Of a stretch of DNA of 64,000 nt, positions 1-64,000 are shown piece after piece. This DNA is from Chitinophagales bacterium (GTDB lineage: Bacteria; Bacteroidota; Bacteroidia; Chitinophagales; JADIYW01): contig JAMLHJ010000004.1 of assembly GCA_023957245.1 (NCBI GenBank), forward strand, positions 78,970-142,969. Reading direction: 5' to 3'. The number at the start of each line of letters is the position of its first letter. Position 1 is the stretch's first letter. The translations under genes and the position numbers were made by a program. The notes beneath the pieces were generated by a model that was not told where the DNA came from, made no database searches, and saw only the letters and a list, made by a program, of their open reading frames with translations.

Positions 1-313
1 ATTCACCATTGCCGTATTTTTCTACTATATATAAAACCCCTGTACTCGTATGGAAGCTCTCTTGGTTTTTTTCTATATTGATGATAGTGCTGAGTTGTTT
101 TAGTTCGTTGGAATAAAATGTAGTGTCAACTTCAGAGCCAAAAGATTTTATTTTCCCCAATGAAAGACTATCTAAATGACTGTCTAAATAAGAGTCCTTT
201 GAAAATGTTTCTACTTGTGTTGCCAGCTCTTCAATAGATTTTTTAGGCTTATTTTTACACGCATAAAAACTGATAACAACTATTGAAAACAAGATAATTT
301 TATAGTTACCCAT
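1..313 (-). CDS. hypothetical lipoprotein (3' end cut by window edge)
   Basis: Minus-strand frame is open from ATG at 313-311 to position 1. The ATG overlaps the nrnA stop (ATGGGTAA). N-terminus MGNYKIILFSIVVISFYACKNK looks like a signal peptide plus lipobox Cys. Confidence 0.4.
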   Translation of the reverse strand, partial: MGNYKIILFSIVVISFYACKNKPKKSIEELATQVETFSKDSYLDSHLDSLSLGKIKSFGSEVDTTFYSNELKQLSTIINIEKNQESFHTSTGVLYIVEKYGNGE

Positions 314-1313
314 TCTTCTTCTTTTTTTCTTTTTCAAGCAATTCTATTATTTTTTTGATAATCCAATCAGGAGGTAAAATTGATTTTCCTCCAGCTGCAT
401 TTTTATGTCCTCCACCTTCAAAGTGTGCACGCGCAAACTCATTAACATTTATATCTCCTTTTGAACGGAATGAAAGTTTTGTTATTTCTCGCTCTTCTTT
501 GATAAGAACGGATATTTGAATCTCTTGAATAGTTAAAGGATAATTAACTAAGCCTTCTGTATCACCAGCCTGAAGATTATATGTTTTTGCATCTTTTTTA
601 TCTACAACGATAAATGCGATACCTAAATCTTTTCGTAAGGTCATTTTATTAAGAAGGGAATTTCCCAAAAACCTCAATCTTGATTCAGTAGAACTTTGAT
701 TGAGTTGTTCTTGAATGTATTGAATATTCAAGCCTTTTGTCAACAAATCCCCTACAATTAGAAAGGCATTTCTATTGGTTGCACCATTCTGAAAATTTCC
801 AGTATCTGTCAATATTCCAGTGTAAATACACTGTGCTGTCTGTTCTGAAATGTTAGGTTCTTCATGAAGTGTATGGATAAAACGATATATCAATTCACAA
901 GTAGAACAAGCTGCGATATCGTGATACATCCATTGAAATGTATCTGGTTGTAAATGATGGTCTATTAATAAGATAGGTTTGTCAAGTGATTTGATAATTT
1001 CATCCATTGGATGGATTCTACTTAATGTATTGAAATCCAAACAACAGATTAAATCAGAAGATTTTATCCATTCATCGGCTACATTCTGAACTTCTGGATA
1101 GATAAGCATTTCAGGAACGCCAGGCATCCAATTGAAATACTTAGGAAATTCTGTTGGAACGATTACTTTTACTCGATGACCAAATTGGAGCAGATAATTA
1201 TATAATGCCAATGATGAACCCATTGCATCACCATCAGGTTTTTGATGTGTAGTGATAGTGATTTGGATAGGCCCAGAAAGCAGTTGCTTGAGTGAAGTGA
1301 AATTATCATTCAT
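306..1313 (-). CDS. nrnA: DHH-family bifunctional oligoribonuclease / pAp phosphatase
   Basis: 335-aa ORF with DHH motifs (HQKPDGDAMGS, LLIDHH) and the C-terminal DHHA1 signature GGGHKNAAGG. Confidence 0.85.
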   Translation of the reverse strand: MNDNFTSLKQLLSGPIQITITTHQKPDGDAMGSSLALYNYLLQFGHRVKVIVPTEFPKYFNWMPGVPEMLIYPEVQNVADEWIKSSDLICCLDFNTLSRIHPMDEIIKSLDKPILLIDHHLQPDTFQWMYHDIAACSTCELIYRFIHTLHEEPNISEQTAQCIYTGILTDTGNFQNGATNRNAFLIVGDLLTKGLNIQYIQEQLNQSSTESRLRFLGNSLLNKMTLRKDLGIAFIVVDKKDAKTYNLQAGDTEGLVNYPLTIQEIQISVLIKEEREITKLSFRSKGDINVNEFARAHFEGGGHKNAAGGKSILPPDWIIKKIIELLEKEKKKKNG

Positions 1314-1466
1314 GATGCACGAAGGTCAATATTTTCCAATCAAAATTCAAACCATTTTGAATTTATTGATTATTTATTCAAAGTAGAATAAGTAGAATTG
1401 GAGGTGTAGATTTGAAAAGATTTTTTTCTTTACACATTAATAACTAAATGTTTAATGATGATTCTA

Positions 1467-1474
1467 TATCTTTG
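1467..1474 (+). promoter_or_regulatory. Bacteroidota-type -7 promoter box (TATCTTTG) for ndk
   Basis: Exact match to TAnnTTTG, 20 nt upstream of the ndk ATG. The same octamer recurs upstream of rpsO, queA and the M16 peptidase. Confidence 0.5.
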
Positions 1475-1493
1475 CGCATCAAAATTATAGAAA

Positions 1494-1913
1494 ATGGCAG
1501 GCTCACTTACCTTTACAATGATTAAACCGGATGCTGTGAAAGCAAATAATATCGGTAATATTTTACAAATGATTAATGAAGCTGGTTTTAGAATCGTAGC
1601 GATGAAATATACTCAGCTTTCTGCAGCTCAAGCAGGTAAATTCTATGAAGTTCATAGTGCAAGACCTTTTTACGGTGAATTGGTTGACTTCATGAGTTCT
1701 GGACCTATCGTTGCTGCGATATTAGAAAAAGACAATGCAGTAGATGCATTCCGTACTTTAATTGGTGCAACAAACCCAGCAGATGCAGCAGAAGGTACTA
1801 TCCGTAAAAAATATGCTACTTCAATCGGAGAAAATGCTGTTCATGGTTCTGATAGCGATGAAAATGCATTAATTGAAGGAAGATTTTTCTTCTCTGGTCT
1901 GGAAATGATCTAG
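1494..1913 (+). CDS. ndk: nucleoside diphosphate kinase
   Basis: 139-aa ORF, full-length NDK with active-site region NAVHGSDS. Confidence 0.95.
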
Positions 1914-1940
1914 TCAGAAATAGCTTTTAAAATATACAAA

Positions 1941-1969
1941 GGCTGTATGAGTAATTCATGCAGCCTTTT
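1941..1969 (+). terminator. intrinsic terminator after ndk
   Basis: GGCTGTATGA / TCATGCAGCC stem (one G-U pair), 5-nt loop, followed by TTTT. Confidence 0.7.
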
Positions 1970-2289
1970 GTTGTATTGAAAGTCGAGAAGATAATTGTTT
2001 CTTTACAACATACTGTTCTTATGAAGAAACACAATATTTTACTTGAAGCATTAAACTTTTCAAGACATTGGAGCTTTGTTTGTCTGAAAAAATTTGAATA
2101 ATTGTCACTCCAACAACAAGCATATCGACTAAAAGTCAGGCTAGGTCGAAAAACGGTGGGTAAGGGTGGGCTTAAGCAGGGAGCAATTTTTTCGACTTGA
2201 TTCTTTGTTTCTTTCTCATCAAGGAGAAAGAAAGGAAAAAAACCTCTTTGAAAACTAATATTCTTAGTATTTACAAAAAAAACACCTAT

Positions 2290-3564
2290 TTAAGAAGCTC
2301 TTAATCTGCCTGGAAGCCTTCTTGTAATACCTATTTGAGGAATGACCACTCTGAAAAAGGCCAATATTGGCGATTCATCAGGCTGAGTAGCTTTTCCTTT
2401 TCCTATTCTTCTTAACTGCCCTGAATACCATGATACTTCCATAATCGCCATTTTGTCAATGAAAGATATACCTGTTTTGATAGGTTTGACAGTATATTGT
2501 GCTTTTTGCCCATTTAATAATTTGTTAGGAAGGTCTGGCTCTATCGCCATAGATCTAGCAATGCCTACAAAATCTACTGCGCCTGAAGTAATGGCTTGTG
2601 CCATACCTTCTGCTGTCTGAAATCCACCAGTAACAACAAGAGGGGTATTAAAGATTTTTCTTGCCTTTTCAGCAAAATCAATAAAATAGGCTTCTCTTAA
2701 TCTAGTGCTTTCTTTCATTTTGATTCCCGTCATGGCAGGAGCTTCATAAGTGCCTCCAGATATTTCAATCAAATCTATCCCTATGTCTGAAAGTGCTTTA
2801 AGTGTATCTAAAGACTCCTCTTCAGTAAATCCTCCTCTTTGAAAATCTGCAGAATTTAACTTAATACCTATTGGAAAATCTTCTCCTACATTTTGACGCA
2901 TAGCTTTATATACTTCGAGTACAAATCTCCTTCTGTTTTCTGGACTGCCTCCCCATTGATCTGTTCGAATATTATGATGTGGAGATAAAAATTGACTGAC
3001 AAGATATCCATGTGCTCCATGAATTTGAACTCCGGTAAAACCAGCTTTTTTGACAATTCCTGCAGCTTTGCCAAATCTGTGTATTATATCTAATATCTGC
3101 TCATGTGTCAACTCTCTAGGAGTAGAAAAGAAGGCTTGCATGTCCGGTTTAAATGGAATCGCTGAAGGAGAAACATTATGATGATTAAGTCCTCTTGGAG
3201 ATTGCTTGCCAGGATGATTGAGTTGCACCCAACATTGTGTATTGTTGAGCGTGGCAGCTTGAGCCCATTGTTTTAACTTTTCTATATTGGTTTCATCTTC
3301 AATTACTACATTGCCGGGCTCTCCAAGATATCTCTTATCTATCATGACATTTCCTGTAATATTGATACCTATGCCACCTTGTGCCCATGTTTTATATAGC
3401 GTTATCAATTCTGGAGAGGGTGCATATTGTTTATCTCCAAGCCCTTCGCTCATGGCAGATTTTAAGATTCTATTTTTTACATTTACCTTATCATTGATAT
3501 TAAATGATTGAGCAATTACATCTTTGGCTAACATGTTTTTTCTTTTAAATTGAAATTTAATCAT
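2290..3564 (-). CDS. NADH:flavin oxidoreductase (Old Yellow Enzyme family)
   Basis: 424-aa ORF with OYE TIM-barrel motifs (HGAHGYLVSQFLSP, NRRRFVLEV). Alternative start at Met11. Confidence 0.8.
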   Translation of the reverse strand: MIKFQFKRKNMLAKDVIAQSFNINDKVNVKNRILKSAMSEGLGDKQYAPSPELITLYKTWAQGGIGINITGNVMIDKRYLGEPGNVVIEDETNIEKLKQWAQAATLNNTQCWVQLNHPGKQSPRGLNHHNVSPSAIPFKPDMQAFFSTPRELTHEQILDIIHRFGKAAGIVKKAGFTGVQIHGAHGYLVSQFLSPHHNIRTDQWGGSPENRRRFVLEVYKAMRQNVGEDFPIGIKLNSADFQRGGFTEEESLDTLKALSDIGIDLIEISGGTYEAPAMTGIKMKESTRLREAYFIDFAEKARKIFNTPLVVTGGFQTAEGMAQAITSGAVDFVGIARSMAIEPDLPNKLLNGQKAQYTVKPIKTGISFIDKMAIMEVSWYSGQLRRIGKGKATQPDESPILAFFRVVIPQIGITRRLPGRLRAS

Positions 3565-3667
3565 TTTTATCTGAAAGGTGAAATTTATGAAGTTTGAATC
3601 GCTTTCTAAGTAATTTCAAACCATTCTAAATATTGAATTGTGTATATTTACGCACAAAATTTTAAAC

Positions 3668-5347
3668 ATGTCTGAATTAAATAAATACAGTAAGCATATC
3701 ACGCAGGATCCTTCTCAACCAGCAGCACAAGCAATGTTGCATGCAATTGGATTGACAGATGAAGATTTGAAAAAAGCGCAAGTAGGTATAGTAGCGATGG
3801 GATGGGATGCCAATCCTTGTAATATGCACTTGAATGGTTTTGCTGAAATTGTAAAAGAAGAAGTCAATAAACAAGGTCTTGTCGGTTTGAATTTTTATAC
3901 GATAGGAGTGAGTGATGGTATCTCAATGGGTACATCTGGAATGAGATATTCATTGGTTTCAAGAGAAGTGATTGCAGATTCTATAGAAACAAATGCAGGT
4001 GCAGAATGGTATGATGGATTAATAGCATTGCCGGGCTGTGATAAAAATATGCCAGGTTCAGCAATTGCTTTGGCAAGATTGAATAGACCTTCTTTAATTA
4101 TTTATGGAGGAACGATAGCTGCAGGGGTTTATAAAGGGCAGAAATTGGATGTTGTTTCGGCATTTGAGGCTTTGGGTCAGAAAGTAGTAGGTTCTATTTC
4201 CGATGAGGATTTTAGTGGAGTTGTTAGCTGTGCATGTCCTGGCCCAGGAGCTTGTGGAGGTATGTACACTGCCAATACTATGGCTTCGGCATTAGAAGCA
4301 TTGGGATTGAGTTTACCATATAGCTCTTCAAGCCCAGCTATTAGTGCAGAAAAAAGAGAAGAGTTTTCGAGAGCAGCAAAAGCTATTAGAGTTTTGTTGG
4401 AAAAGGATATTAAGCCTAGTGATATATTGACTAAAAAAGCATTTGAAAATGCAATTCGTTTGGTGATTGTTTTAGGAGGTTCTACCAATGCAGTGATGCA
4501 CTTAATCGCTATGGCAAAAGCAGCAGATATTGAGGTGACAATAGATGATTTTGTGCGCTTGGGAGAGATTACACCTATGTTGGCTGATTTTAGACCTAGT
4601 GGTAAATATGTCATGGAAGACCTACAAGCAGAAGGAGGTATCCCAGCTGTGATGAAGTATATGCTTGAAAATGGTCTTTTACATGGTGATTGTATGACAG
4701 TTACAGGTAGAACGATAGCTGAAAATCTTGCAGAACTTCCAGGCTTGAAAGAAGGTCAAGAGATTATACAGCCTATTGACAAACCAATTAAAGCGACTAG
4801 CCATATTCGTATCTTATTTGGCAATTTAGCTTCAGAAGGTGCAGTAGCAAAAATTACTGGAAAAGAAGGTGAGTTCTTTGAGGGCAATGCAAGAGTGTTC
4901 GATAGTGAACAAGATACTATTGATGCTATGTTGAATAAAGAAATCAAGAAAGGTGACGTCCTTGTTATTCGATATGTGGGTCCTAAAGGTGGTCCAGGTA
5001 TGCCTGAGATGTTGAAGCCAACTTCTACATTGATGGGAGAAGGTTTAGGTAGTGATGTGGCATTGATTACTGATGGTAGATTTTCGGGAGGTTCTCATGG
5101 ATTTGTTGTAGGGCATGTTACACCAGAGGCGCAAGTAGGTGGAAATATTGCCTTAGTACAAAATGGTGACAGAATAAGAATTGATGCGGTAAATAATACA
5201 ATTGATGTATTGATTTCTGATGAAGAATTACTATCCAGAAAGTCAAAATGGGTAGCTCCTCCTCTGAAAGCTACAAAAGGAATTTTGTATAAGTTTGCCA
5301 AGAATGTATCCTCCGCCTCTCAGGGTTGTGTGACTGATGGGGATTAG
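3668..5347 (+). CDS. ilvD: dihydroxy-acid dehydratase
   Basis: The track ORF starts at a TTG (3638); the first ATG at 3668 gives [15 protein letters not shown] motifs present: [29 protein letters not shown]. Confidence 0.95.
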
Positions 5348-5547
5348 GGTGAATAGTAAGTTCGTATTAAGTTTCACATGTAATAAAAGTGGTGGTTGAA
5401 TGCTTCGACTGGATTTAGCAAGCACTTGATGATGCCTACTCACAATGTGTACAAAGATTTACGAAGATCATGCTGAGTATAGCTGATTACGAGTAGGGAT
5501 GAATTGCAATTCGCCATTACATCAATGAGATGATTTTTTTACTATAT

Positions 5548-5582
5548 AAAACAGGCTGTCTTCTGAAAAGGCAGCCTGTTTT
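5548..5582. terminator. bidirectional intrinsic terminator between convergent ilvD and the FISUMP gene
   Basis: AAAACAGGCTGTC / GGCAGCCTGTTTT 13-bp stem (one G-U pair). An A-run lies on one side and a T-run on the other. Confidence 0.7.
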
Positions 5583-5606
5583 GTATATAAAGAGGTTATT
5601 AGTGAT

Positions 5607-7313
5607 TTAATCTTTCACACAGCGACAAGAGTATCCAAAGCCAGAATGATTATACGAACTTGATAAAACTGAAGAGTCATAGCGTAACCTACGTAAATAG
5701 CTTACAGAAATATTTGTCGAAGTCCACCAAGTCCCAGATTCTCCTAGACCTTTAAATGCTCCATCACCAATTTTACGAAAGCCACCCGGTTCTCCATTGA
5801 ATCCGCTCTCATTAGTTGCACCTGTATTGGGAGAATTCCAGTTATTTGTAGATTTCATTAATCCACCTGCTAGATTATCTCCACCTAAATATTTACTGAG
5901 TGTCTTCCATTCTCCTTCGTTCGGTGCGTGCCATCCGCTAGGACAAATATCTCCAGAAAGAACTGCCCACTGATTATATAGTTTTCCGTAGATATTATCA
6001 TTTGTTGGATTGTTGTCATAAGAACACCATGCAGCAGTCGTTAAATTTGACCATTCAATGCCATCTGTAACATTAGGAAAGTCTCCTGCATAACGTAAAT
6101 TTTCAGCAAACCAAGTCTGATTTCCTATTTTGACAGTTTTATATTTTTGTCCATCTCTAGTATCTGTAAGGATACCAGACTCATCAATAGTTGGATCTGT
6201 GGGTTCACTCGTGCTTCCATCTGCATCCGCCCAATCGTAATAAATCCTCAGACCTGCAATTTCTAATACCTTTTCTTCTGCATTGTGTGTATAGGTGTAT
6301 TGTGCGGTAGAGTCAATTTGTTGATATTTAGCTTGGACTAAAATATCATTAGAATTCATTTTTCCGTTGACTACTTTTTTGCCTGTAATATGTTTGGACG
6401 CAATCAATTGGTCTCCTTGTACAGGAATACTATAAGCATCGACTATACCAAAAGAGAGAATCCAGTCAGCAAAAGTATAATTGTATTTTTCATATCTCTG
6501 AGGATGTGCAAAGTCGTATTCTACAATTGGAGAGCTAGGTTCGATATCATAAATCATGTGATATGAATAATCTTCAAATCCGATAGGACTTAGTCCCAAA
6601 ATAGCCTGATTGACTTTGCGTATCAAGTCGGTAGGCACTCCAACAGCTTTTTGATAAGAAACTTGCATATTATAATCTTGTCCTATTGTTGGAATAGGAT
6701 TATAATCCTGAATATAATTTTTGAAGGTGTAATCGCTCAACAAGCCATTAGAATAGTTCTTGGTCTGAAGTTCTAAAGATTTTTTATTTGATATCAATCC
6801 AGTGCTTTTAATTTGATTTAATGCTCCTGAACTGTTATAATGGTAATTAAAGTTTTTCTTCATGGTAGGGCCGCCAGTTCCAGATAAATTAAGGGTAAAG
6901 TTGTTGACAATATTGTCGATTTTACCATCATTTACTTTTAGAGCTACCGATTCAAAATTAAATCCTTTATTCATCAATCCTGGATCAGTATCTAACCTTA
7001 TATCATAATTTTCCTTATCAGATGATTGATTAAAATAGGAATAAGAATACACTCCTCGTTTTACTGTAATTCTTTTCAATAAATCATCAGAATAGGTATA
7101 GCTTACATCCATGAGTTGATCTATATCAAATGGAAAAGAGTTAGGGCTGACTGTCTGTTCTACTCTTACAATTCTGACTTTCTTATCATCAGTAGTCGGA
7201 TTTTCCGTGTTAGGTGGATTTTCCGTATTTGGCGGATTGGTATTAGTGGTTATTAAATCTTTCTTACAAGCTATAATTGCGAATAGCACAATTAAATACA
7301 TCAACTTTTTCAT
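5607..7313 (-). CDS. lipoprotein with C-terminal FISUMP (Fibrobacter succinogenes major paralogous) domain
   Basis: 568 aa with signal peptide and lipobox (FAIIAC). The C-terminal ~190 aa (TDTRDGQKYKTVKIGNQTWFAENL ... GFGYSCRCVKD) match the TIGR02145-type domain as I remember it. Confidence 0.75.
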   Translation of the reverse strand: MKKLMYLIVLFAIIACKKDLITTNTNPPNTENPPNTENPTTDDKKVRIVRVEQTVSPNSFPFDIDQLMDVSYTYSDDLLKRITVKRGVYSYSYFNQSSDKENYDIRLDTDPGLMNKGFNFESVALKVNDGKIDNIVNNFTLNLSGTGGPTMKKNFNYHYNSSGALNQIKSTGLISNKKSLELQTKNYSNGLLSDYTFKNYIQDYNPIPTIGQDYNMQVSYQKAVGVPTDLIRKVNQAILGLSPIGFEDYSYHMIYDIEPSSPIVEYDFAHPQRYEKYNYTFADWILSFGIVDAYSIPVQGDQLIASKHITGKKVVNGKMNSNDILVQAKYQQIDSTAQYTYTHNAEEKVLEIAGLRIYYDWADADGSTSEPTDPTIDESGILTDTRDGQKYKTVKIGNQTWFAENLRYAGDFPNVTDGIEWSNLTTAAWCSYDNNPTNDNIYGKLYNQWAVLSGDICPSGWHAPNEGEWKTLSKYLGGDNLAGGLMKSTNNWNSPNTGATNESGFNGEPGGFRKIGDGAFKGLGESGTWWTSTNISVSYLRRLRYDSSVLSSSYNHSGFGYSCRCVKD

Positions 7314-7328
7314 AACTATTAATTTTAA

Positions 7329-9002
7329 TTATTTAATAATATTTAGAGTGGTAAACACCACGCCATCATTTACTTGGACAAGTATCTTATATATTCCAGG
7401 TATAAAATTAGCAACATTTAATTCAAAATACCCGTTATTTATATAGGCTCTTTGCATTATTTCTCCATTAGAGCTAATCAATAGCAATGGAAAAATATCA
7501 TTAATTATCTCATCTGCTTTGAGACCGAGCTTTTTCAACTGAACAAATGCAGTGTTTTTAACTGGATTAGGATTTACTTTTATAATCCATTCTGCAGATT
7601 TTAGATAATCTTCATTCGCTATTTTAGATAATATTTCTTTGGAATAAGCTATTGTGTCTAATGGTTCATCAAAAGGCTTACAAAAGCTAGTAAAAGCTTC
7701 AGGAAGCCATGGATAAGCACGAACACTATTGCTAAGTGTATTATTAATTAGGCTGTCTAAAAAGGGTTTAACCTGATTATATAGGGGTAATGTACTTCCT
7801 GTTGAAGATGTTTTTTCCCATGCTCCTACAATAGCTGAGTTTGGATTGTCAAAAGGAGCATGTCCTCCACCTACGACTTGACCATATCTTAACTTCTTAT
7901 GTGAATCTTTTAAGGCATTAAAAATATTCTCTGAGCCATAGCCTTCAAGAAAACGATTTATTGGATATGAATTATATTCATAGTCAAGTGAAAGAGGCGA
8001 TAAAATCAATTTTAATCTTTTAAAGCTTATTTTGTCATTTCTCCTATGTACTAATTCGTCACAAGTCCCATGAATAAGGAAAAGCCAAGCGCTATCTGTA
8101 GTTGTTGGCGTATTTTCAGTAAGTAATGATTCCTCATAAATCCATGCACCACTCATAGGAATTATTCCTTTCATTTTAGGAATTGGCCAAAAACTATTTC
8201 TAACAGAATCAGAAATGTTAATAGTAGCACTAACCGATGATGGGCAGAAAATTAAACTTCCAATTTTCAATTCAGTATTATACGTTAAAGAAGAGGGGAT
8301 TTCATTCTGTTGTAAAAACAATGTATTAAGCGCTAATATAGCTCCTGCACTACTTCCCATCATGAAAAATTTATTAGTATCTATCCCTTTTATTATAGCT
8401 GAGTCTAAATAATTTTCCTTTAATATCTTTCGTAAATCTCTAAACGATTTATAAGATGCCTCTGTAATTTTTGCTCTTGCTGTTTCGTTCTTTAGCTTTT
8501 TACAATTTTCATAATCATTAAACTCTTTAAAGGGAAAAACTAAATTGTTCAGTAAAGGATCGCTAGTTGTTTCATAAACTATAACATAAACTTTAAGATG
8601 TAAGCTATCTGCAAGCATACTTCCAAAAGTTATATCATCAGTAATACTTATCATTTGTAATGTATCCACTGGGCTAATTCCATAAAAACCACCACCAGGT
8701 ATCATAAACAAGGCTGGTTTTGCGGCTTCCTTTTTTAGATAACCGTTATTTTGATTAGGCTGAATCTCGTAGATAGTAATATTATTGTACCAATCTATCT
8801 TCTTATCTTCATCGGAAATAATACCATCCTTTTCAATCTGCCTATACGGTGTAGCTTTAAGAAAGATAGAATCAATTTTCACATTGTATTTTGATTCTAA
8901 ATCACGAATATTATCTTGAGCATTAACTTGAATAAAGTTAAATATAAAAAAAATAATGAACACTTTATTTAATATCCCCCCTGAAAAATTGAAACATTTC
9001 AT
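7329..9002 (-). CDS. secreted alpha/beta-hydrolase (esterase/lipase-like) with T9SS C-terminal sorting domain
   Basis: 557 aa with signal peptide, oxyanion-hole PGGGFYG and nucleophile elbow GSSAGA. The last ~80 aa (NPNPVKNTAFVQL...GIYKILVQV) resemble Por_Secre_tail. Confidence 0.7.
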   Translation of the reverse strand: MKCFNFSGGILNKVFIIFFIFNFIQVNAQDNIRDLESKYNVKIDSIFLKATPYRQIEKDGIISDEDKKIDWYNNITIYEIQPNQNNGYLKKEAAKPALFMIPGGGFYGISPVDTLQMISITDDITFGSMLADSLHLKVYVIVYETTSDPLLNNLVFPFKEFNDYENCKKLKNETARAKITEASYKSFRDLRKILKENYLDSAIIKGIDTNKFFMMGSSAGAILALNTLFLQQNEIPSSLTYNTELKIGSLIFCPSSVSATINISDSVRNSFWPIPKMKGIIPMSGAWIYEESLLTENTPTTTDSAWLFLIHGTCDELVHRRNDKISFKRLKLILSPLSLDYEYNSYPINRFLEGYGSENIFNALKDSHKKLRYGQVVGGGHAPFDNPNSAIVGAWEKTSSTGSTLPLYNQVKPFLDSLINNTLSNSVRAYPWLPEAFTSFCKPFDEPLDTIAYSKEILSKIANEDYLKSAEWIIKVNPNPVKNTAFVQLKKLGLKADEIINDIFPLLLISSNGEIMQRAYINNGYFELNVANFIPGIYKILVQVNDGVVFTTLNIIK

Positions 9003-9234
9003 AACAAAATCATTTATGTTAAAGTTAGATTAATAATTTTAGAATAGCAATTTTTTCTACATTAAAAATAATTTCTATGAATTATTTTTAACAAATAAGT
9101 TATTGATGATGACGAAATTGATATTCAGAATACTTTGCTTAGTGTGTAGTCGTTTTATTTGATATTTGAACTAATGCAATAATAATTTCATAGAGTTGTA
9201 AGAGTTTTTTTACAACTCTTTTTATATTGGAATC

Positions 9235-10230
9235 GTGAAGAAGATTTTATTCATACGATTAAGCTCAATAGGGGATATTGTCATGACATCTTTAGCTATT
9301 AGATGTTTTAAAAATATTTTTCCAGATACTCAAATAGATTTTCTTACAAAAGCGGAATATACTCAACTTGTACAGCATCATTTGGGGATAACAAATGTCT
9401 TGATATTAAAATCTAATATTTGGAATACTGCACAAGAGATTATTGATAATGAATATGATTATGTTGTTGATTGGCATAATAATCTGCGAACTAATATATT
9501 GAAACAATTACTTCCTGAGTCAATTATATTTTTACAATATAATAAAAAGTCAATAAGGAGGACATTAAGTGTATGGTTGAAAAAAGATTTATATCAAGGC
9601 AGTCTTGTTCCTGAGCAGTATTTGGAGACCTTAAAACCACTGAGTGTAGAAAATGACAATAAAGGATTGTATTTCTTGATTCCAAAAGAAGATGGGGTAA
9701 GTTTTTCTGATTTGCCGATGACTCACCGCTTTGGATATATTGTTATCTCTCTAGGTGCAACCCATTTTACCAAAAAAATGCCAATAGAAAAATGGAAAGA
9801 ATTGATTACTAAACTTTCATTTCCTATTATTTTGATTGGAGGAAAATCGGAATATCAAATAGGTGAAGAATTGGTAGCGATGGATGATTTAAAATGTATC
9901 AATAAATGTGGAAAATACACAATAGGTCAATCTGCAAGCATAATAGCCCAAGCCAAATATGTTATCACTCATGATACAGGTATGATGCATATAGCTGCAG
10001 CACTTCAGAAAAGAACTATTTCTATTTGGGGTGGGACAGTGCCCTATCTAGGATTTAAACCTTATGGCTTAGATGATGAAAAATCATTTATCATAGAGAA
10101 TAATCAGTTGAATTGTCGCCCATGTTCAAAGCATGGAAGGTCGGATTGCCCCAAAGGACATTTTAAATGCATGAACGAAATAGATACAAATAGAATAGTA
10201 GAGATAGTGAGTGCTTTCAAAGAAAAATAA
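9235..10230 (+). CDS. glycosyltransferase family 9 (heptosyltransferase-like)
   Basis: GTG start, 331 aa. GT9-type architecture with the DTGMMHIAAAL motif near the C-terminal Rossmann half. Confidence 0.75.
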   Translation: MKKILFIRLSSIGDIVMTSLAIRCFKNIFPDTQIDFLTKAEYTQLVQHHLGITNVLILKSNIWNTAQEIIDNEYDYVVDWHNNLRTNILKQLLPESIIFLQYNKKSIRRTLSVWLKKDLYQGSLVPEQYLETLKPLSVENDNKGLYFLIPKEDGVSFSDLPMTHRFGYIVISLGATHFTKKMPIEKWKELITKLSFPIILIGGKSEYQIGEELVAMDDLKCINKCGKYTIGQSASIIAQAKYVITHDTGMMHIAAALQKRTISIWGGTVPYLGFKPYGLDDEKSFIIENNQLNCRPCSKHGRSDCPKGHFKCMNEIDTNRIVEIVSAFKEK

Positions 10231-10333
10231 ATTTTTTCTCAAGGAAATACAATAATACAATAGGTTTGGAGTGATGAAAAATTGCATTTGCATTTTAAAT
10301 TTATGTCAATAGATTTTTTATTGTATAATTTTG

Positions 10334-10341
10334 TATCTTTG
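10334..10341 (+). promoter_or_regulatory. -7 promoter box (TATCTTTG) for rpsO
   Basis: Exact TAnnTTTG, 35 nt upstream of the rpsO ATG. Confidence 0.5.
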
Positions 10342-10375
10342 CACGGAAATTAATAGACGAAATAATTAGACGAAG

Positions 10376-10642
10376 ATGCTAACAGCAGAAAGAAAAAAAG
10401 AAATTTTCAAAGAATTTGGAGGTTCAGAGACAAATACAGGTTCTGTAGAGTCTCAAGTAGCTATGATTACAGCACGTATTGCGATGCTTTCTGATCATTT
10501 GAAAACACACAGAAAAGATTTCTCAACTACTCGTTCTTTGTACAAATTGGTAGGACAAAGAAAAAAAATGTTGAAATATCTATCTAATACCGATATTCAA
10601 CGTTATAGAGCTTTAATTGAAAAGCTTAACTTACGTAAGTAG
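10376..10642 (+). CDS. rpsO: 30S ribosomal protein S15
   Basis: 88-aa ORF, S15 family (HLKTHRKDFSTTRSL, GQRKKMLKYL), in the conserved rpsO-pnp arrangement. Confidence 0.95.
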   Translation: MLTAERKKEIFKEFGGSETNTGSVESQVAMITARIAMLSDHLKTHRKDFSTTRSLYKLVGQRKKMLKYLSNTDIQRYRALIEKLNLRK

Positions 10643-10660
10643 TTTAACCCAAATAATAAG

Positions 10661-10692
10661 AAGCGAGGACTGTAAATTAGCCTCGCTTTTTT
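10661..10692 (+). terminator. intrinsic terminator / pnp leader hairpin after rpsO
   Basis: AAGCGAGG / CCTCGCTT stem, 12-nt loop, followed by TTTTTT. Confidence 0.7.
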
Positions 10693-10716
10693 GTATTTCA
10701 TAAAATGTAGAAATCG

Positions 10717-12861
10717 ATGAATTTTAATATATTTTCAAAAACATTTGACATCGGTAACGGTGAAAATGTGACAATTGAGACTGGCAAGTTAGCTAGACAA
10801 GCCGATGGAAGTGTCGTTGTCAGATGTGGCAATACAATGGTATTAGCTACAGTGGTAGCTGCAAAAGAAGCAAAACCTGGACAAGGTTTTTTCCCTCTTT
10901 CTGTAGATTACCAAGAAAAATTTGCAGCAAGTGGTCGTATCCCTGGTTCTTTTCAAAGAAGAGAAACTAGAATTACTGACCCAGAGATTTTAGTAAGTAG
11001 ATTGGTGGATAGAGCAATCCGTCCATTGTTTCCTGAAGGATTTTTGAATGAAACTCAAATATTAATTTCTGTTATCTCTCAAGATCCTGAGATTCCGGGT
11101 GAGAATATTGCAGGATTGGCTGCATCTGCTGCACTTGCAGTTTCTGATGTTCCTTTTTTAGAGCCTATCTCTGAAGTGAGAGTATGTAAGATTGATGGTG
11201 AATATGTTGTCAATCCTAAAAATACGGATGCTTTAAGAGCTACTTTAGACATTATGTTGGGTGCTACTGAAGAGAATATCTTGATGGTAGAAGGTGAAGG
11301 CCTTGAAGTTCAAGAAGAAGAATTAGTAGAAGCTATTTTGGCTGGACATAAAGCAATTAAAGTACATTGCCAAGCTCAACGTGCTCTTGCTCAAGAAATT
11401 GGAGTGGTGAAAAGAGAATTTGTTGCTGATGTATTACCAGAAGATTTAGAAAGCCGTGTTGCGGCTGCTTGTGAAGCAGGTATCACTAAAGTTGCTCAAT
11501 CTGCACTCAGCAAACAAGATAGAAAAGCACAATTGAAAGAAGTGAAAAGCGCATTCCTTGAAAGTATTTCAGAGGAAGAAGCGGAAACTTTTGATTATAA
11601 ATCTTTTGAAGAAATTTATAGTAATCTTGAGTGGTCAACAATTAGAAATGTTGTTTTAAAAGATAGAGTGAGATTAGATGGTCGTCAGTTGGATGAGATT
11701 CGTCCGTTGGCAATGGAAATAGATTATCTACCTTCTCCTCATGGTTCTTCTTTATTTACTAGAGGCGAAACACAATCTTTGACAACAGTTACTTTGGGTT
11801 CTAAGCAAGATGAGCAATTAGTAGATAAGGCAGCAGGAGTAGAATTTAAAAAATTCATGTTGCATTACAACTTTCCTCCATTTTGTACGGGAGAAGTAAA
11901 ACCTCAAAGAGGTCCTTCAAGAAGAGAGGTAGGACATGCTAATTTGGCTTGGAGATCATTGAAAAATATGTTACCTCCTAATAGTGAAAATCCTTATACT
12001 ATTCGTGTTGTTTCAGATATTTTGGAGTCAAATGGTTCTTCATCTATGGCCACTGTTTGTGCTGGTTCGCTAGCGTTGATGGACGCTGGACTTCAAGTGA
12101 AGAAACACGTTTCTGGTATTGCAATGGGAATGATATCAAAAGGTAGTGACTATGCAATCTTGTCTGATATTCTTGGAGATGAAGATCATTTAGGGGATAT
12201 GGACTTTAAAGTAACAGGTACTCGTGATGGTATCACTGGTTGTCAAATGGACATTAAAGTAGATGGTCTTTCTATGGATGTTCTGAGAGAAGCATTGGAG
12301 CAAGCAAAGCGTGGTAGAATGCATATTCTTAATCACATGTATGCTTGTATAGATGCACCTAGACCTGAATTGAAACCTCATACTCCTAGAGCACATGTAA
12401 TGGAAATACCTAAAGAATTTATCGGTGCTGTAATAGGCCCAGGTGGTAAAATTATTCAAGGTATGCAGGAAGAAACTAATACTGAAATTACTATCGAAGA
12501 AATAAAGGAATTGGGTATTGGGCGTATCATCATCTTGTCTAATAATAAAGACAATATGGATAAAGCTATCAGAAAGATTAAAGGAATTGTTGCTGTTCCA
12601 GAAGTGGGAGAGGTGTATGATGCAGAAGTGAAAAGTATTGTTGCTTTTGGTGCTTTTGTTGAATTCATGCCAGGCAAACAAGGATTGTTGCATATCTCTG
12701 AAATATCTCATTCCAGATTAGAAACGATGGAAGGAGTATTGAAAGAAGGTGACCAAATTCAAGTGAAATTAATCGGCACTGATCCAAAAACTGGCAAATT
12801 CAAATTGAGCCACAAAGTTTTAATACCAAGACCTGAAAAGAAAAAACCTGAAGGGGAATAG
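10717..12861 (+). CDS. pnp: polyribonucleotide nucleotidyltransferase (PNPase)
   Basis: 714 aa with two RNase PH domains plus KH and S1 (GEVYDAEVKSIVAFGAFVEF) domains. Confidence 0.97.
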   Translation: MNFNIFSKTFDIGNGENVTIETGKLARQADGSVVVRCGNTMVLATVVAAKEAKPGQGFFPLSVDYQEKFAASGRIPGSFQRRETRITDPEILVSRLVDRAIRPLFPEGFLNETQILISVISQDPEIPGENIAGLAASAALAVSDVPFLEPISEVRVCKIDGEYVVNPKNTDALRATLDIMLGATEENILMVEGEGLEVQEEELVEAILAGHKAIKVHCQAQRALAQEIGVVKREFVADVLPEDLESRVAAACEAGITKVAQSALSKQDRKAQLKEVKSAFLESISEEEAETFDYKSFEEIYSNLEWSTIRNVVLKDRVRLDGRQLDEIRPLAMEIDYLPSPHGSSLFTRGETQSLTTVTLGSKQDEQLVDKAAGVEFKKFMLHYNFPPFCTGEVKPQRGPSRREVGHANLAWRSLKNMLPPNSENPYTIRVVSDILESNGSSSMATVCAGSLALMDAGLQVKKHVSGIAMGMISKGSDYAILSDILGDEDHLGDMDFKVTGTRDGITGCQMDIKVDGLSMDVLREALEQAKRGRMHILNHMYACIDAPRPELKPHTPRAHVMEIPKEFIGAVIGPGGKIIQGMQEETNTEITIEEIKELGIGRIIILSNNKDNMDKAIRKIKGIVAVPEVGEVYDAEVKSIVAFGAFVEFMPGKQGLLHISEISHSRLETMEGVLKEGDQIQVKLIGTDPKTGKFKLSHKVLIPRPEKKKPEGE

Positions 12862-12884
12862 TCTTTTTAGAAAATAATAATATT

Positions 12885-12913
12885 AAGGGTTGCCGTTGGG
12901 TAACCCTTTTTTT
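12885..12913. terminator. intrinsic terminator between convergent pnp and the NRDE gene
   Basis: AAGGGTTGCC / GGTAACCCTT stem, GTTG loop, followed by TTTTT. Confidence 0.7.
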
Positions 12914-13658
12914 ATGGAATCTGAAATTGAACTATGGTATTTGATAAAGTATCTTTTTCAATAACACTCATCTGATTTTGAGCATTCAAAGTAATTATAG
13001 AGTGAACTCTAGTGCCGTAAATCGGAGAATGAATACAGATAGGTGATAATATTTTTTCCATTTCAAGCCCTACTCCTGTATGTGGTAATTTTTCGATAGG
13101 AAATTGTGTAGGATTTTCTAGTATTTTTAAAAAATCTTCAGTATTCAATTTCTTATCATCTATTAATGATTGTAATGATGATTTTATTTGAATGACTTTC
13201 GGCCAAGGAGTATCTAGAAAGGCATTACTTAAACCATATAATCCAGACTCTAACTTTTTGATTTCTTTGGAAATATTGGAATAATAATAAGTGTCTTTGC
13301 CATTGTGATAAATAAGGTTGAATCCATTCATTTTACTCCATTCACTTTGCTGGCTTTGTACAAATCTCTCAAAATTTGAAGATGCATACTTTAATACATC
13401 TATTGGAATAGAACCTCTGCTTGGTGCATCTGTTCGCATAGATTTTGGGTCTCTATAATTTGTGACACTAGCAAAATGTTTATCAGTATTAATAGCCAAC
13501 CAAGTTCCTCCTCCTTGTAAGTCTTTTCCTGCTAGAATAGCTTCGTCTTTCCACCAATGCATAGCCGAGGCTTTTCTATTGTAAAATTCATCTCTGTTAG
13601 CAAGTAGAATAATAGGGTATTGTGGACTTTGCTGGAGGGCGATAGTAATTAAACACAT
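12912..13658 (-). CDS. NRDE-family protein (TANGO2-like)
   Basis: 248 aa with N-terminal MCLI... and the family-defining LLANRDEF motif. Confidence 0.8.
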   Translation of the reverse strand: MCLITIALQQSPQYPIILLANRDEFYNRKASAMHWWKDEAILAGKDLQGGGTWLAINTDKHFASVTNYRDPKSMRTDAPSRGSIPIDVLKYASSNFERFVQSQQSEWSKMNGFNLIYHNGKDTYYYSNISKEIKKLESGLYGLSNAFLDTPWPKVIQIKSSLQSLIDDKKLNTEDFLKILENPTQFPIEKLPHTGVGLEMEKILSPICIHSPIYGTRVHSIITLNAQNQMSVIEKDTLSNTIVQFQIP

Positions 13659-13727
13659 AGTATCTAATTTAATTTTTTATCTCCATTTTTTGTATCGTTA
13701 GTTTTAATTTTTTCTTTAATTAAAAAA

Positions 13728-13745
13728 TACAATGCATACATTGTA
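13728..13745. promoter_or_regulatory. candidate operator: 7-4-7 palindrome TACAATG-CATA-CATTGTA
   Basis: Perfect inverted repeat ending 35 nt upstream of the ATG of paralogue 1. A near-identical site sits at equivalent spacing upstream of paralogue 2. Confidence 0.45.
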
Positions 13746-13779
13746 AAATAGAATTTCTTATATTTAGCTTAAATAGTAA

Positions 13780-14649
13780 ATGTTCATGAGTGCTTTTGCA
13801 GATAATATTAAAGTTAGAAATGTAAAGTTTGAGTTCGGGAATGTTCCTAAGCATTGGATATTGAACAATCCTTTTGCAACACATTTTGTGAATAGTATGC
13901 ATGTTGTATTTCCTGAAGGTGAGAAGTTTTTTGTTCGTAGTGTGAGAAGATTTGAGAAAGAAGTCAAAAATCAACAGCTTAAAAAAGATATAAAAGGATT
14001 TTGTGGACAAGAAGGTATTCATGCACGTGAGCACCAAAGGTTTTGGGAGGTGATGAGTGAGCAAGGTTTAAAGCCTGAGAAGTTTGCCAATTTCTTGAAT
14101 ACTTATATGTTTAAGAAGCAGTATAGCGTGGAGGGAATGATTGTTAATAGTTTGAATTGGATTTCTCCACGATTAGGTGATAAAATGGCATTGTCTATTA
14201 CCACAGGATTGGAGCATTATACTGCTATTATTGCCAAAGCAGTATTTGAAGAGCCAATATTGACCAATAAGAGAATAGCTCCTGAAATGATAGAATTAAT
14301 GCATTGGCATGCTTGTGAAGAAATAGAGCATAAAGCGGTTTGCTTTGATGTATTGAAAGAAATTGATGATGATTATTTATTACGTGTTTCTGGTATGGTC
14401 ATTGCTTCTTTATTGTTATTTGGTAATATAGGTATAGGTACTGCTTATTTTCTTTGGAATGATACTGATTTGAATATGAAAGAAGTTAAAGGTCAAGCAT
14501 CAGAAGTAAATAATTCTATTGTTTTTGATAAAATTCGTAAAGAGTTTGCTGAGAATTTAATGAGTTATTTTAAAAGAGATTTCCATCCTAATGATATTGA
14601 AGAGTCAGATATTGTTAAACAATTCTTCTCAGATAAATCTTATGCATAA
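13780..14649 (+). CDS. PF10118/COG3687-type 'predicted metal-dependent hydrolase', paralogue 1
   Basis: 289 aa. Conserved blocks shared by all three paralogues: FPxGE[KR]FF, FCGQEGIH, GLEH[YF]TA, W H x x EEIEHK, F[KF]xxFHPxD. Confidence 0.7.
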   Translation: MFMSAFADNIKVRNVKFEFGNVPKHWILNNPFATHFVNSMHVVFPEGEKFFVRSVRRFEKEVKNQQLKKDIKGFCGQEGIHAREHQRFWEVMSEQGLKPEKFANFLNTYMFKKQYSVEGMIVNSLNWISPRLGDKMALSITTGLEHYTAIIAKAVFEEPILTNKRIAPEMIELMHWHACEEIEHKAVCFDVLKEIDDDYLLRVSGMVIASLLLFGNIGIGTAYFLWNDTDLNMKEVKGQASEVNNSIVFDKIRKEFAENLMSYFKRDFHPNDIEESDIVKQFFSDKSYA

Positions 14650-14696
14650 TGTGTTTTATCAATCACCGAAAATAGTGATTCATGCAAATTTAACAT

Positions 14697-14714
14697 TACT
14701 ATGCATGCATTGTA
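14697..14714. promoter_or_regulatory. candidate operator: TACTATG-CATG-CATTGTA
   Basis: Same palindrome as 13728-13745 with one arm mismatch. It ends 38 nt upstream of the ATG of paralogue 2. Confidence 0.45.
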
Positions 14715-14751
14715 AATAAATATTGAGTAAATTTAAACTAAACTAATAGCT

Positions 14752-15657
14752 ATGGCGACAACAACAAAAAAGGCACCAGCTAATGCTTCTGCTGGTAATC
14801 AGGAAAAAGAAGCTAAGAAGTATGATCATGAAGAGGTCAAAGTAAGAAGGGTGAATTTTTCTTTCGATAAAGAAACTCCTCGTTTTTATTACAAAAACAA
14901 TCCTTTCAGTACTCACTTCATCAATACACTTCATATCTTATTTCCAACTGGCGAACGTTTTTTTGTTAATGCAACTTTAAAACATCAAAAAGAGATTAAA
15001 GATGAAAAGTTGAAAAAGCAAGTCAGAAACTTTTGTGGACAAGAAGGAATCCACTCATCTATGCATGAAAGATTTTGGAATATCTTGAGATCTGGAGGTT
15101 ATGATTTCCAAGGATATGAAGATCATATTGATAACCTCTTGCATAAAATTGTTGCAAAGATTGAGATTGAAGGCACTAAAATCAATAATATTGACCTAGT
15201 AGCTACTGTTTGTCTAGAGCATTTTACTGCTTTATTTGGACATGCGATTTTCAAGCATATAGATGTGACTCCATCAGCTGCTCCAGAAGATGTAGCCGAA
15301 TTGTTCCAATGGCATGCTGCTGAAGAGATTGAGCACAAACATGTTGCTTTTGATGTGCTTAATCTTGTAGATAAAGATGCTTATGTGAAAAAAGTAGCAT
15401 TGATGCCTATCGTGACTGCAGTATTGTACTTCTATTTGGGAATAGGAACATTTATGTTGATGTATCAAGATAGACAAAGACTTGAAGTCACTAAATTACC
15501 TAAACAGTTTTATGAATTTGCGACTGGATTATTCGCTGAATTACATGGTGAAATGGTAAGTGACTTCTTCAAATTCTTTAAAAGAGACTTTCACCCATCA
15601 GATGTAGATGATTATTATCTAGCAGAAGAGTTTTTTAAAGACAAAGCATACGCATAG
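14752..15657 (+). CDS. PF10118/COG3687-type 'predicted metal-dependent hydrolase', paralogue 2 (divergent)
   Basis: 301 aa. Same conserved blocks as paralogues 1 and 3, but a different N-terminus (Lys/Ala-rich) and visibly lower identity. Confidence 0.7.
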   Translation: MATTTKKAPANASAGNQEKEAKKYDHEEVKVRRVNFSFDKETPRFYYKNNPFSTHFINTLHILFPTGERFFVNATLKHQKEIKDEKLKKQVRNFCGQEGIHSSMHERFWNILRSGGYDFQGYEDHIDNLLHKIVAKIEIEGTKINNIDLVATVCLEHFTALFGHAIFKHIDVTPSAAPEDVAELFQWHAAEEIEHKHVAFDVLNLVDKDAYVKKVALMPIVTAVLYFYLGIGTFMLMYQDRQRLEVTKLPKQFYEFATGLFAELHGEMVSDFFKFFKRDFHPSDVDDYYLAEEFFKDKAYA

Positions 15658-15681
15658 TATAGCATTAAATATCTTTTGAAG

Positions 15682-15742
15682 ATGTAGCTTAGCTAAGAGT
15701 AGATTCAGATTTGAATTTTTCTTGGATAAGCTACATTTTTTT
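15682..15742 (+). terminator. long hairpin + T7 between paralogues 2 and 3
   Basis: ATGTAGCTTA / TAAGCTACAT perfect 10-bp stem, extendable by CTAAGA / TCTTGG, then TTTTTTT. It ends 16 nt before the ATG of paralogue 3. Confidence 0.45.
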
Positions 15743-15757
15743 ATTACCTTTTAAAAA

Positions 15758-16627
15758 ATGTTTGAAATGGAAAATGTGAATGATATTAAAGTGAGAAATA
15801 TTTCTTTCTCTTTTGATGATGTACCTAAACATTGGGTATTGGGCAATCCAATTATGACACATTTCTCCAATAGTATGCATATTGTATTTCCTGGAGGTGA
15901 GAAATTTTTTGTGAGAAGTGTAAGGAAATTTTCTAAAGAAATTAAAAACCAAAAGTTAGCTAAAGATATAAAAGGTTTCTGTGGTCAAGAAGGTATCCAT
16001 GCTCGTGAACATGAAAGATTTTGGGATATTATGGAAGCTCAAGGTTTGAACCCTGATAGATTTGCAAAAGCACTTAATAAAGTTGCTTTCACTGGAAAGT
16101 GGAGTTTAGAAAATATAATCGTTAAAAGTTTAAATAGAATTTCTCCACGATTGGGAGATAAAATGACACTTTCAGTTACTGCAGGACTAGAACATTATAC
16201 TGCAATCCTTGCTCATGCATTATTTAATGAGCCAATTTCTACCAATAAAAAATTAGCTCCCCAAATGCTAGAGTTAATGTATTGGCATGCATCAGAGGAA
16301 ATTGAACATAAAGCAGTCTGTTTTGATGTGTTAAAAGAAATTGATGATGATTATTTTTTAAGAATAGCAGGATATAGTATTGCTTCAATCGTTTTGTGGA
16401 CGGCTTTAGGCACAGGACAAGCGTACTTTATTTCTCAAGATAAAGATATTCAATTGAAAAGTGTGCCTTCTCATATTAGAGAATTTATTCAGGAGATTGT
16501 ATTGGGAGAAACAGGTAAAGGCTTGTCAAAAAATATGTTCAGTTATTTTAAACCCAATTTTCATCCTGATGATATTGATGATAGGCATTTAGCGGCTACA
16601 TTTTTTAGCAATAAATCTTATGGATAA
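15758..16627 (+). CDS. PF10118/COG3687-type 'predicted metal-dependent hydrolase', paralogue 3
   Basis: 289 aa, collinear with and clearly closest to paralogue 1 (for example ISPRLGDKM, KAVCFDVLKEIDDDY are identical). Confidence 0.7.
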   Translation: MFEMENVNDIKVRNISFSFDDVPKHWVLGNPIMTHFSNSMHIVFPGGEKFFVRSVRKFSKEIKNQKLAKDIKGFCGQEGIHAREHERFWDIMEAQGLNPDRFAKALNKVAFTGKWSLENIIVKSLNRISPRLGDKMTLSVTAGLEHYTAILAHALFNEPISTNKKLAPQMLELMYWHASEEIEHKAVCFDVLKEIDDDYFLRIAGYSIASIVLWTALGTGQAYFISQDKDIQLKSVPSHIREFIQEIVLGETGKGLSKNMFSYFKPNFHPDDIDDRHLAATFFSNKSYG

Positions 16628-16657
16628 CTAAATTATCGGAGTAAGATCAATATTTAA

Positions 16658-17200
16658 TTAGCTTCCCAATTTGTTTAAACTCTTCGTATTGCCAAATAAT
16701 TCTTCAGACTTTTTGTTGTAAGCTTCTGCTGCATCTGTAGCACTTCCATAAAGCCCAAGATCAATACGTTTCTTTTGGTTGTACAAAACTGCTCTATATC
16801 TGTTTTTGCTGACTTTAACTACACCTCTATAACCAGTAAGATTAGTAGTGTTTTTTTGATATCTTCTCAATTCGGACATCTCTACCCATTCTAGATTTTC
16901 TATTCGACAATCAAGAGGATTGCCATTTTTTAATCTGACGAATAATTTTTTAGTGCTATCAGGTTTTGCTAAAAATCTTTGAGCACATGCTTTATGGACA
17001 TAAATGGTTACATTTTTATAGGTCTCATCTTCCAAAGGATAATTTTTTTGAAAAAAAGCATAACCACTAGAATGTAGTCTTAGGTGACTCAAAAATTGAA
17101 TCTGTGTAAAATATTCCGTTTCTGTGAAATATCGATATTCTCTTTCAGAGAGTAAAACAAATTTGTTCTCTGCATTCTTAAGTTTAACCTTATAAAGCAT
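16658..17200 (-). CDS. AP2-domain DNA-binding protein with degenerate HNH_3-like module
   Basis: 180 aa. The C-terminal YRGVVKVSKNRYRAVLYNQKKRIDLGLYGSATDAAEAYNKKSEELFG fits the AP2/ERF domain pattern. The preceding LKNGNPLDCRIENLEWV fits the HNH_3 pattern, but Arg replaces the first catalytic His. Confidence 0.7.
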   Translation of the reverse strand: MLYKVKLKNAENKFVLLSEREYRYFTETEYFTQIQFLSHLRLHSSGYAFFQKNYPLEDETYKNVTIYVHKACAQRFLAKPDSTKKLFVRLKNGNPLDCRIENLEWVEMSELRRYQKNTTNLTGYRGVVKVSKNRYRAVLYNQKKRIDLGLYGSATDAAEAYNKKSEELFGNTKSLNKLGS

Positions 17201-17397
17201 GCTAATAGGTTTAAAGATTAATAATCTAGGTGTTAAATATTGTGTATTACAACATGCGACTATTATTTAGAACGATTTTAAATCTTTTTAGTTTCAATTA
17301 TTCGTTATTTTTTCACATTTCTTATGTAGAATGATTATAAAGTAGCGAGTTTAATAATTTTTTTAACTTAATTTTTTCGCTTTGCTTTTGTATAAAT

Positions 17398-17405
17398 TAA
17401 CTTTG
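17398..17405 (+). promoter_or_regulatory. -7 promoter box (TAACTTTG) for sdhC
   Basis: TAnnTTTG match 27 nt upstream of the sdhC ATG. Confidence 0.45.
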
Positions 17406-17431
17406 TACGGTCTTTTAATTAAAGGTTATTT

Positions 17432-18112
17432 ATGGCAAGTTCAAATTTCTTAACATCTTCTGTCGGAAAGAAGGTGGTGATGGGAGCTACAGGTTTTTTT
17501 CTTATTAGTTTCCTAATTATTCATGTTTCTATCAATTCTCTGATTTTTTTAGATATTCTCGATTCCAATGAGAATGGTGCGGCTTTTAATACAGGTGCGT
17601 ACTTTATGTCTCATAACTGGGTGGTGAGAGTATTAGAAGTAGGGTTGTTTTTAGGCTTACTAGCTCATGCAGTTCAAGGCGTAAAATTGACTATTGAGAA
17701 TAGAAGCAAACGTCCAGTGAAATATGCTGTGTACGATGGTAATGCCAATTCAAAATGGTATAGCCGTTCAATGGGACTTTTGGGTTCTTTAATTTTGATG
17801 TTTTTGGTGGTGCATTTAGCCAATTTTTGGTATCCTACTAAAGTGGCTCTTTTTGAAGGACATGAGCACGATACATTTCAAAATATTGTAAGTGTATTTA
17901 AAAATCCAATCTTAGTAGTTATCTATTTAGTTGGGGTGGTTTCATTATGTTTTCACTTGATGCATGGTTTCCAAAGTGCATTCAGAACATTTGGATTAGT
18001 TCATAAAAAATACACTCCGATGATTATCTCAATTGGTGTTGGTTTTTCAATTGTAGTATGTACATTATTTGCATTAATGCCGATTTTAGTATTTGCTGGT
18101 CTCATTTCATAA
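17432..18112 (+). CDS. sdhC: succinate dehydrogenase / fumarate reductase cytochrome b subunit (b558 type)
   Basis: 226 aa with five hydrophobic helices and conserved His residues. It is the first gene of an sdhCAB-type operon. Confidence 0.85.
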   Translation: MASSNFLTSSVGKKVVMGATGFFLISFLIIHVSINSLIFLDILDSNENGAAFNTGAYFMSHNWVVRVLEVGLFLGLLAHAVQGVKLTIENRSKRPVKYAVYDGNANSKWYSRSMGLLGSLILMFLVVHLANFWYPTKVALFEGHEHDTFQNIVSVFKNPILVVIYLVGVVSLCFHLMHGFQSAFRTFGLVHKKYTPMIISIGVGFSIVVCTLFALMPILVFAGLIS

Positions 18113-18133
18113 TTAAATTTCAAAAGATTAAAA

Positions 18134-20110
18134 ATGGCTATAAATTCAAAAATTCCTGATGGTGCTGTTGAAAGCAAATGGGAAGACTATAAATCACATG
18201 TCAAATTGGTAAATCCGGCTAATAAAAGAAGCCTTGAAATTATTGTGATTGGAACAGGATTGGCAGGAGCATCTGCTGCCGCTACTCTTGGAGAGCTAGG
18301 ATATAAAGTGAAAGCTTTTTGTTTTCAAGACTCACCAAGGAGAGCACACTCGATAGCAGCTCAAGGGGGTATCAATGCTGCAAAAAATTATCAAAATGAT
18401 GGAGACTCTACATACAGATTGTTTTATGATACTGTAAAAGGTGGAGACTATCGTTCTCGTGAAGCCAATGTTTATAGGTTGGCTGAAGTAAGTGCGAATA
18501 TTATTGACCAATGTGTGGCTCAAGGTGTTCCATTTGCTCGTGAGTATGGAGGAATGTTGTCCAATAGATCTTTTGGTGGTGTTCAAGTTCAAAGAACTTT
18601 TTATGCTGCTGGTCAGACAGGACAGCAATTGTTGTTAGGTGCATACTCTGCTTTGGAAAGACAAGTAGCACTAGGTACAGTGAGAATGTATTCTCGTCAT
18701 GAGATGCTTGAAATAGTAAAAATTGATGGTAAAGCTCGTGGTATTATCGCAAGAAATTTGATTACTGGTGAGTTAGAAAGACATTTTGGACATGCTGTTT
18801 TATTATGTTCTGGTGGATACGGCAACGTATTCTTTCTTTCTACCAACGCAATGGGGTCAAATGTTACTGCTGCATGGAAAGCTCATAAACAAGGTGCATT
18901 TTTTGCCAATCCTTGTTATACTCAGATACACCCAACATGTATTCCAGTTTCGGGTGACCACCAATCTAAATTGACTTTGATGTCAGAGTCATTGAGAAAT
19001 GACGGTAGAATTTGGGTACCGAAGAAACAAAATGACACTCGTAAGCCTAATGATATTCCTCAAGAAGAGAGAGATTATTACTTAGAGCGTAGATATCCTG
19101 CATTTGGTAACTTGGTACCTCGTGACGTGGCATCAAGAGCTGCTAAAGAAAGATGTGATGCTGGTTATGGTGTAGGTTCATCAAAACAAGCTGTTTATTT
19201 GGATTATGCTTCTGCAATTGAAAGATATGGTCACATAGAAGCTAATAAACATGGTATCGGAAATGCAAGTCATGATGAGATTGTTCGTCTAGGTAAAGAA
19301 GTTGTAAAAGAAAAATATGGTAACCTCTTCGATATGTACGAAAAAATCACAGGAGAGAATCCATATAATGTTCCAATGAGAATTTATCCAGCTGTCCACT
19401 ATACAATGGGAGGACTATGGGTCGATTATGAATTGATGACATCAGTTCCTGGTTTATATGCATTAGGTGAAGCCAATTTTTCTGACCATGGTGCTAACCG
19501 CTTAGGTGCATCAGCTTTAATGCAAGGATTAGCAGATGGATATTTTGTAATTCCTTATACTATTGGTAATTATCTAGCTGACGAGATTAGAACTAAAGCA
19601 ATTCCTACAGACCACCAAGCATTTGTTGATGCTGAAAATTCAGTAAGAAATAGACTTGAAACTTTGATGAATATTAAAGGAACAAAATCTGTTGACCATT
19701 TCCATAAAGCATTGGGTAAAATCATGTGGGATAAATGTGGTATGGCGAGAAATGCAGAAGGTCTTCAAAGTGCTATCGTTGAAATCAGAGCATTGAGAGA
19801 AGAGTTTTGGAAAGGAGTGAGAATCCCAGGTGAATTGAATGAATTTAATCCTGAGTTGGAAAAAGCTGGACGTGTAGCAGACTTCTTAGAATTAGGAGAA
19901 TTAATGTGTAACGATGCTTTGAATAGAAATGAAAGTTGTGGTGGACACTTCCGTGAAGAATCTCAAACAGAGGAAGGTGAAGCTCTTCGTAGAGATGAAG
20001 AATTCTCTTATGTGGCTGCATGGGAATTTAAAGATGGTAAATCTTGGGAACTTCATAAAGAGCACTTGACTTTTGAAAGTGTCAAATTAGCTCAACGTTC
20101 ATATAAATAA
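18134..20110 (+). CDS. sdhA: succinate dehydrogenase / fumarate reductase flavoprotein subunit
   Basis: 658 aa with FAD-binding [21 protein letters not shown] and HYTMGG motifs. Confidence 0.95.
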
Positions 20111-20134
20111 TTATAATAAACAAAAGATAATCAA

Positions 20135-20899
20135 ATGGAACATAAAGATTTATCTCTTAAACTAAAAGTTTGGAGACAAAAAAACTCAAAAGATAATGGA
20201 CATTTTGAATCTTATGATGTAAAAGGCATCTCTACTGAAATGTCTTTTCTAGAGATGTTTGACGTCTTGAATGAAAGACTCATCAATGAAGGACAAGAAC
20301 CTATTGCTTTTGATCATGACTGTCGTGAAGGTATCTGCGGTATGTGCTCTATGTATATCAATGGTCGTCCACATGGCCCTTGGCATGGAACTACTACTTG
20401 TCAGTTGCACATGAGAGCTTTTAAAGATGGTGATACTATTGTTGTTGAACCATGGAGAGCTGGAGCTTTCCCTGTTATTAAAGATTTAACTGTAGATAGA
20501 TCTGCATTGGATAGAATTATTCAGTCGGGTGGATATATCTCTGTAAACACAGGAAATGCTCAAGATGCCAACTCTTTACCAATACCAAAACAAGATGCAG
20601 ATAAATCATTTGCTGCAGCTACTTGTATCGGTTGTGGAGCGTGTGTTGCAGCATGTAAAAACTCGTCAGCGATGTTATTCTTGTCAGCTAAAGTTGCACA
20701 ATTTGCATATTTGCCACAAGGACAAGCTGAAAGAGAAACTCGTGTTATTGACATGGTAGAGCAAATGGATAAAGAAGGATTTGGTAGTTGTACAAATACA
20801 GGTGCATGTGAAGCTGAATGTCCTAAAGAAATCTCTATTTCAAATATAGCTGCATTGAATAAAGATTATACTTTGGCTAAACTTAAAGCTGAAAATTAA
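20135..20899 (+). CDS. sdhB: succinate dehydrogenase / fumarate reductase iron-sulfur subunit
   Basis: 254 aa with 2Fe-2S (CREGICGMC) and 4Fe-4S/3Fe-4S ([23 protein letters not shown]) cysteine clusters. Confidence 0.95.
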
Positions 20900-20921
20900 G
20901 ATATTTCAATTCAGAGTTATA

Positions 20922-20956
20922 GAGAGCTATTCATTTTGGATAGCTCTCGGTTTTTT
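20922..20956 (+). terminator. intrinsic terminator after sdhB
   Basis: GAGAGCTAT / ATAGCTCTC stem, followed by GGTTTTTT. It lies inside the TTG-extended 5' end of the next track ORF. Confidence 0.7.
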
Positions 20957-20998
20957 ATACCTTTAGGTAAATTCTTAGACACATTATATACTATCTCA

Positions 20999-21643
20999 AT
21001 GGAGTTTGTTGAAACTATCTTATATCAAAATGGTAAAATTGATTTGATAGATTTTCATATAAATCGTTTAAAATGGGGATTGTATCAAAATGGTTTTTCT
21101 TCTATAAATCATATCTTAGAACAGAGCCGCTCAGTGATTCTCAATAGTGTAAAGGATGAAAAAAGCTGTATAAAAATTAGATTTTTATTAGATATTCAAT
21201 CTGATGGTTTGTTTTCAACAAGCATTGAACTTTCTTCTTTCCCCAAACAATATTTTAAAATATATCAATTAGGTGCTTTTCCCTCAGAATATAAAAGTAT
21301 AGGCAGTCCTTGGAATGCGAAGACTACAAATAGATTTTTTTTTCAGAGAGCCTATAACTGGGCGATAGAGAATGGTTGTGATGATGCAATTGTATTCAAT
21401 GAGAAAGGAAGAGTCATTGAAACGACAATTTTTAATATTTATATTTTAAAAGATAATGTTATTTACACACCACCTTTGAAAGATATGCCAGTAAAGGGAG
21501 TTTATCGTTCTTGGTTGATGGCAAATTCAATTTTCCCGATGATAGAAAAAGAGATTTTTCTTCAAGACTTGTATGAAGCAGAGATGATATTGCTTTCTAA
21601 TGGATTGCGAGGTTTACAAGTAGGGCAGATTAAACATTTTTAA
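20999..21643 (+). CDS. class IV aminotransferase-fold protein (aminodeoxychorismate lyase-like)
   Basis: The track ORF begins at TTG 20936 inside the sdhB terminator, so the first ATG at 20999 (MEFVETILYQNG) is preferred. The size and the C-terminal LLSNGLRG motif fit the PabC/class-IV fold. Confidence 0.6.
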   Translation: MEFVETILYQNGKIDLIDFHINRLKWGLYQNGFSSINHILEQSRSVILNSVKDEKSCIKIRFLLDIQSDGLFSTSIELSSFPKQYFKIYQLGAFPSEYKSIGSPWNAKTTNRFFFQRAYNWAIENGCDDAIVFNEKGRVIETTIFNIYILKDNVIYTPPLKDMPVKGVYRSWLMANSIFPMIEKEIFLQDLYEAEMILLSNGLRGLQVGQIKHF

Positions 21644-21699
21644 TACATTAACAAGTTGTAAAATTCTTTTTTCAAATAAAACTTAGTGACAGATTTTGC

Positions 21700-21707
21700 T
21701 ATCTTTG
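21700..21707 (+). promoter_or_regulatory. -7 promoter box (TATCTTTG) for queA
   Basis: Exact TAnnTTTG, 29 nt upstream of the queA ATG. Confidence 0.5.
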
Positions 21708-21735
21708 CACCCACACAATTTAATCCTGTAAGATT

Positions 21736-22782
21736 ATGAAATTATCTCAATTTGATTTTGACCTTCCTAAAGAACGTATTGCACTTTATCCTTCAGAAAC
21801 TAGAGATGAAGCAAGATTGATGGTTCTTAATAGAAAAGAAGGAACTATTGAACACAAAATTTTTAAAGACGTATTGAACTATTTTGACGAAGGAGATGTC
21901 ATGATGGTAAACAATACAAAAGTTTTCCCAGCAAGATTGTATGGTACTAAAGAAAAAACAGGTGCTAAAATCGAAGTTTTTCTTTTAAGAGAATTGAACC
22001 ATGATTTGAGACTTTGGGATGTATTGGTAGATCCTGCTCGTAAAATTCGTGTAGGAAATAAATTGTATTTTGGTGATGACGATTTAGTTGCAGAAGTTGT
22101 TGATAATACGACATCTAGAGGAAGAACTATTCGTTTCTTATTTGATAAATCTGAAGAAGAATTTAGAGCAATATTGGATAAATTGGGATTGACTCCATTG
22201 CCTAAATATATCAAACGTGAGCCAGAATTAATTGATAAAGAAAGATATCAGACTATCTATGCTAAAGAAGAAGGTGCAGTAGCTGCTCCGACTGCTGGAC
22301 TTCATTTTTCTAGAGAATTAATGAAAAGATTAGAGCTGAAGGGAGTGGACTTTGCTGAATTGACTTTACATATTGGTTTGGGTACTTTTAGATCTATTGA
22401 TGTAGAAGATTTGTCTAAGCACAAAATGGATGCTGAATATTTCAAAATCAATCAACATGCAGTAGATGTAGTGAATAATGCATTATTGAATAAAAAGCGA
22501 ATTTGTGCAGTAGGTACAACTGTGATGAGAACTGTTGAAACTGCTGTTTCAGCTGAGAATACATTGAAATTAATGGAGGGATGGACCAATACATTTATTC
22601 ATCCGCCTTATGATTTTGCAATTGCTAATTCAATGATTACTAATTTCCATTTACCAAAGTCTAGTTTAATTATTTTGGTAGCAGCATTTGCTGGTTATGA
22701 TTTGACAATGGAAGCTTATAGTCAAGCAATTAAAGAAGAATATAATTTTTATTCTTATGGTGATGCAATGTTGATTATATAA
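21736..22782 (+). CDS. queA: S-adenosylmethionine:tRNA ribosyltransferase-isomerase
   Basis: 348 aa with [17 protein letters not shown]-terminus, AAPTAGLHF and VGTTVMRT motifs. Confidence 0.95.
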
Positions 22783-22804
22783 TCTGATTTTTATAATAAT
22801 ATAT

Positions 22805-22837
22805 AGAGCTGTTTTTTGATGAAGACAGCTCTTTTTA
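22805..22837 (+). terminator. intrinsic terminator after queA
   Basis: AGAGCTGT / ACAGCTCT stem, followed by TTTT. Confidence 0.7.
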
Positions 22838-22990
22838 TTTTATAGAAGTAAAGTTAAGTTGGATTTGATATGGTCGTTTTAAATTAATATTTGGTAAACT
22901 GATTCCTTTATTTTTCATCTCCCATCTCACTACTTCTCAATACAATCTTCTATTTCTTACTTTTTAACATAAGCAGCTATTGAAATTGAG

Positions 22991-22998
22991 TATCTTTG
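22991..22998 (+). promoter_or_regulatory. -7 promoter box (TATCTTTG) for the M16 peptidase
   Basis: Exact TAnnTTTG, 23 nt upstream of the ATG at 23021. Confidence 0.5.
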
Positions 22999-23020
22999 GC
23001 ATTCAAAGAAACTTTGTATT

Positions 23021-25867
23021 ATGAAGCAGATTGCAAGAATTGCTTTTTTAAATTTATTAATTTGTTGTTTATTTTATCCGACTATGAAAGCGCAAAGCTT
23101 ACCTCAACCTACTTTAGTTGAAGAATTGAAGAGTACTGACAATTCAGTATTGATTCCATACAAAAAATATAAGTATCCTAATGGATTGACTGTTATTCTA
23201 CATGAAGACCATTCAGACCCAATCGTTTATGTAGATGTAACTTATCATGTTGGTTCTGCTCGTGAAACACCAGGTAGGTCTGGATTTGCTCATTTCTTTG
23301 AGCACATGATGTTTCAAGGTTCGGATAATGTGGGAGATGAAAAACATTTTTCCATAGTGACTGAAGCTGGAGGTACACTTAATGGAACTACCAATAGAGA
23401 CAGAACAAATTATTTTGAGACAATGCCATCTAATTATTTGGAAACAGCATTGTGGTTGGAAGCAGATAGAATGGGCTATTTATTGGATGCTGTAACGACA
23501 AAAAAGTTTGAAATTCAGAGAGCAACTGTCAAAAATGAAAGACAACAAAATTATGATAATCGTCCTTACGGATTAGTGTTTGAGAAGATAGGTGAGGCAT
23601 TATATCCTTTTGGGCATCCTTATTCTTGGACGACAATTGGTTATTTGGATGATATTGATAAGTTTACACTTCCAGAATTGAAAAATTTCTTTTTGAGATG
23701 GTATGGACCCAATAATGCTACATTGACTATAGCTGGAAAATTTGATGAACAAGAAGTTTTACAAATGGTCAGTAAGTACTTTGGGAATATACCTCAAAGT
23801 CCTGCTGTAGAAAATATGCCTAAAATGCCTGTAACTCTGGATGCAGATAGATATATTTCTTATGAGGATAATATTAAATTTCCTTATATTTCATTGACTT
23901 TCCCATCTGCACCTGCAAATACTAAAGATGAGATTGCATTAAATGCATTAGCATATTTATTAGGAGGAAGTAATAATAAAAAATCTCCATTTTATCAAAG
24001 ATTTATTAAGACACAGAAAGCCATGCAGGCTAGTGTCAGCAATCCTTCATCTGAATTGGCAGGACAGTTTTCAATGAGTGTTGTGGCTTATCCTCAGTTT
24101 CAATTGAAAGATATTGAGAAGGAAATTAGAGCGATTATTGATGAGTTTGATATTGCAAATATTGATGAAGCTGAGTTTAACGAATACATAGCTTCTGAGT
24201 ATGCTAGTTTAATTTTTAATTTGCAATCTGTACAAAGAAAAGGTACACTTTTGGCGTATTCTGAAACATTTACTGGCAATCCTGCTTATTTACAGACAGC
24301 GATAGAAATTACCAAGAATCTAAAACTTCAAGATGTTAAAGAAGTATTTGAAAAATACATAAAAGGCAAACACTCGGTAGTATTGAGTGTATATTCTAAA
24401 GATGATTCGTCAAATATTGCTGCCGAGGATAATTTTAAAAGACCTCAGGTTCCAGATGGTTTCCAAGCTGATTTGAGTGAGTATAATGGTCTTACTTATG
24501 TCAAAGGAAAAGATAATTTTGACAGAAGTATTCAGCCTCAATCTAGTGAGAATCCTGTAGTAGAAGTTCCTAAGTTTTGGCATAAAGTATATAAAAATGG
24601 TGCAAAAGTAATAGGTACTTCTTATAATGAACTTCCTATTACTAGTGTTTCTATTGTATTCAAAGCGGGACATTTTATTGAACCTACTTCTAAAGCAGGT
24701 ATTTCTGAAATTCTTGCTTCATTATTGAAGGAAGGCACAAAGCAATATACCTCTGAACAGTTTCAAAGTGAGTTGAAAAAATTAGGAAGTATTTTGGATG
24801 TGTATTCAGACAATACGGATCTTGTTGTAAATATTACTTCACTAAATACCAACTTAGCTAGGACAATAGAATTGGTCAAACAGATGATATTGACTCCTAG
24901 AATGGATACTGCTGAATTTGAGCGTATAAAAATGCAACAACTTCAAGCAATAAAATTTTCTAAAACAAATGCTGGAAGTATAGCAGATATTGTCGAAGCC
25001 CAGCTTTCTTATCCAGAAAATCACATTTTATCTCTTCCTGATATCGGTAATGAATCTACAGTAAACAGTATTACAATAGATGATGTTAAGAGTTTTTATA
25101 ATCAATATATAGCTCCAGATTTCGCTGAATTATACATAGTTGGAGATGTAGATAAAAAGAAGGTAGATCAACAATTTGCTTTCATCAAAGAGATGAAAAA
25201 GAAAGGAATAAAATTACCTGCTTTTACGTCAATTCATTCGCCAGAGCAAACTACAATTGTTTTTGTTCATAAAGACAAGTCTCCTCAATCTCAGATTAAA
25301 GTGGTAGGAAAGGGGCTTAAATATGACGGTCTAGGAGATTATTATAAATCAGGAATTGCCAATTATCCTTTAGGTGGTATGTTTAATAGTCGTATTAATA
25401 TCAATTTGAGAGAGCGTAAGGGCTGGACTTATGGTGCTAGATCTTATTTCTTAGGAAGTGATTTTGTAGATAAATTTATTGTTAGTACAGGTGTTAAAGC
25501 GGCTAATACTGACAGTTCTATTATTGAAATCATGTATGAACTGAATAACTATGTTCAAAATGGTATTACTCCGGAAGAATTGAGCTATGTGAAAAAATCT
25601 ATAGGACAAAAAGATGCGTTAAAATATGAAACAGCAGCGCAAAAGGCTGTATTCTTGGAACGTTTGGTTAGAAATGGATTTGATGGTAAGCTAGTAGATA
25701 AGCAGTTGTCAATTTTGAACCAGCTTACACAAGAGGATGTAAATAAGATTGTCAATAAATATATTCAACCTCAACATCTCAATATTATTGTTGTAGGAGA
25801 TAGAGCAATTATTTATGATGCATTGAAGAAATTGGGTTATCCTGTAATTGAAAAAACAATAGAGTAA
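23021..25867 (+). CDS. M16-family (insulinase/pitrilysin-like) zinc peptidase, two-module
   Basis: 948 aa with signal peptide, inverted zinc motif HFFEHMMFQG and downstream E (NGTTNRDRTNYFE). The duplicated M16 architecture suggests a fused active plus inactive half. Confidence 0.85.
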   Translation: MKQIARIAFLNLLICCLFYPTMKAQSLPQPTLVEELKSTDNSVLIPYKKYKYPNGLTVILHEDHSDPIVYVDVTYHVGSARETPGRSGFAHFFEHMMFQGSDNVGDEKHFSIVTEAGGTLNGTTNRDRTNYFETMPSNYLETALWLEADRMGYLLDAVTTKKFEIQRATVKNERQQNYDNRPYGLVFEKIGEALYPFGHPYSWTTIGYLDDIDKFTLPELKNFFLRWYGPNNATLTIAGKFDEQEVLQMVSKYFGNIPQSPAVENMPKMPVTLDADRYISYEDNIKFPYISLTFPSAPANTKDEIALNALAYLLGGSNNKKSPFYQRFIKTQKAMQASVSNPSSELAGQFSMSVVAYPQFQLKDIEKEIRAIIDEFDIANIDEAEFNEYIASEYASLIFNLQSVQRKGTLLAYSETFTGNPAYLQTAIEITKNLKLQDVKEVFEKYIKGKHSVVLSVYSKDDSSNIAAEDNFKRPQVPDGFQADLSEYNGLTYVKGKDNFDRSIQPQSSENPVVEVPKFWHKVYKNGAKVIGTSYNELPITSVSIVFKAGHFIEPTSKAGISEILASLLKEGTKQYTSEQFQSELKKLGSILDVYSDNTDLVVNITSLNTNLARTIELVKQMILTPRMDTAEFERIKMQQLQAIKFSKTNAGSIADIVEAQLSYPENHILSLPDIGNESTVNSITIDDVKSFYNQYIAPDFAELYIVGDVDKKKVDQQFAFIKEMKKKGIKLPAFTSIHSPEQTTIVFVHKDKSPQSQIKVVGKGLKYDGLGDYYKSGIANYPLGGMFNSRININLRERKGWTYGARSYFLGSDFVDKFIVSTGVKAANTDSSIIEIMYELNNYVQNGITPEELSYVKKSIGQKDALKYETAAQKAVFLERLVRNGFDGKLVDKQLSILNQLTQEDVNKIVNKYIQPQHLNIIVVGDRAIIYDALKKLGYPVIEKTIE

Positions 25868-25921
25868 TTTTGGCATTCATGAAATGTGAATTTTATTAAT
25901 ATTGACTTATCATCTTTTATT

Positions 25922-26314
25922 ATGGCAAAAGTAGTTTCTCACAATACGAAAGAAAATTTTCAGACAGCCCTTAAATCTGGTCAACATACAATTTTAGCAG
26001 ATGAACCTATTGACTTGGGTGGGGAAGATTTAGGAATGAGTCCAGACAGTTTGTTGGCTTCGGCATTGGCTGCATGTACGACTATTACATTACGGATGTA
26101 TATCAATCATAAGAAAATTTTGGCTGAAGATATATCTGTTGAGGTGGATTTGGAGTATGACAAAAATAATCGAATAACCACTTATATACGCAAGATTCAT
26201 GTAGCAGGAGAGTACGATGATGCGATACGTACTAGATTGTTATCAGTGGCTAATGCGTGCCCTGTTCATAAAATGTTGAGTGGTACAGTTGAAATAAAAT
26301 CAGAATTAGTTTAG
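25922..26314 (+). CDS. OsmC-family protein
   Basis: The track ORF starts at GTG 25886; the first ATG at 25922 gives MAKVVSHNT. OsmC/Ohr-type motifs present (SPDSLLASALAACT, ACPVHK). Confidence 0.75.
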   Translation: MAKVVSHNTKENFQTALKSGQHTILADEPIDLGGEDLGMSPDSLLASALAACTTITLRMYINHKKILAEDISVEVDLEYDKNNRITTYIRKIHVAGEYDDAIRTRLLSVANACPVHKMLSGTVEIKSELV

Positions 26315-26736
26315 AATTTCTTTTCTAAAATAATCTGTGCGATAAGTGCCTCTTTAGGAGACATATTCATTTTGCCAAATTTTTTAGGCTTTTTGATAGT
26401 AGTATGAGCTTCTTGTTGAGGTGCTTCAGTTATAGTGGATGCTTGCCCTTCCTCGTAGATAGAAAAAGAGGATATGCTCTCAGGCATAGTGATAGGTTGG
26501 TATTTTATTTTTTCTTTTTTCTTAGTAGTCGGTACGGCAGCTTTAGGTTTCGGCTTTGGAGCTTCCGTTTGTTTAGAAGCTTTTTCTATTTCTGCTAATA
26601 TTTCTTCAAAAATATTTTTTGATTTCTTTTTAGGTTGAGTGACTTCAGGAACATCATCTTGCTTATCCTTCTTAAAGAAGAATTTATAGGCATAATATCC
26701 TACTATTGCCAAGATGTATATGTATTCCAATTTCAA
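26311..26736 (-). CDS. hypothetical membrane-anchored Lys/Pro-rich protein
   Basis: 141 aa with an N-terminal TM helix (YIYILAIVGYYAYKFFF) and a low-complexity KPKPK linker. No recognisable domain. Confidence 0.5.
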   Translation of the reverse strand: MKLEYIYILAIVGYYAYKFFFKKDKQDDVPEVTQPKKKSKNIFEEILAEIEKASKQTEAPKPKPKAAVPTTKKKEKIKYQPITMPESISSFSIYEEGQASTITEAPQQEAHTTIKKPKKFGKMNMSPKEALIAQIILEKKF

Positions 26737-26838
26737 AATCTTAAATTATCTAGTAAAGAAACACATAAAAATAGAATATTGCAAACTAAGCAATGCCTAT
26801 CTTTTGCTTTTGAGAATAGTTTTGCTTGTTATGAATGC

Positions 26839-26872
26839 AAAAAAAGAAGCTGCCTTTTCAGACAGCTTCTTT
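26839..26872 (-). terminator. intrinsic terminator after secDF
   Basis: On the minus strand: AGAAGCTG / CAGCTTCT stem followed by a T7 run. Confidence 0.65.
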
Positions 26873-26895
26873 AAAGTTATTAATTTAAATTTCTT

Positions 26896-29800
26896 TTATT
26901 GATTAGCTTTTTTAGCTTCTCTTTTTTGTCTCCATTGCTCGTATTCATACATGATTGGAGATGCAACAAATACTGAAGAATATGTACCAATAACGACACC
27001 TATCGCCATAGCGAAAGAGAAACTTTTCAAGGTATCTCCGCCGAAGAAGAAGAGGATAATCAATGGTATAATGGTAGTGATACCAGTATTAAATGTTCTT
27101 GCTAATGTACTGTTAATCGCATTATTCATTTGACTAGCAAGTGGTAATTTCTTCTGTTCAGGGATATTAGAGTATTCTCTTAATCTGTCAAAGATAACGA
27201 CAGTATCATTCAATGAATATCCAATAACTGTTAATAATGCTGCAATAAATGTTTGATCTACTTCAAGAGAGAATGGAAGTATGCCGTGAAGTAGTGTATA
27301 GATGGCTAGCAAAATAAAAGCATCGTGAATAGTTGAAGCTATTGCACCAATTGAATAACCAAATGTTCTAAACCTCACTAAGATATAGATGAAAATAGCC
27401 AAGATGGAAAGAATAACAGCCCAAGTTGAACTTTTGATTATATCTACAGAAATGGTTGGGTCCACTTTTTGTTGGCTTAGAAGATTAATTTGTTTGAAAG
27501 CATCATAAGATGTGTTTTCAGGAAGGTATTTTTGTAAACCAAGATATAAAGTACTGTCAGCTAAATGGTCACTTTCTGCACTATTCTTATCAATAAGGAA
27601 AGATGTAGTGACTTTGATTTGATTATCTGAACCAATAGTTTTTACTATAGTACTTCCTTGGAAAGAATTATCTAAGCTTTCTTTGATATTGGCAGTATTT
27701 ACTGCTTGTTCAAATCTTACTTTGTATTGTCTTCCTCCTTTGAAGTCCACACCAGATTCAAAACCTCTTGTGAAGAATGAGATAGCTCCAGCAGAAAGGA
27801 TGACAATCGAAATGATATATTTTAATTTTCTACCTTTTAGGAAGTCAAATTTTGTCTCAGTTAAGAAGTTGTCAAATAATTTATTAGATGCTTTAATGTT
27901 TCTACCTTTTTTAATCCATCTTTCAACAATTAAATTAGAAACCAATACAGCAGTAAATAATGTAGTGATAATACCAATAATTAGAGTTGTAGCAAATCCT
28001 TTGATTGGGCCCATACCTATCAAGAATAGGATGATACCTGTAATCATTGTTGTTACGTTACCATCTATAATCGCAGGCAATGCATGTTTAAATCCAAGTC
28101 CAGCTGCCTTTTCAAATGAATGTCCAAGCTTTAATTCTTCTTTGATTCTTTCATATATCAATACGTTGGCATCTACAGCCATACCCATCGTTAATACGAT
28201 ACCTGCTATACCTGGTAAGGTCAATGTAGAACCTAATATCGCCATTATACCTACAATCAAGAATACGTTGAAGAACAATACTATTGTTGCAGCTATTCCT
28301 AATGTGCTATAATAGAACATCATAAATGCAATAACTAGTATAAATCCTACCAACATTGATAATAGTCCTGCTTTGATAGATTCAGCTCCCAAAGTAGCAC
28401 CCACCATGTCTTCCTCAACAATATTTGCAGAAGCAGGTAATTTACCTATTTTAAGAATATTAGAAAGGTCTGTAGCTTCTTCTTGAGTAAATGCTCCAGA
28501 AATAGATGAACTTCCTCCACTGATTTCTTCATTCACATTTGGTGCAGAATATACCTCATTGTCCACTACGATAGCAATATTTCTACCCACATTGCTTCCT
28601 GTCATTTTTTTCCATTTACTAGCACCTTCATGTGTCATTTTCATAGAAATAGTCACATTTCCGAACTGGTCAAGGTCTGGTTTTGAAGTTTCTACAGCAC
28701 CACCATCAATAAAAGGTTTGTCAGTTCCTGGTCTTTTCTTGATAGCATATAATTCGTAGATATTGTTTTTGTCACCGATAGGTTTTGCTCCCCACATGAA
28801 CTCAATATCCTTAGGAAATTTTGCTTTTACTTCTGCAACATTCAAGTACTGATTGACTAGAGCTGTGTCAATATTTGCTGAACGTCCAATTACTGGAGAT
28901 TCTACATATTGGTTGTTTTGGTCAATAGAAGGATAGAAGATTGAGAATAAAGGGAAATCTTTCTGAGCTTGTTTTTGTTGCTCTGTTTCTGTTAGTTTTT
29001 TGGTAGTATCTTTTGTATTGTCTTCACTTAAGATATCATCTAAAGTAGCAGTTGCACTTGCAGGATTTGTTGAATCTGTAGCATTTGCAACAGTTTTTCC
29101 ACCTTTAGTATAAGATAAGTATAATTTAACAGCATCATTAGCTTCATTGATTGCACCACCTAATTCATTAGCTTTATAGGTTTCCCAAAATTCTAGACTA
29201 GCTGTTGCTTGAAGCATTTTTCTTACACGAGCAGGATTGTCAACACCTCCGATTTCAACTGTAATTCTACCTTTTTTAGGTTCTAAAGTAATATTAGGTT
29301 GCTTTAACCCAAACTGATCCACACGGGCACTGATGATATTATATGTTCTGTGGATTGCGTTTTCAGATTCTTCTCTAATATATTTCAATACATCTTCATC
29401 AGATGAATTTGAATTGAGAATTTGGCTATTTGTACGTGTAGCAAAATAATTTGCCAATTTTGCAGTAGGGTTTTTCTCTTTCAAAGCCTTAGTGAACAAG
29501 GTAATGTAGTCATCTGCACTTTGAGACATTCTAGATTCTGCCAAATCCAAAGCCTCAATAAATACAGGACTAGAATTATTGTCTGAAAGTGACATTAATA
29601 GCTCTTTCACATTCACTTGAAGCACAGCAGACATACCGCCTTGTAAGTCTAGACCCAATGAAAGTTCATTTTCTTTGACTTTTTTAAATGTAGTACCTAA
29701 AAATACTTTCTCAGGAGCTAATGAATCTAAATATCTGTTTTTGTATTCTATTCTTTCTTTGTGAATAGAATCTTTATACAGAAATTGTTGTAGTAAATTA

Positions 29801-29961
29801 TTAGGATATAATGCGTTTGCATCTCCTGATGGTATCTGAGTCTCAGCTATTGCGACTGCTTGTTTCTCAATCTGGTTTGCTTTCCATGTAAAAAGCAATT
29901 GGTAAGTACAGATTGCAATGAGTAATAATGAAACTACTCTGACTAAACCTTTTCCTTGCAT
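26896..29961 (-). CDS. secDF: protein translocase subunit SecDF (fused)
   Basis: 1021 aa with SecD periplasmic domain, a 6-TM block, and then a SecF 6-TM block. Fused form typical of Bacteroidota. Confidence 0.95.
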   Translation of the reverse strand: MQGKGLVRVVSLLLIAICTYQLLFTWKANQIEKQAVAIAETQIPSGDANALYPNNLLQQFLYKDSIHKERIEYKNRYLDSLAPEKVFLGTTFKKVKENELSLGLDLQGGMSAVLQVNVKELLMSLSDNNSSPVFIEALDLAESRMSQSADDYITLFTKALKEKNPTAKLANYFATRTNSQILNSNSSDEDVLKYIREESENAIHRTYNIISARVDQFGLKQPNITLEPKKGRITVEIGGVDNPARVRKMLQATASLEFWETYKANELGGAINEANDAVKLYLSYTKGGKTVANATDSTNPASATATLDDILSEDNTKDTTKKLTETEQQKQAQKDFPLFSIFYPSIDQNNQYVESPVIGRSANIDTALVNQYLNVAEVKAKFPKDIEFMWGAKPIGDKNNIYELYAIKKRPGTDKPFIDGGAVETSKPDLDQFGNVTISMKMTHEGASKWKKMTGSNVGRNIAIVVDNEVYSAPNVNEEISGGSSSISGAFTQEEATDLSNILKIGKLPASANIVEEDMVGATLGAESIKAGLLSMLVGFILVIAFMMFYYSTLGIAATIVLFFNVFLIVGIMAILGSTLTLPGIAGIVLTMGMAVDANVLIYERIKEELKLGHSFEKAAGLGFKHALPAIIDGNVTTMITGIILFLIGMGPIKGFATTLIIGIITTLFTAVLVSNLIVERWIKKGRNIKASNKLFDNFLTETKFDFLKGRKLKYIISIVILSAGAISFFTRGFESGVDFKGGRQYKVRFEQAVNTANIKESLDNSFQGSTIVKTIGSDNQIKVTTSFLIDKNSAESDHLADSTLYLGLQKYLPENTSYDAFKQINLLSQQKVDPTISVDIIKSSTWAVILSILAIFIYILVRFRTFGYSIGAIASTIHDAFILLAIYTLLHGILPFSLEVDQTFIAALLTVIGYSLNDTVVIFDRLREYSNIPEQKKLPLASQMNNAINSTLARTFNTGITTIIPLIILFFFGGDTLKSFSFAMAIGVVIGTYSSVFVASPIMYEYEQWRQKREAKKANQ

Positions 29962-30220
29962 ATATATAAATCAGTTCTTAAAAAAGTTAAGGTGCAAATA
30001 TAAAGTATTTAATAAACAAATGAGAAATTACTATTCAGTCTATTTTATTTAATTTATAAACAAATCACATTTTGTGTAGTTATAGGAGTTTTTGGGGCTG
30101 TTATTTGAAAAAATATAGCGTTTTCAACGATTTTTTATTTTTTCTCTATTGTTGTTAATGTATTTTTAATATTTGAACTATTGTTTGAATGAAAATTAAT
30201 TTTTAAAATTGCACATTATT

Positions 30221-30262
30221 ATGAACAGTGTTTTCTTTTATAGCTACTATTTTTATCTCTAA
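30221..30262 (+). CDS. candidate Phe/Tyr-rich leader peptide (MNSVFFYSYYFYL)
   Basis: 13 codons, 7 of them Phe or Tyr (TTC TTT TAT AGC TAC TAT TTT TAT). It lies 46 nt upstream of a strong terminator and 84 nt upstream of pheA. Confidence 0.6.
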   Translation: MNSVFFYSYYFYL

Positions 30263-30307
30263 CCAAGGGACTGAATAAGCTATGAAAAAAATTATAGAAT
30301 AATTAAG

Positions 30308-30336
30308 GTCCCGAAATATTTCGGGACTTTTTTTTT
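30308..30336 (+). terminator. attenuator terminator in the pheA leader
   Basis: Perfect palindrome GTCCCGAAAT/ATTTCGGGAC followed by T9, ending 10 nt before the pheA ATG. An upstream GGGAC (30267-30271) could compete for the GTCCC arm. Confidence 0.65.
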
Positions 30337-30345
30337 GAATAGAGT

Positions 30346-31188
30346 ATGAGTATAAAAATTGCGATACAAGGTTTTAAGGCATCATTCCATGAGATTGCTG
30401 CATATAAGTATTTTGGAAAGGATATTGATACGATAGAATGTGAGACTTTTCAGGCACTCTTTGATTCAATGGAAGAAGGTGGTGCAGCTGATTATGCAGT
30501 GATGGCAATAGAAAATTCTGTTGCAGGTTCTATCTTACCTAATTATGCACGATTGAGAGATGCAGATTTAGAGATTTTCGGTGAAGTCTATTTGAGAATC
30601 GAAATGAATCTAATGGCACTTCATGGAGAAACAATTGAAACATTGACTGAAGTTCATTCCCATCCAATGGCATTATTACAATGTCAACAATTTTTTAGAC
30701 AATATCCTCATATCAGATTAATTGAGTCTAAGGACACAGCATTAAGTGCAATTGAGATTGTTGAACATCATATCAAAGGAAGAGGTGCTATTGGAAGTAA
30801 GTTGATTGCTGATACATTCGATTTGAATTTAATTGCTGAAGGAATAGAAACCAATAAAAGAAATTTTACTCGCTTTTTGATTTTGAAACGTATTGGAGCA
30901 GAAGCACCTTGCCAGTTGGAAGAGCCCAATAAATCTTCATTGTCTTTCAGGGCATTACATAGACCTGGTAGTCTTTCTGCTGCTTTATCTGCTATGGCAA
31001 TGTTTGGAATGAATTTGACAAAAATTCAATCTCTTCCTGTATTGGGAGAAGAATGGCAATACTATATGTATGCAGATTTAGAATTTAATGATTTTGGAAG
31101 CTACAAGGAGATGTTGGAAGTATTGCATCCATTGACAAAAGATTTAAAAATATTAGGAGAATATAAACAAGGACAAAAAATTTTATGA
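30346..31188 (+). CDS. pheA: prephenate dehydratase
   Basis: 280 aa with a PDT domain (AIENSVAGSI) plus a C-terminal ACT domain (NKSSLSFRALHRPGSL...ESRP-like). Confidence 0.9.
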   Translation: MSIKIAIQGFKASFHEIAAYKYFGKDIDTIECETFQALFDSMEEGGAADYAVMAIENSVAGSILPNYARLRDADLEIFGEVYLRIEMNLMALHGETIETLTEVHSHPMALLQCQQFFRQYPHIRLIESKDTALSAIEIVEHHIKGRGAIGSKLIADTFDLNLIAEGIETNKRNFTRFLILKRIGAEAPCQLEEPNKSSLSFRALHRPGSLSAALSAMAMFGMNLTKIQSLPVLGEEWQYYMYADLEFNDFGSYKEMLEVLHPLTKDLKILGEYKQGQKIL

Positions 31189-32351
31189 TTATCCAGCCAT
31201 CTAAGAAATTAGATTTTATTCAAGAATATTATTTCTCAAGAAAATTGAGAGAGATTGCTGAGATGGTAGCAGCAGGTAAACCTATTATTAATTTAGGAAT
31301 AGGTAATCCAGACCAGGCTCCAGGGCAAGAAGTGATAACAGCATTGCATAATTCTGCTGCTAATGTTAAAAATCATGGTTATCAGAGTTATATAGGCATT
31401 CCTGCATTGAGAAAAGCAATGGCTGAATGGTATTTACATACTTATCAAGTGACATTAGATTTTAATTCTGAAATTTTGCCTTTATTGGGTTCAAAAGAGG
31501 GAATTTCTCATATCAATCAAGCATTTCTTAATCCAGGTGATAAAGTATTGATTCCCAATCCTGGATATCCTACTTATGCTTCGGCAGCACGTTTGGCAGG
31601 TGCGATTCCTATAAGTTATGATTTGGATGAAAATAACGATTGGGCACCAGATTGGAGTTCGGTTTCAGAGGAGGATTTGAACGAAGCCAAAATCTTATGG
31701 ATTAACTACCCACACATGCCTACAGGAGCTGCAGGAAATGAAGAGATATTTAAAGAAGTATTGGCTAAAGCATTGAAGTACAAATTTTTAGTAGTTAATG
31801 ATAATCCTTATAGCTTAGTTTTGCCGAAAGGAAGACCTGTATCTTTTCTACAAATAGAAGGTGCTAAAGAGGTAGTGATAGAGTTAAATTCTTTATCAAA
31901 ATCACATAACCTTGCAGGGGCAAGAGTGGGTATGGTTGTTGGTGCGAAAGAGTACATTCAGAATATTTTGAAAGTTAAATCAAATATGGACTCAGGGATG
32001 TATCTTCCAGTACAAGAAGCTGCCGTTGCTGCATTGGCGTTGCCAGATGAATGGCATGAAGAAAGGAATAAAGTTTATGCTTCAAGATTAGAATTGGCAA
32101 AGCAAATTATGGATGCCATGAATTGTACTTATCAAGATAATCAAGTAGGTATGTTTTTTTGGGCAAAAATTCCCAATACTTATCAGCATGTCGAAGAATT
32201 GACAGAAAGAGTACTTCATGAAGCCAATGTATTTTTAACTCCTGGATTTATTTTTGGCAGTAAAGGAGAACGATTTGTACGTATTTCATTGTGTTGCAAT
32301 AATGAAATGTTACTCGAAGCATTGAATCGTATTAAAGCATTAAATCTATGA
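31185..32351 (+). CDS. class I/II pyridoxal-phosphate aminotransferase (aromatic/prephenate aminotransferase candidate)
   Basis: 388 aa with a PLP-lysine region (SLSKSHNLAGARVG). The ATGA overlap with pheA and its position between pheA and tyrA support the assignment. Confidence 0.85.
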   Translation: MIIQPSKKLDFIQEYYFSRKLREIAEMVAAGKPIINLGIGNPDQAPGQEVITALHNSAANVKNHGYQSYIGIPALRKAMAEWYLHTYQVTLDFNSEILPLLGSKEGISHINQAFLNPGDKVLIPNPGYPTYASAARLAGAIPISYDLDENNDWAPDWSSVSEEDLNEAKILWINYPHMPTGAAGNEEIFKEVLAKALKYKFLVVNDNPYSLVLPKGRPVSFLQIEGAKEVVIELNSLSKSHNLAGARVGMVVGAKEYIQNILKVKSNMDSGMYLPVQEAAVAALALPDEWHEERNKVYASRLELAKQIMDAMNCTYQDNQVGMFFWAKIPNTYQHVEELTERVLHEANVFLTPGFIFGSKGERFVRISLCCNNEMLLEALNRIKALNL

Positions 32352-33193
32352 AAAGAGTAGCCATACTGGGGATGGGATTGATAGGAGGATCTGTCGGTAT
32401 AGATTTAAAAAAGCGAGGATTTGCCTCTGAGATAATAGGTGTTGGACGCTCTCAAGCTAATATTGACAGAGCATTGGAATTGGGATTGGCAGATAAAATG
32501 CTTTCAAAGGAAGAAGCTGTTAAGAATGCTGATGTGATTATTTTGGCTGTGCCAGTAAATATTTTGATTGAAGAATTGAAATATGTATTAGATACAATGC
32601 GTCCAGATGCAGTAGTTACTGATATGGGTTCTACTAAGAGTAAAATGGTAGATGCTGTAAAAAGTCACCCTTTGCGCAAGCGTTATGTTGCTAGTCACCC
32701 GATGGCAGGTACAGAGTTTTCTGGTCCGAATGCAGCGTTTTCTGGTCTGTTTGATGGTAAGGTGGCTATTATTTGTGACAAAAAGAATTCAGATGAAGAT
32801 GCTGTAGAGTTGATAGAAGAAATGTATCGTGTGCTTGGAATGAAGCTTTTATATATGGATGCTGTAGCTCATGACCTACATGCTGCTTATGTATCACATG
32901 TGTCACATATTACAAGTTTTGTTTTGGGAGCAACAGTATTGGAAAAGGAGAAAAGTGAAAAAGCTATTTTGACAATGGCAGGTGGTGGATTTGAATCTAC
33001 TGTCCGTTTGGCAAAAAGCTCACCAGAAATGTGGTCGCAGATTTTTGAACAGAATGGACAGAATATTGTAGAAGTTTTGGATACTTATATTGATAAGATT
33101 ACTACGTTCAGAGATAAGATTAAAGAAGGCGATTATGAATATTTGAAACAATTCATGGGTGCCGCAAATGATATAAAAAGAATTTTAAAATAG
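32348..33193 (+). CDS. tyrA: prephenate dehydrogenase
   Basis: 281 aa with an N-terminal Rossmann GMGLIGGS and the HPMAG motif. ATGA overlap with the upstream gene. Confidence 0.85.
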   Translation: MKRVAILGMGLIGGSVGIDLKKRGFASEIIGVGRSQANIDRALELGLADKMLSKEEAVKNADVIILAVPVNILIEELKYVLDTMRPDAVVTDMGSTKSKMVDAVKSHPLRKRYVASHPMAGTEFSGPNAAFSGLFDGKVAIICDKKNSDEDAVELIEEMYRVLGMKLLYMDAVAHDLHAAYVSHVSHITSFVLGATVLEKEKSEKAILTMAGGGFESTVRLAKSSPEMWSQIFEQNGQNIVEVLDTYIDKITTFRDKIKEGDYEYLKQFMGAANDIKRILK

Positions 33194-33210
33194 ATAAATT
33201 AGCAAAAATT

Positions 33211-34287
33211 ATGGGAGACTTAAATATTGCCCCTCTTTCTTCATGGGGTTTACCAGACAAAAGGCCATTGATTATTTCTGGGCCATGTAGTGCAGAATCA
33301 GAAGAGCAAGTGATTGAAACTGCAAAAAGATTAGCAGATAAAGGTATTGATGTATTAAGAGCAGGAATCTGGAAACCTAGGACTCGTCCTGGTTCTTTTG
33401 AAGGATTGGGTAAGATTGCTTTGCCTTGGTTGAAAAAAGCAGGTGAAATCATCGGAAAGCCAATTGCTGTTGAAGTAGCTACTAGAGAACATGTATTTGA
33501 CTGTCTAAAAGCAGGAGTAGATATTTTGTGGATAGGTGCTCGTACAACTGCCAATCCTTTTTCAGTGCAAGAAATTGCTGATGCTCTAGAAGGAGTCGAT
33601 ATTCCAGTGATTGTAAAAAATCCTGTGAATCCAGATTTGCAATTGTGGATAGGAGCATTGGAGCGTATCAATAGAGCGGGTATTACTAAAATTGGAGCTT
33701 TGCACAGAGGGTTTTCTTCTTATGATAAATCTAAGTACAGAAACAAACCAATGTGGGAATTTCCTATCGAATTGAAAAGATTGTATCCTACTCTTCCATT
33801 GTTCAATGACCCTAGTCATATCTGTGGCAATAGAGAACACTTGGCTTCAGTAGCTCAAAAAGCATTGGATTTGGACTTTGATGGATTGATGTTGGAATCT
33901 CATAGAGATCCTGATAATGCCTGGTCAGATGCTTCTCAACAAGTGACTCCAGAGCGTTTGGGCGAAATTGTCAATGGATTAGTGATTAGAAATGCAGATC
34001 CAAATATTGTAGCTAATAAATTGGATGAATTGAGATCTCAAATAGACAGAATAGATAATTATATTTTAGAGATTTTGGCTGACCGTATGGATGTGGTTGA
34101 AAAAATCGGTGAGTTTAAAAGAGATAATAAAATCACTATCCTTCAATCTGGAAGATGGGATGAAATTGTTCATGATAGAGTTCAAAAAGGATTGAATAAA
34201 GGTCTGACAGAAGACTTTATTAAAGAATTGTTTGAAGCTGTCCACCAAGAATCTATTAGACATCAGACTAAAGTGATGAATGCATAG
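33211..34287 (+). CDS. bifunctional 3-deoxy-7-phosphoheptulonate (DAHP) synthase / chorismate mutase type II
   Basis: 358 aa. The N-terminal ~265 aa form a DAHP/KDO8P-synthase-type barrel (GPCSAES, KPRTRPGSFEG, DPSH). The C-terminal ~90 aa form a CM_2 helix bundle (LRSQIDRIDNYILEILADRM). Confidence 0.9.
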   Translation: MGDLNIAPLSSWGLPDKRPLIISGPCSAESEEQVIETAKRLADKGIDVLRAGIWKPRTRPGSFEGLGKIALPWLKKAGEIIGKPIAVEVATREHVFDCLKAGVDILWIGARTTANPFSVQEIADALEGVDIPVIVKNPVNPDLQLWIGALERINRAGITKIGALHRGFSSYDKSKYRNKPMWEFPIELKRLYPTLPLFNDPSHICGNREHLASVAQKALDLDFDGLMLESHRDPDNAWSDASQQVTPERLGEIVNGLVIRNADPNIVANKLDELRSQIDRIDNYILEILADRMDVVEKIGEFKRDNKITILQSGRWDEIVHDRVQKGLNKGLTEDFIKELFEAVHQESIRHQTKVMNA

Positions 34288-34328
34288 TATATAACAAAAC
34301 ATTTCAAGAATAATTGTTTTTTATTAAG

Positions 34329-34359
34329 AGTCTTTGAGTAAATCTCAAAGACTTTTTTA
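34329..34359 (+). terminator. intrinsic terminator after the aromatic operon
   Basis: AGTCTTTGAG / CTCAAAGACT stem, followed by TTTTTT. Confidence 0.7.
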
Positions 34360-34454
34360 TTTTTGCAGGAGTCTTCCAGATAGGAATTTTGATTTTTAGA
34401 TATATTTTAATTTTCAATGTTCATAATTTCAAATCTGTTTTTCATTTTTGAAAT

Positions 34455-34526
34455 GGCCTCATAGTTCAATGGATAGAACGGAAGTTTCCTAAACTTTAAA
34501 TGTAGGTTCGATTCCTACTGGGGCCA
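34455..34526 (+). tRNA. tRNA-Arg (anticodon CCT)
   Basis: Folded by hand. Acceptor GGCCTCA/TGGGGCC, D arm GTTC-AATGGATA-GAAC, anticodon arm GAAGT-TTCCTAA-ACTTT (CCT at 34488-34490), T arm GTAGG-TTCGATT-CCTAC, discriminator A. No encoded CCA. Confidence 0.9.
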
Positions 34527-34843
34527 CAATAATAAATTACAATTTATTGATTGTTAGCAAGTTGATGCATTTCATTGTAATTCATATTTCTTTATAATGT
34601 AATATAATAAAGCGTATTAAAGCACATTGAAGTAGTTTTGGAATAAAACGCAAAATATATTTTCTAAGAAAGATTTTTAAAAAAGACTAAAAGAGGTGCC
34701 TTAGTGTCTTATTCAAACCACAAGCTCAATAGCCGTGGGGCTATGGCAACTATTATTTTAGCGGTAATTCATAGTGATTCATCACAATAAAAAAAGACCC
34801 TGCAAGCGCAGAGGCTTGGCTTTACTATAATAGTGTTGAATTA

Positions 34844-35239
34844 TTAAAGTTCTATAGCCAATAGTTCTTTTCCTAATTTATGCAACCCTTGTTCTATCTT
34901 TCTTTTCGTCTCCGGTCTGGGTTTTTTCAATCCTGTTGAGTATTGATGAATTTGTTTTTGATTGATACCTGTTAGTCGTTCTATTGCTGGATTTGACAAT
35001 ACGCCCTTAAAGTAATTGAGTAGGCTTTCTGTGTCAAATTGATAGACAAGTTCATAATCTCCTTTCAATTCATTTGGAATTTGATTTTCGTTAAATGTCT
35101 TTACGGTCTCTATTGCATCCAAAATAGATTGTTTGCATTCATTAACTGTATCTCCTGCACCGTAAATGCCGTTGATGTTTTCTGCATAAGCTCCGTATGA
35201 ATCGGAGCTTCTTTCAATGATGATTTTAATTGTATTCAT
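34844..35239 (-). CDS. hicB: HicB-family antitoxin (N-terminal HicB fold + C-terminal HTH)
   Basis: 131 aa. The N-terminus is typical of HicB-like antitoxins (IIIERSSDSYGAYAENINGIYGAGDTVNEC). The C-terminus has an Xre-like HTH (LTGINQKQIHQYSTG). It lies 24 nt downstream of a hicA-like ORF. Confidence 0.7.
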   Translation of the reverse strand: MNTIKIIIERSSDSYGAYAENINGIYGAGDTVNECKQSILDAIETVKTFNENQIPNELKGDYELVYQFDTESLLNYFKGVLSNPAIERLTGINQKQIHQYSTGLKKPRPETKRKIEQGLHKLGKELLAIEL

Positions 35240-35263
35240 AATGCTTTTTTTTAAAAGGACGTT

Positions 35264-35443
35264 TTAAAGCCCCATTTCTTTTTTCAAACTTCTTTCTAAT
35301 CCTTTTGGCATTTCTTTTGAACCGTGGTTGGGAACAGCTACTGTTTTACCGTCCTTTTCCCATATCTCATGACTTCCTTTTCCCTGTCTTAATAAACTCC
35401 ATTTGTTTTTTCTGACTAATTTTAAAAATTCACTGTATTTCGT
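35264..35443 (-). CDS. hicA: HicA-family mRNA-interferase toxin lacking a canonical start codon
   Basis: Hand translation gives (T)KYSEFLKLVRKNKWSLLRQGKGSHEIWEKDGKTVAVPNHGSKEMPKGLERSLKKEMGL*. It is HicA-like, including the GSH motif. The codon where Met is expected is ACG, and upstream in frame are ATT, AGT, CAT and then TAG. It is below the 60-aa track cutoff. Confidence 0.6.
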   Translation of the reverse strand, partial: TKYSEFLKLVRKNKWSLLRQGKGSHEIWEKDGKTVAVPNHGSKEMPKGLERSLKKEMGL

Positions 35444-35812
35444 AATACTATGCTAAAATAATTCAACAACTCAAAGGTATATATTTATATATCACCATCC
35501 AAATTTAAAAACGACTATTTTAAATTTTACTTATATTATAAATATGTCAGAAGGTCAACTATAAACCACTTTCTTTCAATATGTATGGAAGTCTATCCAC
35601 AGTTAAGGAGATGCATGTGGACAGTACCCAACGGTGGTTATAGGGACAAGCTTGATGCTATAAGGTTACAGACAATAGGAGTGGTTGCAAGCGTGTGGGA
35701 CAGCTACTATTAATGGAAGTAATATTTACATTTCTATTAAGTTATAAAAAGTGTCTCTAAATAATTCAAACAAATATATTATATCCGAACTTGTTAAATA
35801 AACTTTCTTATT

Positions 35813-36451
35813 CTACTTTAGTCTTAAAAGTATTTCTCTATCTCTAAATCCATTATTTTTTACAAATTTCTTAAATTGCTTTTTGCTTGGTGTGAATTCG
35901 TAAATCTGTGCTTTTTCAGTCGGTGAATCTGTAATTTCTCTTAAATGTTCAATATCAAGTTGTGTTGAGATAGAGCTCAATATTAATTTTTCTCTAGTCA
36001 ATTGAATTTTTTTTACTATCCAACTTGATTGTTTATATCGTGTACTCAAAAAATAATAGCCTTTAAACTCTCTAGCAATATTATCCGAGCTCATTAGAAA
36101 CAAAGTGTCAATTTTATGAACGTGTGTAATTAGGCTATCTCCATCTCGTGTGATTAAAGATTTTTCATTTGAAATTGGATTTATAATTGTATCCCCAGAG
36201 GGTTGAGATGCGCTATCTAGTTGATTGGAATGGGTTTCTGTGTCATAATCATAAATTCGCCTGATCATTTGATCACTTATTTCAAGAGTTGAATTATCAT
36301 CAAGACTTAAATATTGCCCTTGTAATCGCTTCGGAAATTCTGATAAATTGTCTGTTTCAGTGGGTTGTGGTTCGCTGAAAGTGACACTCGGAGTGCAAGC
36401 ATAAAAGCTTATCAAAAAAATAGGAACCAAAAGAGATTTCATTCGTTTCAT
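35813..36451 (-). CDS. hypothetical lipoprotein
   Basis: The track ORF starts at 36496; the internal Met16 (36451) gives MKRMKSLLVPIFLISFYAC, a signal peptide plus lipobox. No recognisable domain. Confidence 0.5.
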   Translation of the reverse strand: MKRMKSLLVPIFLISFYACTPSVTFSEPQPTETDNLSEFPKRLQGQYLSLDDNSTLEISDQMIRRIYDYDTETHSNQLDSASQPSGDTIINPISNEKSLITRDGDSLITHVHKIDTLFLMSSDNIAREFKGYYFLSTRYKQSSWIVKKIQLTREKLILSSISTQLDIEHLREITDSPTEKAQIYEFTPSKKQFKKFVKNNGFRDREILLRLK

Positions 36452-36528
36452 AGTGTGGTTTTTTTGAATGTTGTCTATATTGGCGTATAACGTCAATCAA
36501 TTGTTGATATTGAGGAGAGATTTTTTAT

Positions 36529-37086
36529 TTATCTTTTATTAACAACTTCTTCCAATATCATCTTACAAATACTTTGCGCATATTCTTGTTTCATATAAAA
36601 ATCATGTTGCTCCTCTTTGAAGATAATTGGGGCGATATGTTGCTGTTCAAACCATTTTTTCTCAGGTTGAAATATATCTTCTTTACCATAGAATAAATAG
36701 ATTTTAGCATTAGGTTTTAGTGTTTCATTCCTTAATCTTGTAGATGAAATGGCAAATAAACTAGGTGAGTTTTGATTCTTTAGCAAAGATTGCCAAGCGA
36801 TTGTTCCTCCAATGCTGAAAGCTAATATAGCATCAACTTTCAATGGTGCTTGTGATAATTTGTTGACTGCATTGAAAATTCCTACTTCAACAAAATACCG
36901 ATGAATATCTTTTTCGTCTTTAAATTCATTAGGGACTTTTGCCAATACTTGGCTATCGAGTTCAATGATATCAAATTTTTCCTTCAGTACTGAGGTGTAA
37001 TATTGCCACCAAGTTGAAGATTCTATTCCCCATAAATCTGAAATTATTAATAAACTAGGTTGGGGAATTTTATTGCTAGAAATCAT
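36529..37086 (-). CDS. small alpha/beta-hydrolase-fold protein (function unknown)
   Basis: 185 aa with a nucleophile-elbow-like AFSIGG and a short serine-hydrolase-like architecture. Weak call. Confidence 0.45.
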   Translation of the reverse strand: MISSNKIPQPSLLIISDLWGIESSTWWQYYTSVLKEKFDIIELDSQVLAKVPNEFKDEKDIHRYFVEVGIFNAVNKLSQAPLKVDAILAFSIGGTIAWQSLLKNQNSPSLFAISSTRLRNETLKPNAKIYLFYGKEDIFQPEKKWFEQQHIAPIIFKEEQHDFYMKQEYAQSICKMILEEVVNKR

Positions 37087-37205
37087 TGCAAAATGAAAAA
37101 TATCTTTAAAAATACTGAATTGCTGTCATTTGAAAGTCATTATAATCTTAAAAAGTTGACATTAGTTGATTGAGTTTTTAATTTTAAGTTATAAAATATT
37201 TGATA

Positions 37206-37631
37206 ATGACAAGTTCAAAAATAGTTAGAACTTATATTGTATTAATGAGTGCATTTTTCTTATTCACCACTTCTGTATTTGCCGAAGGAATAAATTTTGA
37301 AAATATTACTTTTAAAAAAGCATTGGAGAAGGCAAAAGCTGAGAATAAATTGGTGTTTGTAAATGTTTATGCAGTATGGTGTGGACCATGCAAATTGTTG
37401 AAAAAGACTACTTTTCAATCTGATAAAGTGGCTGCGGCTATTAATAATAGCTTTGTGAATTTGGATATTGATGCAGAAAAAGGAGAAGGTATTGAGTTTT
37501 CTAAAACTTATAACGTCAAAGCTCACCCCTTGATTTTGATTATCCGACCTGATGGGAAAGTGGAAAAAAGAATATTAGGTTATATGAAAGACAATCAACT
37601 TCTTTCAGAGCTAAAAGGACTTCTTAAATAA
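37206..37631 (+). CDS. secreted thioredoxin-family protein
   Basis: The track ORF starts at TTG 37200; the ATG at 37206 is preferred. It has a signal peptide and the WCGPC active site. Confidence 0.75.
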   Translation: MTSSKIVRTYIVLMSAFFLFTTSVFAEGINFENITFKKALEKAKAENKLVFVNVYAVWCGPCKLLKKTTFQSDKVAAAINNSFVNLDIDAEKGEGIEFSKTYNVKAHPLILIIRPDGKVEKRILGYMKDNQLLSELKGLLK

Positions 37632-37656
37632 TTGAGTTTCAATAAGTATTTGGTTG

Positions 37657-37685
37657 AGGTGTGCTTGGTTGAGCACACCTTTTTG
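37657..37685. terminator. intrinsic terminator between the convergent thioredoxin and terC genes
   Basis: AGGTGTGCT / AGCACACCT stem, followed by TTTT. Confidence 0.7.
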
Positions 37686-37692
37686 CTTTTCC

Positions 37693-38709
37693 TTACTGAA
37701 TTGCTTTATGTTTTTTATTGGAAATAATAGAAGCTGTAACTGAAATTAATAGGACAGAACCGATAAACATCAATGAGTGTGTTGAATCCATGTGATAAAA
37801 TGGCATAATCAACATTTTCACTCCTATGAATCCCAGAATAACAGCCAGACCATAGTGCAATTTGTTGAACAAATCCATAGAGTTTGCTAGTAAAAAGTAT
37901 AAAGTTCTAAGACCAAGAATAGCAAAGATATTTGAGGTATATAAGATAAAAGGATCGTCAGGAGCTATAGCAAAAATTGCTGGAATACTATCTACTGCAA
38001 AAACCAAATCTGTCAATTCTATTACAATTAATGCTGCGAATAATGGCGTTGCCATTTTTATTCCATTTTGAATAGTGAAAAATTTCCCTCCATTCATCTG
38101 ATTACTGACTTTGAAAAGTTTATATACTATACGTACTGCAATATTTTTGGACATATCTTTATTTTCCTCACCGTCATCATGGCTTCCCCAGGATTTAATA
38201 CCAGCAAAGATTAAGAATACACCGAAAACAGTCAATACAACATTGATTTGTCTTACTGCTCCCTCTGCATCCAATCCTAAGAATGGCGCATCAACGTAGG
38301 TGTGTTTGATAATTTCAACTCCAGCAAAAATGAATATGGCTCTAAAGACAATTGCTCCCAAAACACCCCAGAATAATATCCTATGTTGATGTTGTTTAGG
38401 TATTTTAAAAAACCTAAATACTAAAATGAAAACAAATAAATTATCTACTGAAAGTGCTTTTTCTATCCAATAAGCTGCTTGGAAACGTGAAAAATTATCT
38501 ATGGTTCCTGCAGGTTTATCTATTGCGAAATAGATAACTAAGCTAAATATCATAGCTAGACTTATCCATATTACAGACCATGTTAAAGCTTCTTTGTTGG
38601 TGATCTCATGGCTTTTTTTGTTGAGAATACCCAAGTCTAAAAGTAGCATGATGATAATGGTGATTGAGAATCCTATAAGAATTCCAGGGTGATTAAAAAG
38701 ATGATCCAT
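37693..38709 (-). CDS. TerC/Alx-family integral membrane protein
   Basis: 338 aa, multi-TM, with TerC-family motifs (EKALSVDNLFVF, ELTDLVFAVDSIPA). Confidence 0.85.
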   Translation of the reverse strand: MDHLFNHPGILIGFSITIIIMLLLDLGILNKKSHEITNKEALTWSVIWISLAMIFSLVIYFAIDKPAGTIDNFSRFQAAYWIEKALSVDNLFVFILVFRFFKIPKQHQHRILFWGVLGAIVFRAIFIFAGVEIIKHTYVDAPFLGLDAEGAVRQINVVLTVFGVFLIFAGIKSWGSHDDGEENKDMSKNIAVRIVYKLFKVSNQMNGGKFFTIQNGIKMATPLFAALIVIELTDLVFAVDSIPAIFAIAPDDPFILYTSNIFAILGLRTLYFLLANSMDLFNKLHYGLAVILGFIGVKMLIMPFYHMDSTHSLMFIGSVLLISVTASIISNKKHKAIQ

Positions 38710-38749
38710 ATAAATGTGTCTATTCTATTTTTTTATTGAGGATGTAAAT

Positions 38750-39961
38750 TTAATATTCGGTTGCCATTAATAAATTCAAGTCAGTGTGTTTAAGTTCAAA
38801 ATTATTGGCAATATAATCTTTTGATAAAGTCCCCTTATACATATAAACTCCATTTCTGAAATAGATATCTGAACGGATTTGTGGTTCAACTCCTCCTTCT
38901 TGACCTATTTTTCTAAATATAGGAGTCAAGATATTACTCATAGCATAAGATGCGGTTCTTGATACTGCTGAAGAAATGTTGGGTACACAATAATGGATAA
39001 TTCCATGCTTGATAAAAATAGGTTGATTGTGATTGGTTACTCTAGATGTTTCAAAACAACCACCTTGATCGATACAAGTGTCAATGATGACGGTGTTTTT
39101 CTTCATCTGCATGACCATTGATTCTGTAACAATTTTTGTTGCCTGACCACTAGAGTGATGTAGTGCGCCTATAGCTACATCTGCACGACTAAGATTTTTT
39201 TTAAGATTGAGAGGATCTAAAACAGATGTGTAAATATTGTTGCCCAAAAGATTTTTTGCCTGATTTAATAAATGGATATTATCATCAAATAATTGTACTT
39301 GCGCTCCTAATCCTATCGCAGATTTTGCAGCAGCAAGTCCTACATATCCTGCTCCTAGAATCAATACTTTGCATGGTGGTTGCCCTGCAATACCTCCAAG
39401 TAAAACTCCCTTACCATATTCGTTGCTAAGATATTTTCCTGCTAAGATGATAGAATAATTACCTGCAATGTCTCCAATCGAATCCAAATAAGGATAGTAG
39501 TCTTCAGTGCTTTTGATATATTCATAAGCAATTGCTGTAATTTTTAACTGCATCATGCTTTTTAATAGCATCTTATCCAAAGCTGGCAAAAGAATAGGCG
39601 AAAAGATAGTCTGCCCACTCTGAAAGTATTGAAGGTCTAAAGATGCAATGGGCGAGGATTTTAATATAATATTGGCTTGATATACTTCTTTGCTTGAATT
39701 TACAATTTGTGCTCCTGCTTGAATATAATCTTCATCTTCAAAATTAGACAATTCACCAGCACCTGCTTCAATTATGATACGGTGACCATGATTGGTCAGT
39801 GACGCAACTGAATTGGGAGTAAGTGGAATCCTTTTTTCTTGTAAATAAGTTTCTTTAGGAATTCCAATATATAGAGGTTTTTTAATAGGAAATATTTCTG
39901 CAAATGCCTCCTGAGGAGTAAGGGAATATTCTTTTTTAGTTTTCTCTAAAGTAGTTTCCAT
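38750..39961 (-). CDS. ald: alanine dehydrogenase family protein
   Basis: 403 aa with AlaDH/PNT N- and C-terminal domains and the NAD-binding VLILGAGYVGLAAA motif. Confidence 0.8.
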   Translation of the reverse strand: METTLEKTKKEYSLTPQEAFAEIFPIKKPLYIGIPKETYLQEKRIPLTPNSVASLTNHGHRIIIEAGAGELSNFEDEDYIQAGAQIVNSSKEVYQANIILKSSPIASLDLQYFQSGQTIFSPILLPALDKMLLKSMMQLKITAIAYEYIKSTEDYYPYLDSIGDIAGNYSIILAGKYLSNEYGKGVLLGGIAGQPPCKVLILGAGYVGLAAAKSAIGLGAQVQLFDDNIHLLNQAKNLLGNNIYTSVLDPLNLKKNLSRADVAIGALHHSSGQATKIVTESMVMQMKKNTVIIDTCIDQGGCFETSRVTNHNQPIFIKHGIIHYCVPNISSAVSRTASYAMSNILTPIFRKIGQEGGVEPQIRSDIYFRNGVYMYKGTLSKDYIANNFELKHTDLNLLMATEY

Positions 39962-39967
39962 ATAGGG

Positions 39968-40384
39968 TTAGTTCGTGTGAATTTCTAGTATTCTATTGTC
40001 AGCATGTGATGAAATATGAATATTTACAGCCTCATTCGGAATGAGATTTGAAATCTTTTCAGGCCATTCTATAAAAGTATATTCTCCGCTGTAAATCATT
40101 TCTTCAATTCCTGCATTGTACGCTTCTTCTTCATTATCAATACGATAAGCATCAATATGATAGATTTTTCCTTGAGGGTAAATGTATTGGTTGGCAATAG
40201 TATATGTCGGACTAGATACCAAATCTTGAGAGCCTAGTATTGAAACAATTTCTTTGATAAGTGTTGTCTTTCCAGCACCCAAATCTCCTGTAAAAGTCCA
40301 TACTTTGTTATTCCCCATAATAGAGAGTATATCAGAAGCTACGGTGTTCAATTCTATTAATTGGTATTGATATTTCTTTTGCAT
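39968..40384 (-). CDS. tsaE: tRNA t6A37 biosynthesis ATPase TsaE
   Basis: 138 aa with the P-loop GDLGAGKTT and the HIDAYR motif. Confidence 0.9.
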   Translation of the reverse strand: MQKKYQYQLIELNTVASDILSIMGNNKVWTFTGDLGAGKTTLIKEIVSILGSQDLVSSPTYTIANQYIYPQGKIYHIDAYRIDNEEEAYNAGIEEMIYSGEYTFIEWPEKISNLIPNEAVNIHISSHADNRILEIHTN

Positions 40385-40403
40385 CAGCGCACAAATATAC
40401 AGA

Positions 40404-41249
40404 CTATTTCACATTGAAGTATGAGTAGTATGGAGAGGATTCCTTTAGAATATTTGCCAATGATTTGACTGGAATCTTTATAGAAGTAGCTCCAAATGCA
40501 TAAGGAGCAATTTCATAATTATTGTAATAAAATTCAATAGTGTCTTTTGTGAAATTGATATTTTGATTGGTATAAAAATCACCATTCTCTTTAAACGAAT
40601 CTTCAAACATATAGCTCATCCAAAGACTATCTTCTAAGAGTGTTATTTTCTGATTTTCTAATGTTTTAAATCTGATAGAATTAAGTTGGCTCATCTTAGT
40701 GCTGTCAATGATATCATACATTTTTATTGCGTGTCCGTTATTCAAATCGAAAGATTTATAAATAGTATATGAATTGGGATGCGCACCACCCTTGTAAGAC
40801 GATTCGCTGAATGACAAGGTAAGGATAGTTCCTACTTTCCCTGCAATCGCAATATTTTTATCTACTAACCATGTTGAACTTCTTGGAAACTCTGCATAAG
40901 CTTCATCATATTCATGGAACATCTTATTGGCTTGTTCTTGAATGTTGGGAAATTCTTTTACAGGTGTTTCAGAATCCAAAATAAAGCCAGCAATAGCAGC
41001 ATTGATATTTTCTAAAGCTTCTTTGGGTAATGATTCTGTTATTTCAGGATATTGCAATTTAAAATGAGATTGTAAAACAGGGTCTTTTTGATATCTATCA
41101 TCAGCAATGTCAAAATTTTTAATCTTTGATTGGATATTATTTGCAGCTATTTGTTGTTTTGAAAGCTTATCATTATTGCATGATAAAAATAGCGTTAACA
41201 TCATTGCAACTATAATTATTCTTGAGGTGTGCAGTTTCATAAATGACAT
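40404..41249 (-). CDS. DUF3298/DUF4163-type lipoprotein (RsiV/PdaC-N-like)
   Basis: 281 aa with lipobox LFLSC and the characteristic YKGGAHPNSY motif. Confidence 0.7.
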   Translation of the reverse strand: MSFMKLHTSRIIIVAMMLTLFLSCNNDKLSKQQIAANNIQSKIKNFDIADDRYQKDPVLQSHFKLQYPEITESLPKEALENINAAIAGFILDSETPVKEFPNIQEQANKMFHEYDEAYAEFPRSSTWLVDKNIAIAGKVGTILTLSFSESSYKGGAHPNSYTIYKSFDLNNGHAIKMYDIIDSTKMSQLNSIRFKTLENQKITLLEDSLWMSYMFEDSFKENGDFYTNQNINFTKDTIEFYYNNYEIAPYAFGATSIKIPVKSLANILKESSPYYSYFNVK

Positions 41250-41327
41250 TTCTCTGCATTATAAACATAAAAATTGAAGAATTAGTTTCGTGTTAAGCTA
41301 AATTAACAGATTTGAAAATTCATATAA

Positions 41328-41864
41328 TTAGATAGGATTAGATTTGCTTTTCTGTGCTTTTCTCATTTTGCGTTCTATGTCTTTTTGTTCTAATTCTGTT
41401 CCGATATATGGTACTCTTGTTCCCATGACATAATCCCAAAGTGGAAAAGTAACACACCAGTTCTTTTCTTGGTCTCTTGCCATGTGATGATCATAATGCC
41501 AAGGTAGATATTTGTATCCCCATTCTGGATCTTCATGAGATTTTCTATGTACTCTGTAATAATTTGCCATAGAAGTCCAAAGTCCTAAAGTAAATCCCGG
41601 AAGTATTGGAAATAAAGGCGAAACAGTTACTGCACTTACTGCCAAAGAAAAGGCTTCTTGGCTATGTGGATTCCATAATTCCCATAATGTCTTTTGATAA
41701 TCTGGATCTTGAAATTCCTTTTCATAAACAGTTTTATGATGGATAGCATAATGAAACCTGAAAAAACTTTCTTTCCTTTGTGCATCTTCATGCAAAAGAT
41801 GTTTATGAATATACCATTCAGCAGCATTGGCTGTAATCAGACCTGTAACAAAACCTAAAACCAT
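41328..41864 (-). CDS. fatty-acid hydroxylase / sterol desaturase superfamily membrane protein
   Basis: 178 aa with histidine boxes HKHLLH, HYAIHHK, HRKSHED and HYDHHM. Confidence 0.6.
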   Translation of the reverse strand: MVLGFVTGLITANAAEWYIHKHLLHEDAQRKESFFRFHYAIHHKTVYEKEFQDPDYQKTLWELWNPHSQEAFSLAVSAVTVSPLFPILPGFTLGLWTSMANYYRVHRKSHEDPEWGYKYLPWHYDHHMARDQEKNWCVTFPLWDYVMGTRVPYIGTELEQKDIERKMRKAQKSKSNPI

Positions 41865-41958
41865 GATTGAAAAAATCTTATTGACAATTTAAGCAACTAA
41901 TTTTATTTTTTAATGTTCTATATCAATGATTTTCACTTTTTATTTTTATATAGTTTAG

Positions 41959-43131
41959 ATGGAACAAAATACTTCTAATCAGAAGATTGTTATTGAGTGT
42001 ACTAGTCTGATTTCAGAATTGAATATAGAAGTGTGGAATCGTATAGTAGGTCAAAGATTTTATGCTCATAGCTCTCATTTGAAGATAATTGAAGAATTGA
42101 ATCAAGCAGAAATGAAATTTTTCTACTTATTAATTCAATTAGAAGGAGAATATTGTGCTGCAATTTATTTTCAGCAGATTCCATTTAAAGTCAAAAATGG
42201 TCTGAACAATTTTAAGGAAAAGAATAAAAATCAATGGAGTTGGGTGACTCCCTTTTTAAGTATTGCTAATAATATTAAACTCCCCTTACTGAAAAGTGGT
42301 AATATCTTTTTTACAGAGGATAATGGTGTTTATTTTATTGATACAATTTCTGAAGAAAAAAGAATTTCTGTGTTGGAACAAGTATCAGATTATATCTATT
42401 CTCAATGTAAAAATGCTCATTCTATTTCATTAATGTGGAGCAATCTGATTGAGAATCATGGGAAGATATTGCATGAGGATAAAGGATTTCAATCTCTTGG
42501 TACAGAACCCAATATGATTTTTGAATTGCAACCTGAATGGCAAATATTTGAAGAATATTTATCTGATTTTTCTTCAAAATACCGCCAAAGAGCGAAAAGA
42601 GTATTTGTTCAGAGTCAAGATTTGGTGATAAAAGAATTGAAACTTGAGGAAGTAGATGCTGTCGAACATCAATTGGTGAATTTGTATAGAAATGTTGCTC
42701 AACATGCTTCTTTTAATTTGGCTTTTATTTCCAAGGGATATTTTTTCCGTATGAAACAACTGTATGGAAATGATTTTGTAGTGAAAGTGTATTTATTAGA
42801 TTATCAAATAGTGGGATTTACATCTTCAATTTATCATAATAAACAGCATTATGTCCATTTTATTGGGTTGGATTATAAAGTCAATATTCAAGTGCCAGTT
42901 TATCATAGAATGTTGTTTGAATATGTACGAGAAAGTATTAATTTAAGACATACAAAAATCTATTTAGGAAGGACTGCTACTGAAATAAAAACGACAATAG
43001 GCGCCGTTCCGATTGAGATGAAGAACTATTTAAAGATTTCTAAAGTATGGTATTTATCATGGTTACCTGCTATGTTGGGTTCGTTTGGTGCCAAGCCATA
43101 TATTGTGAGACGACCATTTAAATCTACATAG
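41959..43131 (+). CDS. hypothetical protein, possibly FemAB-like/GNAT-fold acyltransferase
   Basis: 390 aa. The C-terminal half (SKYRQRAKR ... GFTSSIYHNKQHYVHFIGLDY) resembles BioF2/FemAB-like acetyltransferase families. Assigned from memory only. Confidence 0.4.
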   Translation: MEQNTSNQKIVIECTSLISELNIEVWNRIVGQRFYAHSSHLKIIEELNQAEMKFFYLLIQLEGEYCAAIYFQQIPFKVKNGLNNFKEKNKNQWSWVTPFLSIANNIKLPLLKSGNIFFTEDNGVYFIDTISEEKRISVLEQVSDYIYSQCKNAHSISLMWSNLIENHGKILHEDKGFQSLGTEPNMIFELQPEWQIFEEYLSDFSSKYRQRAKRVFVQSQDLVIKELKLEEVDAVEHQLVNLYRNVAQHASFNLAFISKGYFFRMKQLYGNDFVVKVYLLDYQIVGFTSSIYHNKQHYVHFIGLDYKVNIQVPVYHRMLFEYVRESINLRHTKIYLGRTATEIKTTIGAVPIEMKNYLKISKVWYLSWLPAMLGSFGAKPYIVRRPFKST

Positions 43132-43185
43132 TAAGATATTCTGATGGGTAATTAGAGTGAATATTTTTATCTTCATCGATTCTAT

Positions 43186-45624
43186 ATGTTGTATTGCGAA
43201 GTCATCTTGCCCTTGCCTGTAAAAGGTACATTTACTTATAGTATTCCTAAGGAATTAGAAGCTCTGGTTCAGATAGGGTGCCGTGTGGAGGTGCAGTTTG
43301 GGCGAAGAAAACTCTATACTGCTTTGGTGAAATCTATTCATCATGAAAAGCCAATAGCGTATCCTGCTAAAGAAATTATTGATGTTATTGATTTTTCTCC
43401 AATTGTTTATTCTACTCAATTAGATTTTTGGCAATGGATGTCTAGTTATTATTGTTGCTATGAAGGGGAAGTGATGTCAGTAGCTTTACCGACATATTTC
43501 AGGCAAGATAGTGAAACATTGTATGTAAAAAATCCTGATTGCGCATTGGATATTATCGAATTGCCTGATAATGAATATTTAGTGGCAAGTGCTCTGGAAC
43601 GTCAAGAAGCTATCACTTTAGCTGATATTCAAATAATTCTTCAGAAAAAGGGTGTTCAAAAAACAATTAAAAGTCTGATTGAGAAAAGAGTTTTGTTGTT
43701 ACAAGAGTATTTAGAAGAAAAATACAAACCTAAGTTATTGGCTTATGTTCGTCTTCATCCAGATTATTTTCATGATAAAACTGCTTTGCAATCACTTTTT
43801 AAAAATTTGGAAAGAAAGCCTAAGCAGACGGATTTGTTGTTGGCATACTTAAATATATCTTCTGATGGTGATTGGGTAGCAAGAAATGAACTTTTAAAAT
43901 CGGCGAATATTTCTGGTTCTGTTTTAAGAACGATGATTAGCCAAGAAATTTTCCTAATAGAAGATAGAGAGGTTTCTCGTGTGGAAGAAGAATGTATTAT
44001 ATCTCCCAATTCGACTTTAAATGAGCAACAAAATATTGCTTTTCAATCTATCAATAAATACTGGGAGGATATGAATGTCGTGTTACTCAGAGGAGTTACG
44101 GCATCTGGGAAAACTCATGTTTATGTTGAGTTAATTCGCAATTTTTTAGCAGAAGGGAAACAGATTTTATACTTAGTTCCAGAGATAACATTGACAACAC
44201 AACTAGTCAAAAGATTAGAAAAAATGTTGGGCAAAGTTGGGGTGTATCATTCTCGATTTAATCCTGCGGAAAGAGTTGAAACTTGGTTGAAAGTATTACA
44301 ACAAGAATATAATATCATTGTAGGCGCTCGGTCTTCAATATTTCTTCCATTTTCAAATTTAGGTTTGGTGATTATAGACGAAGAGCATGATGGTTCCTAT
44401 AAGCAGAGTGAGTCAGCACCTAGATATCAGGCAAGAGATAGCATAATTTGGTTGGCTCATCAGACTGGAGCTAAAATATTGTTAGGAAGTGCAACACCTT
44501 CATTGGAGTCTTGGGCAAATGCTAAGAGTGGAAAATTTGGCTTGGTGAATTTGGATAGTAGATTTGGAGAGATGAGCCTTCCTCAATTGAATTTTGTCAA
44601 TATGTCAAAAGCTCGTAAAGAAAAACGTGTGACGGGAATGTTGAGTGATGGATTACAAGCTCAAATGAATAAAGTGCTTTCTCAAAACAAACAGACTATA
44701 ATTTTCCAAAATCGAAGAGGGTATTCTCCTTATATTGCCTGTAAAGAATGTGCATGGACACCCTATTGTCAGCACTGTGATGTAGCATTGACTTATCATA
44801 AGTATTCTGAGCATCTAAAGTGTCATTATTGTGGCTATACGATGATGATGCCCAAAAGTTGCCCTTCTTGTCAATCAACACTTCTGGAACTGAAAGGTAC
44901 TGGAACTGAAAGGGTAGAAGATGATTTACAAGCAATATTCCCATCAGCACGAATATTGCGATTGGACTATGATACTGCCAAATCTAAACATGCTCATGAG
45001 AAAATTTTAGAGCAATTTGAACAAGGTGAAGCAGATATATTAGTAGGTACTCAGATGGTTACCAAAGGATTGGATTTTAAAAATGTCCAATTAGTTGGGG
45101 TATTAAATGCTGATTCATTATTGTATTATCCAGATTTTAGAGCAACAGAACGAGCATATCAATTATTATCTCAAGTGAGTGGCAGATCAGGACGGTCAGA
45201 TGAGCAGGGCAAAGTTGTGATACAGATTAGCGACCCTAATCATCCTATAGTCGAGCATGTCAGCAATATGGATATTGAAGCTTTTTATAAAAAGGAATTG
45301 GGTGAGCGTATGAGGTTCAACTATCCTCCATTTGTCAGATTGATACAGATTGCTGTAAAGGATAGCTCTGAAAGAGTAGCACAAGAAGCTGCAGAATTTA
45401 TTGCTATTCAACTAAGAAATCGTATCAAAGGTGAAGTGCTTGGACCTACAATTCCTTATTTATCGAGAATTCAAGGGAAATTTATAAGAGAGATTTTGAT
45501 TAAAATGGAAAGAAATGTTGATGTAATCTCAGCTACTAAATCTTCAATAGTAGAAGCTCGTCAATTGCTATTTCAATACGATAAGTTTAAAAAGACACGT
45601 ATTGCTATTGATGTAGATCCTTGA
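43186..45624 (+). CDS. priA: primosomal replication-restart helicase PriA
   Basis: 812 aa with Walker A GVTASGKT, DEEH box, Cys-rich zinc region (CKECAWTPYCQHCD...CHYCG...CPSC) and helicase C domain. Confidence 0.95.
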   Translation: MLYCEVILPLPVKGTFTYSIPKELEALVQIGCRVEVQFGRRKLYTALVKSIHHEKPIAYPAKEIIDVIDFSPIVYSTQLDFWQWMSSYYCCYEGEVMSVALPTYFRQDSETLYVKNPDCALDIIELPDNEYLVASALERQEAITLADIQIILQKKGVQKTIKSLIEKRVLLLQEYLEEKYKPKLLAYVRLHPDYFHDKTALQSLFKNLERKPKQTDLLLAYLNISSDGDWVARNELLKSANISGSVLRTMISQEIFLIEDREVSRVEEECIISPNSTLNEQQNIAFQSINKYWEDMNVVLLRGVTASGKTHVYVELIRNFLAEGKQILYLVPEITLTTQLVKRLEKMLGKVGVYHSRFNPAERVETWLKVLQQEYNIIVGARSSIFLPFSNLGLVIIDEEHDGSYKQSESAPRYQARDSIIWLAHQTGAKILLGSATPSLESWANAKSGKFGLVNLDSRFGEMSLPQLNFVNMSKARKEKRVTGMLSDGLQAQMNKVLSQNKQTIIFQNRRGYSPYIACKECAWTPYCQHCDVALTYHKYSEHLKCHYCGYTMMMPKSCPSCQSTLLELKGTGTERVEDDLQAIFPSARILRLDYDTAKSKHAHEKILEQFEQGEADILVGTQMVTKGLDFKNVQLVGVLNADSLLYYPDFRATERAYQLLSQVSGRSGRSDEQGKVVIQISDPNHPIVEHVSNMDIEAFYKKELGERMRFNYPPFVRLIQIAVKDSSERVAQEAAEFIAIQLRNRIKGEVLGPTIPYLSRIQGKFIREILIKMERNVDVISATKSSIVEARQLLFQYDKFKKTRIAIDVDP

Positions 45625-45653
45625 TAATGTATTTTTTAGTGAGATGTAATTCA

Positions 45654-46019
45654 AGTCGAGAGCCAAGAATCAAGAATCAAGAGCCAAGACAATGAAGTTA
45701 CGAAGTACGAGTTACGAATGAAAATGCTGTTGAAACTAACCACAAAGAATGTTAAGTTTTACGCTAAGAACACTAAGTTCAATGAAGTAAAGTGGAGGTT
45801 TGAAGATTTGAAGATGCTGGTGGTTGAGCCCTGTCGAAACCAACCGCAAGAATGATAAAATTTAACCGCAAAGCACGCTAAGTTTTACGCTAAGAATAAG
45901 GTAACGAGTAGATGTAGATTACTTCGTTCCTCGCAAGGATTCTTCTAGCTCATCATACTGAGTTTGTTTCAGCATTAAAAGAACAATAATAATTGACCCT
46001 GAATCGAGTTCATGGTGAC
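45654..46019 (+). repeat. left copy of a long non-coding direct repeat (one 127-bp unit)
   Basis: Collinear by eye with 49071-49557, with only about a dozen point differences. No ORF of 60 aa or more. G+C is higher than in the flanks. Confidence 0.85.
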
Positions 46020-46388
46020 TACCACTGTTTTTTGTTTAATTTATTATCAAAATACTTTCACTTTAATTATACTTGTATTCATAACATATTGATTATTTGC
46101 AAATAAATTTCATTTGAATTGCCTTTATTCATTTTTCTTTAGTATATTACAATTAGTATAATATGATGACTATTATTAGGATGCCGTATGAAAATGATAA
46201 TGCGATATTATACATTGCCTCTTGTTTGTTCAAACAATAATTTTGTTAAAGTTTGTAGTAAAATTTCTGTCTTAGAAGGTATATTTTCAAAAACTCTCCT
46301 GAAAATTCAAACTATAAAACCCTATAATATATTTTTAAAATAAAACAGGATATTTTTATCCGATTTATTCAAAAGTAAAAAAAGCGAT

Positions 46389-49058
46389 ATGAAACGATAT
46401 ATTTTTACACTAATACTTGCGATAGCTGGTGTTCAGACACTAGGAGCTCAAGGCGTAGCTATTAATACGAGTGGACTAGATCCAGATTCAAGTGCGGTGC
46501 TTGATTTGACATCACCCACTGTTGGAGGAGGGATATTAGTGCCACGATTGCTACTTGGTAATGTAGGTATTACCTTCAACGATGGACCAGCACCACATCT
46601 GATGGTTGCCAATCTCAATTCGACTTATGGAAGTGGCAGTAAATTCAATAGTGGCATAGGTTTTTATCGCAATGCTGGAACAAAGGTTTTACCTAAATGG
46701 GTGCGTCTATTAGAAGCCACAGATTCAAGTTCATTTTGGAGTATTTATGGCAATGCAGGTACCATCGACGGCACTCATTTCATAGGTACGACAGATAATG
46801 TACCACTTAATTTTAGAATTAATAACCAAAAAGCAGGAAGAATAGGAGTAACTGGAGATGGTAGTGTGTTTCTAGGTTATCAGGCAGGTAATAATGATGA
46901 TAAATCTAATAATTATAATGTAGCAATAGGTTATCAATCTTTATATAGTAACACAGTTGCAAATCATAACATAGCTACTGGTTATCAAGCTTTATACTCT
47001 AATATTTCAGGACCTAGTAATATAGCTATTGGATCTTATGCTTTATTTTCCAATATCTCAGGACGTCACAATATTGCAAATGGATTTCAAGCTTTATACT
47101 TTAATACTATAGGAATTGGTAATATTGCTAATGGAACTGGTGCTTTATTTGAGAATGATTCGGGTTCTTACAATATTGCAAATGGTTATTTTGCTTTAGC
47201 TGGGAATATTAGTGGGTCTAATAATATTGCAATAGGTAATCGTGCATTAACAAATTGCAAAGTCCAGTCTGGCCTTATTGCTATTGGTGATAGCACCTTG
47301 TATAGTACTTATAGTGGTGGTCTATATAGTATTGCTATTGGTAGTAAAGCATTGTTTTCTAATACAACAGGAACATCAAATTATGCTATTGGCTATCAAG
47401 CTTTATATTCTAATACAAGAGGCTTCCGCAATATAGCTATTGGTTATCGGGCTTTGTATTCTGATATTGATGGAAGTTCGTCTCTTGCTATTGGTGATAG
47501 GGCTTTAAGTGCTAACCTAAATGGAATGTATAATATGGCTATAGGAAGTAGGGCATTAACATTGAATACAAATGGTGGTTATAACAATGCTATTGGTTAT
47601 CAAACTTTATTTTCAAACATTTCGGGCGCTGATAATTATGCTAGCGGTTTTTCTGCTTTGCATTCTAATAGAACAGGCTCCTATAACCTAGCAATTGGAA
47701 ATTTTGCATTGTACTCAAATGATATAGCAATTAATAATCTTGCTATTGGTTTTAATGCTTTATATTCAAGCAATTCAGTAGCTAACTTTGCTATTGGTAA
47801 TTATTCTTTATATCAAAATAGAACAGGCAGTAGAAATATGGCTATTGGCTATCAATCTTTAAATATGCACAAAGCGGGAGATGCCAATGTGGCAATTGGT
47901 TACCAAGCTTTAAGTAAAGACACTATAAGTAATAATAATATGGCAATTGGTTATCAAGCCTTATATAGTCATAAAGTGGGAGATAATAATATGGCAATTG
48001 GTTTTCAAGCTTTATATAATGATACATTAGGAATTCAAAATAATGCAATCGGATATCAAGCTCTTTACAATAATACTACAGGATATTTTAATACAGCTAC
48101 AAGCTATCAATCTTTATATTCCAATACATCAGGAATTTCCAATACGGCAACAGGCTATCAATCTTTATATCGCAATACCACTGGAAATTATAATACGGCA
48201 AATGGAAATTACTCATTGTATTTCAATACCACAGGAAATTATAATACGGCAAATGGAATATATTCTTTATATAGAAATTCTACAGGAAGTTTCAATACAG
48301 CAAGTGGAACGAATTCTTTGTATTCCAATATCTCAGGAAATCATAATACGGCAACTGGAATAAATTCTTTATATTCCAATATCTCTGGACTTCAAAATAC
48401 GGCAACTGGAAATTACTCTTTATATTCCAATACCGTAGGAGATTTAAATACGGCAACTGGCTTTTATTCTTTATATTCCAATACCACAGGAAGATACAAT
48501 ACAGCTTATGGCACTTTTGCCCTTTCTGCCTTAACAAGTGGAAACAATAATATCGGCATCGGTTATAATGCACAAGTACCTAATGCTAATGGCGATAATC
48601 AAATAAGAATGGGTGATTTTAATATTACTTATGCTGGTATTCAAGTAGCATGGACAGTAACGAGCGATCGTCGCTGGAAAGAAAATATTATTTCCACCCC
48701 TTTGGGTTTAGCTTTTGTCAATTCATTGAAACCTGTTGCTTATACTCGAAAAAATGATGAAAGCCATCATATAGAATATGGATTTATTGCTCAAGAAGTG
48801 GAAGAAGCACTCCTGAAAGCAGGTGTTGATCCGGCGGGTATCATTACAAAGGATGATGATGGAATGTATAGTTTGAGATATAATGACCTTTTAGCACCGA
48901 TGGTAAAAGCTATCCAAGAACTCAGCAAAGAGAATGAACAATTGAAAGCGGATAATGAAAGTCTGAAAGCTGAAATAGAGATACAAAAAGTAGATACCGA
49001 AACACGTCTTTCTAAGCTGGAAGACTTGTTAAAGGCAGGGCTGTATGTAGAGAAGTAA
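46389..49058 (+). CDS. secreted repeat fibre / adhesin-like protein with C-terminal S74-type intramolecular chaperone (tail-fibre-like) domain
   Basis: 889 aa with signal peptide (LGAQG). It has about 33 copies of the 17-aa repeat N-x-A-[IT]-G-x-x-[AS]-L-[YF]-x-N-[TI]-x-G-x-x. The C-terminus (SDRRWKENI...YGFIAQEVEEAL...YSLRYNDLLAPMVKAIQEL plus a coiled coil) matches the endosialidase-chaperone/Peptidase_S74 pattern. Confidence 0.8.
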   Translation: MKRYIFTLILAIAGVQTLGAQGVAINTSGLDPDSSAVLDLTSPTVGGGILVPRLLLGNVGITFNDGPAPHLMVANLNSTYGSGSKFNSGIGFYRNAGTKVLPKWVRLLEATDSSSFWSIYGNAGTIDGTHFIGTTDNVPLNFRINNQKAGRIGVTGDGSVFLGYQAGNNDDKSNNYNVAIGYQSLYSNTVANHNIATGYQALYSNISGPSNIAIGSYALFSNISGRHNIANGFQALYFNTIGIGNIANGTGALFENDSGSYNIANGYFALAGNISGSNNIAIGNRALTNCKVQSGLIAIGDSTLYSTYSGGLYSIAIGSKALFSNTTGTSNYAIGYQALYSNTRGFRNIAIGYRALYSDIDGSSSLAIGDRALSANLNGMYNMAIGSRALTLNTNGGYNNAIGYQTLFSNISGADNYASGFSALHSNRTGSYNLAIGNFALYSNDIAINNLAIGFNALYSSNSVANFAIGNYSLYQNRTGSRNMAIGYQSLNMHKAGDANVAIGYQALSKDTISNNNMAIGYQALYSHKVGDNNMAIGFQALYNDTLGIQNNAIGYQALYNNTTGYFNTATSYQSLYSNTSGISNTATGYQSLYRNTTGNYNTANGNYSLYFNTTGNYNTANGIYSLYRNSTGSFNTASGTNSLYSNISGNHNTATGINSLYSNISGLQNTATGNYSLYSNTVGDLNTATGFYSLYSNTTGRYNTAYGTFALSALTSGNNNIGIGYNAQVPNANGDNQIRMGDFNITYAGIQVAWTVTSDRRWKENIISTPLGLAFVNSLKPVAYTRKNDESHHIEYGFIAQEVEEALLKAGVDPAGIITKDDDGMYSLRYNDLLAPMVKAIQELSKENEQLKADNESLKAEIEIQKVDTETRLSKLEDLLKAGLYVEK
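46911..48575 (+). repeat. 51-bp (17-codon) periodic array inside the fibre gene
   Basis: There are about 33 consecutive units. The last ~9 (48080-48500) are nearly identical at the DNA level, which generates spurious out-of-frame ORFs on both strands. Confidence 0.8.
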
Positions 49059-49070
49059 TGATTTGGGTAG

Positions 49071-49557
49071 AGTCAGGAGCCAAGAATCAAGAGCCAAGAC
49101 AATGAAGTTACGAAGTACGAGTTACGAATGAAAATGCTGTTGAAACTAACCACAAAGAATGTTAAGTTTTACGCTAAGAACACTAAGTTCAATGAAGTAA
49201 AGTGGAGGTTTGAAGATTTGAAGATGTTGGTGGTTGAGCCCTATCAAAACCAACCGCAAAGAATGATAAAATTTAACCGCAAAGCACGCTAAGTTTTACG
49301 CTAAGAACACTAAGTTCAATGAAGTAATGTGGAGGTTTGAAGATTTGAAGGTGCTGGTGGTTGAGCCCTATCAAAACCAACCGCAAAGAATGATAAAATT
49401 TAACCGCAAAGGACGCTAAGTTTTACGCTAAGAATAAGGTAACGAGTAGATGTAGATTACTTCGTTCCACGCAAGGATTCTCCTAGCTCATCATACTGAG
49501 TTTATTTCAGTATTAAAAGAACGATAATAATTGACCCTGAATCGAGTTCATGGTGAC
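49071..49557 (+). repeat. right copy of the long non-coding direct repeat (two 127-bp units)
   Basis: It has the same sequence and orientation as 45654-46019 and begins 12 nt after the fibre-gene stop. Confidence 0.85.
49163..49416 (+). repeat. tandem duplication of a 127-bp unit within the right repeat
   Basis: The word TAAGTTTTACGCTAAGAA starts at 49163, 49290 and 49417 (period 127). The left copy has a single unit. Confidence 0.85.
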
Positions 49558-49641
49558 CCTTTGTGTGCTATTTTACAATACTCCCAATTAGAGTACATCA
49601 AGGAGAGGAAATGGTTTCTATTATATTTTTAAGCAAATACT

Positions 49642-49649
49642 TAGCTTTG
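49642..49649 (+). promoter_or_regulatory. -7 promoter box (TAGCTTTG) for dcp
   Basis: TAnnTTTG match 15 nt upstream of ATG 49664 and 27 nt upstream of ATG 49676. Confidence 0.45.
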
Positions 49650-49663
49650 TACTTTGATAATTA

Positions 49664-51802
49664 ATGAGATTTAAAATGAAAAAATATATTCTTTTAGCTC
49701 CTTTAACTTTTTTAGCATTAGCTTGTCATAGTTCAAAGGAAGTCATCAGTACAAGTAAAAATGAGATAAAAATGAGTTTAGATAATAACCCTTTATTGGA
49801 GGAAAGTGTATTGCCCTACTTTGCTCCAGATTTTAGAAAATTTAAAAATGAGCATTTTGAACCTGCAATCATTGAAGGAATATTGCAGAAAGAGCAAGCA
49901 GTGAATAAAATAGCAACTCAATCTGCTGAACCTACATTTGAAAATACTATTGTCGCTTTAGAAAAAAGTGGTGTTACCTTGACAAGAGTAATGCAGATAT
50001 TTGGTGCCTTGGAATCTGCTAATACCAATGATACATTGCAAGAAATAGATGAAGCGATGGCTCCAAAATTAGCAGAGTTAAGCGATAAAATGTATCTGAA
50101 TGTTGATTTGTTTAAAAGAATTAAAACTCTTTATGACAAAAGAAATCAATTGGGTCTAGATGCAGAATCTTTAAAATTGCTAGAAGTCTATTATCAAGAT
50201 TTTGAAATTTCAGGAGCTAATCTTTCCGATGCTGATAAAGAGATTCTAAAAGATTATAATGCTAGATTAGCTACTTTAAGTTCTAAGTTTAGTAAGGTTT
50301 TATTGGCAGCTAATAATGCGTCTGCAGTGAAATTTGAAAATGTAGAAGAATTAGATGGTCTGTCAGAGAAGGTATTGAATTCCTTATATGATAAAGATAG
50401 TAATGCATGGATTATACCATTGCAAAATACTACTCAACAACCTTTATTGGCTGCTATAAAAAATAGAGCAAGTAGAGAAAAATTATTTAAAGCATCATGG
50501 AATAGAACTGATGGTGGGGCTAATGATACAAAAGGATTGATTCAAGAAATGGTAGAATTGAGAGCTAAAAAAGCCCAACTTTTAGGTTTTGATAATTTTG
50601 CTGCATGGAGTTTACAGACTTCTATGGCTAAAAATCCTGAAAATGTCAATCATTTTTTTGCTGATTTGATTCCAGCTACTATGGCAAAAGCTCAGAAAGA
50701 ATCAGACGAAATACAACAAATGATTTATTCTACAGGAGAGAAATTTTCAGTCGAACCTTGGGATTGGGATTACTATTCAGAGATGGTTAGAAAGATGAAG
50801 TACGATTTGGATGAAGAACAAATCAAACCTTATTTTGAAATGTACAACGTATTGGAAAAAGGAGTTTTCTATGCAGCTACTCAATTATATGGTATTACAT
50901 TTAAAGAGCGTACAGATATTCCAGTCTATCATAGTGATGTAAGAGTCTATGAACTTTTTGAAGAAAATGGTTCTCCTTTGGGTTTATTTTATGCAGATTT
51001 TTTTGCACGTCCTTCAAAAAGAGGTGGAGCGTGGATGTCTAATTTTGTAGATCAATCTAAATTATTTGAACAAAAGCCTGTTATTTATAATGTATGCAAT
51101 TATCCTAAACCAGCGCCAGGAAGTCCTGCATTATTGACTTATGATGATGTGGAAACTATGTTTCATGAGTTTGGACATGCATTGCATGGATTTTTTGCCA
51201 ATCAACAATACCCTTCACTTTCAGGTACTGCAGTAGCACGAGATTTTGTAGAATTTCCTTCCCAAATCAATGAAAACTGGGCATTGTATCCACAAGTATT
51301 GAAAAACTATGCACTTCATTATGAGTCTGGCGAACAGATTCCTCAAAGTCTGATAGATAAAATAAAAAAATCTTCTACCTTCAATCAAGGCTATAGTTTA
51401 GGTGAAGTATTAGCAGCTGCCAATTTAGATATGCAATGGCATACAGTTCCTGCAGATAGTGTCATTAAAGATGTAGATGCTTTTGAAAAAGCGGCACTTC
51501 ATAGAACTTTATTGGACAAAGTACATGCAGTGCCTACAAGATATCGTTCTACTTATTTTGCACACATTTTCGGTGGAGGTTATTCAGCAGGATATTATGC
51601 TTATCTATGGACAGAAATGTTGGATCATGATGCATTTAGCTATATGGTGCAAAAAGGTGGATTGAATCGTGCTAATGGTCAAAGATTGAGAGAGATGATT
51701 CTTTCAAAAGGAAATACAGAAGATCTTAAACAGATGTATTTAGATTGGAGAGGAGCTGAGCCTCAAATTGAACCAATGCTCAAGGCAAGAGGCTTGGAGT
51801 AG
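49664..51802 (+). CDS. dcp: M3-family peptidyl-dipeptidase (Dcp-like), lipoprotein
   Basis: 712 aa with the zinc motif HEFGHALH and an N-terminal signal with lipobox LALAC. An alternative start is ATG 49676 (MKKYILL). Confidence 0.85.
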   Translation: MRFKMKKYILLAPLTFLALACHSSKEVISTSKNEIKMSLDNNPLLEESVLPYFAPDFRKFKNEHFEPAIIEGILQKEQAVNKIATQSAEPTFENTIVALEKSGVTLTRVMQIFGALESANTNDTLQEIDEAMAPKLAELSDKMYLNVDLFKRIKTLYDKRNQLGLDAESLKLLEVYYQDFEISGANLSDADKEILKDYNARLATLSSKFSKVLLAANNASAVKFENVEELDGLSEKVLNSLYDKDSNAWIIPLQNTTQQPLLAAIKNRASREKLFKASWNRTDGGANDTKGLIQEMVELRAKKAQLLGFDNFAAWSLQTSMAKNPENVNHFFADLIPATMAKAQKESDEIQQMIYSTGEKFSVEPWDWDYYSEMVRKMKYDLDEEQIKPYFEMYNVLEKGVFYAATQLYGITFKERTDIPVYHSDVRVYELFEENGSPLGLFYADFFARPSKRGGAWMSNFVDQSKLFEQKPVIYNVCNYPKPAPGSPALLTYDDVETMFHEFGHALHGFFANQQYPSLSGTAVARDFVEFPSQINENWALYPQVLKNYALHYESGEQIPQSLIDKIKKSSTFNQGYSLGEVLAAANLDMQWHTVPADSVIKDVDAFEKAALHRTLLDKVHAVPTRYRSTYFAHIFGGGYSAGYYAYLWTEMLDHDAFSYMVQKGGLNRANGQRLREMILSKGNTEDLKQMYLDWRGAEPQIEPMLKARGLE

Positions 51803-51933
51803 AATGATATCACATTTCTTTATTTGATTGTTGTTTTAATATTAAGGACAACTCAGTGTAGATTTGATATTTTCATAAGCATTATTTTGGGTTTAAACAA
51901 TGTTAATACATAGATGGAATGAGCTATAAATTT

Positions 51934-51941
51934 TACCTTTG
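51934..51941 (+). promoter_or_regulatory. -7 promoter box (TACCTTTG) for the MFS transporter
   Basis: TAnnTTTG match that overlaps the GTG start used by the ORF track. This favours ATG 51953 as the real start. Confidence 0.45.
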
Positions 51942-51952
51942 TGGCTTGCTTT

Positions 51953-53158
51953 ATGTCGAATACGAAAATAAATAAGCCATTTTTAGTTGTCATATTAGGG
52001 ATTTTGGCTGTGATAGGTCCATTTTCCATAGATATGTACATTCCTGGATTTCAGGATATTGCTAAGGATTTCATGGTGAATGAGAAAGAAGTTGCTTTTA
52101 CTATGACTTCTTTTTTTATTGGGATTTCATTGGGTCAGCTTTTTTATGGTCCTATTGTAGATAAATATGGCAGAAAAAATCCTTTGCTGATAGGGCTTTT
52201 GATGTACTCAATTGCTTCAATGGCATGTGCGTTTTCTATCAATATTGACTCAATGGCAATGTTGCGCTTTTTTCAAGCATTGGGTAGTTGTGCGGGAATA
52301 GTAGCTTCCAATGCAATTGTTGTTGATGTTTTTGAAGAAGATGAAAGACCAAGAATATTTTCCTACATCATGTTGGTCATGGGAGTAGGGCCATTAATAG
52401 CTCCAAGTATTGGTAGTCTTTTTCTGAGAATAGGTTCTTGGCATGATATGTTTTACTTTATGTCAGGCTTCTCGTTGCTTGTGTTTTTAATGATTTTCTT
52501 TTTTCTACCTGAGACAAATCGTTTTCAGAATAAGCAGAACATTGAGTTTGAAAAAGTATTTAAATCTTATTTTGAAGTGTTTAAAAACAAAAGATTTTTC
52601 ACATATACAATGGGAGGAAGCATTGCCAATTCTATCTTATTTGGGTATTTATCAGCTGCTTCATTTATATTTATTTCACATTATGGTCTCAGTCATACTA
52701 CCTTTTCAGTTGTCTTTGCTATCAACGCATCAGGATTAATATCTGGGAGTTATTTCAATGGATTTTTGACCAAATATTTCAATTATTTGAAGATAGTCAA
52801 AGTGGCATCATTTCTATTATTAGGTATTTCATTACTCATCTTCTTTTTAGTTGCACTATACCCTCAGATGCATTATACAAGAATGGTTTTGAGCGTATTT
52901 GCTATATTGTTTTTGATAGGATTTATCTATCCTAATGCTATTGCTGCTTCTTTGTCACCATTTCAAGAGAATGCCGGTACTGCTGCTGCATTAGGAGGTT
53001 CTATTCGGATGGCTTTTGGTGCTTTGGTTTCTGGATTGATTGGATGGTTACAGAGTGAAAATATCCTAATTATCTTTTTGATTACTTTAATACTTTCTGG
53101 ATTATCTACTGTATTTATTTCTTGGGCATCGAGAGATAAGGAATTGATAGAAGCATAG
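51953..53158 (+). CDS. MFS drug-efflux transporter (Bcr/CflA subfamily)
   Basis: About 400 aa with 12 predicted TM segments and the Bcr-type motif GPIVDKYGRK. Confidence 0.8.
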   Translation: MSNTKINKPFLVVILGILAVIGPFSIDMYIPGFQDIAKDFMVNEKEVAFTMTSFFIGISLGQLFYGPIVDKYGRKNPLLIGLLMYSIASMACAFSINIDSMAMLRFFQALGSCAGIVASNAIVVDVFEEDERPRIFSYIMLVMGVGPLIAPSIGSLFLRIGSWHDMFYFMSGFSLLVFLMIFFFLPETNRFQNKQNIEFEKVFKSYFEVFKNKRFFTYTMGGSIANSILFGYLSAASFIFISHYGLSHTTFSVVFAINASGLISGSYFNGFLTKYFNYLKIVKVASFLLLGISLLIFFLVALYPQMHYTRMVLSVFAILFLIGFIYPNAIAASLSPFQENAGTAAALGGSIRMAFGALVSGLIGWLQSENILIIFLITLILSGLSTVFISWASRDKELIEA

Positions 53159-53180
53159 ATTTTCGAAATATAGGAGAATT

Positions 53181-54269
53181 TTACATCTCTTTAGGCGCTT
53201 GATATAAAGGATTTTTCAAAACTGTACTATCTGAAAGTGAGATAAGATATGCTTTTAAATCTGCTTTATCTTGCTCACTTAACCCCAATCCCCATCGACC
53301 ATCTTGTAATAATCTTCTATTGGCTTCTGTAATCATTATCGGGTCTAAAGAGGGCGAAAGATTGGGACCATTATTATAAAAATCAATCACTTCATCTAAG
53401 GTCTTAAATCGCCCATCATGCATATAGGGTGCTGTCATTGTCAGGTTGCGCAAAGAAGGAATTTTGAACTGCCCATTATTTTGGGGATTCCCAGTATGTT
53501 CTCCATGTCCTTTGTCTTTAAACCCTTCTGGATTATCCACTACATCCAAACCATTATTGCTAAATACTTGAGAAGGATGAATAAATAGTTCAGGGGTAGA
53601 ATGGCAATGAAAGCAATCTGCCGCTTCGGTATTGAATAATTTGTAACCTCTTAATGCAGCTGCACTGAGATTGCCTTCTTTGCGAATGTATTTGTCAAAA
53701 GGAGAATTATAAGATACTATAGTTTTGACATATTGTGCTAATGCTCTAGCTACTAATTCTTTAGTAATATTATCAGTGCCGAAAGCATCTTTGAACATTT
53801 TTTTATAACCAATATGAGCGTTTAGTCTTTGTTCAGCTTCCTGCCATGTCAAATGCATCTCTGTCGTATCTGGAACTGGAAACAATGCTTGTTCTTCCAA
53901 GTTTTTTGCTCTTCCATCCCAAAAGAATTGTTTGCCCCATGCTAAATTATATAAGGACATTGATTGCCTTCTGCCTAATGTTCCTCCAACTCCTTCACTG
54001 AATTGTTTGGGGTCTGAAAATCCGTTTTCTGGCAAATGACAACTAGCACATGATAGTGTAAAATCTTTTGATAACCTTTTTTCAAAAAATAATTGATGCC
54101 CTAACCGGACTCCCTCTTCTGTAAGTGGATTATCGGGATTGAGTTCAGCTATTCGAAAATTAGAGATTTGTGGTAAAGCGTATGGAGTAGGATGATAACT
54201 ATTATCTTCTTTATCTTTCTTGCATGAAAAGAGAAAGCTGATGATAAATATTATTCCTAAATATCTCAT
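53181..54269 (-). CDS. di-haem cytochrome c peroxidase family protein (MbnH/MauG-like)
   Basis: 362 aa with lipobox FLFSC and two haem-binding motifs (CASCH, CFHCH). Its start overlaps the upstream stop (TAATG). Confidence 0.75.
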   Translation of the reverse strand: MRYLGIIFIISFLFSCKKDKEDNSYHPTPYALPQISNFRIAELNPDNPLTEEGVRLGHQLFFEKRLSKDFTLSCASCHLPENGFSDPKQFSEGVGGTLGRRQSMSLYNLAWGKQFFWDGRAKNLEEQALFPVPDTTEMHLTWQEAEQRLNAHIGYKKMFKDAFGTDNITKELVARALAQYVKTIVSYNSPFDKYIRKEGNLSAAALRGYKLFNTEAADCFHCHSTPELFIHPSQVFSNNGLDVVDNPEGFKDKGHGEHTGNPQNNGQFKIPSLRNLTMTAPYMHDGRFKTLDEVIDFYNNGPNLSPSLDPIMITEANRRLLQDGRWGLGLSEQDKADLKAYLISLSDSTVLKNPLYQAPKEM

Positions 54270-55027
54270 TATTCAAAAGCATTTGCTGAAAAATCCATCA
54301 TTTTTAAACCAATTTCTTTCTGCTCATTGATACTATGATAGCTGAAGAAATTGAGAATGTCTATGGTATCAGTTCCGTCAGTGTATAATTTGTCTAGATT
54401 AAATTGGATAGGTAGTTTTTTAAGATTTTTATCTCTCAAATCTAAATCAATATTGAGTGTGACAGTTCTTAGAAATTCATCTCCTCCCAAATGGTACGAA
54501 TAAGGTAGCGAATAGCTGCTGTCATTATCTTTGTCCAATTTTCCTTCAAATATCAAGAAGCGATATTTGAGCATGTCCCAAAACATATCTGTATCTCTAC
54601 TGAGTGGATGTGTGCTTGAAAATTGGTTGGGGTTCAAATCGTTGAGAGTAGGAGACAACCCTAAATCAAATTTTATCTGTTTATATTCTTGAGCGTCGAT
54701 ATTTCCAGAAGTGATTTCATTTTTGCCCAGCCAATATAAAAACACTCCCTGTTCATGTCCTGGAATATTCTTACTTATTGAAAATGGAAATTCTTGACCT
54801 TCTTGGTTAATAAAGCGAATATTGCTGATGTAAAATTTTAATTCAGATACTTTGTAATCTAAAAGAGAAAGATGCTGATAGATTTCTCCAGTTTTTACTA
54901 AACGATGATTTGCCATAGCATCAATTGAAATTTCTAAAGGTGTAGAAGGACTTTCAATATTGATGTCATCTTTTTTACATGCAGAAAACAATAAAAATAC
55001 CCAAAAGATATTGAACCAATTTTTCAT
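54269..55027 (-). CDS. MbnP-like periplasmic partner protein (lipoprotein)
   Basis: 252 aa with lipobox LLFSAC. The blocks VSELKFYISNIRFINQEGQE and HPLSRDTDMFWDMLKYRFLIFEGK resemble the MbnP family as I remember it. It is translationally coupled to the di-haem peroxidase. Confidence 0.5.
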   Translation of the reverse strand: MKNWFNIFWVFLLFSACKKDDINIESPSTPLEISIDAMANHRLVKTGEIYQHLSLLDYKVSELKFYISNIRFINQEGQEFPFSISKNIPGHEQGVFLYWLGKNEITSGNIDAQEYKQIKFDLGLSPTLNDLNPNQFSSTHPLSRDTDMFWDMLKYRFLIFEGKLDKDNDSSYSLPYSYHLGGDEFLRTVTLNIDLDLRDKNLKKLPIQFNLDKLYTDGTDTIDILNFFSYHSINEQKEIGLKMMDFSANAFE

Positions 55028-55114
55028 ATAGCAATGTTCTAATAATTGCTAAGTAAGTTACGGATTTATATTTGGTAATTATTTTTTCTAACGTTAACAG
55101 ATAATAAAATCAAA

Positions 55115-56317
55115 TTATTGTTTGCAAATTTTTTGAATATAAATATGTTCTTTTGATTGGATTTTGAGGATATAATTTCCTTTTGCAAGGTAATTGGGCA
55201 ATGAAATTTCTTGTTGATTTTGAATATTTTCCCCAAGAATATATTTTCCCCTAAGGTCAAATAATGAGAAAGAAAGCACTGATTGGTCTTGTTCGGCGAT
55301 TTTTACAACTATTTTATCACTGAAAGGATTGGGATAAACTTTGATATTGTCAGATAGATATTTGTTTTCAGAAATGCCTACTGAAATAGATGTATCTGAG
55401 GCAAATTTTGCTAAAGAAGCAATAGCCAATTGTGATATTTTATGAAAATATTGAAAATTGAAAAAATCTATAATATCGCTAGATGTGTGCCAATAGGGAT
55501 TGAAATCTGTACCCATATACTCTTCATTTAATCCTACTGCAGGATAATTATTCTTCCAAAAAGACGCATAATCTGAGTCTCCACTACCTGGATTGATAAC
55601 TTGAATTTTTAATCCTATTTGATAGTCTTCATTGATATTTTGGATAGTTCCAGCCAAATCCAATGAATTGGCAACTGGACGAACATGCAATTCTACATTG
55701 TTGTCTAAATTTTCATCCCAAGCTATCATGTCTAAATTGATATATCCTATCAAGGTATCATTGTTTTTGCCAAAAGACGAGGTATAAGCGGCACTACCTA
55801 ATAGCCCTCGTTCTTCTTCATCCCAAAATGCAAATACAATAGTATAAGGTAGAGAAATATCTTTCAAAACTCTTGCTGCTTCCAAGACTGCACTCACTCC
55901 ACTAGCATTGTCGTCAGCGCCTGGAGCTTTTGGGCTATTGGGTAAGTCATCATAATGTGCCCCAATAATGACTACTCTTTTGGGATATAATTCTCCTTCT
56001 TTTATTCCTAATAAATTTTTTCCTGTAGCACTAAATACCATTGAATCAGTTGCATAACCATAATCATGAATTCTGTTCTTTAAAAACTGAAAAGCTTTTT
56101 CATTTCCAATATGTAGATAATGCCTTGAAACAATAGTGTCCGCTACACCTTGAATATATACTGTTGATCTTCCAGTTAGTTGATTGACATTTTCGATTAG
56201 ACTATCTAGGTTGACCTTATTGACAATATCTTGGAGGTCAATCTCTTCTGCTTTTGTATTAGAAAATGAAAAGAAGATAAATGTTGTTGCAATCCAAAAC
56301 TGTAAAAGTAGCTTCAT
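55115..56317 (-). CDS. M28-family aminopeptidase with T9SS C-terminal sorting domain
   Basis: 400 aa with signal peptide and M28 metal ligands (GAHYDD, GADDNASG, FAFWDEEERGLLGS). The C-terminal KVYPNPFSDKIVVKI...GNYILKI is a Por_Secre_tail. Confidence 0.8.
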   Translation of the reverse strand: MKLLLQFWIATTFIFFSFSNTKAEEIDLQDIVNKVNLDSLIENVNQLTGRSTVYIQGVADTIVSRHYLHIGNEKAFQFLKNRIHDYGYATDSMVFSATGKNLLGIKEGELYPKRVVIIGAHYDDLPNSPKAPGADDNASGVSAVLEAARVLKDISLPYTIVFAFWDEEERGLLGSAAYTSSFGKNNDTLIGYINLDMIAWDENLDNNVELHVRPVANSLDLAGTIQNINEDYQIGLKIQVINPGSGDSDYASFWKNNYPAVGLNEEYMGTDFNPYWHTSSDIIDFFNFQYFHKISQLAIASLAKFASDTSISVGISENKYLSDNIKVYPNPFSDKIVVKIAEQDQSVLSFSLFDLRGKYILGENIQNQQEISLPNYLAKGNYILKIQSKEHIYIQKICKQ

Positions 56318-56384
56318 TATGTTATTTGAGGTGTATAAAGTTAGTATTTGATGACAATAAGAAGTAGCTTTTATTTTTGACTTT

Positions 56385-58064
56385 TTATTCTCCCTTATAT
56401 TTTAATGCAGTAGTATCATATAAAAAATACCATTCCTTGGCAATTTCTACCTTTTTAAATCCTTTTTGGGAATAGTTTTTAATGAAATCTTGCCATTCGT
56501 TATCCAATAAATATCTATCATCATAAAGCATCAGAGGGCTGACATAATATAATTGTGTACCCATGCTATCGGCATAATGGTTAAAGCTGCTTTTCTTCCA
56601 CATCGCTGGTTGCCATTTATATCTATCTCTTTTGTCTTCAGAGATAAAGCAAATAATTCCTCCTTCATCTTCAGAAATAGAGATAGTGTCTTTCAGAAAA
56701 GTGAAATTCTCCAACTTTCGAGCAGCTTGCACATTAAAATTGCCTTTTGTTTCTCTGAAATTGTCAAAATAAGCTCTGTCTTTGGCATTAGGAGCCAACC
56801 AAAGCAATAAAAAGATAAATGCTGATATTAATCCTAGATGATTCCTTGACGAACCGACTGAATTCCATCCAGTAAAACCATAAGAAATACTCAATATCAA
56901 TGTCATTATCAATAGGACTTGCATGACCATATAATGCTCTCTAGGAAATATCAAAATAACTGATAAAAATGTTGGACCTATTACTATTAATAAAAGCAAC
57001 CATTCTATCCATTGGGATTTCATAGTACTCCACCATTGTTGAAAATTGATTTTTTTAAATATTACAATGCCTATTAAAGGAATTGATAGTATTATTGTGC
57101 GCCATAATGCATTGATTTTGAACATAGATTCTGGCAAAAGTAAATCTGTGTAAAATTTCCAAATATTGAGCAGATAATTAATGAAATTGGAATGAATATG
57201 CTTCATAAATGCCACAGGATTGGCTTTGTACGCACTATATGAATCATAATTTTTTCCAAAATCTGCTTCAAAAATTTCCTGACCATGCAATTGCCATCTA
57301 TCTGGCCTTAAATGATTCCATATCGAATAATTGTAGGCATAATGTTGTGCAAATGCAGCAATTGCTCTACCTCCTTCAAAACTAAATAATGGATTGCCTA
57401 ATACCTTCTGCAAACCGACGATTCCTAATATTAATATCCCACTCAATGACCATGTAATTTTGTGAATAGAGGATTTTTTTACAAGTTGAACAATAATACT
57501 GATGATAATAATTAAGAATAACACGACAAATGCCAAATACAATTCTGGCCGCATATAAGAGGCAATGAGTGTGCCTCCAGCAACAATAATCACTTTATCA
57601 AGTTTTCGTTGAAAATAAGTGGAAACAATAAAAGTGAAAATGAGTATCGAAGTCGTATAAAGAGATATTTTTGGCCAAGAATGGAAATTGATAGCAGAAG
57701 CGATATAAAACATGGAAATTATAGCAGCAGCTAGAGGTCTTATGCCAATTCTCGTCCAATAAATGAAAAACAACACTCCAGGGAGCATTGTCAATACTTG
57801 GAAATTAAATAAATAGAGCTGAAGAGGATGTTTTTGGAAAAAATGTAAAAAATAATACCATGCAGCGTACATCGGTCCCCATGCTTTCTGAAGCTTAGTA
57901 GTGAATAGAAGCCCATTTTGCATATAGAGACCTTCATCCCATCCCAATACATCTACATAATTTGGAATACGCCAAACACTAATTACACCAAATGCAATGA
58001 TGCTTATGAGTAAGTACAAATACATCAGTTTAGATGTCTTTTTGAAATTTGATTTTTCTGTCAT
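56385..58064 (-). CDS. polytopic membrane protein of unknown function (possibly a GT-C-type glycosyltransferase)
   Basis: 559 aa with more than 10 hydrophobic segments followed by a soluble C-terminal domain of about 130 aa. No motif recognised with certainty. Confidence 0.5.
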   Translation of the reverse strand: MTEKSNFKKTSKLMYLYLLISIIAFGVISVWRIPNYVDVLGWDEGLYMQNGLLFTTKLQKAWGPMYAAWYYFLHFFQKHPLQLYLFNFQVLTMLPGVLFFIYWTRIGIRPLAAAIISMFYIASAINFHSWPKISLYTTSILIFTFIVSTYFQRKLDKVIIVAGGTLIASYMRPELYLAFVVLFLIIIISIIVQLVKKSSIHKITWSLSGILILGIVGLQKVLGNPLFSFEGGRAIAAFAQHYAYNYSIWNHLRPDRWQLHGQEIFEADFGKNYDSYSAYKANPVAFMKHIHSNFINYLLNIWKFYTDLLLPESMFKINALWRTIILSIPLIGIVIFKKINFQQWWSTMKSQWIEWLLLLIVIGPTFLSVILIFPREHYMVMQVLLIMTLILSISYGFTGWNSVGSSRNHLGLISAFIFLLLWLAPNAKDRAYFDNFRETKGNFNVQAARKLENFTFLKDTISISEDEGGIICFISEDKRDRYKWQPAMWKKSSFNHYADSMGTQLYYVSPLMLYDDRYLLDNEWQDFIKNYSQKGFKKVEIAKEWYFLYDTTALKYKGE

Positions 58065-58171
58065 AATTCGTGTTCAAAAATACAGATTTATAATGTGAAG
58101 ATATTTTTAATAGTGAAATTCCCCTGATTTTTCTACAATTTTGAATAATTTAGCTCTATAAATTGATATGT

Positions 58172-59326
58172 ATGTTTAAAAGATTTTTTAATTTATTATT
58201 TATTACCTTAATATTTTCTTCTTGTACAGTCTTGCAACAAGCAGCTGAAAATCAGAAAAAGAACCAAGCAGCTAATAAAACGGGCAATGCTGGTCAAGGT
58301 CAAGGTCAACCAAAACAACAAAATAACAGAGATGTTTATAATCCTAATGGAGAAAGATACCGTGATAAGGTATTTAATGCTTATGATAAAACCACAGAGA
58401 CTTTTTTAGCTGGAGTTTCTACTTGGGATAATAAGAAGGCTAATTTAGTAATAGATATCTATTCTCCTCAAGGTGATACCCATAATAAAGGAAGAGCATG
58501 TATTATTTTTTATTATGGTGGAGCGTGGGCTTCAAAAATGAAAAATGGTATAGATGTATTTAATAGTGAATTTGCTATGAGAGGATATGTGGCAATTTCA
58601 GGTGATTATAGAGTAGGATTTCCTCAGTCTAATGTTGCATTATTGTGCGTTGGAGATGTAGCGAAAAATATGACTGAAGCTGCATTTAGAGGTTTTCAAG
58701 ATACTAAAGCATTAATCAGATATGTAAGAGCCAATGCTGTTAGATTGGGCATTGATCCTGATAAAATTTATGTCTCTGGAGGTAGTGCTGGAGGTGGAAA
58801 TGCTGTAGGTGCTACTTATTTTCAAGATAATGAAGTTCCTAGAGATGTGGCAGCTAAAATAGGCAAATTGGAATCTGTGGGTCAATTTCAAAATGTAAGC
58901 TCCAAACCCAATGGTATCATTAGCTTAGCTGGTCCTTTGATGGGAGATCCAAAGAATATTGAAAAACAAAATGTCCCAGTTTATCTTTTACAAGGTCAAT
59001 GTGATGAATTGATTCCATGGAATTATGAGAAAGCTTTTCCACATTGTAAAGGAAATAATGTTCCAGTAGTTTCAGGTTGTAATGCTATGTACAATAGATT
59101 GAAAGAAGTAGGAGAGACGGTATGGTTTGATATGGTATGTGGCGGAGGTCATGATGCTTTCGGTTGGGGTGTTGTTGAACTCAATAGAAGAATGGCAAAT
59201 TTTTGTTACTTGGTCATGAATAATAAAATGGTGACTGGTCAGAATGTATTTATTCCTGCTAAGTCTTCATGTGCAGGCAAAACATTCCCAGAGTGTGAAG
59301 CAATATTGCAAAAGATGAAAAAGTAA
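58172..59326 (+). CDS. lipoprotein alpha/beta-hydrolase (esterase)
   Basis: The track ORF starts at TTG 58163; ATG 58172 gives MFKRFFNLLFITLIFSSC (lipobox). It has a Gln/Gly/Asn-rich linker and the nucleophile elbow GGSAGG. Confidence 0.65.
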   Translation: MFKRFFNLLFITLIFSSCTVLQQAAENQKKNQAANKTGNAGQGQGQPKQQNNRDVYNPNGERYRDKVFNAYDKTTETFLAGVSTWDNKKANLVIDIYSPQGDTHNKGRACIIFYYGGAWASKMKNGIDVFNSEFAMRGYVAISGDYRVGFPQSNVALLCVGDVAKNMTEAAFRGFQDTKALIRYVRANAVRLGIDPDKIYVSGGSAGGGNAVGATYFQDNEVPRDVAAKIGKLESVGQFQNVSSKPNGIISLAGPLMGDPKNIEKQNVPVYLLQGQCDELIPWNYEKAFPHCKGNNVPVVSGCNAMYNRLKEVGETVWFDMVCGGGHDAFGWGVVELNRRMANFCYLVMNNKMVTGQNVFIPAKSSCAGKTFPECEAILQKMKK

Positions 59327-59344
59327 TTTTTTACATAATAATAT

Positions 59345-59375
59345 AGAGGCTATCATTTGTGGTAGCCTCTTTTTT
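59345..59375 (+). terminator. intrinsic terminator after the esterase gene
   Basis: AGAGGCTA / TAGCCTCT stem, followed by TTTTT. Confidence 0.7.
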
Positions 59376-59522
59376 ATTAAATATTTGGTATTTTATGCAA
59401 AAATATTTATTGATATTTTTATAAGTAATAAGAGCTAGTCTGACTTTTGGGTCGTCTCATTTTTTGTTTAATTGAAATTATATTTAATATTGAGAATATT
59501 CAGTATTTTGAATTGAGTTAAT

Positions 59523-61445
59523 ATGAAATTTTTTTATAGCTGTAAATTGAAAGATGTCTTAACTGTGATGACTTGGCGATTATTGTCACTTTGTCTAATG
59601 GTTCTCTATGTTGAGAATTTTTCATTTGTTGAAGCTAGCACATTGCCCGATAAAATAGTTTATCTATATAATCAGCCTTTGAAATTAAGCGACCCAAAAG
59701 AAGTGCTTTCAAAGATTGAAAATGGAGAATATACAGATACACTTTTCAAAGGTCCTCTTAAAATTGCCCAATCGCATTGGGTGTTTATTCCTAAAAGCAT
59801 ATTGTTTCAGAATCTAGATATACAGTATTTTCTTTTAGGAGCATTTGATGATGCATACTTATATAAATACTCTCAAGGAACATGGGATAATCCTATAAGT
59901 ACTTCTTTATTTATAAACCATTCAAGTACTTCTTATTTGAATAGAATTTCTTTTAAACTATTTGATAATAAAGCACAAATGGCTGATTATTATCTAGTTA
60001 AGTGTATTCGTTCCAATGATTATACATTTGGCATGCTTGAAGGTCAATTGATGACAGAAAAAGGAATTGACCATTGGCTAAAAGATTTAAAAGATTCTTT
60101 GGAAACATATATTATGATGTTTTTGCCTTTTTGGGGAATATTATTTATGGCATTTATTATTCTTATTGCAAGATTTGTTATATCAAGAGATTATGCATAT
60201 TTAGTATTTGCTATTGGTAACTTTTTCTTTATACTCAATTATTATTTATTGCACTATAGTAATATTGTAATGGTAGATTATTATCCTTTGAATAATGTCA
60301 GATTAGGGATTGCTATTACTGGTCCTTCATTTATTATAGGTCAGACAATGTTTATTTTTTCATTTAGGTTTTTCTATAAAAGAAAGACACCTTTATTATT
60401 GATAGTAAAACGAATAACTTCTTATATTTCAATATATTTGGTCACTCTTTCTGTGATAAATGTGTTGATTAATTATTATTTCAGGGATTGGTTTTATTAT
60501 ACTAATTTGTTAATGTACGGTTCATTATTTATATTGATGTTTATTGTATATCTGATTCTGATTCGTTATAAGGCAGAGTTAAATGAATCAAAAGAGGGAG
60601 CACCCTATTTGTTTATTTTAAAAGGTAGTTATTTTCTATTTATTGCAGCAGCAGTTGGCTTATTGCTTTCTGTAATTTATGCTCATAATGTACATTATAT
60701 TAGTAATTATTTCCTTCTTTCTTTTCCATTGTTAGTGGGCATAAGCATATATAATATATTTCTTATTTTGGCATTGTTGCAAAGAGATTTTCTAATAGAA
60801 AAGGAAGTAGGGCGTATTAGCCTAATAGCGGCTGAAAATGAAAGTAGGGTTTTGCAGAGCACGCTCAATCCGCATTTTATTTTTAACAGCTTAAACCTAA
60901 TTGATTATTTTGTATATAATAAGAATTCTTCTAAAGCTAGAGAGGTGCTTTTTCAGTTTAGTGATTTATTGAGAATGGTCATAGATAGGACTTCTGAAAA
61001 AACGATTCCTCTTTCTGAAGAAATAAAAATATTGGACTTGTTTTTAAAGTTGGAAAGTTCTAGAAATATAGATTTGTTCACTTATCAAATAATAGTTGAA
61101 GAAGATTTAGATGTTGAATATATTAATATCCCACCAATGTTAGTTCAACCTTTAGTAGAAAATGCAATTAAACATGGTATTCTAAACATGACTGAAGGTA
61201 AAGGAAAAATAGATATTGAGTTTAAGCGAGTTGATATGCTTTTAGAAATCACGGTTAAAGATAATGGTGTGGGTTTTATTTCATTAAAAGATGATTCAAT
61301 GAGAGAGATTGAAGGTAGAAAGCATTTGGGAATGAACTTGACTAGAAGGAGATTGGAGTTATTTTCTCAAGATGCTAGTATGACAGTTGATAATATCATA
61401 AAAGGACACGGAACTATTGTGAAGATTAAAATTCCAATTGTATGA
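59523..61445 (+). CDS. LytS/YehU-type sensor histidine kinase with 7TMR-DISM-like N-terminal module
   Basis: 640 aa with an extracytoplasmic domain, about 7 TM segments, a His_kinase motif (LNPHFIFNSLN) and an HATPase_c domain (VENAIKHG, DNGVGF). Confidence 0.85.
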   Translation: MKFFYSCKLKDVLTVMTWRLLSLCLMVLYVENFSFVEASTLPDKIVYLYNQPLKLSDPKEVLSKIENGEYTDTLFKGPLKIAQSHWVFIPKSILFQNLDIQYFLLGAFDDAYLYKYSQGTWDNPISTSLFINHSSTSYLNRISFKLFDNKAQMADYYLVKCIRSNDYTFGMLEGQLMTEKGIDHWLKDLKDSLETYIMMFLPFWGILFMAFIILIARFVISRDYAYLVFAIGNFFFILNYYLLHYSNIVMVDYYPLNNVRLGIAITGPSFIIGQTMFIFSFRFFYKRKTPLLLIVKRITSYISIYLVTLSVINVLINYYFRDWFYYTNLLMYGSLFILMFIVYLILIRYKAELNESKEGAPYLFILKGSYFLFIAAAVGLLLSVIYAHNVHYISNYFLLSFPLLVGISIYNIFLILALLQRDFLIEKEVGRISLIAAENESRVLQSTLNPHFIFNSLNLIDYFVYNKNSSKAREVLFQFSDLLRMVIDRTSEKTIPLSEEIKILDLFLKLESSRNIDLFTYQIIVEEDLDVEYINIPPMLVQPLVENAIKHGILNMTEGKGKIDIEFKRVDMLLEITVKDNGVGFISLKDDSMREIEGRKHLGMNLTRRRLELFSQDASMTVDNIIKGHGTIVKIKIPIV

Positions 61446-62191
61446 AAATAGCTTATATAATTGATGATGAAATGCCATCTGCATTGTTGTTAAGAGATAA
61501 ACTACTAGCAACTACTGACTATTTTGATAAAATTGAAATATTCACAAACCCGGCTGAGGGATATCGAGCTATTCAATTACAATGTCCAAATATTGTTTTT
61601 TCTGATATTAATATGCCAGGAATTAAAGGATTGGATTTGCATGCACTTATTGCTAATTACAATATTTCATTTGTATATGTTACTGCGTATTCTAATTATA
61701 CTATTGATGCATTGAGATTACAGGCTTTTGATTATTTAATGAAACCTGTTAAGGAAGAAGAATTGGCATCAACAATAAGGAGATTTATTGTCAATAATGA
61801 AGGAAAGGAGATAGATAAAATTCATATTGTAGAAAGACCATCTTTACAAGATATTATATTGAAACAAAAGGAAAAGTTGCAAGTGAGCACAATAGAGAGT
61901 GTTCATTTTCTGAATATTGAGACAATTGTAAAAATTGAAGCAGATAATAACTATTCCAAATTTACTTTTATTGACTCCAAAGATATATTAGTGTCTAAAA
62001 CCTTGAAATATTTTGAAAATCAGTTGTCTGATTATGGTTTTGTAAGAGTTCATAAATCTTTCCTTGTCAATATTATGTATGTCGATAAATTATTAAATAA
62101 AGATGGTGGTTGTTTGTTGCTCAAGAATGGTGACGAGATATTAATCAATAAGGAGAAAAGAGATGAAATCAAGAAGTGGTTTTCTCTCTAA
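61442..62191 (+). CDS. LytTR-family response regulator
   Basis: 249 aa with a receiver domain (IIDDE, SDINMPG, K at MKP) plus a C-terminal LytTR DNA-binding domain (FVRVHKSFLVN). ATGA overlap with the kinase gene. Confidence 0.9.
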   Translation: MKIAYIIDDEMPSALLLRDKLLATTDYFDKIEIFTNPAEGYRAIQLQCPNIVFSDINMPGIKGLDLHALIANYNISFVYVTAYSNYTIDALRLQAFDYLMKPVKEEELASTIRRFIVNNEGKEIDKIHIVERPSLQDIILKQKEKLQVSTIESVHFLNIETIVKIEADNNYSKFTFIDSKDILVSKTLKYFENQLSDYGFVRVHKSFLVNIMYVDKLLNKDGGCLLLKNGDEILINKEKRDEIKKWFSL

Positions 62192-62389
62192 GTTCATATT
62201 GTTGAAACTATCTCTTACTCAATAAATCGCCTTGTTTACTCATTCAGATGATGGATTCCATAAGTAGCTATGATTTGTTATAATAAAATACTCAACTTTA
62301 CAATTCATTTTGATTTCGATTATTCAAAGTGTTAGTGTGTGTTAAGTAAGAATGTTTTTATTTGCGACATGAGTAAGAACATCAAAATT

Positions 62390-62420
62390 AAGTGGTTACT
62401 TTTTTGTAGCCACTTTTTTA
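62390..62420 (+). terminator. orphan terminator-like hairpin ~200 nt downstream of the response-regulator gene
   Basis: AAGTGGTTAC / GTAGCCACTT stem (one G-U pair), T6 loop, followed by TTTTT. Confidence 0.5.
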
Positions 62421-62501
62421 TTTGATATACATGTTCATTCTCTCCTGAATTTGACAATGAAATAGAGTGAAATAGCCATTACTTAAAATTGTATTTATCT
62501 A

Positions 62502-63674
62502 TTAAAACTGCATGTCTCTCCAACTCCAAATGCTATATTTTGTACGTTTTTGATTTTCATTGCCACCATATATAAGTACCTTTTGTGCTGCAGGGCGATC
62601 GGCTATATCTTCAAATTTATTGAGTTGGTTGAAAAGTGCAGGTTGGATGGTTTGCGTAGTTTTTATCTCAAAAAGATGATAAGCTTGTACGGATTCGTAT
62701 AGCAAATCTATTTCATTACGGTTGCTGTCCTGCCAAAAATAAAACTCCTGCTGTAAATATCTATGATAGTTTTGTTTCACAAACTCTCCTATTACTAAAT
62801 TTTCAAATACTTGCCCTTTAAAAGAACTCAACTCCAAGTCCTGAGAGTTTTTTAAACCCAGAATATGGCTAAGCAGGCCTGTGTCATAAAAATATAGCTT
62901 AGGACTTTTGATAATTCGTTTTTTAAAATTAGAATAATACGGTTGTAGTAGAAAAACAATATAACTGCTCTGTAAAACTGTCAGCCAATTTTTTGCAGTT
63001 GTATGAGAAACACCTACAGACTTTGCGATAGAATTAAGATTCAGTATATCACCTGCATTGTGAGCACATATTTTTATAAATGCTCTAAATAATTCCAGAT
63101 TTTGTACATTCACTATCTCTGTGACATCTCTCTCCAAGTAACTTGAGATATAGTTGCCATAAAAGATTCTCGGTTGTATATCCCTGTCATATATTGCTGG
63201 ATAAAAACCTTTGATACAAGCTTCTGTAAAGGAATCTGCTAAAATATTTTCATGCTTTAGTTCAGTACAATCAAATGGCATCAGTTTAAACAGTATCACT
63301 CTTCCCGCAAGTGTCTGTGTAATATTCTGTAACAAGTGAAAGTTTTGAGAGCCAGACAGGATGTATTGCCCCATTATTTTAGAGTTATCGACACGAGTTT
63401 GTATATATGAGAATAGTTCTGGTACTCTTTGAACTTCATCCAAAATGACGTACTTGTCATAAGTTTCAAAAAAACCATTTGGATCACTCTTTGCAAAATC
63501 CCGGATGTCTGGGTTTTCTAAAGATATATACCTATAATCTTTAAATACACTCTTTAAAAGAGTTGTTTTACCCGATTGGCGTGGACCTGTCAATGCAAGT
63601 ATTGGAAATTTTTCTTTTTGTTCCAAAATTTGATTGATAATATTTCTATGTATGTAACTATCACTCATGTTCAA
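62502..63674 (-). CDS. AAA-type ATPase with C-terminal DUF4143 domain
   Basis: 390 aa with Walker A GPRQSGKTT and Walker B ILDEVQ. The architecture is typical of AAA_14 + DUF4143 'ATP-binding protein'. Confidence 0.8.
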   Translation of the reverse strand: MNMSDSYIHRNIINQILEQKEKFPILALTGPRQSGKTTLLKSVFKDYRYISLENPDIRDFAKSDPNGFFETYDKYVILDEVQRVPELFSYIQTRVDNSKIMGQYILSGSQNFHLLQNITQTLAGRVILFKLMPFDCTELKHENILADSFTEACIKGFYPAIYDRDIQPRIFYGNYISSYLERDVTEIVNVQNLELFRAFIKICAHNAGDILNLNSIAKSVGVSHTTAKNWLTVLQSSYIVFLLQPYYSNFKKRIIKSPKLYFYDTGLLSHILGLKNSQDLELSSFKGQVFENLVIGEFVKQNYHRYLQQEFYFWQDSNRNEIDLLYESVQAYHLFEIKTTQTIQPALFNQLNKFEDIADRPAAQKVLIYGGNENQKRTKYSIWSWRDMQF

Positions 63675-63692
63675 TACAAATATAATGGTTAA

Positions 63693-63802
63693 TTTTCAAA
63701 ATACATAGAAATTATTTTCAAAATACATAAAGAATATTTGCAGAATACATAAAAATTATTTGCAAAATGCATAGAAATTATTTGCAAAATACATAAAGTA
63801 TT
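63693..63802. repeat. five tandem 22-bp iteron-like repeats
   Basis: Units at 63693, 63715, 63737, 63759 and 63781, with consensus TTT[TG]CAAAATACATA[GA]AAATTA. The array starts 19 nt upstream of the ATPase start codon. Confidence 0.85.
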
Positions 63803-64000
63803 TGTTGGTAAATAGTTGATAATGAGGATTGTGTTTCGTTCTTACTAATCTCTGATTAAATTAATGCAATTAGATATCTTCTTTGAGAGAAGCGTGTAAA
63901 AATATAGAGTTGAAACTAGGGTATAATTGAGCTGGTAAAAACATCTGAAAGAAAGTGCTTTTTGGCTCTCTTTACTTCTTGAGGCATGAGATAGCCCGTT

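Follow-up and report, generated by a model that had tools for sequence, protein, structure and literature searches.

The stretch of DNA studied here, 64,000 nucleotides in its full length and called the window, raises the question of what a 13-codon mini-ORF rich in phenylalanine and tyrosine is doing in front of an aromatic amino acid operon, and, if it works as a sensor, which amino acids it reads. A first interpretation made from the letters alone, the sequence-only reading, took it for the leader peptide of an attenuator, and this is strongly supported by the comparative evidence from the conservation of the ORF, the stems, and the antiterminator. Of the checks that this reading had named, conservation of the mini-ORF upstream of pheA and compensatory changes in the stems came out in its favor, and the Rfam scan returned no family at threshold. 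Very probably, judging from its sequence, the element works as a ribosome-mediated leader-peptide transcription attenuator of the pheA–aminotransferase–tyrA–DAHP synthase/chorismate mutase operon, reading the charging of both tRNA-Phe and tRNA-Tyr. All of its parts exist and are conserved, its helices covary, and its alternative folds have the expected geometry; the translation of the ORF, the stalling of ribosomes on it, the start site, and the amino acid-dependent read-through in the organism of the window, a MAG, are what we infer from these parts.

The operon found by means of NCBIfam matches has the gene content that had been read from the letters, that is, pheA, an aminotransferase, tyrA, and a DAHP synthase fused to chorismate mutase (Table 1). 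Overlaps of 4 nt join its first three genes, which are therefore likely to be translationally coupled, and the fourth one follows after a 17-nt gap. A protein identical to the PheA of the window is on record from a Chitinophagales MAG. On the other side of the leader, SecDF is transcribed divergently, and therefore the leader hairpin cannot be the SecDF terminator. The leader peptide MNSVFFYSYYFYL has 13 codons and carries 3 Phe and 4 Tyr within residues 5–12, that is, seven of eight consecutive codons specify end products of an operon containing pheA and tyrA, and Trp is absent from the peptide. Among the 1,323 ATG-ORFs of 6–45 codons on both strands of the window, the leader ORF alone reaches 7 F/Y in 8 residues, and the runner-up has 5. 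Only one other leader-peptide candidate was present in the window, an Ile-rich mini-ORF at 46153–46215 on the minus strand, and it was rejected given that no gene lies downstream of it. An intrinsic terminator, consisting of a hairpin of 10–11 bp and a U9 tract (30305–30336), separates the leader ORF from the first structural gene. Its perfect palindrome GTCCCGAAAT/ATTTCGGGAC begins 46 nt past the TAA stop codon, and 9 nt separate the T9 tract from the ATG of pheA at 30346. The hairpin, which alone folds at −14.7 kcal/mol, is the strongest terminator-like site in 29500–35500, with 11 pairs, in a region where 9 sites were found vs. 2.6 expected. The letters thus bear out, base for base, the ORF with its 3 Phe and 4 Tyr codons in 8 positions that the sequence-only reading had located, and likewise its 10+10 palindrome, the 46-nt spacing, the T9 tract, and the nearness to pheA.

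Table 1. Leader elements, operon genes, and neighboring features, numbered from the first letter of the window.
Feature	Position	Strand	Basis or remark
SecDF, divergent upstream gene	26896–29961	−	
Putative −33-like TTG of the leader promoter	30181–30183	+	Invariant in 13/13 close relatives; putative assignment
Putative −7 box TAAAATTG	30204–30211	+	One mismatch to TAnnTTTG; TTG core invariant in relatives
Leader ORF MNSVFFYSYYFYL with TAA stop	30221–30262	+	ATG 30221, TAA 30260–30262; read from the sequence
Helix P1, 5′ arm (anti-antiterminator, region 1)	30230–30252	+	Overlaps the F/Y codons; pairs with 30273–30292 in the MFE fold
Regulatory codon run FFYSYYFY (3 Phe, 4 Tyr codons), proposed ribosome stalling sites	30233–30256	+	Sequence, relatives, folding
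UCUCU (helix P1b)	30256–30260	+	Pairs with AGGGA 30266–30270; RNAalifold on relatives
GGGACU, antiterminator 5′ strand (region 2)	30267–30272	+	Mimics the terminator 3′ arm; relatives, folding
Helix P1, 3′ arm	30273–30292	+	Folding; relatives
Intrinsic terminator hairpin	30305–30330	+	Core palindrome 30308–30327; sequence, terminator scan, folding
U9 tract of the terminator	30328–30336	+	Sequence; relatives
Regulated operon, 4 genes	30346–34287	+	NCBIfam matches
pheA, prephenate dehydratase	30346–31188	+	NCBIfam
Aminotransferase	31185–32351	+	NCBIfam
tyrA, prephenate dehydrogenase	32348–33193	+	NCBIfam
DAHP synthase fused to chorismate mutase	33211–34287	+	NCBIfam
Operon terminator	34326–34356		Terminator scan
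tRNA-Arg	34455		3′ of the operon terminator

The conservation of the leader was followed in 170 loci, that is, 80 pheA loci from an alignment-based scan of GTDB species genomes, 80 from a metagenome scan, and 10 close relatives with 71–90% PheA identity obtained by exact-protein look-ups, the best match of the metagenome scan being just 65% identical. Enough upstream sequence was available in 158 of the 170 loci, or 159 including the window. In 145 of these 158 loci (92%), or 146 of 159 with the window, the 400 nt before pheA contain an ATG mini-ORF in which 6 or more of 8 residues are F/Y, and the positive loci scored 6–8 F/Y in 8 residues, while only 5 of 2,928 403-nt control blocks from the same loci and none of 158 reverse strands reached the value of 6. 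The leader is found in at least five Bacteroidota orders, in Chitinophagales, Saprospiraceae/Lewinellaceae, Bacteroidales, Marinilabiliales, Flavobacteriales, and Hymenobacter, and the named taxa carrying it include Chitinophaga, Puia, Flavisolibacter, Parabacteroides, Barnesiella, Paludibacter, Lentimicrobiaceae, Flagellimonas, and other Flavobacteriaceae. Among cultivable relatives, Flavobacterium johnsoniae and Bacteroides thetaiotaomicron, besides Chitinophaga, carry the family. Tandem double attenuators are present in Chitinophaga, Hymenobacter, and some Bacteroidales. The ATG, the frame, and the F/Y run are kept in all 13 close relatives, among which the third position varies in each of the 8 core codons (TTT/TTC, TAT/TAC), and the non-synonymous core changes are from F to Y or from S/G to Y; this third-position T/C variation in a kept frame is a coding-type substitution pattern. 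The terminator is conserved along with the ORF, given that a hairpin of −6 kcal/mol or better followed by a T-tract lies between the ORF and pheA in 145 of the 146 leaders, and that in the close relatives seven consecutive T of the T9 tract are invariant, with at least 8 T of 9 in 13/13.

The switch itself is made of two competing pairings that the sequence-only reading had offered as plausible alternatives, and both of them hold. The pairing of ATAGCT (30240–30245) with AGCTAT (30278–30283) is the core of the anti-antiterminator helix P1, with G-C to A-U covariation, and that of GGGAC (30267–30271) with GTCCC (30308–30312) is the conserved antiterminator, as found by folding and in family-wide duplexes. 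RNAalifold on the close relatives returned helix P1, the UCUC:GGGA helix, and the terminator, and in the 13-sequence alignment four pairs of the P1 core show compensatory changes, e.g., G-C to A-U at AGC/GCT vs. TAC/GTT. The P1b pairing of UCUCU is kept in 98% of the cells of the close-relative alignment (A2). The GGG of the antiterminator strand is invariant in the close relatives and the remainder of GGGACTG nearly so (at least 12 of 13); the outer helix of the antiterminator shows no covariation within this close clade, where it is 96% paired and invariant and therefore uninformative, and the helix was therefore tested across the family, by duplex energies and permutation. In this test, the median energy of the duplex that the antiterminator strand makes with the terminator 5′ arm is −12.2 kcal/mol (z = −3.4), with 84% of the loci at p ≤ 0.05 vs. 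shuffles, and the cognate strand/arm pairs average −11.7 kcal/mol vs. −8.3 for permuted ones (sd of the permutation means 0.22), with the reservation that the loci are phylogenetically related, so that these shuffle and permutation statistics overstate independence. The strand and arm have changed together in different lineages, as in the pairs GTCCTGC/GCAGGA of Parabacteroides, GTTCCG/CGGAAC, ATCCCGGT/ACCGGGA, and GGAGTTC/GAACTCC. The strand starts a median of 11 nt after the last F/Y codon, just beyond the footprint of a stalled ribosome; as the ORF of most lineages extends across the strand, this start lies a median of 18 nt ahead of the last base of the stop codon.

A covariance model (R1) built from the clade of the window alone scored 124.7 bits on the element and found no second match in the window; it also matched distant taxa, as far as Flavobacteriaceae, directly 5′ of pheA, with 48 bits (E = 4e-5) at locus L066 and 42 bits (E = 5e-4) at locus L051. 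The resulting 47-sequence alignment (A4) contains compensatory changes in 21 of 22 pairs, that is, in 9/9 pairs of P1, in 4/4 pairs of P1b (91% of cells paired), and in 8/9 pairs of the terminator (97% of cells paired), these pair counts being inflated because the alignment was fitted to the R1 structure. Its covariation score of 0.403 compares with 0.202 for shuffles, none of 500 reaching the observed value, and with at most 0.108 for slid partners, the relatedness of the loci again making the shuffle comparison look more independent than it is.

Folding of the window RNA gave the geometry that an attenuator needs. The 141-nt leader folds at −32.8 kcal/mol (z = −4.0 vs. dinucleotide shuffles). 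With the ribosome absent, P1 and UCUCU:AGGGA form, GGUCCC stays free, and the full leader adopts P1 plus the terminator at −31.9 kcal/mol, which corresponds to termination. With the ribosomal A site on any of F5–F11, GGGACU (30267–72) pairs with GGUCCC (30307–12), closing an inner hairpin in which CUAUGA (30280–30285), instead of its partner in P1, pairs with UUAUAG (30292–30297), for a total of −13.3 kcal/mol, and this corresponds to antitermination. On Y12, the antiterminator helix is partly occluded (−6.1 kcal/mol) and antitermination is weakened, and a ribosome that has reached the stop codon covers GGGAC, so that the antiterminator is not formed and the outcome is termination. The antiterminator thus shares the terminator 5′ arm (30307–30312), excludes the terminator, and becomes available upon a stall on the regulatory codons, which themselves lie under the 5′ arm of the 1:2 anti-antiterminator helix. 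The outer helix of the antiterminator has 6 bp and only −7.8 kcal/mol alone, vs. −14.7 for the terminator; with the antiterminator thermodynamically the weaker of the two, the switch must be a kinetic one, in which the antiterminator would win by forming before the terminator 3′ arm is transcribed.

The proposed working cycle would therefore be as follows. Transcription would start a few nt before the leader ATG, at a position predicted to be ~30215–30218. With an ample supply of Phe and Tyr, the ribosome would run through FFYSYYFY to the TAA, its footprint covering GGGACU; with no ribosome engaged, P1 (30230–52 with 30273–92) and UCUCU:AGGGA would sequester the same strand. In either case, GGUCCC would remain free, the terminator hairpin with its U9 would form, and RNA polymerase would terminate 10 nt before pheA. 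Should charged tRNA-Phe or tRNA-Tyr run short, the ribosome would stall within 30233–30253, melting the P1 5′ arm and the UCUCU pairing and leaving GGGACU exposed; GGGACU would then pair with GGUCCC as soon as this arm is transcribed, with CUAUGA:UUAUAG as a stabilizing inner hairpin, and the antiterminator would pre-empt the terminator, so that the operon is transcribed.

Whether both amino acids matter is the point where another reading deserves most attention, namely, that of a Phe-only attenuator like pheL of E. coli, sensitive to just the charging of tRNA-Phe, with the Tyr codons as mere passengers, which we consider unlikely. UAU and UAC are one base away from UUU and UUC, suit an AT-rich genome, and help to build P1; F and Y interchange at some positions; the first structural gene is pheA; and the best Rfam match is the Phe_leader family RF01859, which aligns over its full model length with 31.7 bits (E = 0.002), but below its gathering cut-off of 55 and with many non-canonical pairs in the aligned P1, so that the window element is not a member of it. 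Also, F is slightly above Y family-wide, with means of 5.2 and 4.1, respectively; however, none of the 112 distinct leader peptides has fewer than 3 Phe or fewer than 2 Tyr, as would be expected if the dual Phe and Tyr idea of the sequence-only reading applied to the whole family, and positions 9–10 are always Tyr in the clade of the window, with synonymous TAT/TAC changes. The operon, besides, carries tyrA in addition to pheA. When Tyr codon number was compared with tyrA, the tyrA of Bacteroidales fell beyond the 3-kb flank, in the order pheA>aat>DAHPS-CM>tyrA, and Table 7 of PMC1173090 lists it as the last gene of the operon. Folding also speaks against a Phe-only sensor, given that the antiterminator would be exposed just as well by slow decoding at any codon of the run.

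Less probable still than a Phe-only sensor is that the hairpin acts mainly on the translation or the mRNA stability of pheA, or as a constitutive partial terminator, without any sensing through the mini-ORF. Bacteroidota work without Shine-Dalgarno initiation, and a hairpin and U-tract ending 9 nt before the pheA ATG could occlude such an initiation; moreover, thermodynamics strongly favors the terminator over the antiterminator. However, over 125 distinct loci the distance from the hairpin to pheA goes from 3 to 249 nt (median 25), so the hairpin is not positioned by the start codon, which argues for transcription termination over start-codon occlusion, and the long U-tract is conserved. The F/Y ORF, the covarying antiterminator, and the fixed spacing of ~11 nt would all be left unexplained, and the homologue of Flavobacterium psychrophilum shows condition-dependent read-through (PMC9723704). 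Hardly credible at all is a reading in which the terminator linkage is incidental and the mini-ORF is there for a functional micropeptide of hydrophobic or aromatic character, or the RNA for binding a ligand or protein in the manner of a riboswitch: small aromatic-rich peptides can enter membranes and this RNA is indeed well structured, but outside the F/Y run the peptide is conserved neither in sequence nor in length (13 to >30 aa), the K-x-G tails kept in other lineages coincide with the GGGA RNA motif, no T-box or riboswitch family of Rfam matched 29900–30450 even at E ≤ 10, and the F/Y ORF is always tied to a pheA-containing aromatic amino acid operon and a terminator, even at locus L092, where it follows pheA instead of preceding it.

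The promoter of the leader was considered as well. A scan for σ70-type promoters returned 24 sites vs. 25.8 expected, and Bacteroidota use a different consensus, TTG-N(~19–21)-TAnnTTTG, for their −33 and −7 elements. In the window, a TTG (30181–83) sits ~20 nt 5′ of the −7-like box, in keeping with this layout, and a TTTGC/ATTGC block is kept in 13/13 close relatives. Family-wide, a canonical TAnnTTTG lies at most 90 nt upstream of the leader ATG in 86 of 127 distinct members, usually 16–33 nt before it; in the clade of the window, the −7-like box ends just 9 nt before the ATG, a distance that would leave a 5′ UTR of ~3–6 nt, and the leader ORF may therefore be nearly leaderless in this clade. 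Such a predicted 5′ UTR is unusually short for an efficiently translated ORF, and this counts against the attenuator reading.

What follows from these results is, in the first place, that the Phe/Tyr biosynthesis operon of an uncultured Chitinophagales bacterium can be given a regulatory annotation with confidence, and, in the second place, that one design, with mixed Phe/Tyr codons and a GGGA/UCCC switch, is common to most Bacteroidota, including the gut Parabacteroides and other Bacteroidales. A broader claim, to which we would give somewhat less than even weight, is that this is an ancient, phylum-wide family of dual Phe and Tyr attenuators that was never formally defined and is absent from Rfam 15, with unreported tandem forms and the leaderless-like ORF of the window clade. 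In Rfam 15 at gathering thresholds, the whole window gave tRNA only, and 20 diverse Bacteroidota pheA loci gave no match; in 29900–30450 at E ≤ 10, there were the sub-threshold Phe_leader and chance sRNA matches driven by the terminator. Given that no current model detects it, the family could enter Rfam, and F/Y mini-ORFs could be annotated systematically. Few regulatory parts are available for Bacteroidota, and the element might also be used there as a natural expression switch responding to Phe/Tyr, or to report aromatic amino acid limitation. No concept is changed by this finding, and a specialist would not be surprised by it.

The attenuation of pheA by a leader peptide has been textbook knowledge since the 1970s–80s. 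The leader peptide PheL has only Phe among its regulatory codons, 7 of 15. The pheL families of γ-proteobacteria have been described (PMC3082878), and the E. coli and γ-proteobacterial pheL-pheA system has the same four-region logic as the window element, with the codons over region 1, the competition of 2:3 vs. 3:4, and a terminator before pheA; unlike pheL, the window leader mixes Phe and Tyr codons and also controls tyrA and DAHP synthase. In the same phylum, the Bacteroid-trp motif (RF01692; Weinberg et al. 2010, PMC2864571) is likewise a leader-peptide attenuator, for the third aromatic amino acid, but it has Trp codons, precedes a trpE operon, and is a different RNA family, with no match at E ≤ 10 in 29900–30450. 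Stav et al. 2019 reported F/Y-containing candidate uORFs before shikimate-pathway genes in non-Bacteroidota genomes (PMC6429828, Fig. 6b), which share the idea of a dual Phe and Tyr uORF for aromatic genes, the likeness being one of concept alone, in other phyla.

Elements of this kind were already known, also from Bacteroidota. Song, Bonner & Jensen 2005 listed a predicted attenuator, taken from the Merino database, before the pheA>hisHb>aroA-aroQ>tyrA operon of Bacteroides thetaiotaomicron (PMC1173090, Table 7); this is the same operon family, and Parabacteroides and other Bacteroidales loci studied here carry the F/Y leader, whereas the listing in that table is a terminator/antiterminator prediction, in which the leader peptide and its Phe/Tyr codons are not described. 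The sequence-only reading knew of no described Phe/Tyr leader of this form; however, Guérin et al. 2021 had annotated the 5′ region of F. psychrophilum pheA (THC0290_N_0195) as a “leader peptide attenuation element” (PMC9723704, Table S7/SI D9), and the novelty is therefore below what had been hoped for. Beyond these two papers, our search, which did not extend to Vitreschak et al. 2004, found no explicit Bacteroidota pheA leader in the literature, nor did we find described the near-universal Bacteroidota distribution, the consistently mixed Phe and Tyr codons, or the tandem forms.

For the leader of F. psychrophilum, MNTNNTFYSNNSFYFYWNIGRDCYMVI, the start site has been mapped and the 5′ transcript is 171 nt long, with condition-specific read-through and an operon expression that peaks in minimal medium, and its authors describe it as conserved in other Flavobacteriaceae genera and absent from Rfam (PMC9723704). 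From the same data, transcription starts there 6 nt past the box, and the 5′ UTR measures 20 nt, vs. the ~3–6 nt predicted for the window. The window ORF, of 13 codons, stops before the GGGA strand, whereas that of F. psychrophilum, of 27 codons, stops after it; the primary sequences have diverged, and the window element is known from its sequence alone. The antiterminator of F. psychrophilum, GGGATTGT/ACAATCCC, at −12.6 kcal/mol, has a GGGA(UUGU)/(ACAA)UCCC design that is the same as that of the window. The window element thus belongs to the F. psychrophilum type of Bacteroidota pheA F/Y leaders, which is not an Rfam family, sharing with it the phylum, the site 5′ of pheA–aminotransferase, the F/Y mini-ORF, the GGGA/UCCC switch, and the U9 tract.

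In at least 13 loci, two mini-ORFs rich in Phe and Tyr (F/Y) codons follow each other ahead of pheA, as tandem attenuators within a region taken as up to 600 nt upstream of that gene. All seven Chitinophaga loci carry them, with a Trp codon additionally present in the first leader (...FGFYYFWYQE), and Hymenobacter is also among the tandem-leader loci. In L034, whose sequence we read directly, both mini-ORFs come with an antiterminator strand and a U-tract terminator of their own.

Leader features and their coordinates (L-numbers are collected pheA loci, with positions within the locus)
Feature	Position	Sequence	Remark
Tandem F/Y leaders	L034:2698-2971		also L017, L019, L020, L021, L027, L029, L030, L040, L043, L074, L114, L117
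F/Y leader and terminator within the operon	L092:2482-2615	MNLFTSIFTFYYYYFNR	metagenomic locus
Block upstream of the putative promoter	window 30153-30178	gTTAATgtatttTTAATAttt	just upstream of the -33-like TTG
-7-type box to leader ATG	window 30204-30223		also L045, L072, L036

A clear F/Y mini-ORF is absent upstream of pheA in a few loci (L005, L024, L048, L069 and L077), where eight consecutive residues hold at most five F/Y. The covariance model built from the window's clade still matches L005 (35 bits) and L048 (30 bits) weakly, which suggests degenerate or divergent leaders in these two. The L005 contig may be mis-binned, because it is labelled "Candidatus Sericytochromatia" and yet its PheA is Bacteroidota-like. 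Elsewhere in the window, no ORF reaches 90 aa in the roughly 760 nt between two plus-strand genes (45625-46388); an Ile-rich minus-strand mini-ORF there (46153-46215) lacks any gene downstream and is probably a chance ORF.

In the window and three further loci, only 7-10 nt separate the end of the -7-type promoter box, which in L045 and L072 is the canonical TATATTTG, from the leader ATG, the distance in most other Bacteroidota being 16-33 nt; so short a distance implies that the predicted leader ORF is leaderless or nearly so in several Chitinophagales lineages. The block preceding the putative promoter in the window is a TTAAT repeat spaced at about one helical turn, and most of the 13 close relatives keep it despite their differing upstream neighbours (SecDF, a radical-SAM enzyme, a hydrolase or an aldehyde dehydrogenase). 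It could bind a transcription factor or act as an UP-like element, and so provide a second level of control.

L092 has no F/Y leader upstream of pheA (1501-2343); its leader and terminator lie after that gene and before the next ORF (2637-3797, 386 aa). Because of this downstream placement, the predicted module can control the operon's distal part alone.

Follow-up and report, generated by a model that had tools for sequence, protein, structure and literature searches.

A surface-fibre gene of an uncultured Chitinophagales bacterium is carried between priA and a dcp-type peptidase gene as a single-gene island, bounded on both sides by near-identical non-coding direct repeats, here called R. 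The whole stretch of DNA analysed, 64 kb in length, is referred to as the window, and the genes, repeats and spacers described lie on its plus strand. We regard R as a discrete, lineage-restricted, non-coding mosaic repeat and the R-cargo-R arrangement as a product of homologous recombination through R, a reading to which we give about an even chance of being correct. The block is best read as a lineage-specific, potentially recombination-prone accessory-gene cassette of a familiar kind and not as a new type of mobile element.

The left copy of R (45654-46019, 366 nt) and the right copy (49071-49557, 487 nt) are the same non-coding sequence in the same orientation, as an earlier note on this DNA had proposed and as a repeat search and BLAST confirmed. 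The repeat search delineated two families of direct repeats, pairing 45659-45849 with 49069-49259 (96%) and 45848-46019 with 49386-49557 (97%), and BLAST agreed. Global alignment gave 97.2% identity, with 10 substitutions in 359 aligned columns and three indels: an extra CAAGAAT heptamer on the left, an additional 127-nt unit on the right and a single A. The estimate made by eye in the earlier note, about a dozen substitutions or 1-nt indels besides an extra 7-nt unit on the left and an extra 127-bp unit on the right, was borne out. A 360-nt match at 97% places the pairing far beyond chance, and both copies share the same sharp 5' and 3' ends. The layout described in that note also held: the left copy begins about 30 nt past the priA stop codon (45622-45624), the right copy 10-12 nt past that of the fibre gene (49056-49058; 12 nt had been claimed), the repeat period is 3417 nt (49071 minus 45654), neither copy holds an open reading frame of 60 aa or more, with stops in all six frames, and both copies are richer in G+C (38%) than the adjoining spacers (22% at 46020-46388, 29% at 49558-49663). 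The G+C content of the window is 33%. We rejected R as a coding sequence or pseudogene because of these stops and because a 45/54-aa open frame differs by non-synonymous changes and a frameshift and has no database match.

The genes had been named correctly as well. The conserved left flank, priA (43186-45624), encodes primosomal protein N' of 812 aa with the Pfam domains PriA_3primeBD, DEAD, Zn_ribbon_PriA and PriA_C, and its product matches MCO5230535.1, encoded by a Chitinophagales MAG, at 100% identity. The conserved right flank (49676-51802) encodes a Dcp-like M3 metallopeptidase of 708 aa (Peptidase_M3, E = 6e-137), the exact sequence of MCO5230537.1. Against the Dcp equivalog of NCBIfam it reaches 917 bits, slightly below the 944-bit cut-off. 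The fibre gene (46389-49058) is the only gene between them. It encodes 889 aa comprising a signal-like N-terminus, an adhesin-like region of about 30 repeats of 17 aa (51 nt) and a C-terminal Peptidase_S74 chaperone domain (PF13884, E = 2.5e-13). Its homologues are at most 54% identical, and the source annotation is 'tail fiber domain-containing protein'. A foreign composition of the gene was considered and rejected, as its codon usage matches the window (43rd of 47 genes when ranked by distance from the window average).

Upstream of the fibre gene, the AT-rich region at 46020-46388 lies outside R, and a scan with the motif TAnnTTTG located there a candidate Bacteroidota-type -7 box, TAATTTTG, at 46238-46245, a predicted promoter based on the consensus match. 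The ancestral upstream spacer of dcp (49558-49675) follows the right copy and holds the -7 box TAGCTTTG at 49642-49649. Long direct repeats did not flank fibre homologues at any of four loci (two in genomes, two in viral contigs), and such repeats were discarded as a general trait of this gene family.

Comparison with the closest retrievable relative, GCA_026931855.1, a different species with a PriA identity of 81%, revealed the same locus without cargo. There, priA is followed by the M3 peptidase gene across an 82-nt spacer, with neither R nor a fibre gene, and TACCTTTG occupies the place matching the -7 box of dcp. The flanking genes share 77-78% DNA identity, and the alignment ends at window position 45625 and resumes at 49627, corresponding to position 12477 of the relative's locus (L012), so that window 45626-49626 stands in place of 36 nt of the relative's priA-dcp spacer. 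The priA-dcp synteny is preserved, and the fibre gene does form a discrete unit with a housekeeping gene on either side. The earlier note had suggested comparing related strains for an empty site with one repeat copy or for different cargo; an empty site was found, but the single R was absent from it. An R x R deletion would leave one R behind, so this site did not arise in that way, nor is it a target containing R. It also argues against the alternative offered in that note, namely that R was a target sequence duplicated on insertion, although the relative is diverged (77-78%) and an R-bearing immediate ancestor is possible.

With the priA-dcp spacer taken as ancestral, the 4.0-kb block of R, spacer, fibre gene and R reads as an insertion in this comparison of two genomes, with which a deletion in the relative would also be compatible. 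In more distant relatives (PriA identity 66-67%) priA has other neighbours and the priA-dcp synteny is lost, and hence these genomes provide no outgroup polarity. No strain-level variants were found in the protein clusters checked, all of which were single-member, and look-ups by exact sequence, made for PriA and for the fibre protein, were of no help. Since the two copies of R are 97% identical whereas the flanks are 77-78% identical to the relative, the duplication of R, or its last homogenisation, is much younger than the species split.

R is built of short tandem sub-repeats of 7, 8 and 127 nt and also contains a 34-nt module in two or three direct copies. Tandem Repeats Finder reported 2.3 copies of the 127-nt period at 49147-49434 in the right copy, and about 1.3 copies could be read from the coordinates of the left one. 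Both 127-nt units of the right copy have three states in common that differ from the left copy, so the unit number varies within one copy in a VNTR-like manner. The 34-nt module, AACCGCAAAG-CACGCTAAGTTTTACGCTAAGAA, is located at 45863-45896, with a variant at 45737-45770 and right-hand copies near 49147, 49274 and 49401. It is the sole part of R that was found to recur elsewhere: at three loci of other Bacteroidota MAGs, it constitutes one arm (24 nt at most, 96% complementary) of the inverted repeat in palindromic intergenic elements. The longest exact block between the two copies of R spans 146 nt (45671-45816, identical to 49081-49226). A clean run of this length has P ~0.013 under a uniform scatter of the 13 differences, indicating that the differences are unevenly distributed, and the block could represent a gene-conversion or crossover tract. 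Copy-specific states, by which recombinant copies of R could be told apart, occur at 45833 (G/A), 45836 (G/A), 45874 (C/G), 45931 (T/A), 45944 (T/C), 45966 (G/A), 45973 (C/T) and 45985 (A/G), as well as in the unit number.

The identical, sharp ends of R on both sides make homologous recombination through R the most economical origin of the arrangement. We infer two equivalent routes. A circular or tandem intermediate consisting of one R and the fibre unit might have recombined with a resident R by a Campbell-type single crossover, or unequal crossing-over might have taken place within an R-spaced array. Subsequently, the two copies would have diverged by about 3% and undergone at least one patch of homogenisation, represented by the 146-nt block. 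None of these exchanges would involve an element-encoded enzyme. The fibre unit has two long direct repeats on its flanks, with 146 nt as the longest perfect identity, and efficient RecA-dependent exchange in E. coli needs roughly 25-90 nt of identity, which the block exceeds. RecA-dependent exchange between the two copies could amplify the fibre unit or remove it, in which case a solo R would remain. Such loss or amplification through R is plausible; together with swapping, which the earlier note also suggested, it is drawn from general knowledge of homologous recombination, and any present-day instability is, like the route itself, deduced from the arrangement. The divergence of about 3% between the copies implies that the arrangement has lasted for some time without collapse. 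Two points weigh against the Campbell-type route. It calls for R at a second locus or in the donor DNA, and our seed-limited search found no third copy; moreover, a resident R before the insertion is assumed, and the sole empty site has none.

The first alternative treats R as a dispersed mosaic of intergenic DNA resembling the neisserial NIMEs. Copies of R would have accrued independently on both sides of a surface-protein gene while the fibre gene came separately, for instance as minimal mobile elements do, through homologous exchange within priA and dcp, so that R would not be a mover at all. R is indeed modular and carries pieces of a repeat from other Bacteroidota, both copies sit 10-30 nt past a stop codon and are oriented as their upstream gene, the cargo encodes a surface protein without accompanying mobility genes, and there is a precedent in Neisseria, where pilC1 lies between NIME arrays (PMC3898611). 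Against it, three events (two insertions of R and one of the gene) would be needed instead of one or two, the copies end at the same points and have 97% identity, and no other copy or fragment of R emerged from the 64 kb or from any collection scanned. In the window, BLAST returned only matches of 12-21 nt besides the two copies. An 18-mer occurring five times in R gave 11 single matches, roughly the number expected by chance, in 185,579 representative genomes (one per species, the source genome not among them), and a 20-mer gave 10 matches of just 20-33 nt in JGI metagenomes. Two scans of IMG/VR and BLASTN searches of plasmids and phages yielded no copy of R, and the longest open frame of R, used as a peptide to retrieve spurious ORFs called on other copies, produced no candidate. 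On these data R is not the ubiquitous intergenic element that the earlier note had weighed against its own proposal. As the large collections were searched by exact 18-23-nt seeds only and the source MAG through its 64-kb window, the absence of a third copy is a weak negative. Overall, we consider a dispersed mosaic unlikely, with perhaps one chance in several.

R might instead be a cis-acting part of each upstream gene, such as a 3'-UTR, terminator, insulator or regulatory region, that was duplicated as functionally required after priA and the fibre gene. Its orientation along both upstream genes and its start 10-30 nt after their stop codons would fit such a role, as would a purine-rich sense strand (58%) and the perfect conservation of 146 nt in the 5' part. 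However, the relative's priA has no such element, and the copies differ in the number of 127-nt units. The fold stability of the two copies did not differ significantly from shuffled sequence (z +0.55 and +0.11), nor did that of five short segments, taken from the 3' end and the 5' junction of each copy and from an internal hairpin of the left one (z -1.3 to +0.9). No terminator-like site was found in or beside R and no Bacteroidota -7 box within it. Rfam at gathering thresholds detected only the tRNA in the whole window, and at a relaxed threshold only matches to eukaryotic families (E >= 3.6) in 45550-46420, which covers the left copy and the spacer. R as a structured RNA or terminator was accordingly rejected, and a cis-acting role in any form appears improbable.

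An assembly product was also contemplated, the true state being priA-R-dcp accompanied by R, spacer and fibre gene, either on a circle of their own or in a tandem array that was collapsed. The source is a MAG, the exact 146-nt block exceeds common de Bruijn k-mers, and 127, the length of the R unit, is a commonly used maximum k-mer. However, the copies differ at 10 positions and by three indels, and each of the four R junctions is unique. Because the left copy already shows the 127-nt period and the units are no more than 95% similar to one another, the period is not a k-mer overlap artefact, and the native codon usage of the fibre gene speaks against chimerism with an unrelated genome. Even the alternative resolution would still place R beside both priA-dcp and the fibre gene and would amount to this very system in its excised or amplified state. 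We thus grant a misassembly only a small probability.

A bolder extension of recombination through R is that R serves as the handle of a Chitinophagales cassette system, either enzyme-free or served in trans, in which R-bearing fibre units would circularise and re-enter R-marked intergenic sites, thereby shuffling or amplifying adhesin-like genes. The vehicle would then be a non-coding 'long terminal direct repeat', undescribed so far and distinct from MITEs, integrons and islands. We rate both the system and such a vehicle as very unlikely. Least probable of all is that R is an attC- or att-like site of a site-specific cassette system with its recombinase encoded elsewhere in the genome: the sharp, identical ends and a cargo of one complete transcription unit would suit it, but R lacks palindromic attC-like structure and inverted repeats at its ends, known att sites are unlike R, which measures 366-487 nt and varies in its number of internal units, the four homologue loci have no comparable flanks, and no integrase, transposase or recombinase occurs within about 10 kb, where every gene either matches a housekeeping Pfam family or has its syntenic equivalent in the relative.

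If exchange through R does operate, it would be a simple means for an environmental Bacteroidota lineage to acquire, discard or amplify a surface-fibre gene with no enzyme dedicated to mobility, such a gene being a likely target of selection by phages, grazers or attachment, and would parallel the variation of surface genes beside intergenic repeat arrays in Neisseria. At present, the locus is a single-MAG example of a lineage-specific accessory gene between orphan repeats, well documented and unsurprising to a specialist. The R-bounded unit is a useful marker for read-level tests of population heterogeneity.

Several known systems resemble this arrangement in part. In the amplifiable units of DNA (AUDs) of Streptomyces and in enterobacterial duplication-amplification, long direct repeats are substrates of RecA-dependent deletion and tandem amplification. 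The fibre unit is likewise bounded by two long direct repeats. In those systems the role of the repeat usually falls to a coding sequence, an IS element or an rrn operon, whereas R is an orphan non-coding repeat through which the unit might be amplified or deleted. MITE-flanked composites, such as integron mobilisation units, carry cargo between two short, non-autonomous, non-coding elements, and MITEs have terminal inverted repeats, target-site duplications and many copies. The cargo here also lies between two non-coding copies, but the searches described above found no further copies, an inverted-repeat search detected only internal pairs of 8-13 nt in either copy and no terminal ones, and inspection by eye of the junctions (...GTAATTCA-R-TACCACTG... 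and ...ATTTGGGT-R-CCTTTGTG...) revealed no duplicated bases. R was rejected as a MITE or composite transposon on the last two grounds. An integron-type cassette, with an imperfectly palindromic attC of about 57-141 nt at its 3' end and with intI and attI nearby, was dismissed because R is non-palindromic, is 366-487 nt long and has no integrase within about 10 kb. So was an integrase-borne island, which would carry a tyrosine or serine recombinase and short att repeats, often at a tRNA 3' end, since the island contains the fibre gene and no recombinase, and the sole tRNA of the window (34455-34527) is 11 kb away.

The neisserial repeats, which are proposed to promote recombination, offer another parallel (PMC3898611). 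NIMEs consist of 20-bp dRS3 repeats, almost 700 per genome and also a target of phage integrase, together with RS elements; in N. meningitidis Z2491, the interval from carA to NMA0611 contains pilC1 with NIME arrays on either side, and it is depicted differently for another strain (PMC3898611). R shares with them modular non-coding blocks of a few hundred nucleotides on both sides of a surface-protein gene between housekeeping genes. The surface association rests on the signal-like N-terminus, adhesin-like repeats and S74 domain of the fibre protein, and the modularity on internal modules and tandem units, one module being common to three other MAG loci, with no further R locus in the window. 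In contrast to NIMEs, R is known from only two copies, is not bounded by dRS3-like inverted repeats and does not resemble NIMEs in sequence; its flanking pair is one element in the same register and not two distinct mosaics.

Minimal mobile elements (Saunders & Snyder 2002), in the outline given by PMC3898611, are defined by alternative cassettes among strains that are exchanged through the homology of their flanking genes. The fibre locus resembles that outline as a whole-gene cassette between two conserved genes, without mobility genes and with an occupied and an empty site: an 82-nt spacer in one genome faces a 4-kb insert in the other, the two belonging to different species (PriA 81%). It departs from the same outline in that the R-bounded cassette brings its own flanking direct repeats, which minimal mobile elements do not need.

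A repeat search of the window, BLAST and global alignment all supported the earlier note's claim of two direct, non-coding copies of the repeat R, at 45654-46019 (366 nt) and 49071-49557 (487 nt), flanking the fibre gene (46389-49058, plus strand). As that note had also described, the copies begin about 30 nt past the priA stop (left) and 10-12 nt past the fibre stop (right), the repeat period is 3417 nt, neither copy holds an ORF of 60 aa or more, and R is richer in G+C (38%) than the adjoining spacers (22% and 29%). The repeat search paired 45659-45849 with 49069-49259 at 96% and 45848-46019 with 49386-49557 at 97%. Globally aligned, the copies differ by 10 substitutions in 359 columns (97.2% identity) and by three indels, CAAGAAT being extra in the left R and a 127-nt unit and one A in the right R. 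In structure R is a mosaic of small repeats: its 5' end is made of heptamers, an 8-mer occurs as a pair, and there is the 127-nt unit, whose period Tandem Repeats Finder counted as 2.3 copies in the right R. About 1.3 periods are present in the left R too, as shown by a 34-nt module, AACCGCAAAG(C/G)ACGCTAAGTTTTACGCTAAGAA, which occurs as two or three direct copies in R and returns after 126-127 nt.

The locus comes from a Chitinophagales MAG. The fibre gene encodes a protein of 889 aa that begins with a signal-like sequence, continues with some thirty repeats of 17 aa and carries a Peptidase_S74 domain at its C-terminus. It is preceded by priA (43186-45624; protein MCO5230535.1, all domains present) and followed by dcp, an M3 peptidase gene (49676-51802; protein MCO5230537.1) scoring just below the Dcp equivalog cut-off. 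The fibre protein matched no solved structure and no NCBIfam model; its homologues, named 'tail fiber domain-containing protein' or 'trimeric autotransporter adhesin' by their sources, reach at most 54% identity. In a collection of 15 billion proteins it is missing, the best match being 42% identical; both neighbours are in it, and their accession numbers enclose exactly one other. The codon usage of the fibre gene is among the most typical in the window, which argues against both a compositionally foreign import and a chimeric join with an unrelated organism. Inside the gene, 46880-48620 holds about 30 in-frame 51-nt repeats (pairwise 60-77% identical), which are substrates for fibre length variation independent of the flanking R copies.

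The closest relative in the protein collection was GCA_026931855.1 (PriA 81% identical), which a Logan contig matches. Its gene order is conserved: the aromatic amino-acid genes, then priA, then the M3 peptidase gene, whose start lies 82 nt past the end of priA. DNA alignment with its contig L012 gave two blocks (window 36557-45625 with L012 3291-12440, and 49627-51796 with 12477-14642), and window 45626-49626 therefore replaces 36 nt. To the right of the insert, a candidate Bacteroidota-type -7 box before dcp, identified by motif match, is kept in both (TAGCTTTG in the window, TACCTTTG in the relative). Neither R nor the fibre gene occurs in the 22 kb retrieved from GCA_026931855.1. Thus, a site without the cassette, which the earlier note had proposed to look for, exists in this relative, without the single repeat copy expected there, and the note's alternative suggestion that R is a target sequence duplicated on insertion is disfavoured, as the empty site lacks R and none of the four R junctions shows a target duplication. 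The collections searched held no strain-level relative, and insertion here versus deletion in the relative is not settled by relatives at 66-67% PriA identity because other genes follow priA there.

Further differences from the closest relative surround the locus. Directly 3' of tRNA-Arg(CCT) (34455-34527), about 2 kb (34539-36556) stand where L012 has 45 nt; this stretch contains two minus-strand ORFs, 34844-35239 (131 aa) and 35813-36451 (212 aa), neither matching Pfam or NCBIfam, and has no integrase or flanking direct repeat. Conversely, L012 has between the M3 peptidase and the MFS transporter a 5.8-kb block (14643-20417, against window 51797-51893) without counterpart in the window; it encodes an ABC ATPase, a membrane-fusion-like protein, an FtsX permease and two further proteins of 304 and 447 aa. 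Several gene-sized differences in both directions therefore lie around the locus. Elsewhere in the window, three paralogous genes for a predicted metal-dependent hydrolase (PF10118) stand in tandem at 13780-16627, with products of 289, 301 and 289 aa and 77-80% DNA identity between the outer two, and 63692-63801 carries about five copies of a 22-nt tandem repeat resembling ATTTGCAAAATACATAAAGAAT, just upstream of a minus-strand AAA_14/DUF4143 ATPase gene (62502-63668).

The two copies of R retain traces of their history. Their 13 differences are unevenly spread: 45671-45816 and 49081-49226 are identical over 146 nt, most of the differences being located 3' of this block (P ~0.013 under uniform scatter). 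The pattern points to a tract of conversion or crossing-over, or alternatively to local constraint. The two 127-nt units of the right R share three states against the left R and are distinguished from one another by three or four positions; the change in unit number therefore took place inside a single copy, roughly when the left and right R separated. Since the R copies diverge by about 3% and the flanking genes by 22-23% from the relative, the duplication of R, or its last homogenisation, is much younger than the species split, but not brand new. The identical sharp 5' and 3' ends of both copies indicate that R was a discrete unit when duplicated.

Among routes that need no enzyme encoded by the element, homologous recombination through R is the simplest, and we give it about an even chance as the origin of the R-cargo-R arrangement. 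A circular or tandem intermediate with one R and the fibre unit would cross over with a resident R, or unequal exchange would occur in an R-spaced array. The relative's empty site, being without R, argues against simple excision between R copies as the origin of that site and against R as a pre-existing target there. Recombination through R would require another copy of R, present or past; none was seen in the window or the scanned collections. BLAST of the right R against the whole window found only the two R places, all other matches being 12-21 nt, and representative genomes, JGI metagenomes, IMG/VR, plasmids and phages yielded no third copy. With the large collections scanned by exact seeds and its own genome searched over the 64-kb window, R as a whole is an orphan, and a ubiquitous intergenic element, which the earlier note had named as counting against its cassette reading, was not borne out.

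Parts of R have counterparts. An 18-mer of the module occurs only 11 times across 185,579 species (one genome each), about the chance number, and three of these loci, on the Bacteroidota MAG contigs L003, L005 and L008, extend to 30-43 nt. In all three the module forms an arm of an inverted repeat (in L005 24 nt long, 96% complementary and bounding about 156 nt); R therefore includes fragments of a family of palindromic intergenic repeats from the phylum. It is conceivable, though unlikely, that a dispersed mosaic repeat accumulated independently beside a surface gene, by analogy with the neisserial NIME arrays that flank pilC1 (PMC3898611). In the Bacteroidota MAG JPMR_metabat.90, the palindromic module shared with R sits inside direct repeats of roughly 100 nt, GATGAAACGAGCATGTAT...GCGAGTTCCATCCG, with four copies over two contigs (L008 4545-4880, between divergent genes, and L003 3880-4200, minus strand as read). 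This bracketed module has no Rfam match and may be an undescribed small RNA or regulatory repeat.

We consider it improbable that R is a cis-acting 3' element. In its favour, both copies follow a stop codon; against it, no terminator-like site and no Bacteroidota -7 box was found inside R, and whole R folded no better than shuffled sequence on either strand. The same was true of five short segments, which covered the 3' end and the 5' junction of each copy and a hairpin inside the left R. Rfam matched no family to R at gathering thresholds over the whole window, nor to the left R and its spacer at relaxed thresholds, and R as a known RNA was rejected on the defining features tested. Coding was likewise rejected: stop codons interrupt all six frames, the longest ATG ORFs (45 aa left, 54 aa right) differ by non-synonymous changes and a frameshift, and the longest open frame had zero matches among 5.8 billion proteins. 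In the relative, by eye, the priA-dcp spacer (L012 12455-12485) has a 7-bp hairpin, TTGAAAG-gaatt-CTTTCAA, then GTTTT, which looks like a priA terminator; the window has none equally clear after priA, within R or after the fibre gene.

There is also a slim chance that the R-fibre-R arrangement is an assembly product. Resolved the other way via the 146-nt block, the sequence would be priA-R-dcp and, separately, the unit as a circle or array; this is itself the excised or amplified state of the same R-cassette system. A site-specific cassette system served in trans is very improbable: R lacks inverted repeats at its termini, no gene within about 10 kb of the cassette encodes an integrase or transposase, and all neighbouring genes either received a housekeeping Pfam assignment or correspond to a syntenic gene of the relative. 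Composite MITEs, integron cassettes and integrase-borne islands were each rejected on the defining features tested.

Loss or amplification of the cassette via R, as the earlier note predicted, would be expected on general grounds, since 146 nt of perfect identity are ample for RecA-dependent recombination. By analogy, the R-fibre-R arrangement would function like the NIME-flanked surface genes and the minimal mobile elements of Neisseria, and like amplifiable units bounded by direct repeats. The sequence of R itself is new; the kind of arrangement is already known.
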